The notes beneath the pieces were generated by a model. It did no database searches. It saw only the letters and a list, made by a program, of their open reading frames with translations, and was not told where the DNA came from. A DNA stretch of 20,000 nucleotides from an uncultured virus (IMG/VR IMGVR_UViG_3300025128_000022) (taxonomy: Duplodnaviria > Heunggongvirae > Uroviricota > Caudoviricetes), in IMG/VR virus record IMGVR_UViG_3300025128_000022; one strand, 5' to 3'. Below, in pieces: positions 1 through 20,000 of this stretch. The first letter of the stretch is position 1, and each line of letters opens with the position of its first letter. The translations under genes and the position numbers were made by a program.

Positions 1-153
1 CCAATGTCCGTTGATGAGTTTCTTTTCAACATCTCCCCAATGATTCTTTACCTTGTCAGACAGGTGTCTGTTAAGATGAGTTCGGAGCTGTCGATTCTGC
101 TCCTTTTCATTTAGATATAGTTGAAATATCTTTTGGTCTTTTTTTATCGCCAT
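1..153 (-). CDS. Hypothetical protein, 5' part only (MAIKKDQKIFQLYLNEKEQNRQLRTHL...), runs off the window
   Basis: Manual translation: ATG at 153 after an A-rich leader, open to position 1; overlaps the end of 107..304. Confidence 0.6.
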   Translation of the reverse strand, partial: MAIKKDQKIFQLYLNEKEQNRQLRTHLNRHLSDKVKNHWGDVEKKLINGHW

Positions 154-304
154 TTTTATTTAATTTTTTATGGTCAACAAAACGCTTTCTGTGATTCACC
201 TTTCCACTATATTTAAAGTAATGGTTTAGGTCAATCACATTGCGTTGTTGCACCTTGTTTGTCTCCTGTTGTAAACGGAGAAATTTAATTATATGTTTGG
301 TCAT
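107..304 (-). CDS. Hypothetical basic protein, 65 aa
   Basis: ORF track; ATGA overlap with the upstream 301..387 ORF. Confidence 0.55.
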   Translation of the reverse strand: MTKHIIKFLRLQQETNKVQQRNVIDLNHYFKYSGKVNHRKRFVDHKKLNKNGDKKRPKDISTISK

Positions 305-387
305 AGGTTACTACGAATCCAAAGGTATATCAAACACAATATTGCACCGATGAATGATACAAAGGTAGCAATATATTTGTCTCTCAT
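301..387 (-). CDS. Small membrane peptide, 28 aa (MRDKYIATFVSFIGAILCLIYLWIRSNL)
   Basis: Manual translation; one hydrophobic helix; fills the gap between 392..604 and 107..304. Confidence 0.55.
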   Translation of the reverse strand: MRDKYIATFVSFIGAILCLIYLWIRSNL

Positions 388-391
388 TTTA

Positions 392-604
392 TTACTCATA
401 ATTTATTTTTATTTTAAATCGGTCAATCAGCATCAGCTCTATCTCATCATACTTTTCGTTAAAAAAATCTTGTGCATGTTCTGTATAGCTAAAGCAATCA
501 GACTCTTTATCATGCACCCAAGTTGCTTCACCAAATCTTTCAGTAGTAATTAGACAAGCAACCTCGCATACCACTTCCTTAAATACTTCGTTAGATATTC
601 CCAT
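392..604 (-). CDS. Hypothetical acidic phage protein, 70 aa
   Basis: ORF track; AACTATG start context; tight packing. Confidence 0.75.
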   Translation of the reverse strand: MGISNEVFKEVVCEVACLITTERFGEATWVHDKESDCFSYTEHAQDFFNEKYDEIELMLIDRFKIKINYE

Positions 605-606
605 AG

Positions 607-783
607 TTATTTTTTATAATGTTCTCTATATAAATCGGCTCTGTATGATATTTCACTACTACTTATTAATACATTAGTATCGTTATTTACTTCTATATAG
701 ACACTCGTTTTGTCGGTGTCTGCCCACGCTACTATATCGTTCATTTCAAACCATCTAATAGCATCTTTTGTTTCCTCTATCAT
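607..783 (-). CDS. Hypothetical protein, 58 aa (MIEETKDAIRWFEMNDIVAWADTDK...)
   Basis: Manual translation; AACTATG start; stop 2 nt before the next ATG. Confidence 0.7.
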   Translation of the reverse strand: MIEETKDAIRWFEMNDIVAWADTDKTSVYIEVNNDTNVLISSSEISYRADLYREHYKK

Positions 784-789
784 AGTTAT

Positions 790-957
790 TTATTTATTTC
801 CTAATACTTTATCAATTACTCTTTCAGCATCTTCACACCCCTCCACCATTTTACTATCAGCATAATCAAAGAGCGTGTCGTTATGGTCTTCAAGCAACGC
901 CACTTTTGTTTGCAACGCTCTTACTTGTTCGTGTAAAAAATCTATTGTTTCTTGCAT
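790..957 (-). CDS. Hypothetical coiled-coil protein, 55 aa (MQETIDFLHEQVRALQTKVALLEDH...)
   Basis: Manual translation; heptad pattern; tight packing. Confidence 0.7.
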   Translation of the reverse strand: MQETIDFLHEQVRALQTKVALLEDHNDTLFDYADSKMVEGCEDAERVIDKVLGNK

Positions 958-984
958 TTATATTTAATTTTAAATTAATAATAA

Positions 985-1095
985 TAGGCAGAGAGTAGGG
1001 CTACGTTAAACAACTGCGTGGGTTAGCTCTCTTTTAAAAGTTCCACTCCTTTACTTACCTAATTTTATTTGTAACCCTGTGTTACAGGTGTTACA
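985..1095 (-). ncRNA. Candidate structured intergenic RNA of unknown class
   Basis: Hairpin UGUAAC(A)CCUG/CAGGGUUACA after the 1096 stop, then nested UAGGUA/UGCCUA and GAGAG/CUCUC stems; strand ambiguous. Confidence 0.35.
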
Positions 1096-1452
1096 TTAAT
1101 CAATCAGTTCTATATCAGAGATTTCAATCTCATCTTCCTCGCTATCCTCATCTACTAGCCAAGCCGGAAGAGTATCTCTCTCTTCAAAGATATTGTCTAA
1201 TGTGTAGCTGATTTCATTGTGGTCAATGAGTTCTTGAATAAATACATTCCCCCAATACTTAAGGTCATCATAATCGGAGAACATCCACTCTGCAAACCTT
1301 TTGCGAGTAATTGTGTATCTCTTTTTTGAATGTGATTTTGTTACATGCTCTTCTACTTTCTTTAAGTAGTCGTTCCAAGTATAAGGGATGTCTCCCAATA
1401 ATTCTCTGTGTCTCTTTTTTTGCTCTAGACCGAGCCACCTTTTTTCTCTCAT
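1096..1452 (-). CDS. Hypothetical protein with acidic C-terminus, 118 aa
   Basis: ORF track; ATGA overlap with 1449..1706. Confidence 0.8.
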   Translation of the reverse strand: MREKRWLGLEQKKRHRELLGDIPYTWNDYLKKVEEHVTKSHSKKRYTITRKRFAEWMFSDYDDLKYWGNVFIQELIDHNEISYTLDNIFEERDTLPAWLVDEDSEEDEIEISDIELID

Positions 1453-1706
1453 AATTTTCTTGATTTTAGTTTATAATTATCTTCAGCTACGTCTTTAAGA
1501 ACTCCCCATATATGTTCTATTGTACAGGGATGTTCCATTACCTCAACAAGTAACTCCATAGCTGTATCTGAATCCGTATCATACAATTCTTGTACGTCAA
1601 ATACATTCCATAAGTTAGCTGTTTGGTAGCCGTTTCTTTCAAGGATTACTTTAGCATCGTGTATCCTCTCGTAGCTAGATTCATACTTTTTAAAAGTGTG
1701 TTCCAT
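1449..1706 (-). CDS. Hypothetical phage protein, 85 aa
   Basis: ORF track; AACTATG start. Confidence 0.8.
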   Translation of the reverse strand: MEHTFKKYESSYERIHDAKVILERNGYQTANLWNVFDVQELYDTDSDTAMELLVEVMEHPCTIEHIWGVLKDVAEDNYKLKSRKL

Positions 1707-1716
1707 AGTTTTTGAT

Positions 1717-2268
1717 TTAGTTATTAATTACTCTTACTCTTTTCGCATTCCCCTCGCCTTGTTCAATAGAAAAGATATCGCCATATACTTCTAACGTCTT
1801 ATCCAATACATCAAAAGCTCGATATACTTTTATGATTGTCGACTTCTCTTCAATCCATTCTTTTTCTTCACCATTACGCACCCTAATCGTTTGGAGGTGT
1901 GCAGTTATGACTCCGGCATCTTCAACATCCTCACCACTAAATCTTATCTTACCTTTAAGATAAATTCCTTTAGGTTGGAGAAAGTCAGAGACTATAAACT
2001 TAAGCCAATTAACATATTGATAAAACTTTTCAGCTCCGTTCCACGCTAAACAATGAATGTCGGTTATGCCGTGTTCAACATCGTCAATGATTTCCCATTT
2101 ATTATATATTGATGGAGCTTTCTCTAGACCTCCTCGATAGTCGCCGGAGTATTCACCTGTGGTGTCGTGCCTGTCGTTTAGCCAAACTTGATTATACTCA
2201 TCAAGTTCATCTTGTGTTAACCTTCTTGATAATGCCATCAGTCCGGTAAAATTGGTTGTGTAACCCAT
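1717..2268 (-). CDS. Phage hypothetical protein, 183 aa (MGYTTNFTG...WNGAEKFYQYVNWL...GED)
   Basis: ORF track; AACATTATG start; motif pattern recalled from uncharacterised phage proteins. Confidence 0.85.
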   Translation of the reverse strand: MGYTTNFTGLMALSRRLTQDELDEYNQVWLNDRHDTTGEYSGDYRGGLEKAPSIYNKWEIIDDVEHGITDIHCLAWNGAEKFYQYVNWLKFIVSDFLQPKGIYLKGKIRFSGEDVEDAGVITAHLQTIRVRNGEEKEWIEEKSTIIKVYRAFDVLDKTLEVYGDIFSIEQGEGNAKRVRVINN

Positions 2269-2300
2269 AATGTTTAATATTTAATTATAATTTAATTTAG

Positions 2301-2329
2301 TGAACACTTTGAAATCTTGTTCAGGATTT
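2301..2329 (-). ncRNA. H-type pseudoknot motif, copy A
   Basis: AAAUC-CUGAACAA-GAUUU-CAAAG-UGUUCA; loop UGAACA pairs with the downstream UGUUCA. Confidence 0.7.
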
Positions 2330-2332
2330 TAG

Positions 2333-2451
2333 AAAGCAGACGAGGAATCGAACCTCTATATTAATAACCTAACGTCTTGTGTCAAATTGATAAGGGAGTT
2401 ATGAGTCTCCTTATCTAAAACCACTTCCGAGCACCTTGCTATCATCTGCTT
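2333..2451 (-). ncRNA. tRNA-like RNA (about 118 nt) with an expanded interior
   Basis: Acceptor-like stem AAGCAGA/UCUGCUU; T-arm GAGG-UUCGAUU-CCUC; D-like AGC-AAGGU-GCU; internal hairpin with loop ACUCAUAA; no encoded CCA. Confidence 0.6.
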
Positions 2452-2459
2452 AACATTTG

Positions 2460-2491
2460 CAATAATACGAATTAATAAATTAATAAACAAA
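2460..2491 (-). promoter_or_regulatory. Bacteroidetes-type sigma70 promoter (-33/-7)
   Basis: TTTG-N20-TATTATTG (one mismatch to TAnnTTTG), 8 nt upstream of the tRNA-like RNA. Confidence 0.65.
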
Positions 2492-2509
2492 TTTTAGACG
2501 AACTTTTTT

Positions 2510-3223
2510 TTATTGCTCCGGTTTATAATCCGGATTTGGAGCGTTGTCAGTCGTCAAAACTTGTAGCATAATGGCATCCACAAATTGCTGTAAGATGTGT
2601 CCATACTTCTCATCAAAGCTATGGTCTTCTCTCCAATTATTTAGCCACCTTTTAAATTCTCGTAGCATAATTGTATTGGTCATAAATCTATCCATCCAAT
2701 TAAGCATATCTTGATAGTAACGAGTTACTATATACTCCTCGTGAATGGTGCAGTTGCCACCACAATAGGAGCAGTCTTCAGCTATCTCCTCAATCTCGCC
2801 ATCGTCATCTTCCTCTTCGTAATACTCCCAACCACTACCACCACACTCACAACAATCCTGAAATACTTCCTCGATGACATTGCAATTGCCATTATTATAA
2901 TAGTCGTAGTAGAATCTACTAGCAATACGAATCAGCTCTCCATTAATGGTTTCGGCTTCAGCAGATTTTGGTACTAGTTTTTTATAAAGCTCATCATACT
3001 CTTTTTGATAAGCACCCTCATTGTTCCAATAGGTTTTTCCTAAAGGTGTTGATTTGCCGTGATGTTCAGCTGTCTTTTCCATCCATTTGCACCAATCGGC
3101 TAAAGTTTGTCGAGCATCAATTTTGCTCATACCGAATCTTTTGATTAGGTAGGGTGTCGCACCGAACATATTCGTCTCGCCGGACATCTGCAATTCGCAG
3201 AGATAATTAAAATGTGTGTTCAT
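2510..3223 (-). CDS. Multi-domain phage protein with an inserted DnaJ-type zinc finger, 237 aa
   Basis: CECGGSG and CSYCGGNC motifs flank an acidic loop; N-terminal SGETNMFGATPYL module; AACATTATG start. Confidence 0.85.
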   Translation of the reverse strand: MNTHFNYLCELQMSGETNMFGATPYLIKRFGMSKIDARQTLADWCKWMEKTAEHHGKSTPLGKTYWNNEGAYQKEYDELYKKLVPKSAEAETINGELIRIASRFYYDYYNNGNCNVIEEVFQDCCECGGSGWEYYEEEDDDGEIEEIAEDCSYCGGNCTIHEEYIVTRYYQDMLNWMDRFMTNTIMLREFKRWLNNWREDHSFDEKYGHILQQFVDAIMLQVLTTDNAPNPDYKPEQ

Positions 3224-3248
3224 AATGTTTACATTTTTATTTAATAAA

Positions 3249-3299
3249 TCCGTTTCATCCTTTCGGAATCATCAGGTGTGATACACATCACACTACGGA
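3249..3299 (-). ncRNA. Type III hammerhead ribozyme 1 (GUA site, cleavage between 3294 and 3293)
   Basis: UCCGUA^GUGUGA-UGUGUA-UCACAC-CUGAUGA-UUCC-GAAA-GGAU-GAAACGGA. Confidence 0.85.
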
Positions 3300-3322
3300 G
3301 GGGTAATGAACCCCCCTGTGTA

Positions 3323-3565
3323 TTAACTCACTCTCTCATATTCGTCAAGCCACTCATTAATGTCGTCTTCGTCTAACCAATAGTTAGTAAATTCGTTACC
3401 TTCTAAAATCAATTCTTTGGCTATGTCCATCATCCCATATTTATCATAGAATAATTCTGAATCAGGGTCTTCAATTTCTGTCTGACCTATTTCGTGTAGC
3501 CAACCTATTTCATAACCATCATTGGTTGGTAGGTAGTCAAACACATAGTGTTTAAGTTTTTTCAT
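3323..3565 (-). CDS. Highly acidic hypothetical protein, 80 aa
   Basis: ORF track; AACATTATG start; D/E-rich. Confidence 0.85.
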   Translation of the reverse strand: MKKLKHYVFDYLPTNDGYEIGWLHEIGQTEIEDPDSELFYDKYGMMDIAKELILEGNEFTNYWLDEDDINEWLDEYERVS

Positions 3566-3589
3566 AATGTTATTATTATATTATTAAAT

Positions 3590-3638
3590 CTGTTTCATCT
3601 TTTTAGAATCATCAGCGATAGCACACACTATCGAACAG
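3590..3638 (-). ncRNA. Type III hammerhead ribozyme 2 (GUU site, cleavage between 3634 and 3633)
   Basis: CUGUU^CGAUAG-UGUGUG-CUAUCG-CUGAUGA-UUCU-AAAA-AGAU-GAAACAG. Confidence 0.85.
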
Positions 3639-3665
3639 GAGCAGTTTTAAATCGTACTCAGGATT
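3639..3665 (-). ncRNA. H-type pseudoknot motif, copy B, abutting hammerhead 2
   Basis: AAUC-CUGAGUAC-GAUU-UAAAAC-UGCUC; loop GAGUA pairs with UGCUC. Confidence 0.7.
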
Positions 3666-3677
3666 GTCTGACTGCGT

Positions 3678-4085
3678 CTACTCTATGCAGTATCCGTCAT
3701 CATCGACCTTAATCTCGTGGCTGTCAGAGTGTCCGTTGACTAGCTCTGCGAGGGTTTCATTGTCGATATCATCAATCATATCATCGGTTAAAATATCGGA
3801 TGAGATAGTGGTATTAAAAAGCATACCATCCTCAAACATACTTTGAACCTCTGACATCATCTCATATTCATCGGTGAACAGCTCATCGCAAGGGTAATAA
3901 GCTCCCTTATCTGCGTCTCTTCTGTCGGTGATTATGTAGATGTCAAATCCATCTTTTGAGGTTTCCAAAAGGATGTGAATCTCTGCTCCTGATTCATAAG
4001 GGGTTTCGATTACACTTCCAAATACATCTGTTAGGATGGACTCGATACCCATCTCTCTTAATTCAGTTATTGTTAATTTCTCCAT
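3678..4085 (-). CDS. Highly acidic hypothetical protein, 135 aa
   Basis: ORF track; strong D/E excess. Confidence 0.85.
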   Translation of the reverse strand: MEKLTITELREMGIESILTDVFGSVIETPYESGAEIHILLETSKDGFDIYIITDRRDADKGAYYPCDELFTDEYEMMSEVQSMFEDGMLFNTTISSDILTDDMIDDIDNETLAELVNGHSDSHEIKVDDDGYCIE

Positions 4086-4086
4086 T

Positions 4087-4320
4087 TTAGTTTTTGTTTA
4101 AGTTAGACATTCTTTCTTTGTGTTCTGCGTACAATAGGGACACTATAAGGAACGAACAAAATCCGTATAGACATACACAACCCAACCACACAATAACGCC
4201 GGTAAACGAGCCAATATCGGTTTTTAGGATGTGAATGAATAGACTCCCACATAAAGCTATTATCGGCAAACAAACTAATGCATAGATAATAGACTCTGAA
4301 TAAATTAAAACTTTTTTCAT
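4087..4320 (-). CDS. Small membrane protein with two predicted TM helices, 77 aa
   Basis: Two hydrophobic segments; AACATTATG start. Confidence 0.8.
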   Translation of the reverse strand: MKKVLIYSESIIYALVCLPIIALCGSLFIHILKTDIGSFTGVIVWLGCVCLYGFCSFLIVSLLYAEHKERMSNLNKN

Positions 4321-4346
4321 AATGTTATAAAGTTAAATTAATATTT

Positions 4347-4395
4347 CTGTTTCGTTCTTTTGAACTCATCAGGCAAGGCACACACCTTGCGACAG
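4347..4395 (-). ncRNA. Type III hammerhead ribozyme 3, fully canonical (GUC site, cleavage between 4391 and 4390)
   Basis: CUGUC^GCAAGG-UGUGUG-CCUUGC-CUGAUGA-GUUC-AAAA-GAAC-GAAACAG. Confidence 0.95.
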
Positions 4396-4418
4396 GGGAG
4401 CGGTCAGCTCCCTGTGGT

Positions 4419-4667
4419 CTACTTATCTTCAAGCGTTACGACTGCATCCGGCTTTGATTTTGTCAGAACCTTGTGCATCTTGTTGAAGGTGTTCAGTTTT
4501 GAAACTACTTTCATCAATGCTCTAAACTGATTGGTATTCAGGTCTAATTGCCCAAGCTCGATGGTCTTTAGTTGCGTAATCGTGTTGTCTAATTCATCAG
4601 CGTTGAACTCAACCTGTACCGGCTCACTATACTTGTAGCTGTTAAAATACTTGTCATTCGTTTTCAT
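4419..4667 (-). CDS. Hypothetical protein, 82 aa
   Basis: ORF track; AACATTATG start. Confidence 0.8.
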   Translation of the reverse strand: MKTNDKYFNSYKYSEPVQVEFNADELDNTITQLKTIELGQLDLNTNQFRALMKVVSKLNTFNKMHKVLTKSKPDAVVTLEDK

Positions 4668-4696
4668 AATGTTTGTTGTTTAAGTTAGTAATATTT

Positions 4697-4921
4697 TTAT
4701 CTTTCTTCGTACTCTTTAAAATCTATGCCAATAGATTCGCATAAAAATTTCTCTTCAAACCAAAAAAGGTCGTTTATTTCGCTCTCGGTTGGTGGCTTTT
4801 CGTGATATAAATCCTCAATCGCAAATTGAATTTCTTTTAATTCATTATAAGTAAATTCGTGTTGCTTTGCTCCGCTCCAAAATTTAAAGCTCGTTAAATC
4901 TAAATCTTTAGTGTAATACAT
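4697..4921 (-). CDS. Phage hypothetical protein, 74 aa (MYYTKDLDLTSFKFWSGAK...INDLFWFE); start revised from 4978
   Basis: AACATTATG at 4921; the ORF-track N-terminal extension lies inside hammerhead 4. Confidence 0.85.
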   Translation of the reverse strand: MYYTKDLDLTSFKFWSGAKQHEFTYNELKEIQFAIEDLYHEKPPTESEINDLFWFEEKFLCESIGIDFKEYEER

Positions 4922-4944
4922 AATGTTTGTTATTAAATTTATAA

Positions 4945-4993
4945 TCTGTTTCTGCTTTCGCTTCTTCAGGTAAGGCACACACCTTACGACAGA
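4945..4993 (-). ncRNA. Type III hammerhead ribozyme 4, short stem II variant (GUC site, cleavage between 4988 and 4987)
   Basis: UCUGUC^GUAAGG-UGUGUG-CCUUAC-CUGAAGA-AGC-GAAA-GCA-GAAACAGA. Confidence 0.82.
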
Positions 4994-5023
4994 GAACCTT
5001 TTTATCTCGACTTGTTCAGGTCG
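4994..5023 (-). ncRNA. H-type pseudoknot motif, copy C, abutting hammerhead 4
   Basis: CGAC-CUGAACAA-GUCG-AGAUAAAAAG-GUUC; loop GAAC pairs with GUUC. Confidence 0.7.
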
Positions 5024-5029
5024 GTTTGG

Positions 5030-5092
5030 TTATACTAAAACAATCTCAAACTCTTGAGAAATGTCTTGTATTGCTATATCATATGCATTCAT
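5030..5092 (-). CDS. Possible 20-aa micropeptide (MNAYDIAIQDISQEFEIVLV)
   Basis: Manual translation; AAATTATG start; stop 6 nt before pseudoknot C. Confidence 0.4.
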   Translation of the reverse strand: MNAYDIAIQDISQEFEIVLV

Positions 5093-5113
5093 AATTTTTG
5101 GTTTTATTGGTTA

Positions 5114-5698
5114 TTAAATTCTTTCGATTAATTCTTCTTGCTCTTCGTACTCATAAAGACAATGATTTATAATCATATCATCACACTTGAAGAGCTTCGC
5201 ATCTGTGTAACCTCCTCTGACGTCAGCTCCGTTGTGTATCTGTAACAACAAGTAAGATTCGCCGTTAATCTCTAGCCATCCACCTTGAAGAGTTTGAGAG
5301 AGGTCACTCTCTGCGTTGTAGGTGTTGAAGGTTCTGCCCTCAACGACTTCGTTGCCCTCTTTTAAATCGTCCCACGCTTCGAGAGATACTCCCCACGCTT
5401 CAGAGTCGCCGTTCCAATCTGTTGCACCTGATTGAATTTCATTAAAGTTGTTGCAGATATAATCTAGCTCTAGAGCTGAATCTTCACCGGCTAAAAAATG
5501 GAAGACTGATACTTCTCTCTGTATCCAATCAGATGAATCTTTTTCTATGGTTTCAGGTTGGTCATTCTCGAAATCTGTCAGACTGCGTTTTTGGTTTCTC
5601 TGCCAATGTCTCCCGTCAGTCATACCGGAATCTAGCATGTGTTTACCTGTTGACTCTGTCAACATTTCGTAAATTAATTGTTTTAAATCTGTGTTCAT
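5114..5698 (-). CDS. Acidic phage protein, 194 aa, first gene of the leftward operon
   Basis: ORF track; motifs MLDSG..GRHWQRNQ, NTYN and QIHNGADVRGGYTD recalled from uncharacterised phage proteins. Confidence 0.88.
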   Translation of the reverse strand: MNTDLKQLIYEMLTESTGKHMLDSGMTDGRHWQRNQKRSLTDFENDQPETIEKDSSDWIQREVSVFHFLAGEDSALELDYICNNFNEIQSGATDWNGDSEAWGVSLEAWDDLKEGNEVVEGRTFNTYNAESDLSQTLQGGWLEINGESYLLLQIHNGADVRGGYTDAKLFKCDDMIINHCLYEYEEQEELIERI

Positions 5699-5739
5699 TT
5701 TAGTAAAATTTAAGTGCCTTTCGGCTGTTAATAATACAG

Positions 5740-5747
5740 CAAAGATA
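5740..5747 (-). promoter_or_regulatory. Bacteroidetes-type -7 box (TATCTTTG) for the leftward operon
   Basis: Exact TAnnTTTG 41 nt upstream of ATG 5698; GCC-GAAA-GGC hairpin in the leader (5716-5725); no clear -33 TTTG. Confidence 0.6.
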
Positions 5748-6193
5748 TAAACTTTTTTTTAATTCTCGTATAATTTTAGTTTTATTTTCGTTTAATTTTA
5801 TTTACTTTATGTTAATAACTATGTAAAGCGTTGATAATGAGCAAGTTATATGTTGATAATTCACGCAGATTTATTTAATCTTTTTTGATTGGGTTCGGTT
5901 GCTCTCTTTATTCTTTGTCTATCTGTTACAAATAATAAATAAATGGGGGAAGGTATGGAGGGAATCGAGGGGGTTGTGTGGTGTGGTATAAGGGAAGGAG
6001 GGGAGGAGGTCAACAGGAGGACAGGACACCGGACAAATTTTGTAAAAAATCCGAAAGAAAAAAACAAAATCAATAAGGGGGGTCAAAAATAAATTTGACT
6101 TTTTTTTTGCGGCACACAAACGCATAACGGGGGGGAGTCTAAACAGTACATATAACTAAATAAAATTTTTGTATCTTTACAAAAAAAATTATC

Positions 6194-6430
6194 ATGGGCA
6201 AACCTTATAAACAATTACAAAGAGATGGAAAGATTTCAAACTTTGTAGACGGTCTGTATATGCAGAACGGAAGAGAAAAGAATGCAAGACCGGATGGAAT
6301 GACAGGTATTGCTCAAGCTGCAATGTATAGACAGCAAATGAAAAAGCAATATAAAATAGATTGTATCGCTGATGGAATAGAGAGGGCTAAAATGAGAATG
6401 GATGGCGATAAAGATATATATGAGTTTTAG
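6194..6430 (+). CDS. Hypothetical phage protein, 78 aa
   Basis: ORF track; TATCTTTA box upstream at about 6172; terminator downstream. Confidence 0.8.
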   Translation: MGKPYKQLQRDGKISNFVDGLYMQNGREKNARPDGMTGIAQAAMYRQQMKKQYKIDCIADGIERAKMRMDGDKDIYEF

Positions 6431-6456
6431 TTGAAGATGAGTATGTGTGTTGATTG

Positions 6457-6487
6457 AAAGGGGGATTCTTAGGAGTCCCTTTTTTTT
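6457..6487 (+). terminator. Rho-independent terminator
   Basis: GGGAUUC-UUAG-GAGUCCC hairpin followed by a T8 run. Confidence 0.85.
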
Positions 6488-6506
6488 ATGTCGTTATTTA
6501 ACAAAG

Positions 6507-6590
6507 TTGTGTTGATTTTGTGTTGATTTTAAAATTGATAATTAATTATAAATCAATAGTTTATAAAATATAATGTTGAAATGTTGATTT
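6507..6590. repeat. Cluster of TGTTGAT-type repeats in an AT-rich spacer
   Basis: Exact tandem TTGTGTTGATT x2 (6507-6528), then ATGTTGAA and ATGTTGATTT; related copies near 5829, 5850 and 6446, inverted near 6551 and 6664. Confidence 0.55.
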
Positions 6591-6700
6591 GAAAAAGGAA
6601 CTGTAGTGAGAAAAAAACATATGCGTTAAATAGAAAAGAGAGAGAGAGTATAGTGAGCAATTAAAATCAGCATAACAGCATAAAGTATAAATAGTTTTTA

Positions 6701-6708
6701 TATCTTTG
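6701..6708 (+). promoter_or_regulatory. -7 box TATCTTTG upstream of groEL
   Basis: Exact TAnnTTTG 21 nt before the ATG. Confidence 0.6.
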
Positions 6709-6729
6709 CTTAAATTAAATACACTATAA

Positions 6730-8343
6730 ATGAATCCAATTAAAATGCCATCCGGCTTTAATCCAAAGGAATTATCTTTTGGAACAGAGGGGAGAAATAA
6801 ACTAATCTCCGGTATCACCCAAATCGCAAATGCAGTAAAGAGCACTCTAGGACCTAGAGGGAATACAGTATTGATAGAGTCTCAATATGTAACAGGAGGA
6901 TTAACTGTAACTAAAGACGGAGTAACTGTAGCGAAAGCCGTTGACTTATTAGACCCTGTAGAGAATCTAGCGGTGCGTATGATGAAACAAGCTGCAGACA
7001 ATACAGCATCCTCAGCCGGAGACGGAACAACAACAGCTATCGTATTGACAGAAGAGTTAGTAAAGCAAGGTAACGAGTTAATGGATGAAACCACAAATCG
7101 AGCTGAAGTTCTAAGAGAGATTGTGCGTGAAACCGACAACGTTATTGGAAATTTAAAAAAGGCATCTAAAAAGATTACGAGTAAAAGATTAAAAGATGTA
7201 GCTATTATCTCAGCTAATAATGATAAGACAATAGGTAAAGTAATAGCGGATACATATAAGAAAGTAGGAAAGAACGGAATCGTTACTGTAGAAAAGTCAG
7301 AGTCGAGTGAAACATATAGCGAGACGACTAATGGAATTAAAATAGATAGAGGATGGACTTCACCTTTATTCGTTAACAATCAAAAGAAAGATGAAAGTAT
7401 ATTAGAAAATGTGCATGTGCTTGTAAGCGATGCAGAGATTACTAATGTATTAGCGATTGAAGGAATATTAAAACCAATCATTAATGAACAAAAGAAATTA
7501 TTAATTATTGCACCTATGTCTGTTAATGTAGTAAACACTCTTGCAGCTAATGTTGTAAAGAATGGATTACAGCTTTGCGTAATAGGTCCTCCATCATTTG
7601 GATATAAACAACACGAGCTTATGCAAGATATAGCAGTTTCGGTTGGTGCTAAATACTTTTCAGAAAAAACAGGAGATGACTTATCCTTAATTACATTTGC
7701 TGATTTAGGTCATGCAGATAAATGTATAATAGGACAAGAGTCTTCTATATTAATAAAATCATCTACCGTACAAACTGATGTAAGTGAAAGAGTAAATCAA
7801 TTATGGGAAGCTCATAAGATTACAACAAAGAAAGAAGATAAAGAGTTTATACTATCACGCATTGCATCACTCAGCGGTGGTATTGGTGTAATATATGTAG
7901 GAGGGCAAACTGATATTGAGCAAAAAGAATTGTTCGATAGAGTAGATGATGCTGTATGTGCGGTGCGTTCTGCACTACAAGAAGGAATATTACCGGGAGG
8001 TGGAATAGCATTGTACGACATTGCAGCAGAACATAAACCTAATTCTGAAAAAAATTCCAAAAAAATTGCTGACGCAATTTTATATAATTCTCTCATTGCT
8101 CCATTACGTCAGATTTTAGAGAATGCAGGACTAGACCCTGAAGAACTATATTGTTGTAAAAAGGAACAAGGAAAAGGTTATGATGTTAAGAATGAAAAAT
8201 GGGGGAGCATGATTGATATGGGAATTATTGACCCAATGAAAGTAACTAAAAGTGCCTTACAAAATGCAGTTTCAGTTGCAGTAACAATTTTATCAACTAA
8301 CGCCATTATAACTATGGCGAGAACATATGAGGGTAAAAATTAA
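6730..8343 (+). CDS. groEL: Phage-encoded group I chaperonin GroEL (Cpn60), 537 aa
   Basis: TLGPRG, TKDGVTVAK, AGDGTTTA, EGILPGGG and GIIDP motifs; no C-terminal GGM tail. Confidence 0.97.
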   Translation: MNPIKMPSGFNPKELSFGTEGRNKLISGITQIANAVKSTLGPRGNTVLIESQYVTGGLTVTKDGVTVAKAVDLLDPVENLAVRMMKQAADNTASSAGDGTTTAIVLTEELVKQGNELMDETTNRAEVLREIVRETDNVIGNLKKASKKITSKRLKDVAIISANNDKTIGKVIADTYKKVGKNGIVTVEKSESSETYSETTNGIKIDRGWTSPLFVNNQKKDESILENVHVLVSDAEITNVLAIEGILKPIINEQKKLLIIAPMSVNVVNTLAANVVKNGLQLCVIGPPSFGYKQHELMQDIAVSVGAKYFSEKTGDDLSLITFADLGHADKCIIGQESSILIKSSTVQTDVSERVNQLWEAHKITTKKEDKEFILSRIASLSGGIGVIYVGGQTDIEQKELFDRVDDAVCAVRSALQEGILPGGGIALYDIAAEHKPNSEKNSKKIADAILYNSLIAPLRQILENAGLDPEELYCCKKEQGKGYDVKNEKWGSMIDMGIIDPMKVTKSALQNAVSVAVTILSTNAIITMARTYEGKN

Positions 8344-8357
8344 TTAAATTAAATATA

Positions 8358-8486
8358 ATGGTAATACACAATCAAATTTTTCACAGCTTTAGAGAAAATA
8401 AAATTAAAATTAAAAAAGCAATTGAGCTATTAGAAAAAAACGGCTACATAGTTTACAACAAGGATAAAGTATATGATAGCAATTAA
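8358..8486 (+). CDS. Small hypothetical protein, 42 aa (MVIHNQIFHSFRENKIKIKKAIELLEKNGYIV...)
   Basis: Manual translation; fills the groEL-groES gap. Confidence 0.6.
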   Translation: MVIHNQIFHSFRENKIKIKKAIELLEKNGYIVYNKDKVYDSN

Positions 8487-8730
8487 TAAGTATATAATAG
8501 TTGAAAATATAAAAGAAGAAATGAAAACGGAATCCGGCTTGTTATTATCTGAGCACGATGCCGAACAATTTCGTTATAGAAAAGCTAAAGTAGTTACTCC
8601 GGGTACGGAAGTGAAATCTATTAAAAGAGATGATATGATATATTACGACAAAAGAGCAGGATACCAAATGGTACTTGAAGGTTTAACTTGTTCAATTATT
8701 CGGGAGCAAGATGTCGTTGTTGTTTTATAA
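8473..8730 (+). CDS. groES: GroES-like co-chaperonin (Cpn10), 85 aa
   Basis: Mobile-loop KTESGLLL motif, C-terminal IIREQDVVVVL, size, and position next to groEL. Confidence 0.85.
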   Translation: MIAINKYIIVENIKEEMKTESGLLLSEHDAEQFRYRKAKVVTPGTEVKSIKRDDMIYYDKRAGYQMVLEGLTCSIIREQDVVVVL

Positions 8731-9130
8731 ACTTATTCATTTCTTTTATCATATTCCTATATACTTTATCAGTATAGCTTACATTAGATTTAAACATAGG
8801 ATTACTTGTAGGACTTTCAGGAATCTCCTGTCCATTTAGTTTTTTGTATATAGAATCAATCATTCTATTAGCTTTAAAACTTAAACAATATAGAGTTTTA
8901 TGCTTTCCTACTCTTTTACGAAATACTTCTATCCAACCTTTTTTAAGTAGTTGGTCGAATCTATTTACATTCCAACTTAAGAGTTCGTTAAATTCTTTGA
9001 ATTTCTCTTTACCAAAATACTTCTCAGAATAAAGAAATAGAAGCATATCAAGCTCACCTGTAGTAATACCATATTTACATTTTATAAAATATCGGATGAT
9101 TCTCCAATACTTTAGATAATTATTTTGCAT
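8696..9130 (-). CDS. Probable winged-helix (MarR-like) DNA-binding protein, 144 aa
   Basis: YGITTGELDMLLFLY...FDQLLKKGWIEVFR...LYCLSFKA pattern resembles a winged helix. Confidence 0.65.
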   Translation of the reverse strand: MQNNYLKYWRIIRYFIKCKYGITTGELDMLLFLYSEKYFGKEKFKEFNELLSWNVNRFDQLLKKGWIEVFRKRVGKHKTLYCLSFKANRMIDSIYKKLNGQEIPESPTSNPMFKSNVSYTDKVYRNMIKEMNKFIKQQRHLAPE

Positions 9131-9143
9131 TCAATTAAATTTG

Positions 9144-9151
9144 TATCTTTG
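9144..9151 (+). promoter_or_regulatory. -7 box TATCTTTG
   Basis: Exact TAnnTTTG 17 nt before ATG 9169. Confidence 0.55.
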
Positions 9152-9168
9152 TGTAAAAGTAATAAATT

Positions 9169-9423
9169 ATGCCCAATACAGAAGAAACAAATAAAGAAAA
9201 AGAAATCGTTAATCCTAATGATAATTTTAAAAACATTATTTCATCTTATTTGATGAATCAAATGAAAGATAAAGAAAGCGATGTTTCAAGTAATAAACCT
9301 AATAACCTTGACACCAATAATCAAAAGAAATCAACTAAGATGCGTGTTACCGGATTAAGACAATTAGGAGATACTAAAGGAAAAGTAAAGTCTATTAGAA
9401 GAAGAAACACAAGATACGCTTAA
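9169..9423 (+). CDS. Hypothetical low-complexity protein, 84 aa
   Basis: ORF track; TAATG coupling with the next ORF. Confidence 0.7.
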   Translation: MPNTEETNKEKEIVNPNDNFKNIISSYLMNQMKDKESDVSSNKPNNLDTNNQKKSTKMRVTGLRQLGDTKGKVKSIRRRNTRYA

Positions 9424-9551
9424 TGGCAAGACGAGCTAATGTAGTTGTCTACAAAAAAAAGAAAAGAAAATCACATCCTCACAGCAAAAATGCTAGTGTA
9501 GGACAAACAGGATATAAAAAACCATATAAAGGACAAGGAAGAAATGGCTAG
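9423..9551 (+). CDS. Small basic protein, 42 aa (...YKKPYKGQGRNG)
   Basis: Manual translation; Y[KR]GQGR-type end recalled from marine phage small proteins. Confidence 0.7.
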   Translation: MARRANVVVYKKKKRKSHPHSKNASVGQTGYKKPYKGQGRNG

Positions 9552-9657
9552 AAAAAAGAAAATGAAAAACCCATGTTGGAAAGGATTTGTTGCATACGGA
9601 ATGAAAAAAGGTAAAGGCGGAAAACCTGTTCCTAACTGTGTTCCTAAAAAGAAGTAA
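9544..9657 (+). CDS. Small basic protein, 37 aa (PCWKGFVAYGMKKGKGGKPVPNCVP)
   Basis: Manual translation; CWxG...VPNCV motif recalled from phage proteins; TAATG coupling. Confidence 0.75.
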   Translation: MARKKKMKNPCWKGFVAYGMKKGKGGKPVPNCVPKKK

Positions 9658-9938
9658 TGGCAATAAGAAAGACTACGAAGGGTAAAGGTGCAAATTATAG
9701 ACCTACAAAAAAAGGAGCAGGAATGACGAAGAAAGGAGTTGCCGCTTATCGTAAAGCAAATCCCGGTTCTAAATTAAAAACAGCTGTTACCGGTAAAGTA
9801 AAACCCGGAAGTAAAGCTTCTAAAAGAAGAAAGTCATATTGTGCTAGAAGTTTAGGGCAATTGAAACGAAGTAGTGCAAAAACTAGAAACAATCCTAACT
9901 CTAGAATAAGACAAGCTAGACGTAGGTGGAAGTGTTAA
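9657..9938 (+). CDS. Basic phage protein, 93 aa (RRKSYCARS...NSRIRQARRRWKC; possibly DUF6321-like)
   Basis: ORF track; motif recalled from memory, family not verified. Confidence 0.8.
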   Translation: MAIRKTTKGKGANYRPTKKGAGMTKKGVAAYRKANPGSKLKTAVTGKVKPGSKASKRRKSYCARSLGQLKRSSAKTRNNPNSRIRQARRRWKC

Positions 9939-9959
9939 ATACATAAAGAAAAATAATAG

Positions 9960-9967
9960 TATCTTTG
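9960..9967 (+). promoter_or_regulatory. -7 box TATCTTTG
   Basis: Exact TAnnTTTG 17 nt before ATG 9985. Confidence 0.55.
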
Positions 9968-9984
9968 TAAAATAAATTTTAAGC

Positions 9985-10143
9985 ATGGGAGCATTTGATA
10001 GAATGGTAAAAAAGCTGATGGCTCAAGGAAAGAGCAAAGAAGCAGCAAAAAAAATAGCGTATTCAATTGGTGTAAATAAGTACGGAAAAAAAGGTATGGC
10101 TCGTAAAGCCGCAGCCGGAAGACGTAATTCTCGAAACGCTTAA
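9985..10143 (+). CDS. Small basic protein, 52 aa (MGAFDRMVKKLMAQGKSKEAAKKIAYSIG...KYGKKGM)
   Basis: Manual translation. Confidence 0.75.
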   Translation: MGAFDRMVKKLMAQGKSKEAAKKIAYSIGVNKYGKKGMARKAAAGRRNSRNA

Positions 10144-10171
10144 TTAATAAATTAATATAAAAAATAAAAAA

Positions 10172-10369
10172 ATGGCACAAGGTTATAACGACAGGTTAGA
10201 CGAGTCTCTAGGCATGAAGCATAGAGGTAAGCACAAACAAAGCATGAAGGACAGAAGAGACGAAAGTAAAGCAATGTCTAAAAAAGATTATGGACACGCT
10301 TACGGTGGCGACCATCATATGAAGTATGAGGAGCACTTAGGTTCTAATTCTAAGAACTTCAAAAAGTAA
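10172..10369 (+). CDS. Small hypothetical protein, 65 aa (QGYNDRLDESLGM...RRDESKAM)
   Basis: ORF track; A-rich leader. Confidence 0.8.
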   Translation: MAQGYNDRLDESLGMKHRGKHKQSMKDRRDESKAMSKKDYGHAYGGDHHMKYEEHLGSNSKNFKK

Positions 10370-10377
10370 AAACAGGT

Positions 10378-10485
10378 ATGAAAAATATATGGTGTAAATT
10401 TCAATGTATATGGAATTGGCTATTAGACAAAATTTCATTTGAAGTTAAAAACTGTCCAAATAAACTTTGTACTTGTAAGAAATGA
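10378..10485 (+). CDS. Small Cys/Trp-rich protein, 35 aa (MKNIWCKFQCIWNWLL...CPNKLCTCKK)
   Basis: Manual translation; ATGA overlap with the next ORF. Confidence 0.6.
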   Translation: MKNIWCKFQCIWNWLLDKISFEVKNCPNKLCTCKK

Positions 10486-10646
10486 AAAAAAGTAGAGGAT
10501 TAGGAGATTCGATTGAGAAGGCGACTAAAGCTACCGGAATCAAACACTTAGTAGGTGCTACAGCTAAAGCTGTAGGAATTAAAGATTGCGGATGTAATAA
10601 TCGCAGAGATACTTTGAATAGACTTTTTCCATATAAGAAAAACTAA
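10482..10646 (+). CDS. Small protein, 54 aa (SRGLGDSIEK...GIK...DCGCNNRRDTLNRLFPY)
   Basis: Manual translation; GLGD...CGC motif recalled from phage proteins. Confidence 0.75.
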   Translation: MKKSRGLGDSIEKATKATGIKHLVGATAKAVGIKDCGCNNRRDTLNRLFPYKKN

Positions 10647-10671
10647 TATATAAACCCTTAAATAATTAAAA

Positions 10672-11385
10672 ATGGCAACAATACCAAGCGGTCAAAAATT
10701 CCATACTGTAGCAAGTACGGTAGACACAGAAAACAGAGGTTCGGCAGGTCTTAACTCCCAAAGAACAATTTTTACAATGCAAGATATCCAAGACACTATC
10801 ACAGTAGGTGGTGGAGTAGACGGTTCAGGAACAGCAAATTCGCTGTCTAGATGGCTCGACTCCAATACTTTACAAGATGCAGGTGTAACAGATGATGGTT
10901 CAAAAGTAGCAGTAGCTAGACCATTAGACGTAACAGGTGATGTGGTAGCATCAGGAAATCTTTTAGTAGGAGATAATACAGGAGAAAATCCTTTAGGTAT
11001 TAACTTACAACAAGATAAAGGAAACTTATCAATTGGATTATTAATTCACAATCAAAATACAGGAGCAGACGCAGATGCGAAAATTTCATTTGAAACTCAA
11101 TCAGCTGCAGATATTTCTATTGGAATTGATAGAGGAGATTCAAACAAATTTAAAATTTCAAGAAGTGGAAACTTAGGAGTTAATGATGAAATGTCTGTAG
11201 ACTCAAGTGGTGTGACAGCTAATACTGCAGTAACTTCAGCTACATTTAATGTATCTGCATTAGAAACTGCACCGGCTTCAGCTTCAGCTACAGGAGTAGC
11301 AGGAGACATTAGATTTGCAACTGATGCAATTTATGTTTGTACAGCTACAGATACTTGGAAAAAAGTAGCAATAGCAACATTCTAA
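10672..11385 (+). CDS. Putative virion/fibre-like protein, 237 aa
   Basis: Rich in G/S/T/D; C-terminal APASASATGVAGDIRFATDAIYVCTATDTWKKVAI module typical of phage fibre proteins. Confidence 0.75.
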   Translation: MATIPSGQKFHTVASTVDTENRGSAGLNSQRTIFTMQDIQDTITVGGGVDGSGTANSLSRWLDSNTLQDAGVTDDGSKVAVARPLDVTGDVVASGNLLVGDNTGENPLGINLQQDKGNLSIGLLIHNQNTGADADAKISFETQSAADISIGIDRGDSNKFKISRSGNLGVNDEMSVDSSGVTANTAVTSATFNVSALETAPASASATGVAGDIRFATDAIYVCTATDTWKKVAIATF

Positions 11386-11396
11386 AATTAAAGATT

Positions 11397-11555
11397 ATGC
11401 CAACAGTAGGTAAAAGGGTATTTCCATATAATGCAGTAGGTAGAGCTCAAGCGGATTCTTATGCAAGAATGACAAAGGGCAAGATTAAATATAATCCTAC
11501 CTACGGCATGGAAAATTCTACTAAGAGTAGTAAACCCAAAATGAAGAAATATTAA
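11397..11555 (+). CDS. Small basic protein, 52 aa (MPTVGKRVFPYNAVG...); start revised from 11337
   Basis: Non-overlapping in-frame ATG at 11397. Confidence 0.7.
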   Translation: MPTVGKRVFPYNAVGRAQADSYARMTKGKIKYNPTYGMENSTKSSKPKMKKY

Positions 11556-11572
11556 TAAATAAATAAATAGAT

Positions 11573-12430
11573 ATGTCGTACTTAAAAAATATGATTAGCG
11601 GAATGAATGCAATTGAGATTGTTCCTCACAATTCCATTTATATTCCTAACCCGGCTCTAATAATTACTCGAAGTTCTCAGACAAACACAGTTGCCGATAG
11701 TTTATATGATTCGAGTATCACAACGCAAATATGGAGCGGAGTAACAGATGGTGCGGCAACCGGAGAATTAATTGATTCTTCCGAGAATTTTGTTTTAAAT
11801 TCTACACAAGCACAAGCAGGAGGAACAGCCGGTGCGGGTAAGTTTATAAAAGATGGTAATATTGTATTAAATTCTACAGACACTACAGAACATATAGTGT
11901 CAGCAGTTAAAAGTCCTAATGCATCAAGTTCAGATGCCTTATTAGTAAATACAGGTGTCCCAACAGCAAAAACTTATACTGTTGTAGGAGAAGGGTATAA
12001 ATCAAAACTTGGAGTGAAAGTTGGTGATATTGTTGTGAATGATGCAACTAGCACCATGGCTTTAGTTACAGGAGTAACCGATGACCGAACTATTACTCTT
12101 GATGCAAATATTTTTACAGGAACAGGTGAAAAATACAGTATTTTTGGAGGTAATCCTCCAACATCAAAAGGTTCAGGACAGCCAAGTTATATTGGTGATG
12201 CAGAAGGTTGTTTAGTATATGTTGGAACAAGCACACAGTTTGTACAAGATATTACTGAATCAGGTGCAGGAACAAATGACCCTCGTCATGTAAACATTAA
12301 AGTTAAAACAGTTGGAGGAGAGAATGTAACATTTTATAATTTCCCTGTAGGTGAAATATTGCCTGTTCAGGTGGTTCAAGTATTTGCAACCCCTTCAGTT
12401 ACTGACGCAAAATTAATAGCAATTTGGTAA
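11573..12430 (+). CDS. Putative structural protein, 285 aa
   Basis: Beta-rich, T/G/S-rich; C-terminal LVYVG...G.ILPVQVVQV...IAIW. Confidence 0.75.
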   Translation: MSYLKNMISGMNAIEIVPHNSIYIPNPALIITRSSQTNTVADSLYDSSITTQIWSGVTDGAATGELIDSSENFVLNSTQAQAGGTAGAGKFIKDGNIVLNSTDTTEHIVSAVKSPNASSSDALLVNTGVPTAKTYTVVGEGYKSKLGVKVGDIVVNDATSTMALVTGVTDDRTITLDANIFTGTGEKYSIFGGNPPTSKGSGQPSYIGDAEGCLVYVGTSTQFVQDITESGAGTNDPRHVNIKVKTVGGENVTFYNFPVGEILPVQVVQVFATPSVTDAKLIAIW

Positions 12431-12440
12431 ATTAAATAAA

Positions 12441-12503
12441 ATGATATACACACAAACAAACACATGGTCTAATGATATAACGTTTATATACGTTATAAAA
12501 TAA
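12441..12503 (+). CDS. Possible 20-aa micropeptide (MIYTQTNTWSNDITFIYVIK)
   Basis: Manual translation; fills the gap; A-rich leader. Confidence 0.35.
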   Translation: MIYTQTNTWSNDITFIYVIK

Positions 12504-12515
12504 GAATGAAGGAGA

Positions 12516-12818
12516 ATGGCACAGAAGATTTCGGAAGATACTAATGTAACTTTAGATTTAAAGACTATTGGAATGATAGTTGGATTTACGATATCTCTTG
12601 TAACCATGTACTTTACGTTAAAAGCTGATATAGCAAACGCAGCGGAATTACCAAAACCTGAAGTAACTCAAGTTGAATTTTCATATAAAGACCAATTAAC
12701 TAGGACAGTAGTAGAAGGAGTACAATCCGATATGGCGACAATTAAAGAAGACGTTAAGGATATCAAATTACAACTAGACAAGATGGATGAGAGATTATAT
12801 GAAATTAGCAAGAAATGA
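12516..12818 (+). CDS. Membrane-anchored coiled-coil protein, 100 aa
   Basis: N-terminal TM segment (TIGMIVGFTISLVTMYF); C-terminal heptads. Confidence 0.8.
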   Translation: MAQKISEDTNVTLDLKTIGMIVGFTISLVTMYFTLKADIANAAELPKPEVTQVEFSYKDQLTRTVVEGVQSDMATIKEDVKDIKLQLDKMDERLYEISKK

Positions 12819-13150
12819 GGTTATGGACAATATTATTAATGCTGTTAACCTCTACCGTTCATGCACAGTACAAAGATGGAATTGTCGTAGTTCAATATAG
12901 TGCTGATTTTGTAAAAGCAGCCGAAGTAGATTTAGATGACTTAGAGGGTGCAGACCAATATAGATTTTATCTTACCGACCATCCTAAATTATTTTCCAAA
13001 GATAAAATAGTATATCTTCCCACAGTAGTTTTATACCACAATCGAAAAGAAATTGTCAGAGTAGAAAGTAATATATCGCTTACCCTACCTGAAAATACAT
13101 TAGAGACTATACAAAAACATATTAACGAAATTAAAAAAAGCAAGTTTTAA
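12815..13150 (+). CDS. Exported thioredoxin-like fold protein lacking CxxC, 111 aa
   Basis: Signal peptide ending VHA; VVVQYSADF and IVYLPTVVLYHNRKEIVR resemble the thioredoxin cis-Pro region; no Cys. Confidence 0.65.
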   Translation: MRLWTILLMLLTSTVHAQYKDGIVVVQYSADFVKAAEVDLDDLEGADQYRFYLTDHPKLFSKDKIVYLPTVVLYHNRKEIVRVESNISLTLPENTLETIQKHINEIKKSKF

Positions 13151-13151
13151 A

Positions 13152-14444
13152 ATGGATAGAAAACAAAAAACAGAAAAGTTTGCATTAAACGCTATATTAT
13201 ATTTGGTAATAATTTTTTTATTAGCAGCTTTTACATTTAATGCACAAGCTCAAGTAATTAAAGAGGTAGACTCGGTTACGGAAAAAAACTTAATTGAAGG
13301 TTTTGAGAAAAAAATAAACAAAGGAAAATTTTTTAAAAAAGTATATAATGACTTTTTAAAATATGGAACAATCTATATTGCAGGTAATGCAAATAATCCC
13401 TATCAAAAACAATCTATTGACTATGTTGTAAGAACTAATCCTAGCGGTAGTTTATACGATGTGCCAATAGTTGAAGACGCAACTGAATATCATGAATTTG
13501 ATTATCGATATGGATTTGGAATTAGACGTATTGCTAGATTTGATTATGAGAATAAAGAAAAAGCATATTATGATGGTACTGAAAAGAATGTAGCTTTGTC
13601 TTCTCCAACAGCCGCATTTGATGGATGGGAATACTTATTCCATTGGGAGAAAGAAAGGGAAAGAGGTGAGGTGTTTAATAATCACCGTTACTTTCTTAGG
13701 AATACAGGTAAGCATCACATTGTTAAGGTAGAGTCAAGAGAAGAAGGAAATGTTGGATTTAAATATAGTTCAGCCGAAGTAAGAGGTAGACTACCTATAG
13801 GAAAAAAGTTTAGTATATCAGCCGGAGTTATAGCAAGAACTCATGACCAAGCATTTGGATACAATCCTGTAGAAATTTGGTTAAACGAAACTGATGAAGA
13901 TGGATACGCATTAAACCCTTGGTACACCTTAGGTTTTGAATATGGTTATGATGATATTTATTATACCCAATCAGACCAATTAGGTAATGAAATTTCAGAT
14001 TGGTATTGGATAGATGAAGAAGGAACAATAGTAGCCCATACGGATTTAGAGTTTCGTGAGACAGTTTTTGCTGACTTGATGAACCGATATAATAGAGAGC
14101 AATGGGATATGTTAGATGCTTTTGCTGAAGTAGCTCCTGTTATCGGAGCAGATTGGTACAGTTACAATGATAAACTATGGGTTCATGCATATGCTAACTA
14201 TATCTTACCTTATCATAAATACTTTAAGGGAGATGAATCGTTCAGTTATTTAAATAGAAATAATTGGGGATTAGGCGGATTAAAAGAAGATTCTGAATTA
14301 GAACAATGGGAAGACTATCAATTTGGTTTGATTAGTGGATGGTACATTACTTCAAAATTGAGTATATTTGTAGAAGGAGAATATACTAAGTTTTGGGATA
14401 CTGAGATTTTTAAATCTACTATAGGACTAAATATAGAATTATGA
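13152..14444 (+). CDS. Exported aromatic-rich protein, probable outer-membrane beta-barrel, 430 aa
   Basis: Signal peptide ending AQA; alternating strands (KFSISAGV, KLSIFVEGEYTKFW, STIGLNIEL). Confidence 0.65.
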   Translation: MDRKQKTEKFALNAILYLVIIFLLAAFTFNAQAQVIKEVDSVTEKNLIEGFEKKINKGKFFKKVYNDFLKYGTIYIAGNANNPYQKQSIDYVVRTNPSGSLYDVPIVEDATEYHEFDYRYGFGIRRIARFDYENKEKAYYDGTEKNVALSSPTAAFDGWEYLFHWEKERERGEVFNNHRYFLRNTGKHHIVKVESREEGNVGFKYSSAEVRGRLPIGKKFSISAGVIARTHDQAFGYNPVEIWLNETDEDGYALNPWYTLGFEYGYDDIYYTQSDQLGNEISDWYWIDEEGTIVAHTDLEFRETVFADLMNRYNREQWDMLDAFAEVAPVIGADWYSYNDKLWVHAYANYILPYHKYFKGDESFSYLNRNNWGLGGLKEDSELEQWEDYQFGLISGWYITSKLSIFVEGEYTKFWDTEIFKSTIGLNIEL

Positions 14445-14899
14445 GAATAAGCAAACATATAACTTACGCAGAAGCAATACACTCAAACACAGCTAAAAGA
14501 AAAGGAATAGATAACACGCCAAATCCGACTCAAGTTGATACAATGAAATTAACGGCAGAAAAAGTTTTTGAACCGTTAAGAGAATGGGTTGGAGGACCTA
14601 TAAAAGTAAATTCATTTTTTAGGTCGATTCCTTTGAATGAAGCAATTGGCGGAGTAGCTTCCTCACAACATTGTAAAGGTCAAGCGATTGACCTCGATGA
14701 TGTTTATGGTCATAAAACAAACGCTGAAATGTATTATTGGATAAAAGAAAATTGTGACTTTGACCAATTAATTTGGGAGTTTGGTACGGATATGAATCCG
14801 AATTGGATTCATGTATCATACGTTTCAAAAGAAGAAAATAGAGGAAGATGTTTAAAGGCATATAAAGAGGAACGTAGAACTAAATATAAAGTGATATGA
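14441..14899 (+). CDS. Peptidase M15A-family endolysin, 152 aa
   Basis: INS..R-like VNSFFR..LN..IGG..SQHCKGQAID and WIHVSY zinc-binding motifs. Confidence 0.9.
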   Translation: MRISKHITYAEAIHSNTAKRKGIDNTPNPTQVDTMKLTAEKVFEPLREWVGGPIKVNSFFRSIPLNEAIGGVASSQHCKGQAIDLDDVYGHKTNAEMYYWIKENCDFDQLIWEFGTDMNPNWIHVSYVSKEENRGRCLKAYKEERRTKYKVI

Positions 14900-15309
14900 A
14901 AGAAATACTAGCAAAAATATTTGGAGGTGCAGCAGGGGAGGTAGGAGATAAACTATCAAATATAGTAGATAGATTTGTGAGAACTAAAGATGAGAAAGCA
15001 GAGTTTGAAAAAGAGATGACTGAAATACTCATTAATGCCGAAGCTGCTATGCAAAAAAATGTAACGGATAGATGGAAAGCAGATATGGCATCCGACAATA
15101 AATTATCTAAATCCGTAAGACCGTTAGTTTTAATTTTTGTTATTGTCTGCACAATGTTGCTAATTTTTATTGACTCAGGATTTATTAACTTTGCAGTTGA
15201 AGAGAAATGGTCGGATTTACTTCAGATGCTTCTAATTACAATTGTGGCAGCTTATTTCGGCGGAAGGTCTTATGAAAAAGGAAAAAAAATAAAGAATGGC
15301 AAAAATTGA
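14896..15309 (+). CDS. Holin, GTA 3TM-like, 137 aa
   Basis: RWKADM.SD..LSK.VRP, TM helices, YFGGRSYEK; next to the endolysin. Confidence 0.85.
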   Translation: MKEILAKIFGGAAGEVGDKLSNIVDRFVRTKDEKAEFEKEMTEILINAEAAMQKNVTDRWKADMASDNKLSKSVRPLVLIFVIVCTMLLIFIDSGFINFAVEEKWSDLLQMLLITIVAAYFGGRSYEKGKKIKNGKN

Positions 15310-16015
15310 AACATATCCCTTATCTACACCTGTAGTTCCTGCGGATAAATGGATTGGTACTGATGTAACAAATAATACAAAAAACTTTTCCGCTAATGCA
15401 GTAGCTATTTTTATGAACTCGTATAATAGGATTGAATCTCAATCTTTGAGATACAAGTATCAAGATATGGAAGCAGGTGATGTAAGACTAGCAGGGACAA
15501 TATCTTTTGCTTCTTTAAATACAGGTACAGTTCCATTAAGTTCCATAACAAGTTTTAAATTAAGCAAACAACAAATTAATAATGCGGTAGATGTAAGTTT
15601 ATATTATACTAACCCATTATTACAATCAACTGTTTTGGTGTCAAGGTGTAGTGACCCTTCTACATTTGCAATTTACGAATGGGATTCAGCCGTACAAGAC
15701 GGGGTTGAAACTAATTTTTGGGACATCGGTGTAACTTATGCCACAGGGTATGGGAGCTTAGTAGATGATAAAGATTATTTTATATCTTTGCTAACATATA
15801 AGTCTGACCCTGCGACAACCTACATTCACACACAAAGTGTAGCTTCAGCTACTTGGACAATCACACATAATTTAAATTCGTTTCCTTCAGTTACGGTAAC
15901 GGATTCAGCCAACACTCCATATAGTGTTGCACAGGGACAGATAGTATATAATAATTCAAATCAGCTGACTGTGTCATTTTCAGCTGCATTTGCAGGAAAA
16001 GCATTTTTAAATTAA
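15296..16015 (+). CDS. Virion structural protein, 239 aa
   Basis: C-terminal YIHTQSVASATWTITHNLNSFPSVTV module. Confidence 0.8.
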   Translation: MAKIETYPLSTPVVPADKWIGTDVTNNTKNFSANAVAIFMNSYNRIESQSLRYKYQDMEAGDVRLAGTISFASLNTGTVPLSSITSFKLSKQQINNAVDVSLYYTNPLLQSTVLVSRCSDPSTFAIYEWDSAVQDGVETNFWDIGVTYATGYGSLVDDKDYFISLLTYKSDPATTYIHTQSVASATWTITHNLNSFPSVTVTDSANTPYSVAQGQIVYNNSNQLTVSFSAAFAGKAFLN

Positions 16016-16030
16016 TAAAAGAGAGAAAAC

Positions 16031-18388
16031 ATGGCAATAAGATATTTGACTAACATTGATTTAACGGAAAACGAAATACAGAACGTTAAAGCACAAAACC
16101 TTGCATCTGACCCTACGGGTTATGCGGGTCAATTTATATACAACACAACTTCTAATACTTTCAAATATTACAATGGGTCTAGTTGGATAAGTTTAGATGG
16201 CACAGGAGATATTGCCGGTGTTACGGCAGGTGCAGGTCTATCAGGAGGTGGTACAAGTGGTACTGTAACTTTAGCGGTAGATTACGCAGGTTCAGACAAT
16301 GTCATATTAGAAGCTACTAATGCAGAGGGAAGTGCTATTGCAAGTAGTGATGTTATCATGTATTCTGATTCTAATGATAGTGATAATGTAAAACATGGTC
16401 TTGTATCTGACTTACCTTTTACTAACACATCAGGAACTGTAACAAGTGTAACAGTTACTACAGATGGCGGTTCATTAAGTACATCCAATACTATAACATC
16501 AAGTGGTACATTAACTTTACCTTGGCAAGGTAGTTCGGCTCAATATGTAAGAGGTGATGGAGAATTAGCGACTTATGATGAAGGTACAGTAACAAGTGTA
16601 GCTGTAACCGGAAGTACAGGTCTTAGTGTTTCAGGTTCACCTATTACAAGCTCAGGAACTATTGCATTAACAAATACCGGTGTTACAAGTATTGTTGCAG
16701 GTACTAATGTTACAATTAGTGGAGCGACAGGAGCTGTAACTATAAACGCCGATACTCAAGGAGATATAACAGGAGTTACTGCCGGAGACGGTTTAACCGG
16801 AGGAGGAACAAGTGGTACAGTAACTGTAGCTGTAGACTATGCAGGTTCAGATAGTGTTATTCTTTCTGCAACTGATGGTACTTCGGTAACACTAGCAAGT
16901 ACCGATAAAGTAATGTTTGTTGATGATAGTGATGGAAGTGATACAGTTAAATATGCTAATGTGTCTCAGCTTTCTGCAGCGATTGGTGGTGGTACAGTAA
17001 CAAGTGTAGCGGCTACAGCAGCTAACGGATTAACAGTAAGTGGTTCGCCAATTACATCTTCAGGAACATTAGCTTTCGGAATATCTGCCGGTGGAATTAA
17101 TAACGACAGATTAGCTAACTCAACTATTAGTGGTGTTTCTTTAGGAAGTAACTTAAATGCTTTAACAGCTTCTACAGGTTTAACAATGACATCTTATAAT
17201 GGTTCAGCTGCTGTTAGTGATTTAAAAATAGACTACTTAGGGACTAACAATGCCATTGAAGCAGCTACCGATTTAGAAGGAACAGCTATAGCAGCCGCAG
17301 ATGTAATATGGTATAGTGATTCTGATGACAATAATATTAAGAAAGGTTTAGTTTCAGACTTACCTTTCGATGCTTCAGGTGGTACAGTTACATCCATTGC
17401 AACTCCTTCAGACGGAGGTTTAACGGGTGGTACAATAACTACTTCAGGAAGTTTAAGACTTAAAAACTATTCATCTTTAGGTGCTAACAAAGTATTAAAG
17501 TGGGATAATTCAAATAATCAATTAACTGACTCGTTAATGACTGACGATGGTTCAACAGTAACTATTGCAGGTAACTTAACAGTTAATGGTACAACCACTA
17601 CGATTGATAGTACAACGGTATCTATCAAAGATAACATGATGGAGTACGCTAACGGTAATGATGTTGCCGGTGGTGGTGCAAACTCGGTAGATATTGGATG
17701 GTTTGGTAACTATGTAATATCAGCTACGGATTATTTCCCAACTATGTTCTACGATGCTTCTGCATCTTCTAGTGCAAGTTCGCCGGTATTTAGATTAGGT
17801 AATGCTACAACTAAACCGGGCAGTACAGCTGCAATTGCAAATGTAGGAACGTTATATGCTAACATTAATGGGGAGATAACAGGTAATGCTGCAACAGCTT
17901 CTAAACTTGCTACAGCTAGAACAATAGCTTTATCCGGGGACGGTGTGTGGTCAGTATCTTTTGATGGTTCTGCAAATGTTACAGGTGCTTTAACTTTAGC
18001 AACTGTTAATTCAACGGAAACTACTTCACAAGGTGGTGCGAGTAAATCTCTAACTGTTACAGCTAACGCTAAAGGTTTAGTTACTTCAATTGGTGAACAA
18101 GCGATATCTATTACAGCATCACAAGTAAGTGATTTCTGTACAGCGGTTGAAACTTGTGTAGGTTCTAGTCATAGTTATGCACAGAACATTGGAAATGGTT
18201 CAGCTACATCATATACGGTAACTCATAACTTAGGAACAAGAGATGTTTCTGTTCAATGTTATGATAATAGTTCATATGATACAGTTTATGTAGATGTTGC
18301 AAGAACAAATACAAATTCACTAACCTTAACAACAACTCAACCTATTGCATCAAATGATGTGAGGGTATTAGTTAGCAAGGTTGGATAA
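16031..18388 (+). CDS. Tail fibre-like protein with internal repeats, 785 aa
   Basis: Repeated GDI.GVTAG.GL.GGGTSGTVT.AVDYAGSD, GTVTSV, SGSPITSSGT and GLVSDLPF; GNAATASKLATARTI; C-terminal VTHNLGTRDV. Confidence 0.88.
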   Translation: MAIRYLTNIDLTENEIQNVKAQNLASDPTGYAGQFIYNTTSNTFKYYNGSSWISLDGTGDIAGVTAGAGLSGGGTSGTVTLAVDYAGSDNVILEATNAEGSAIASSDVIMYSDSNDSDNVKHGLVSDLPFTNTSGTVTSVTVTTDGGSLSTSNTITSSGTLTLPWQGSSAQYVRGDGELATYDEGTVTSVAVTGSTGLSVSGSPITSSGTIALTNTGVTSIVAGTNVTISGATGAVTINADTQGDITGVTAGDGLTGGGTSGTVTVAVDYAGSDSVILSATDGTSVTLASTDKVMFVDDSDGSDTVKYANVSQLSAAIGGGTVTSVAATAANGLTVSGSPITSSGTLAFGISAGGINNDRLANSTISGVSLGSNLNALTASTGLTMTSYNGSAAVSDLKIDYLGTNNAIEAATDLEGTAIAAADVIWYSDSDDNNIKKGLVSDLPFDASGGTVTSIATPSDGGLTGGTITTSGSLRLKNYSSLGANKVLKWDNSNNQLTDSLMTDDGSTVTIAGNLTVNGTTTTIDSTTVSIKDNMMEYANGNDVAGGGANSVDIGWFGNYVISATDYFPTMFYDASASSSASSPVFRLGNATTKPGSTAAIANVGTLYANINGEITGNAATASKLATARTIALSGDGVWSVSFDGSANVTGALTLATVNSTETTSQGGASKSLTVTANAKGLVTSIGEQAISITASQVSDFCTAVETCVGSSHSYAQNIGNGSATSYTVTHNLGTRDVSVQCYDNSSYDTVYVDVARTNTNSLTLTTTQPIASNDVRVLVSKVG

Positions 18389-18406
18389 TAATTAAATACA
18401 ACCTTT

Positions 18407-20000
18407 ATGGGAAATTTCTTAAGTGGAATAAATGTTACAGGTTCTGTATCTATTACAGGAGATGGTAGCAATGCTGCAACATTTACCGAAAGTGGAAGTG
18501 GAGATTTCACTATTGCTTCAATAGACGATTTAAGATTAGATTCAGGTGGAAATGATGTAGTATTAAGAGGAGCGAGTAGTTCTGAATTTGGGAGATTATC
18601 AAATAGTTCTCAAAATTTTATTATTAAAAATATAACTGCTGATAAAGATATTATTTTTCAAGCTGATGATGGAAGTGGTGGTACTACTACATATTTCAAA
18701 TTAGATGGTAGTTTAACTATACTAGAATTTTCTAAAAACTTATATTTGACAGATGATGTTCAACTAAGAATTGGTACAGGTAGTGATTTAAAAATATACC
18801 ATGATGCTACTAATAGTAATATAGTAAATGAAACAGGTAATTTATTAATTGAACAAAAAGCGGATGGTGGAGATATTATATTTTACAGCGATGATGGCTC
18901 AGGTAATGTTGCTCAATATTTTAGAGTTGATGGTGGTGAAGTTGAAACTAGATTTTTAAAATCAACACTACATTTTGATAGTGTAAAGGCAAAATTTGGT
19001 GATGGTGGTGATTTAGAAATATATCACGATGGTAGTAATAGTTATATAAAAGAAACAGGTACAGGTGTTCTATATATACAAGGTTCTGCAAATGTACAAA
19101 TAGAGGGTATAAATGGAGAAAATAAAGCAGTATTTAATGAAAATGGTTCTGTTCAACTTTTTTATAATAATGTACAAAAATTTCAAACTACAAGTACAGG
19201 GGTTAGTGTAACAGGAACACAAACCATAAGCACTATTGACCAAATAGGTAGTGATACTGACAAATTCTTAATGTCAGATAGTGGTGAAATAAAGTATGTA
19301 ACGGGAGCTAATTTAAGAAGTTATATCGGAGCAGGTACAGGTAGTGGTGATGTAGTCGCATCAGGCACACCTGTAGATAACCAAGTTGCTATTTGGACGG
19401 ATGCAACTACAGTTGAAGGAAATGCTAATATGACATTTAGTGGAACTGTTTTAACAGTTACGGGAAACACATCAACAGAATGGAATACTGCATACACAGA
19501 TAGATTTAAATGGAATGGGCAGTCCACAGGATTACTTGCAGCTGATGGAAGAACATCTTTGGGTGGAACTACAGTTGGTCAAGCGTTTTTTACGCTTACT
19601 AATCCTAGTGCGGTTACTTTTCCAAGAATGAATGCTGACAACTCAGTTAGCTCATTAAGTGCTTCAGATTTTAGAACAGCGATTGGTGCAGGTACTTCTT
19701 CAACTGCAGGTACTGTAACCTCGGTTGCATTTACTGAACAAACAGGAAATAAAGCAGGTATTACATTAGGAGGAAGTTCAAGTTGGACTACAAGCGGAAC
19801 ATTAAATATAGGACTTGATATTCAAGGTCAAACCGCATTAGGAGCAACAGCTGCCGGTGGAGATTACTTATTACTTTATGACACAAGTGGCTTAGCCAAT
19901 AAAAAAGTAAGTGTAACTAATTTAGTTGCCGCTGCTCCACAAGGGGATGTTACAGCTTCTTCAACAACTACTTTTACAAATAAAAGTGGTAATATATCAC
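18407..20000 (+). CDS. Tail fibre-like protein, 5' part only (MGNFLSGINVTGSVSITGDG...), runs off the window
   Basis: Manual translation: open frame from ATG 18407; repeated G.G.DL.IYHD.+NS.I modules. Confidence 0.85.
   Translation, partial: MGNFLSGINVTGSVSITGDGSNAATFTESGSGDFTIASIDDLRLDSGGNDVVLRGASSSEFGRLSNSSQNFIIKNITADKDIIFQADDGSGGTTTYFKLDGSLTILEFSKNLYLTDDVQLRIGTGSDLKIYHDATNSNIVNETGNLLIEQKADGGDIIFYSDDGSGNVAQYFRVDGGEVETRFLKSTLHFDSVKAKFGDGGDLEIYHDGSNSYIKETGTGVLYIQGSANVQIEGINGENKAVFNENGSVQLFYNNVQKFQTTSTGVSVTGTQTISTIDQIGSDTDKFLMSDSGEIKYVTGANLRSYIGAGTGSGDVVASGTPVDNQVAIWTDATTVEGNANMTFSGTVLTVTGNTSTEWNTAYTDRFKWNGQSTGLLAADGRTSLGGTTVGQAFFTLTNPSAVTFPRMNADNSVSSLSASDFRTAIGAGTSSTAGTVTSVAFTEQTGNKAGITLGGSSSWTTSGTLNIGLDIQGQTALGATAAGGDYLLLYDTSGLANKKVSVTNLVAAAPQGDVTASSTTTFTNKSGNIS

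Follow-up and report, generated by a model that had tools for sequence, protein, structure and literature searches.

The window, a stretch of 20,000 nucleotides from a marine tailed phage, contains on its minus strand six open reading frames (2510-4921) that are punctuated by four small RNA elements (HH1 to HH4) into blocks of two, two, one and one gene. Each element is preceded by a hairpin and followed by a short leader.

5007-5024, minus strand: hairpin upstream of HH4, CCGACCUGAACAAGUCGA on the RNA strand, detected as an inverted repeat
4945-4993, minus strand: HH4, with GUC, stem I GUAAGG/CCUUAC, CUGAAGA and GAAAC; short stem II (A.A, then two pairs) with a GAAA loop; predicted 5'-OH base 4987
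4919-4942, minus strand: AU-rich leader and AACATTATG start of the 74-aa gene 4697-4921
4697-4921 and 4419-4667, minus strand: block of two genes
4396-4412, minus strand: G+C-rich hairpin (GGGAGC-loop-GCUCCC) that folds and adjoins HH3 stem III
4347-4395, minus strand: HH3, with GUC, stem I GCAAGG/CCUUGC and CUGAUGA; stem II GUUC/GAAC with an AAAA loop and G10.1-C11.1; predicted 5'-OH base 4390
4318-4342, minus strand: AU-rich leader and AACATTATG start of the 77-aa gene 4087-4320
4087-4320 and 3678-4085, minus strand: block of two genes
3641-3675, minus strand: weak, interrupted hairpin upstream of HH2 (-6.8 kcal/mol)
3590-3638, minus strand: HH2, with GUU, stem I CGAUAG/CUAUCG and CUGAUGA; stem II of U.U and three pairs with an AAAA loop; predicted 5'-OH base 3633
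3563-3587, minus strand: AU-rich leader and AACATTATG start of the 80-aa gene 3323-3565
3323-3565, minus strand: block of one gene
3300-3316, minus strand: G+C-rich hairpin (GGGGGG-loop-CCCCUC) that adjoins, and can partly compete with, HH1 stem III
3249-3299, minus strand: HH1, with GUA, stem I GUGUGA/UCACAC and CUGAUGA; stem II of U.U and three pairs with a GAAA loop; predicted 5'-OH base 3293
3221-3246, minus strand: AU-rich leader and AACATTATG start of the 237-aa gene 2510-3223
2510-3223, minus strand: block of one gene

None of the six genes has an assigned function. Only one of them, 4697-4921 (read from the ATG at 4921), has a PHROG match, to phrog_5149 (function unknown). For the flanked genes, neither Pfam at its curated cut-off nor PADLOC gives a match. 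GroEL, structural proteins and tail proteins matched in PHROGs show the phage context, and the host is probably a member of the Flavobacteriia. That the cluster may be an early operon, as in the original prediction, is inferred from gene order only. ARAGORN found no tRNA or tmRNA in the window. A tRNA-like stretch at 2333-2427 (minus strand) was rejected, with 15.2 bits and an E value of 1.8 against tRNA-Sec and a fold z score of -0.79 relative to shuffles. The idea that this stretch is an attachment site copying a host tRNA end was dropped on exact-match counts, as its T-arm/acceptor string has no exact match as a 23-mer and one as a 19-mer in 185,579 genomes.

Four type III hammerheads had been predicted in the minus-strand spacers between these genes, and the sequence and the list of open reading frames confirm them at these sites. 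All four have the GUH triplet, the predicted stem I, CUGAUGA or CUGAAGA, a GAAA or AAAA loop II, GAAAC and stem III. The conserved core (C3 U4 G5 A6 N7 G8 A9, G12 A13 A14, A15.1-U16.1, and an N17 that is not G) is present in four of four copies, with A, U, C and C at N17 in HH1, HH2, HH3 and HH4, respectively. Loops close stems I and II and stem III is open, which is the type III topology. The six base pairs proposed for stem I are found, but the UGUGUR loop can be described differently, as a U-R closure is possible that gives seven pairs and a GUGU tetraloop. The pattern CTGANGAN{6,30}GAAAC has four matches in the 20 kb, all on the minus strand, compared to 0.23 expected, and none of 200 shuffles reaches four.

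There are also features that count against a reading as processing ribozymes. Stem III has only 4-5 pairs in the window copies, and in the minimum-energy folds of HH2 and HH3 in isolation the core pairs instead with the stem III 3' strand. The minimum-energy fold of HH1 and the centroid fold of HH2 are the hammerhead. At positions 10.1/11.1 a G-C pair is found in HH3 only (one of four copies), with U.U in HH1 and HH2 and A.A in HH4. Only 15.1-16.1 is a more conserved pair than G10.1-C11.1 in the consulted sections of Perreault et al. (PMC3088659), which also give U10.1-U11.1 as a natural and the best-tolerated mismatch, list short stems among the natural variants, and report nothing on A.A at this position. 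Since U.U is a published natural and active variant, the missing G10.1-C11.1 pair was not treated as excluding membership in the type III hammerheads.

In the proposed check against Rfam, nothing in the window was reported at the gathering score. None of the four copies reaches the gathering cut-off of RF00008 (Hammerhead_3, 48.5 bits), and two of the four are listed below it, HH3 with 37.7 bits (E 1.6e-5) and HH1 with 28.7 bits (E 0.0059); HH2 and HH4 are absent from the listing at E≤10. The window copies share the core, the three-helix junction and the open stem III topology with RF00008, but have a longer loop I, a shorter loop II and a shorter stem III than its consensus. A covariance model (R1), for which other viral contigs supplied all 113 copies and the window none, matches exactly the four sites in the window, with 73.9 bits for HH3, 70.9 for HH1, 66.7 for HH2 and 54.0 for HH4 (E 9.8e-14), and the next-best match has 13.2 bits. 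Identification of the four elements as type III hammerhead ribozymes is strongly supported.

The search pattern for the relatives demanded no pairing, and it fixed loop I and left loop II free. At least 132 stretches were obtained, compared to a handful expected by a rough estimate. All six stem I pairs are formed in 113 of 114 distinct cores, and loop II is NAAA in 112 of 116 even though the pattern did not ask for it, which is the single hint of a tertiary contact between loops I and II of the sort that allows rapid cleavage at low Mg2+. A descriptor scan finds 137 distinct hammerheads in 416 kb and none in the reversed control. Among the 113 relatives the sequence of stem I is free to vary, yet 677 of its 678 cells (99.9%) are paired, and each of its six pairs varies in both strands. 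The inner three pairs of stem II are 100% paired and the inner four of stem III approximately so. Over all cells, 92.2% are paired, compared to 35-43% when the partners are slid by 1-3 columns. Changes on both sides are found in 13 of the 16 pairs, and the core is invariant. Selection on structure, which was originally proposed from the stem I sequences of the four copies, is strongly supported by these compensatory changes, which maintain the three helices in the relatives, and by the R1 scores of 54-74 bits.

The conserved unit is wider than first noted, and consists of a stop codon, a stable hairpin, the hammerhead, an AU-rich leader of approximately 27 nt and an ATG. The hairpin is a feature of the family. 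The 43 nt upstream of the ribozyme form a strong fold, with medians of -14.7 kcal/mol and z -3.84. No strong fold is formed by the 43 nt downstream of it (-1.95 kcal/mol, z 0.11, GC 0.24). In the window the upstream stop is 25-41 nt before the ribozyme, and this short stretch is largely hairpin. The distance to the downstream gene is also maintained. The predicted cuts at 70, 68, 70 and 66 nt before an ATG were reproduced by the descriptor scan, in which the downstream pieces begin at 3293, 3633, 4390 and 4987. Among the distinct copies of the family, 116 of 121 have an ATG-initiated frame on the same strand within 250 nt, with a median distance from cut to ATG of 69 nt (quartiles 67 and 75; 60-79 nt in 102 of the 116). 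The median is 70 nt for the 64 copies with a Shine-Dalgarno-like leader and 67 nt for the 48 without one. An upstream stop and a downstream start are both present on the ribozyme strand for 111 of 121 copies, compared to 31 of 121 for the other strand. The AACATTATG starts noted after the hammerheads are present there, but there are exactly six in the window, all on the minus strand, and two of them (2268 and 4667) have no hammerhead. Therefore, this motif belongs to the gene cluster rather than to the ribozyme. The arrays reach six distinct copies in other contig groups, and R1 matches that share one locus are on a single strand.

The nearest record (G001) overlaps the window at 9677-20000 only, outside the ribozyme region. 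Of the 22 listed sequencing runs that contain this DNA, all as contigs, none is recorded as RNA. In 50,697 phage records, megablast with the window as the query gave one 112-base match only, and a tblastn search of the phages with the 430-aa protein encoded at 13152-14444 gave none. With one 57-nt copy as the query, blastn gave chance-level matches only among the phages (E about 1); the best of them, in Synechococcus phage S-CBP4, was rejected, as it holds no hammerhead by R1. A cultured relative, Flavobacterium phage vB_FspP_elemoB_14-3B (NC_062741.1), carries a single copy (46.8 bits) with 62 nt from the cut to the ATG. This copy is located in a divergent region, before the first gene of a leftward cluster, and has no upstream cistron. 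The closest relative by GroEL, MW202828.1, is without a hammerhead, and the element is therefore dispensable in such phages. The position of the single copy and this absence both weigh against the processing role.

In the best reading of the sequence, to which we assign a probability of about 0.68, the hammerheads are of the active type and would split a leftward message into mRNAs with defined leaders. This role fits because the ribozymes are co-oriented with the genes, their distance to the start codon is fixed, and the minus strand of the spacers has no terminator-like site. The hammerheads would be transcribed within a minus-strand message of small accessory genes, and would cleave themselves after N17, protein-free as is established for the class, to give 2',3'-cyclic phosphate and 5'-OH ends. 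The resulting pieces would hold two, two, one, and one or more genes. Each upstream piece would end with the hairpin, a few bases and the 2',3'-cyclic phosphate, and each downstream piece would start with a 5'-OH on a base paired within stem I. The compact ribozyme would then form a cap-like structure at the 5' end, approximately 27 nt before the AUG. The ribosome-binding region of each cistron would be uncoupled from the upstream sequence, and every mRNA would have the same protected ends. The sequence shows the motifs, the selection on their structure, and where and in which direction they lie; co-transcription, cleavage in vivo and effects on mRNA stability and translation are what we infer here.

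The hammerheads may instead trim leaders and not separate cistrons. Each gene or pair would have its own promoter, within the spacer or ahead of it, and the ribozyme would remove a variable 5' end to leave a uniform structured 5'-OH leader. The single copy in vB_FspP_elemoB_14-3B, placed before the first gene of its cluster, is consistent with this arrangement, as is the conserved distance, which runs to the downstream start and not to the upstream gene. The window spacers, however, are short and mostly hairpin. The sequence TANNTTTG, which we take to be the Bacteroidota -7 box, is absent from the minus strand of all four, and its nearest candidates, at 5740-5747 and 6084-6091, are upstream of the whole cluster. 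The number of TANNTTTG sites in the window (37, compared to 28 expected) is only weakly informative. Scans for sigma-70-type promoters and for terminators did not rise above shuffles (30 sigma-70-like sites, compared to 27.9). Leader trimming is rather unlikely.

It is less likely still that cleavage is tuned or conditional. The copies would differ in speed and cut the message only partly, so that product ratios would depend on how stable each piece is. In this reading, copies with C17 and G-C would be fast and those with A17 or U17 and U.U or A.A would be slow. The cleavage-site base and positions 10.1/11.1 do change together across the family, in which 10.1/11.1 is G-C in 53 of 113 copies and unpaired in 60 of 113, and the four window copies have four different combinations of the two. 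The available portion of Perreault et al. (PMC3088659) suggests that slower phage variants are possibly regulated. On the other hand, no ligand-binding or switch element is visible, and the coupling may be purely structural. A literature search found no link between N17 and 10.1/11.1 in an open-access library, which does not prove its absence. The coupled change is an unexplained extra, and a kinetic test by ribozyme chemists may be worthwhile.

Circular or spliced RNAs, such as circular mRNAs, could also arise if the pieces between the ribozymes were joined, either by an RtcB-type ligase or by the hammerhead reaction running in reverse. They would bear the appropriate 5'-OH and 2',3'-cyclic phosphate ends. 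When the 5' strand of a copy is combined with the 3' strand of the copy before it, the resulting hybrid stem III has four pairs in two of three segments, equal to the native stem III of HH2 and HH3. The third segment has only two hybrid pairs, however, and such compatibility is expected from the conservation of stem III alone. The segments are 597, 757 and 340 nt long, and not every one of these lengths is divisible by three. In the part of Perreault et al. consulted (PMC3088659), a search for spliced or circular RNAs made from arrays of this kind found none. Joining appears very improbable. Inert repeats or DNA-level recombination modules with no RNA function would fit mosaic boundaries, as contigs of other strains and phages from the same marine samples stop matching or switch at the hammerheads (loose ends at 3249-3299, 4372-4395 and 4992-4994), but this explanation is close to refuted by the covariation among the 113 copies, since DNA-level selection does not account for an invariant core with compensatory changes in all three helices, and the strand and the start-codon distance are fixed.

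Processing of the message is related to several known systems. In the T7 early region, host RNase III cuts at long irregular hairpins and leaves 5'-phosphate and 3'-OH ends. The window array resembles these sites in that intercistronic RNA structures would divide a long early message into mRNAs with structured ends. In contrast to T7, cleavage here would be carried out by the RNA itself, and the new ends would be 5'-OH and 2',3'-cyclic phosphate. RiboJ is a synthetic type III hammerhead derived from a plant satellite RNA, and it makes the 5' leader independent of the upstream sequence. The placement of a ribozyme before the ribosome-binding region is shared with this insulator, as it is described in the portion of the source used (PMC6206723). 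The phage units are natural, carry the upstream hairpin and are located between cistrons.

The closest precedent is the set of arrays described in 2011 by Perreault et al. (PMC3088659), of which the sections consulted report hammerheads clustered around genes of prophages and phages, propose that long phage transcripts are processed to the length of an operon or a gene, and describe cleavage by three prophage arrays in vitro and by one in E. coli. The processing role is thus not new. In those arrays, as far as the same sections describe them, hammerheads of the same orientation are found between single genes or short blocks, and the flanked genes vary. The window array is likewise clustered, gene-flanking and co-oriented, with all four copies on the coding strand and no more than 1.75 kb between the outermost ends, and it is a well-supported new example. 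The window subfamily is of type III, with a stem I of 6-7 pairs, a GUGU-type loop I and a NAAA loop II. Those sections give no fixed start distance, upstream hairpin or link between N17 and 10.1/11.1, although the figures and supplementary alignments of that paper may hold members of the subfamily. The roles of bacterial and phage hammerheads are called largely unknown in the part of a 2019 review that was consulted (PMC6765202).

The window alone adds little to this picture. The regularities of the family, namely a start distance that is fixed across the types of ribosome-binding site, an upstream hairpin and arrays confined to a single strand, make the idea of mRNA processing testable, and vB_FspP_elemoB_14-3B on Flavobacterium sp. 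BAL314 provides a cultured phage-host pair with one copy. Routine annotation at the Rfam gathering cut-off would miss four of the four window copies, and such units are therefore probably widely unannotated in marine phage genomes. We offer more tentatively the possibility that the hairpin, hammerhead and leader form a portable, host-independent expression boundary, with the cut approximately 69 nt before the AUG whether or not the hosts use Shine-Dalgarno sequences. Accessory cassettes might then be self-sufficient at the RNA level and be exchanged between phages at these units, and the switch between C17/G10.1-C11.1 and A17/U10.1.U11.1 might be an undescribed core contact or a fast/slow setting. 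If this is true, a cassette would be protected at its 3' and 5' ends, and its ribosome-binding site would be insulated.

The four hammerhead motifs of the window (HH1 to HH4) are located on the minus strand, and a re-reading of the sequence reproduces exactly the description in the original prediction. The first base after each cut, as predicted by a descriptor scan, and the distances from the cut to the next ATG are also as first proposed. The cleavage-site base is referred to as N17.

3249-3299, minus strand: HH1; N17 at 3294; first base after the predicted cut, 3293; ATG at 3223, 70 nt from the cut; upstream hairpin at 3300-3316
3590-3638, minus strand: HH2; N17 at 3634; first base after the predicted cut, 3633; ATG at 3565, 68 nt from the cut; upstream hairpin weak
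4347-4395, minus strand: HH3; N17 at 4391; first base after the predicted cut, 4390; ATG at 4320, 70 nt from the cut; upstream hairpin at 4396-4412
4945-4993, minus strand: HH4; N17 at 4988; first base after the predicted cut, 4987; ATG at 4921, 66 nt from the cut; upstream hairpin at 5007-5024

The core pattern CTGANGAN{6,30}GAAAC occurs four times in the 20 kb, always on the minus strand and always in a spacer, compared with 0.23 occurrences expected; four were reached in 0 of 200 shuffles. The UGUGUR loop is present as described, but it can also be closed by a U-R pair, giving seven pairs and a GUGU tetraloop. The motif AACATTATG is found at the starts preceded by a ribozyme. It is not confined to them, however, as it also stands before two genes without one. 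Stem III has only 4-5 pairs. The 10.1/11.1 position at the base of stem II, a G-C pair in the usual hammerhead, has G-C in a single copy, against U.U in two others and A.A in the fourth, so that G10.1-C11.1 is absent in three of the four. Folded alone, HH1 and HH4 have the hammerhead as their minimum-energy structure and HH2 has it as its centroid fold; HH3 prefers a near-equal alternative fold over the hammerhead.

The Rfam Hammerhead_3 model, proposed earlier as a check, recovers the array in part. None of the four copies reaches the gathering score (48.5 bits), but two are listed by E-value (E≤10), at 4344-4398 (37.7 bits, E 1.6e-5) and 3247-3301 (28.7 bits, E 0.0059). HH2 and HH4 are not listed by Rfam at E≤10, even with the search space cut to 1.5 kb. 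A covariance model, R1, was built from 113 copies outside the window and run over it without filters. HH3 scores 73.9 bits, HH1 70.9, HH2 66.7 and HH4 54.0 (E from 1e-19 to 1e-13). No other match in the window exceeds 13.2 bits, and therefore the window holds exactly four copies. The subfamily to which these copies belong is probably widely unannotated.

The wider family was collected by scanning viral contigs of IMG/VR for a pattern whose only fixed parts are GU, the UGUGUR loop, CUGANGA, GAAAC and the lengths, about 18.5 specified bases, with all helix positions unconstrained. At least 132 stretches match, against a handful expected by a rough estimate. Among the matches listed, 113 of 114 distinct cores have all six stem I pairs. 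An alignment, A2, was made of 113 distinct copies drawn from the matches listed, none from the window. In A2, 99.9% of the stem I cells are paired, and both sides change in all six pairs; pairing is 100% for the inner three pairs of stem II and about 100% for the inner four of stem III. When the partners are slid by 1-3 columns, pairing falls to 35-43%, and the observed values were reached in 0 of 500 shuffles. As far as sequence and covariation can show, the identification as hammerheads is secure, and the four window copies belong, as judged from the same evidence, to a large family selected for the hammerhead fold.

Arrays of hammerheads are common in this family. The descriptor scan finds 137 distinct hammerheads in 416 kb, compared with none in a reversed control. 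Two to six copies are present in 15 of 106 contig groups, most loci covering no more than 2.5 kb per side and about fifty much less. R1 likewise finds multiple copies in many loci, and within any locus all are on one strand.

The conserved unit is larger than the ribozyme alone. Among the matches listed there are 121 distinct genomic contexts, and in 116 of these an ORF starting with ATG lies on the same strand no more than 250 nt away. The median cut-to-ATG distance is 69 nt (quartiles 67 and 75), with 102 of the 116 falling at 60-79 nt, and the gap from GAAAC to the ATG is about 27 nt (quartiles 25 and 32). In 111 of the 121 contexts, the ribozyme strand carries a stop codon upstream as well as a start codon downstream; for the opposite strand the count is 31 of 121. 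The spacing does not depend on a Shine-Dalgarno-like motif: the median cut-to-ATG distance is 70 nt for leaders with the motif (64 of 112) and 67 nt for those without (48 of 112), and the GAAAC-to-ATG gap of about 27 nt is kept in both. On the upstream side, the 43 nt before the ribozyme fold into a strong hairpin (median energy -14.7 kcal/mol, median z -3.84; z is below -1.5 in 71%). On the downstream side, the 43 nt that follow are AU-rich (GC 0.24) and unstructured (median -1.95 kcal/mol, z 0.11).

There is a second regularity within the ribozyme itself. N17 and the 10.1/11.1 position (columns 9, 35 and 46 of A2) covary. Across 116 distinct contexts, window copies included, A17 occurs with U.U in 46 of 54 and C17 with G-C in 46 of 50, and A.A is found only with U17 (5 of 12); the corresponding numbers in the 113 outside copies are 45, 44 and 5. 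The mutual information between the two, 0.613, comes next after the true helix pairs, the highest other value being 0.35. Among 50 independent pairs of nearest neighbours, N17 differs in 17, and 9 of these also differ at 10.1/11.1; of the 33 pairs with the same N17, none does (one-sided Fisher, ~1e-5). N17 changed alone in the other 8 of 17 pairs, and therefore the link is not obligatory. The coupling may possibly reflect selection for two speed classes; another possible cause is a contact close to the A9/G10.1 metal site.

The genomic context of the array is a tailed phage. PHROGs matches in the window include the chaperonin GroEL and several virion and tail families. A run of small minus-strand ORFs (5114-5698, 4697-4921, 4419-4667, 4087-4320, 3678-4085, 3323-3565, 2510-3223, 1717-2268 and onwards) points away from a non-coding region at ~5700-6730. 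On the other side of this region, the rightward genes are the GroEL-like gene and structural and tail genes. Further features are as follows.

6730-8343, plus strand: GroEL-like chaperonin (PHROG E 1.2e-131)
8473-8730, plus strand: 85-aa ORF downstream of the GroEL-like gene
5029-5091, minus strand: mini-ORF of 20 codons with the start context AAAATTATG
2333-2427, minus strand: tRNA-like end within the 240-nt spacer 2269-2509

Identity to the best GroEL relatives is 58% for an uncultured podovirus (MW202828.1) and 37-38% for Flavobacterium phages. These relatives, together with starts that have no Shine-Dalgarno sequence, suggest that the host probably belongs to Flavobacteriia; the window DNA is present in marine metagenome runs. 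The 85-aa ORF might be a candidate GroES partner, by comparison with the annotation in MW202828.1 and NC_062741.1 (Flavobacterium phage vB_FspP_elemoB_14-3B). For the small minus-strand proteins, neither Pfam (curated cut-off) nor PADLOC gives a match. It is plausible that they are early or accessory genes, because the corresponding leftward cluster in MW202828.1 continues into replication genes. The mini-ORF, which follows the 194-aa gene (stop at 5114) and precedes the hairpin of HH4, could be a tiny gene or could have arisen by chance.

At the hammerhead sites 3249-3299, 4372-4395 and 4992-4994, contigs of other marine runs cease to match the window or continue in a different sequence, and depth rises at these sites because copies from other phages map there. 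In one relative, 3469-4945 is replaced by 1627 other bases. These boundaries suggest that gene cassettes are exchanged at the hammerhead units. In one near-identical strain (run X8), the hairpin of HH1 is altered (3303-3318), with 2 + 1 bases omitted and two substitutions, and the tRNA-like spacer is longer by about 12 bases (2449-2456). Among the differences listed, to which 21 further ones are to be added, none is inside the four hammerheads.

The spacer 2269-2509 is the only long one in the cluster that lacks a hammerhead. Its tRNA-like end has GGUUCGAUUCC together with an acceptor-like stem of 7 pairs. No tRNA is found there by ARAGORN in a search of the window, the Rfam tRNA-Sec model gives only 15.2 bits (E 1.8), the fold has a z of -0.79, and an exact search of 185,579 genomes with the tRNA-like string gives 0 matches for a 23-mer and 1 for a 19-mer. 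A degenerate tRNA is one possibility for this element; another is a processing signal of the RNase P/Z type in the place of the ribozyme.

Hammerheads cleave themselves without protein. Cuts at all four sites would release internal pieces of about 597, 757 and 340 nt besides the two end pieces. The upstream product would end in the hairpin, N(4-8) and GUH with a 2',3'-cyclic phosphate. In the downstream product, the base with the 5'-OH would be paired within stem I; the compact ribozyme would come next, and after it an open leader of about 27 nt. Ends of this kind should, in bacterial mRNA decay, be resistant to 3' exonucleases and to attack that depends on the 5' end. Cleavage would also free the ribosome-binding region from upstream sequence, which is the principle of the engineered RiboJ insulator; the phage unit would similarly uncouple this region from whatever stands upstream. 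A constant cut-to-start distance is a prediction of this leader or insulator reading, and is the main new support for it.

The Bacteroidota -7 motif is absent from the minus strand of all four window spacers, and sigma-70-like sites in the window are at chance level, which argues weakly for co-transcription of the cluster.

The original prediction, an early polycistron cut into 1-2-gene mRNAs, applies a published hypothesis to a new phage. In the text of Perreault et al. 2011 (PMC3088659), multiple hammerheads in prophages often flank single genes or short gene blocks, and long phage transcripts are proposed to be processed into operon-length or single-gene mRNAs. Cleavage is reported for three prophage arrays in vitro and for one of them in E. 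coli, spliced or circular products were sought and remained undetected, and U10.1-U11.1 is described as a natural variant and the best-tolerated mismatch (PMC3088659). The window hammerheads resemble these arrays in flanking phage genes and in the U10.1-U11.1 variant. A 2019 review (PMC6765202) repeats the processing idea, in a passage that calls the roles of bacterial ribozymes 'largely elusive'. We found no report of the fixed cut-to-start distance, the accompanying upstream hairpin or the N17-10.1/11.1 coupling in searches of the open-access literature, including sections of the text of PMC3088659. The window array thus appears to be the published array type in a new phage, with family regularities that are partly new.

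Cleavage of the phage message into mRNAs with defined leaders is plausible, in an outline already published. Caution is called for by the loss of G10.1-C11.1 in three of the four copies, by the short stem III and by the relatives. MW202828.1, the nearest relative by GroEL, lacks the element. The cultured phage vB_FspP_elemoB_14-3B, whose host is Flavobacterium sp. BAL314, carries a single, unannotated one (46.8 bits).

NC_062741.1 19023-19081, minus strand: hammerhead; first base after the predicted cut, 19072; 62 nt from cut to ATG

This copy sits ahead of gp62, the first gene of the leftward cluster, a placement that fits the definition of a 5' leader better than the separation of cistrons. 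The phage offers a tractable test system for the hammerhead family.

Follow-up and report, generated by a model that had tools for sequence, protein, structure and literature searches.

Why does this viral genome carry the same short RNA fold three times on one strand, beside ribozymes and a tRNA-like RNA, and what might the fold do for the transcripts that contain it? The window analyzed here is the whole 20,000-nt stretch of IMG/VR virus record IMGVR_UViG_3300025128_000022, and its three minus-strand copies (c1 to c3; Table 1) are all compatible with a single H-type pseudoknot, hereafter the knot. A preliminary description had proposed such a recurrent pseudoknot, and the sequence confirms all three copies, c3 forming four of five stem-2 pairs (4 bp). 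The fold is a classical H-type, short (27-31 nt) and A/U-rich. Stem 1 comprises 4-5 bp with a C-G closing pair and encloses a CUNANNAM loop; an A-rich linker, (U)AAAAC, runs along stem 1, and the 3′ strand then base-pairs with loop positions 3-7 to form a stem 2 of 5-6 bp. The loop over stem 2 is 1-2 nt (C, U), and the junction is a single nucleotide, with A in 85 and C in 20 copies (105 canonical ones among the matches listed from the database search described below) and U in S-RIM4 and Labelle. In c1 and c3 the final linker base is G in place of C. Viral contig G002 carries c3 too, as the same copy.

Table 1. Knots, hammerheads and the tRNA-like element in the window.
Element	Coordinates	Strand	Sequence or parts	Basis
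c1	2329-2301	minus	AAAUC CUGAACAA GAUUU CAAAG UGUUCA; stem 1 AAAUC/GAUUU; loop CUGAACAA; linker CAAAG; stem 2 UGAACA/UGUUCA	Sequence, descriptor match, model R1
c2 (canonical form)	3665-3639	minus	AAUC CUGAGUAC GAUU UAAAAC UGCUC; stem 1 AAUC/GAUU; loop CUGAGUAC; linker UAAAAC; stem 2 GAGUA/UGCUC	Sequence, descriptor match, R1
c3 (weakest copy)	5023-4994	minus	CGAC CUGAACAA GUCG AGAUAAAAA GGUUC; stem 1 CGAC/GUCG; loop CUGAACAA; A-rich linker 9-10 nt; stem 2 GAAC/GUUC	Sequence, descriptor match, R1
HH-C, hammerhead-like, type III, directly 3′ of c2	3590..3638	minus	Stem III CUGU/ACAG; U17; stem I CGAUAG/CUAUCG; core CUGAUGA...GAAA	Core pattern; stems by inspection
HH-A, hammerhead-like, type III, directly 3′ of c3	4945..4993	minus	Stem III UCUGU/ACAGA; C17; stem I GUAAGG/CCUUAC; core CUGAAGA...GAAA	Core pattern; inspection
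HH-B, hammerhead	4344..4412	minus		Rfam Hammerhead_3, 37.7 bits, below gathering score (48.5); sequence
HH-D, hammerhead	3247..3316	minus		Rfam Hammerhead_3, 28.7 bits, below gathering score; sequence
tRNA-like element, 5′ of c1	2335..2450	minus	Acceptor-like stem AGCAGAU/GUCUGCU; T arm GAGG-UUCGAUU-CCUC; ~70-nt insert replacing the anticodon arm	Inspection

A descriptor of this fold matches the window three times against 0.04 expected, and none of 300 dinucleotide shuffles reaches three matches, a comparison that is post hoc for the window because the descriptor was built from these copies. The same descriptor found four further copies among 20 other loci. The virome search and covariance model that the preliminary description had proposed as checks extend this considerably. 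With a pattern blind to pairing, IMG/VR yielded at least 133 matches in viral contigs, and both stems pair perfectly (4/4 and 5/5) in 106 of the 133 matches listed, against ~0.5 expected. In a 117-sequence alignment, 90.9% of cells are paired, a value that none of 500 shuffles reaches (76.8%), and sliding the partners out of register leaves 26-35% paired. Both stems show compensatory changes (AU 64, GC 36, UA 13 and CG 3 at columns 4-17; GC 103 and AU 11 at columns 11-30), so the covariation first noted across the three copies holds up. The covariance model, R1, finds exactly c2 (44 bits), c1 (36.2 bits) and c3 (25.1 bits) in the window, all three of which belonged to its training set; its top noise match there scores 9.9 bits.

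The three copies are members of a widespread, uncatalogued phage RNA. Cultured carriers include Polaribacter, Synechococcus, Paracoccus and Mycobacterium phages, with hosts in Bacteroidota, Cyanobacteria, Alphaproteobacteria and Actinobacteria, and the motif also occurs in prophage-like regions of bacterial assemblies. The earlier failure to assign a named family is matched by Rfam 15, including the RAGATH motifs held there, which gave no gathering-score match in the window; up to E 5-10, nothing overlaps the knots in the window or at eight canonical loci (3.7 kb in total). A catalogued model would have shown up, since R1 scores canonical copies at 41-51 bits. No description of the motif was found in the literature searched. 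Many loop and linker bases are nearly invariant across phages of distant hosts, an invariance partly imposed by the search pattern. Genes upstream are diverse (DUF932, GP88, head-morphogenesis-like, unassigned) and copies cluster among small genes, with seven lying between 7 and 21 kb in a complete 108-kb phage and four within 2 kb of contig G006, which suggests general punctuation rather than a gene-specific element.

The constant neighbour of the knot is an upstream stop codon: the fold lies on the coding strand, shortly behind the stop. Positions were counted over 105 distinct canonical copies among the matches listed in viral contigs (the listed copies). An ORF ends within 80 nt upstream in 96 of these 105, whereas the mirrored opposite strand gives 48 of 105 with flat distances. 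In 62 of the 96 listed copies the knot begins 4-9 nt past the stop, and in only two at less than 4 nt (0-3 nt). Within the window, c2 lies 12 nt 3′ of the TAG of ORF 3678-4085 and c3 lies 6 nt 3′ of a micro-ORF of 20 codons (5092-5030) that ends in TAA; c1 is found 5 nt 3′ of the tRNA-like element (acceptor-like strand GUCUGCU, 2341-2335) and 32 nt 5′ of an ATG at 2268.

On the 3′ side, the next element among the 105 listed copies is a hammerhead in 3, a tRNA in 32, an ORF start (at 13-56 nt) in 36, and neither tRNA, hammerhead nor nearby ORF start in the other 34. The tRNAs lie on the same strand behind spacers of 3-14 nt (mode 4 nt; 25 of the 32 listed at 3-8 nt), and no tRNA was seen on the opposite strand downstream of the listed knots. 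Hammerheads follow knots at 0-6 nt. In the flank, T accounts for 40-58% at positions +5 to +8, and some knots have an intrinsic-terminator-like hairpin 10-25 nt downstream. An intrinsic (Rho-independent) terminator has a G/C-rich hairpin with a U tract immediately behind it; set beside this, the knot shows the T content just given, A/U-rich stems and, in 32 listed copies, a tRNA within 3-14 nt.

The preliminary description had the motif fused to ribozymes and to the tRNA-like RNA. For the window this stands: c2 and c3 join the 5′ strand of a hammerhead stem III without spacer (CUGU, 3638-3635; UCUGU, 4993-4989), and c1 closely follows the tRNA-like element. As a general trait it is not supported, given the rarity of hammerheads and the regularity of ORF ends among the listed copies. 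The hammerhead core pattern matches four times in the window against 0.23 expected. Rfam Hammerhead_3 leaves HH-C and HH-A unmatched even up to E 10, and their assignment is by core pattern plus relatives, the HH-A core having near-identical counterparts in viral contigs. At HH-B, a plain hairpin (GGGAG/CUCCC, 4412-4396) adjoins stem III in place of the knot, beginning 6 nt past a stop at 4421-4419, and at HH-D a plain G/C hairpin (3316-3298) does so. In ~65 related hammerheads, a G/C hairpin likewise adjoins stem III a few nucleotides past a stop, and a knot is found only at locus L112, the site on contig G003. On G003, the GUGUCUUCAAAGACAC hairpin recurs as the closed stem III of a type I hammerhead, which supports a stacking role for whatever occupies that place. 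The tRNA-like element consists only of a T arm and an acceptor-like stem; ARAGORN reports no tRNA there, the Rfam match is to tRNA-Sec (15.2 bits, E 1.6), and the T arm is absent from the MFE fold.

From the observed structure, conservation and position, we tentatively favour, at somewhat less than even chances, a lasting module behind the stop codon that would give the upstream cistron a capped and insulated 3′ end; the protection, insulation, stacking and cuts are predictions of this model. The knot would be placed just outside the reach of a terminating ribosome and could therefore remain folded on a translated message. The transcript would be cleaved shortly 3′ of it, whether by a hammerhead (c2, c3), by RNase P acting on a tRNA or tRNA-like RNA, or by a host endonuclease that cuts within the A/U-rich spacer, and the upstream cistron would then terminate in the knot and a tail of ~4-7 nt. 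The 3′ exonucleases RNase II, PNPase and RNase R need a longer tail than this to engage, and behind a knot whose own exonuclease resistance is assumed, it would block their initiation. The model thus takes up the exonuclease block, one of three functions that the preliminary description had offered. The knot may also shield the fold of the downstream RNA from interference by upstream sequence; in the window, stem 2 would stack end-on upon hammerhead stem III, which has just 4-5 bp, a place that plain G/C hairpins fill at HH-B and HH-D. Besides the conserved fold, its position after ORFs and the variety of its neighbouring genes, such a module is suggested by the hairpins at HH-B, HH-D and the ~65 relatives, which appear interchangeable with the knot, and by candidate cutting sites (tRNA, hammerhead) close downstream. 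Other observations fit it less well. The invariance exceeds what a mere stabilizing hairpin needs, which hints at a specific partner. Copy c1 follows the tRNA-like element rather than a stop codon and could end up at a 5′ end once processed. The 36 listed copies with only a start codon downstream and the 34 with none of these elements offer no evident cutting site, and a 3′ cap seems redundant where a terminator-like hairpin follows.

The distance from the stop codon also admits a role directed at the ribosome itself, which we consider unlikely. With the stop codon in the A site, the knot would stand at the mRNA entrance, where it could tune termination, recycling or re-initiation on the following cistron, or stimulate recoding. 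Frameshift and readthrough pseudoknots have a known spacing of ~5-8 nt, the distance found in 58 of the 96 listed copies, and knots that are hard to unwind from their 5′ end typically have, like this one, an A-rich linker beside stem 1. Conservation in phages of many phyla would be explained if the partner were universal, as the ribosome is, and an ORF start 13-56 nt downstream in 36 listed copies is in keeping with this reading. Against this, spacing shows no 3-nt periodicity or frame preference, reading on in frame past the stop adds few codons (median 7), and the stop is TAA, the least leaky codon, in 75 of the 96 listed copies. Moreover, 32 listed copies precede a tRNA and others non-coding DNA, and c1 has no ORF ahead of it. 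The plain hairpins before hammerheads are, by eye, equally spaced, so the distance may reflect merely tight packing and avoidance of melting.

Also improbable is an aptamer, in which a small molecule or a conserved phage or host protein would bind the knot and so regulate neighbouring genes; a protein or ligand binding site was another function offered in the preliminary description. The class I preQ1 riboswitch is likewise ordered as a hairpin, an A-rich tail and pairing of the tail with the loop, and tRNA-Asp(GUC), a queuosine-bearing species, accounts for 27 of the 32 listed downstream tRNAs. However, a DUF932 gene lies upstream in the tRNA-Asp cases (two checked), which may be a single lineage. 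A pseudoknot, many near-invariant bases and spread over many phyla are the criteria for biochemically sophisticated RNAs given by Weinberg et al. (2017, PMC5737381). Yet Rfam riboswitch models gave no match, the 1-nt junction loop leaves no evident pocket, as many as seven copies per genome lie beside unrelated genes, and c1 and c3 depart from C at the last linker base.

A processing signal deserves similarly little credence: the knot would be either a tiny self-cleaving RNA or a mimic of a tRNA acceptor helix that RNase P or the CCA-adding enzyme would cut or tail, and would punctuate transcripts in the manner of hammerheads and tRNAs. Its topology, with a 3′ strand paired to a hairpin loop and then a short tail, recurs in the acceptor pseudoknot of tRNA-like structures from plant viruses. 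Of the 4-mers that follow the knot, ACCA is the most frequent (9 of the 105 listed copies; ACC in 15), 57 of the 105 listed have A at position +1, and tRNA-like minihelices hold equivalent places in the window and in P12002S. The genomic habit also resembles that of phage and prophage hammerhead arrays, in which ribozymes bracket individual small genes (Perreault et al. 2011, PMC3088659). ACCA is nevertheless a minority, chiefly of the tRNA-Asp lineage, and follows none of the window's three copies; a second cut would be redundant directly ahead of hammerheads and tRNAs; and avoidance of the first 0-3 nt after the stop (2 of the 96 listed) suggests persistence rather than one-time action. At 27 nt, the knot is also smaller than any natural self-cleaving class known to us. 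Least probable is the preliminary description's own framing, a hammerhead-specific accessory that serves the ribozyme or an antitermination element that lets RNA polymerase continue: the knot adjoins stem III without spacer at c2, c3, G003 and one G006 site, but a hammerhead core lies within 45 nt in only 3 of the 105 listed copies, the ~65 related hammerheads use plain hairpins except at L112, two of the four G006 knots are ribozyme-free and one stands 6 nt off, and evidence for antitermination was not found, there being no regularly placed terminator that the knot could mask.

It is possible, though doubtful, that the knot represents a new functional RNA class with a universal partner, be it the entrance of the terminating ribosome or, through acceptor mimicry, RNase P or the CCA-adding enzyme. 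If so, a single 27-nt device would serve phages across almost all bacterial phyla in closing, marking or passing on each cistron of their early transcripts, a third type of operon punctuation besides ribozymes and tRNAs. More broadly, a 27-nt fold with strong covariation and near-invariant loop bases occurs in diverse cultured phages and hundreds of uncultured phage contigs and yet has no Rfam entry. It marks cistron ends in phage early operons and so bears on how long transcripts are cut, stabilized and translated gene by gene, and on the purpose of phage hammerhead arrays, a question since 2011. Should the knot be a compact barrier to nucleases or helicases, synthetic operons could use it as a small insulator; a specific partner would make it a new regulatory RNA class. 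A covariance model of the knot would improve phage genome annotation.

Among known systems, hammerhead punctuation of phage and prophage operons (RF00008; PMC3088659) shares with the knot several copies per genome, the coding strand and a location in the gaps that separate small, for the most part early genes; within the window, the two elements are physically linked. The knot differs in having no catalytic core, in being ribozyme-free in 102 of the 105 listed copies and in being set back from the stop codon by a minimum spacing. The class I preQ1 riboswitch (RF00522) is also a small H-type fold whose A-rich 3′ tail runs along stem 1 before pairing with the loop. It has a multi-nucleotide junction loop that holds the ligand-pairing C. 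We rejected membership in this class: the knot's junction is 1 nt, its stem 2 is longer (5-6 bp), no model matches, and many copies per genome lie after ORFs, not ahead of que genes, with tRNAs, hammerheads, assorted ORFs and non-coding DNA downstream (flanking proteins checked: DUF932, GP88, unassigned). Recoding pseudoknots of the luteovirus and MuLV gag-pol types are similarly compact H-type folds with a C-first loop 1 of 1-2 nt and an A-rich last loop, 5-8 nt after the A-site codon. Most listed copies lie at about this distance (62 of 96 at 4-9 nt past the stop, where a recoding knot would lie 5-9 nt past its site), but the knot has no slippery site and no conserved in-frame extension, stops are mostly TAA, and tRNA genes often follow. 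The TYMV-type acceptor pseudoknot and the tobamovirus upstream pseudoknot domain share pairing of the 3′ strand with a loop, followed by a short tail, and, like them, the knot can adjoin a tRNA-like element, here and in Polaribacter phage P12002S. Unlike plant-virus tRNA-like structures, it is internal to polycistronic transcripts of DNA phages, and the ACCA tail that would place it among them follows directly in just 9 of the 105 listed copies. Type III toxin-antitoxin (ToxI) RNAs are tandem head-to-tail pseudoknot repeats beside an endoribonuclease toxin gene; the knot was rejected as one, its copies being single, hundreds to thousands of nucleotides apart and different in stem 1 sequence. 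REP-type hairpins and the RNase III-processed 3′ hairpins of T7 also stand after a cistron near a processing site, with a barrier role of the kind proposed here. In place of a lineage-specific G/C hairpin, however, the knot is a sequence-conserved pseudoknot found in phages of distant hosts.

The RNA element that recurs on the minus strand of the window is a small, classical H-type pseudoknot. A first loop of 1-2 nt crosses a stem 2 of 5-6 bp, followed by a 1-nt junction and an A-rich loop of 5-6 nt that runs along a stem 1 of 4-5 bp. The sequences of its three copies (c1, c2 and c3, listed below) agree with the reading in the preliminary description. The 5' strand of a hammerhead stem III directly continues c2 and c3, and c1 starts 5 nt past the acceptor-like strand of a tRNA-like element. 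A descriptor built from these copies, and so post hoc for the window, matches there three times against 0.04 expected, a number reached by none of 300 shuffles; the search was therefore extended outside the window. The same descriptor matches the viral contig G003, ahead of a hammerhead, as well as Polaribacter phage P12002S and two relatives, ahead of a tRNA-like minihelix, and the copies in all of these carry compensatory changes in stem 2. The minimum free energy fold of the c1 region has a z-score of -0.41 with ViennaRNA, a program that does not handle pseudoknots and here gave only stem 2.

Coordinates of the pseudoknot copies, their neighbours and related elements (positions refer to the sequence named; rc, reverse complement)
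Feature	Sequence	Position	Strand	Details
Knot c1	window	2329-2301	minus	AAAUC CUGAACAA GAUUU CAAAG UGUUCA
tRNA-like element	window	2335-2450	minus	textbook T arm, 7-bp acceptor-like stem
Hammerhead-like, type III	window	3247-3301	minus	Rfam Hammerhead_3 28.7 bits, below gathering score
Hammerhead-like, type III	window	3590-3638	minus	core pattern, stems by inspection, near-identical cores in viral contigs
Knot c2	window	3665-3639	minus	AAUC CUGAGUAC GAUU UAAAAC UGCUC
ORF ahead of c2	window	3678-4085		stop 12 nt ahead of c2
Hammerhead-like, type III	window	4344-4398	minus	Rfam Hammerhead_3 37.7 bits, below gathering score
Hammerhead-like, type III	window	4945-4993	minus	core pattern, stems by inspection, near-identical cores in viral contigs
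Knot c3	window	5023-4994	minus	CGAC CUGAACAA GUCG AGAUAAAAA GGUUC
20-codon micro-ORF	window	5030-5092	minus	ATG 5092, TAA 5032-5030; stop 6 nt ahead of c3
GroEL-type chaperonin gene	window	6730-8343	plus	Pfam Cpn60_TCP1, E 1.2e-54
Hammerhead, type I	L252 (G003)	~5370-5435	minus	closed stem III from GUGUCUUCAAAGACAC hairpin
tRNA-like elements	L253 (P12002S)	~395-440, 1421-1476		intergenic; none called by ARAGORN
Conserved non-coding stretch	L407 (rc)	~694-800		behind knot
Two knots and hairpin between	L407 (rc)	3270-3374		hairpin conserved, ~35-50 nt
Two knots and hairpin between	L408 (rc)	5848-6062		hairpin conserved, ~35-50 nt

In IMG/VR, the pattern CCTNANNAMGNNNTAAAACTGNT, with fixed loop and linker bases but no constraint on three pairs of stem 1 and two to three of stem 2, has at least 133 matches. 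Pairing is perfect (4/4 in stem 1 and 5/5 in stem 2) in 106 of the 133 matches listed and 3/4 plus 5/5 in 19 more; by our own arithmetic, perfect pairing would arise by chance in ~0.4%. An alignment of all 109 distinct matches among those listed, taken with no pairing filter, and eight other copies has 90.9% of its cells paired versus 76.8% in shuffles, with the observed value attained in 0 of 500; sliding the partners leaves 26-35% paired. Both stems contain compensatory pairs, in stem 1 at columns 4-17 (AU 64, GC 36, UA 13, CG 3, unpaired 1) and 5-16 (UA 61, AU 46, CG 7) and in stem 2 at columns 9-32 (GC 74, AU 20, GU 13, UA 3) and 11-30 (GC 103, AU 11, GU 2, CG 1, unpaired 0), which bears out the covarying pseudoknot proposed earlier. 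Descriptor shuffles, the perfect-pairing count and the alignment pairing test together rule out a chance origin. The covariance model derived from the alignment gives real copies at least 22.6 bits and noise at most 15.8 bits over 231 kb, and its matches in the window are c1, c2 and c3, all in its training set, and no others. A scan for an A-rich linker plus hammerhead was too loose (two real sites among 120 stretches), and a tighter one returned four stretches, two of them real. The Staphylococcus and Streptococcus phage matches found by blastn with the Polaribacter knot are A/T-rich promoter-like DNA from which the motif is absent.

Genomic neighbours were counted for 105 distinct canonical copies among the matches listed, to which all counts in this paragraph refer. 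For 96 of them, an ORF with 40 or more open codons stops no further than 80 nt upstream on the knot's strand; the mirrored opposite-strand control gives 48/105 and no peak. The stop lies 4-9 nt ahead of stem 1 in 62 of the 96 and closer than 4 nt in only two. TAA predominates (75, with 16 TAG and 5 TGA), the in-frame extension past the stop has a median of 7 codons, the stop-to-knot spacing has no 3-nt periodicity across the 96 copies, and the genes upstream are mutually unrelated. Downstream neighbours are varied: a same-strand tRNA in 32/105 (Asp-GUC in 27, with a spacer of 4 nt in 14 and of 3-8 nt in 25), an ORF start at 13-56 nt in 36/105, a hammerhead in 3/105, and other kinds in 34/105, including regions with DnaA-box-like TTATCCACA words. 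With an ORF end ahead of 96 copies and a hammerhead behind three, the constant feature is the stop codon, not the ribozyme. The fusion to ribozymes and tRNA-like RNA that the preliminary description emphasized thus holds for the junctions in the window and is not the rule in the wider set of listed copies.

Several loci have features of their own. The copies followed by tRNA-Asp(GUC), usually after 4 nt, are among loci L280-L401 (e.g., L283, L302 and L306), and a DUF932 gene precedes the knot in both tRNA-Asp cases checked (L407 and L408); this association may reflect a single phage lineage or a genuine connection with a queuosine-bearing tRNA. One group of phage contigs (L307, L311, L323, L339, L348, L364, L380, L400 and L407) has a conserved non-coding stretch behind the knot with DnaA-box-like words (TTATCCACA / TGTGGATAA) and GATCAC repeats, perhaps a replication origin into which transcription runs. 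L407 and L408 each have a conserved hairpin with a knot on either side, an arrangement reminiscent of brackets around a small RNA. In L413, L416, L426, L432 and L513 (four Aminicenantes assemblies, with L426 from Eubacteriales), the ORF ahead of the knot ends in a Cys-x-x-Cys-like tail, and at some of these loci a UGA within the knot loop seemingly ends the ORF; L413, L426 and L432 have an intrinsic-terminator-like hairpin downstream.

Within the window, the knots lie among small genes that follow one another on the minus strand of 1-6100 and share the start context AACAUUAUG; the gene for a phage GroEL-type chaperonin diverges from this row. Among named relatives, P12002S is nearest at the DNA level, with 72% identity across 245 nt. 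The micro-ORF ahead of c3 lies at the usual stop-to-knot spacing, which hints at its translation; c1, being behind the tRNA-like element, is the exception to the stop-codon rule. The hammerhead core pattern CUGANGA...GAAAC matches four intergenic gaps versus 0.23 expected, and the two elements joined to c2 and c3 are unmatched by Hammerhead_3 even at E up to 10. The window hammerheads belong to a class (also loci L002-L124) with the stem I loop GUGUGUGC, in which the first pair of stem II is frequently mismatched, as U-U or A-A. This class is common in IMG/VR, where ~65 of 77 regex matches seem genuine, and is under-annotated because it scores below the Hammerhead_3 gathering threshold. Within the tRNA-like element upstream of c1, an insert of ~70 nt includes a loop containing CAU; the element is not called by ARAGORN and Rfam returns only tRNA-Sec at 15.2 bits, so that neither confirms a tRNA. 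Similar elements occupy P12002S intergenic gaps; in both phages they combine a canonical T arm with an acceptor-like stem and may act as RNase P or RNase Z processing sites.

We tentatively favor, at somewhat less than even odds, a boundary module that would have three roles, a reading suggested by the position of the knot, the cutting sites that often follow it and its interchange with hairpins. Firstly, the knot is sited just past the stretch occupied by a terminating ribosome and can therefore remain folded during translation, and there is often a cutting site within a few nucleotides downstream. Short 3' tails are insufficient for 3' exonucleases, and the upstream cistron would end in the folded knot and a tail on which these enzymes could not start. 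Secondly, the knot would shield the downstream fold against upstream sequence. Finally, in the window it would prop up a stem III of 4-5 bp. Plain G/C hairpins take its place ahead of ~65 related hammerheads and of the two other hammerheads in the window, and a type I hammerhead in G003 uses this hairpin sequence as its closed stem III; stacking on stem III is therefore probable for the occupant of this position. Many of the type III relatives have the GUGUCUUCAAAGACAC hairpin as a separate helix directly upstream of stem III, and the two arrangements resemble natural permutations of a single design.

Other functions appear less probable than a boundary module. The stop-to-knot spacing equals that of recoding knots, which raises a ribosome-directed element as an alternative, albeit an improbable one. 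We consider an aptamer similarly doubtful. Some more specific function is favored by the loop and linker bases, which hardly differ between phages whose hosts are very distant; the search pattern imposed part of this constancy, but c1, c3 and the copies in cultured phages vary only modestly there. Under the criteria set out in Weinberg et al. 2017 (PMC5737381), such an RNA would be classed as likely sophisticated. An autonomous processing signal or acceptor-helix mimic would fit ACCA being the top 4-mer behind the knot, but ACCA occurs in only 9 of 105 copies among the matches listed, and we give this explanation a low probability as well. A hammerhead-only accessory or an antiterminator, the latter raised previously, is unlikely.

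The knot is also found in cyanophage S-RIM4, Paracoccus phages ParKuw1 and ParMal1, and Mycobacterium phage Labelle. A scan of 185,579 species genomes yielded perfect pairing in 26 of the 120 pattern matches listed, and those listed copies with a readable upstream ORF follow prophage-like genes, e.g., head-morphogenesis-type C termini. Copies can be clustered: a complete 108-kb phage has seven, confined to positions 7-21 kb, and the viral contig G006 has four within 2 kb. Relatives of the 73-aa protein encoded after the hammerhead joined to c3 led to 18 loci, in most of which the homologous gap is without hammerhead and knot, indicating that these modules are gained and lost quickly; both are missing from the gap in its nearest relatives (L254-L259, 71-81% identity).

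In line with the preliminary description, which assigned no named family, the knot matches no family in Rfam 15, a comparison that covers RAGATH motifs as far as they are in Rfam. Full-text literature searches found no description of it, and the knot itself seems not to have been described before. The ~8,500 unnamed candidates of the viral structured-RNA survey by Fremin et al. 2023 (PMC10690425) may include it. Arrays of hammerheads flanking phage genes are already known from the work reported in PMC3088659.

Follow-up and report, generated by a model that had tools for sequence, protein, structure and literature searches.

The minus strand of the window, i.e., the whole 20,000-nucleotide stretch of the uncultured virus record IMGVR_UViG_3300025128_000022 (Caudoviricetes) analysed here, carries four type III hammerheads, each about 70 nt 5' of an ORF start. 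It is probable that all four are working ribozymes in a repeated intergenic unit and that their unusual stem II variants are heritable. The hammerheads (HH1 to HH4) are clustered within 1.75 kb on this one strand, each between ORFs, and phage proteins are encoded on the same contig:

3245-3303, minus strand: HH1, GUA triplet, core CUGAUGA, stem II with U10.1.U11.1 plus UCC/GGA, loop GAAA; predicted cleavage between 3294 and 3293
3585-3643, minus strand: HH2, GUU triplet, core CUGAUGA, stem II with U10.1.U11.1 plus UCU/AGA, loop AAAA; predicted cleavage between 3634 and 3633
4342-4400, minus strand: HH3, GUC triplet, core CUGAUGA, canonical G10.1-C11.1 plus UUC/GAA, loop AAAA; predicted cleavage between 4391 and 4390
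4941-4997, minus strand: HH4, GUC triplet, core CUGAAGA, stem II with A.A plus G-C/C-G (GC/GC), loop GAAA, together AGCGAAAGCA; predicted cleavage between 4988 and 4987

One common structure fits the four copies, with stems I and II capped by loops and stem III open. All 13 core positions are intact in each of them (C3 U4 G5 A6 N7 G8 A9 and G12 A13 A14 among them), N7 being U, U, U and A in HH1 to HH4, and in every copy A15.1 pairs with U16.1 and position 17 is a base other than G (GUA, GUU, GUC and GUC, pairing with GAAAC). The standard G10.1-C11.1 pair next to the core occurs only in HH3; HH1 and HH2 have U.U and HH4 has A.A, the latter with a 2-bp stem II. The innermost stem II pair changes from C-G in HH1 to U-A in HH2. 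The stem II pairs, loops, cores and triplets described in the initial annotation all hold on the minus strand. The pattern CTGANGA-N6-30-GAAAC matched four times in the window, always on the minus strand, against 0.23 matches expected, and none of 200 shuffles reached four. A covariance model built from HH1 to HH4 detected no additional copy in the window; its highest score elsewhere was 10.6 bits. In HH1 and HH4 the hammerhead was the fold of minimum energy, but in HH2 and HH3 that fold paired the core CUG with CAG of stem III. In the case of HH2, the hammerhead appeared in the centroid fold only, and the fold energy was not unusual (z -0.57).

With the Rfam type III model RF00008 (clan CL00010) the copies share the three-way junction, the core CUGANGA...GAAA, the A15.1-U16.1 pair and predicted cleavage after GUH, but three of the four lack G10.1-C11.1 and none reaches the gathering score of 48.5 bits. 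HH3 was listed at 37.7 bits (E 4.9e-6) and HH1 at 28.7 bits (E 0.0018); HH2 and HH4 were not listed at E<=10. Among the relatives described below, none of ten with U.U was listed even at E<=1, compared to six of ten with G-C, and the best RF00008 score among the seed copies of these 20 relatives was 45.4 bits, again below the gathering score. The suggestion that such variants may score poorly with standard models was supported.

HH1 to HH4 belong to a large family, with a GUGU loop I and an RAAA loop II, whose members also occur on contigs of marine phages, in metagenomes and in genomes of Patescibacteria. These hammerheads have a 7-bp stem I, a four-layer stem II and a stem III of 4-5 bp. Among the loci listed, the model of HH1 to HH4 gave 34 matches in 80 viral loci and 101 in 64 more, 84 matches in 80 genome loci and 83 in 80 metagenome loci. 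The GUGU and RAAA loops were near-invariant, although both were required by the search patterns, and neighbouring copies not picked by the loop pattern varied somewhat (GAGU, GUGC, GAUU). U.U accounted for 40 of 107 viral, 8 of 79 genome and 18 of 65 new metagenome sequences (10-37% of the sampled members). Scanning for U.U generally, with loop I left unspecified (CTGATGAT-N6-14-TGAAAC), yielded at least 117 matches, two of which fold as type III, both belonging to this GUGU/RAAA family; the outcome has no bearing on other families. In the nearest record (G001, 24.6 kb), the sole motif match was not hammerhead-like, and a blastn search of window positions 2400-6400 against known phages returned only a 6% match, to Polaribacter phages.

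In an alignment of 44 distinct U.U members, 92.9% of the cells were paired and 13 of 16 stem pairs had changed on both sides. The covariation score of this class was 0.757, compared to 0.215 in shuffles (0/500 reached 0.757) and at most 0.105 when the partners were slid; as the aligned members had been picked by a model built on the same structure, these counts lean towards the hammerhead. The three inner stem II pairs were formed in every member and showed 6, 14 and 8 double changes. In the related phage L122, whose 237-aa protein is 76% identical to that of the window, HH4-like and HH3-like copies are kept. The HH4 equivalent has the same A.A stem II, and the HH3 equivalent shows a compensatory change in stem I (C-G to U-A). 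HH1 is identical in L121 except for the first flanking base.

These data bear on the possibility that HH1, HH2 and HH4 are dead relics and that HH3 alone works. According to Perreault et al. (2011; PMC3088659), no pair except A15.1-U16.1 is more conserved than G10.1-C11.1, and the absence of HH2 and HH4 from the Rfam listing would likewise fit decay. However, the remaining core is intact in all four copies, the stems of the U.U class covary, the variants turn up in over 60 distinct sequences across three collections, and the A.A copy has been kept in a relative with a neighbouring protein of only 76% identity. Decay is thus disfavoured and appears very improbable. The proposal of the initial annotation, natural core variants as opposed to random decay, is supported for U.U and A.A alike, as both recur in many diverged relatives with covarying stems and A.A persists in L122. 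A rescuing loop I-loop II contact and graded cleavage rates, suggested in the same annotation, are conceivable. The novelty attributed to such variants was, however, overstated, since natural U10.1-U11.1, a 2-bp stem II and hammerhead clusters in phages had already been reported in 2011 (Perreault et al., PMC3088659); hence, the core claim is not new.

According to the sections of that study that were available, earlier mutagenesis had shown cleavage to be higher with U-U than with the remaining mispairs, and the authors observed cleavage of clustered prophage hammerheads in vitro as well as in E. coli. Matches with a 10.1-11.1 mispair were rejected from the final alignments unless tested. The systems resemble each other in the U10.1-U11.1 mismatch, the two-bp stem II and a weak stem III, and in both several hammerheads within a phage operon flank one gene or a short gene block, for which processing of polycistronic RNA was proposed. 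Here, in contrast, U.U constitutes a major class within a single family and is accompanied by an A.A class. Literature searches of open-access text for natural U10.1/U11.1 returned Perreault et al. (2011) only; they yielded no report of natural A10.1/A11.1 or of a recurrent A.A module, of an association between 10.1/11.1 and the cleavage-site base N17, or of a stable hairpin just upstream of a hammerhead cleavage site. In the accessible text of PMC3088659, the N17 association and the upstream hairpin were likewise not found, and the accessible supplements made no mention of 10.1, U-U or mismatch.

Another natural departure from the consensus is the likewise intergenic hammerhead of phage Bcep176, for which the accessible part of Naghdi et al. 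(2020; PMC7151607) describes an A6C core variant that changes metal preference. There, the change is at core position 6, whereas in the window it affects the pair adjoining the A9/G10.1 metal site. As N7 of G10.1 is a known divalent-metal ligand (PMC7151607, same part), U or A at 10.1 could lower activity substantially.

The identity of the 10.1/11.1 pair was further compared with that of N17. In the viral set of 107 parsed unique sequences, G-C occurred with 44 C17 and 1 A17, U.U with 33 A17, 6 U17 and 1 C17, A.A plus 3 bp with 4 U17, and AGCGAAAGCA with 10 C17. Left out of this table were L011 (a weak match), L029:2158 (long stem II; G-C, GUA), L124 (incomplete; G-C, GUC), L168 and L179:1486 (both G-C, GUC), and L141:1494 (U.U, GUU), the last three because an earlier CTGA misled the parsing; five gapped genome-set rows and six metagenome rows were left out of the other tables. 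With one sequence per stem-I cluster, the counts were 22/1 versus 1/17 (Fisher p = 2e-9). Among nearest G-C/U.U pairs, N17 also differed, in the same direction, in 16 of 17. One such pair is HH2 and L122:2921, its closest relative among the matches listed, whose stems I and III are almost unchanged but which carries GUC and G-C; two of 46 other positions differ. New metagenome sequences displayed the same pattern (35 C and 7 non-C with G-C, 2 C and 16 non-C with U.U; p = 1.8e-7), and all five with A.A plus 3 bp had U17. G12 is the general base of the hammerhead. The 10.1-11.1 pair shares a short stem with the A9.G12 sheared pair, as described in the available part of PMC11300833.

These counts would agree with tuned alleles, in which 10.1/11.1 is functionally coupled to N17 and the classes (G-C with C17, U.U with A17 or U17, A.A plus 3 bp with U17) set cleavage rates or metal needs for each gene junction. 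We regard this as rather unlikely. In the genome sample, mostly from Patescibacteria, the association was not reproduced (p = 0.25; G-C, 44 C, 9 A and 15 U; U.U, 3 C, 2 A and 3 U). Tree-based independent contrasts left only two independent pairs on supported branches (p = 1), as 46 columns cannot resolve the tree. The A.A plus 3 bp members may constitute a single lineage because their stem I starts are similar, and their only Patescibacteria example has C17. Furthermore, L133 and L184:1494 differ solely by a swapped stem II with N17 unchanged, indicating that copies recombine and that classes can spread by descent. At the junction preceding the 237-aa gene, the window has U.U/GUA and L122 has G-C/GUC, which argues against junction-specific tuning. 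In sum, the viral and metagenome samples show a strong association and the genome sample none; with relatedness taken into account, the association is unproven. The broader proposal, that the pair beside the A9/G10.1 metal site and the cleavage-site base evolve in a coupled manner and that discrete alleles within a hairpin-ribozyme-leader unit set the speed at which each junction is cut, is speculative and, in our judgement, improbable.

Several of the same observations would be expected if, given a strong loop-loop contact, the 10.1/11.1 pair mattered little and U.U and A.A were tolerated polymorphisms without a function of their own that common descent and gene conversion between copies had spread. 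The U.U share varies widely between the three samples, one recombinant was observed (the L133/L184 swap), the G-C background of the genome sample has all three allowed bases at N17, and related phages carry different classes at the same gene junction. Such near-neutral drift is possible, albeit doubtful. Only U.U and A.A recurred in the samples, plus a single C.A among the 79 genome sequences; neutrality is disfavoured by this, as other pairs or mispairs would be expected. In addition, the exact pattern CTGANGA-AGCGAAAGCA-GAAAC was present at no fewer than 84 viral loci, of which 44 parse as the GUGU/RAAA type III family and contain 11 distinct stem I hexamers, and 23 distinct other module sequences parse as type I hammerheads. 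The 10-nt module thus occurs letter for letter in two hammerhead topologies, an invariance that is partly by construction because it was searched as an exact string.

The position of the hammerheads relative to the genes was regular. The surrounding leftward operon contains the following ORFs and hairpins:

5114..5698, minus strand: ORF of 194 aa, first of the operon, upstream of HH4; PHROG 11344, unknown function
4697..4921, minus strand: ORF of 74 aa, ATG 66 nt past the HH4 cleavage site; PHROG 5149, unknown function
4419..4667, minus strand: ORF of 82 aa, stop codon 28 nt before the HH3 cleavage-site base
4392..4415, minus strand: G+C-rich hairpin that follows the upstream stop codon and precedes the HH3 cleavage site (-12.9 kcal/mol, z -2.78)
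4087..4320, minus strand: ORF of 77 aa, ATG 70 nt past the HH3 cleavage site
3678..4085, minus strand: ORF of 135 aa, ending ahead of HH2
3323..3565, minus strand: ORF of 80 aa, between HH2 and HH1, ATG 68 nt past the HH2 cleavage site
3295..3319, minus strand: G+C-rich hairpin that follows the upstream stop codon and precedes the HH1 cleavage site (-12.9 kcal/mol, z -1.74)
2510..3223, minus strand: ORF of 237 aa, ATG 70 nt past the HH1 cleavage site; relatives in L121 and L122

Across the viral set, an ORF start followed the cut in 105 of 107 members (median 69 nt, quartiles 66-73) and an ORF stop preceded it in 92 of 107 (median 39 nt). The 3' arm of the hairpins at HH1 and HH3 includes the 5' strand of stem III. 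Within the window, an upstream hairpin was clear for these two only, weak for HH2 and absent for HH4. Throughout the family, the 40 nt ending at the cleavage base had a median z of -3.4, with z < -1.64 in 69%, and 67% of these stretches folded at -10 kcal/mol or better. Neither intrinsic terminators nor sigma-70 promoters were identified beside the ribozymes on the minus strand (2200-6700), where counts were at chance level. Separately, a candidate tRNA at 2335-2450 (minus strand) was rejected, as neither ARAGORN nor Rfam detected anything there and the fold z was -1.07.

We therefore propose a unit, repeated between genes, that would consist of an ORF stop, a stable hairpin, the hammerhead, an A/U-rich leader of about 20 nt and the next ATG. 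During transcription of the leftward operon of this marine phage, each ribozyme would, as we infer, cut after its own GUH triplet; a search for RNA runs containing the stretch listed none. The upstream piece would be left with a 2',3'-cyclic phosphate end a few bases past the G+C-rich hairpin, and the downstream piece would start with a 5'-OH and the stem I hairpin, so that neighbouring cistrons may become separate mRNAs with protected ends. U.U in HH1 and HH2 and A.A with its 2-bp stem in HH4 would be heritable variants kept, or at least tolerated, by selection; they are probably still active, perhaps with a different rate or metal dependence.

The family represents a natural variant series beside the catalytic metal site, comprising G-C, U.U, A.A and insertions. 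As each variant has many diverged members, it is well suited to asking how much the 'most conserved' pair matters given tertiary contacts, and also whether the 10.1/11.1 pair interacts with the cleavage-site base. Such a coupling, if true, would reveal a functional connection so far overlooked in a ribozyme that is among the best studied. Standard annotation misses the whole family, whose members a dedicated model would recover, and ribozyme-punctuated operons in marine phages and Patescibacteria are under-counted because none of the members tested reaches the Rfam threshold. The repeated hairpin-ribozyme-leader layout resembles engineered ribozyme insulators, and suggests a way for phages to uncouple neighbouring genes.

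Gene direction in window positions 1-6400 is that of the minus strand, and sequence inspection of the region on this strand revealed four elements of 57-59 nt (HH1-HH4) with the complete anatomy of a type III hammerhead. In each, a stem III of 4-5 bp has a 5' strand ending in G-U-H, stem I comprises 7 bp with a GUGU cap, and the core CUGANGA is followed by a short capped stem II and then GAAAC. The copies differ in the cleavage-site base closing the triplet (N17) and in the stem II pair adjoining the core (10.1/11.1).

Putative hammerheads in the window (triplet; core; 10.1/11.1 pair and remaining stem II; loop II)
HH1: 3245-3303, minus strand; GUA; CUGAUGA; U.U + UCC/GGA; GAAA
HH2: 3585-3643, minus strand; GUU; CUGAUGA; U.U + UCU/AGA; AAAA
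HH3: 4342-4400, minus strand; GUC; CUGAUGA; G-C + UUC/GAA; AAAA
HH4: 4941-4997, minus strand; GUC; CUGAAGA; A.A + GC/GC; GAAA

The details of these copies given in the initial annotation all proved correct on the minus strand, so that the observation is confirmed. The CUGAAGA of HH4 is not itself off-consensus, as position 7 is the core's variable position. The pattern CTGANGA-N6-30-GAAAC matched four times in the window, exclusively on the minus strand, versus 0.23 expected and with four or more matches in 0 of 200 shuffles; no fifth copy turned up in the window with a covariance model built from these four. In the minimum-energy fold of HH2 (3585-3643) and HH3 (4342-4400), both minus strand, stem III does not form because its 3' strand offers its CAG to the core CUG instead, a possible competing inactive fold.

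The initial annotation had suggested that the variants may score poorly with standard models, which was borne out. Rfam at gathering scores gave no match in the window; at relaxed thresholds RF00008 scored 37.7 bits for HH3 and 28.7 bits for HH1 against a cut-off of 48.5, and HH2 and HH4 were absent from its window matches even at E<=10. Among 20 related loci, the seed hammerhead appeared in the Rfam list at E<=1 for six of ten G-C relatives (30.4-45.4 bits, none passing) but for none of ten U.U relatives. These poor scores are likely due to the final alignments of Perreault et al. 2011 (PMC3088659), which, according to the accessible parts of that paper, excluded N10.1-N11.1 mispairs unless activity had been demonstrated.

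Two pattern scans of viral contigs yielded at least 119 and at least 129 stretches; 80 and 62 new loci taken from these contained at least 34 and at least 101 matches to the four-copy model. Including the window's four, the matches listed comprised 139 rows, 113 of them unique; six were dropped and 107 parsed.

10.1/11.1 classes in the viral set, among the matches listed
G-C: 45/107; N17 44 C, 1 A
U.U + 3-4 bp: 40/107; N17 33 A, 6 U, 1 C
A.A + 3 bp: 4/107; N17 4 U
AGCGAAAGCA (HH4 type: A.A + GC/GC + GAAA loop): 10/107; N17 10 C
One-base insertion before a G-C stem: 8/107; N17 8 C

The HH4 and insertion types are under-sampled, because later patterns demanded a 12-nt stem II. In 44 distinct U.U members, 92.9% of cells were paired and two-sided changes occurred in 13 of 16 pairs; the covariation score was 0.757 versus 0.215 shuffled (0/500) and no more than 0.105 with the partners slid, for rows picked with a model of the same structure, which favours that structure. 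By sequence comparison, the stems of the U.U class are clearly under selection. An 8-nt core, CUGAAUGA, with one additional base at position 7 or adjacent to it, recurs on several contigs with otherwise intact stems (L063:1993, L029:1152, L130:1859, L004:1848, L029:2158). On one viral contig, a family hammerhead is followed about 530 nt further downstream by a DUF805b RNA motif (L035:2071-2103; RF02914, 42.7 bits versus a gathering score of 35.6).

Copies are also kept in relatives: the L122 phage, with a 76% identical counterpart of the window's 237-aa protein (window ORF 2510-3223, minus strand), retained HH4-type and HH3-type copies, the latter with a compensatory stem I change, and HH1 is retained in L121 (99% identical). 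A complete exact-motif scan of viral contigs for CTGANGA-AGCGAAAGCA-GAAAC identified 84 loci. Of these, 44 parse as the type III family with GUGU loop I and RAAA loop II (40 GUC, 4 GUU; 11 stem I hexamers), and about 40 have the exact module without the type III fold (within L483-L565; e.g., L499, L507, L552, L564). Among the latter, 23 distinct loci fit a compact type I hammerhead that shares this stem II, has a capped stem III of 3-7 bp and in every case carries GUC; two non-type III loci directly adjoin tRNA genes, and Rfam listed no hammerhead in the 20 that were scanned. The initial annotation had already argued against random decay from the two U.U copies; the U.U stem covariation, the copies kept in relatives and the 84-locus motif together exclude it at the sequence level for U.U and A.A copies alike.

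N17 was associated with the 10.1/11.1 class in the viral and metagenome samples.

N17 by class, among the matches listed (C17 / non-C17)
Viral, one per stem-I cluster: G-C 22/1; U.U 1/17; Fisher p 2e-9
Metagenome, new sequences only: G-C 35/7; U.U 2/16; Fisher p 1.8e-7
Genome, mostly Patescibacteria: G-C 44/24; U.U 3/5; Fisher p 0.25

From these counts, the association is taken to be a real pattern in the marine-phage-rich samples. It may represent epistasis, i.e., coupling between the two sites: among the viral matches listed, 16 of the 17 nearest G-C/U.U pairs show an N17 difference as well, and in the same sense, HH2 (GUU, U.U) and L122:2921 (GUC, G-C) otherwise differ at only 2 of 46 positions, and A.A + 3 bp occurs with U17 in five of five new metagenome sequences listed. 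However, the A.A + 3 bp members resemble one lineage, and among the genome matches listed N17 was 44 C, 9 A and 15 U in the G-C class and 3 C, 2 A and 3 U in the U.U class. Alternatively, ancestry with copy-to-copy exchange may account for the association. A tree on the 46 remaining columns, too poorly resolved to allow strict testing, gave two supported independent pairs (p = 1), and L133 equals L184:1494 apart from a swapped stem II, which demonstrates recombination between copies.

The contig is that of a phage: its plus strand encodes virion and tail-like proteins together with a GroEL-like one, and Polaribacter phages gave a weak DNA match to it. The chaperonin (537 aa, 6730-8343, plus strand; PHROG 5725, E 1.2e-131) is the first of a rightward block opposite the ribozyme operon. 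Upstream of this leftward operon lies a long non-coding stretch (5720-6500, minus strand) with C-rich low-complexity runs at about 5950-6030 and A/T-rich repeats, presumably a divergent promoter region. The spacer after the 237-aa ORF contains a 116-nt tRNA-like stretch (2335-2450, minus strand) with a 7-bp acceptor-like stem, the T-loop motif GGTTCGATTCC and an anticodon-like loop CUCAUAA; its length exceeds that of a normal tRNA, neither ARAGORN nor Rfam gave a match, and its fold z was -1.07.

Each of HH1-HH4 is located between two minus-strand ORFs, with the next ATG 66-70 nt past the predicted cut. G+C-rich hairpins precede HH1 and HH3 (-12.9 kcal/mol each; z -1.74 and -2.78), occupying the gap from the upstream stop codon to the cleavage site and overlapping the stem III 5' strand; folding against shuffles gave a weak hairpin at HH2 and none at HH4, and no terminator-like sites were found on the minus strand beside the four copies. 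In the viral set, an ORF starts downstream of the predicted cut in 105/107 members (median 69 nt, quartiles 66-73) and one stops upstream in 92/107 (median 39 nt). The 40-nt stretch up to and including the cleavage base folded far better than its shuffles, with a median z of -3.4 (69% below -1.64; 67% at or below -10 kcal/mol), and the hairpin usually stops about 5 nt short of the cut. The hairpin-hammerhead-leader unit is thus family-wide. After cleavage, the upstream mRNA would carry a hairpin at its 3' end, and the downstream mRNA would begin with a 5'-OH and keep the stem I hairpin, a reading that ORF spacing and upstream folding support but do not prove.

The family pattern also occurred in bacterial and archaeal genomes (at least 128 stretches; 80 loci examined, at least 84 matches) and in metagenomes (at least 131 stretches; 80 loci examined, at least 83 matches). 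The genome matches listed (L352-L431) were mostly from metagenome-assembled Patescibacteria (Saccharibacteria, Paceibacterota, Parcubacteria), in whose genomes the GUGU/RAAA family is abundant; five genomes of 0.7-0.9 Mb had 2-6 copies each in tight clusters. On a Saccharibacteria contig (G002:C25:5020-7306, L480), five copies flank small ORFs without a Pfam match, near genes for a class II aminoacyl-tRNA synthetase, a uridine kinase-CYTH protein and a TrmB regulator. With such housekeeping-looking neighbours, the setting is therefore not obviously viral.

The accessible parts of Perreault et al. 2011 (PMC3088659) already describe a two-base-pair stem II as frequent, a natural U10.1-U11.1 mismatch, U-U as the best-tolerated mispair according to earlier mutagenesis, and prophage genes flanked by multiple hammerheads with cleavage in vitro and in E. 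coli. Parts of two further papers give G10.1 N7 as metal ligand (PMC7151607) and place the sheared A9.G12 and the 10.1-11.1 pairs in the same short stem (PMC11300833). A natural A.A at 10.1/11.1 or a link to N17 was not found in open-access text, the figures of the 2011 paper excluded. The reading of the copies as natural variants missed by standard models therefore stands, whereas their novelty was overstated in view of Perreault et al. 2011: the four hammerheads are further members of an already known kind. What they add is modest and threefold: an A.A module common to type III and type I topologies, a hairpin-ribozyme-leader unit, and the association of N17 with the 10.1/11.1 class.
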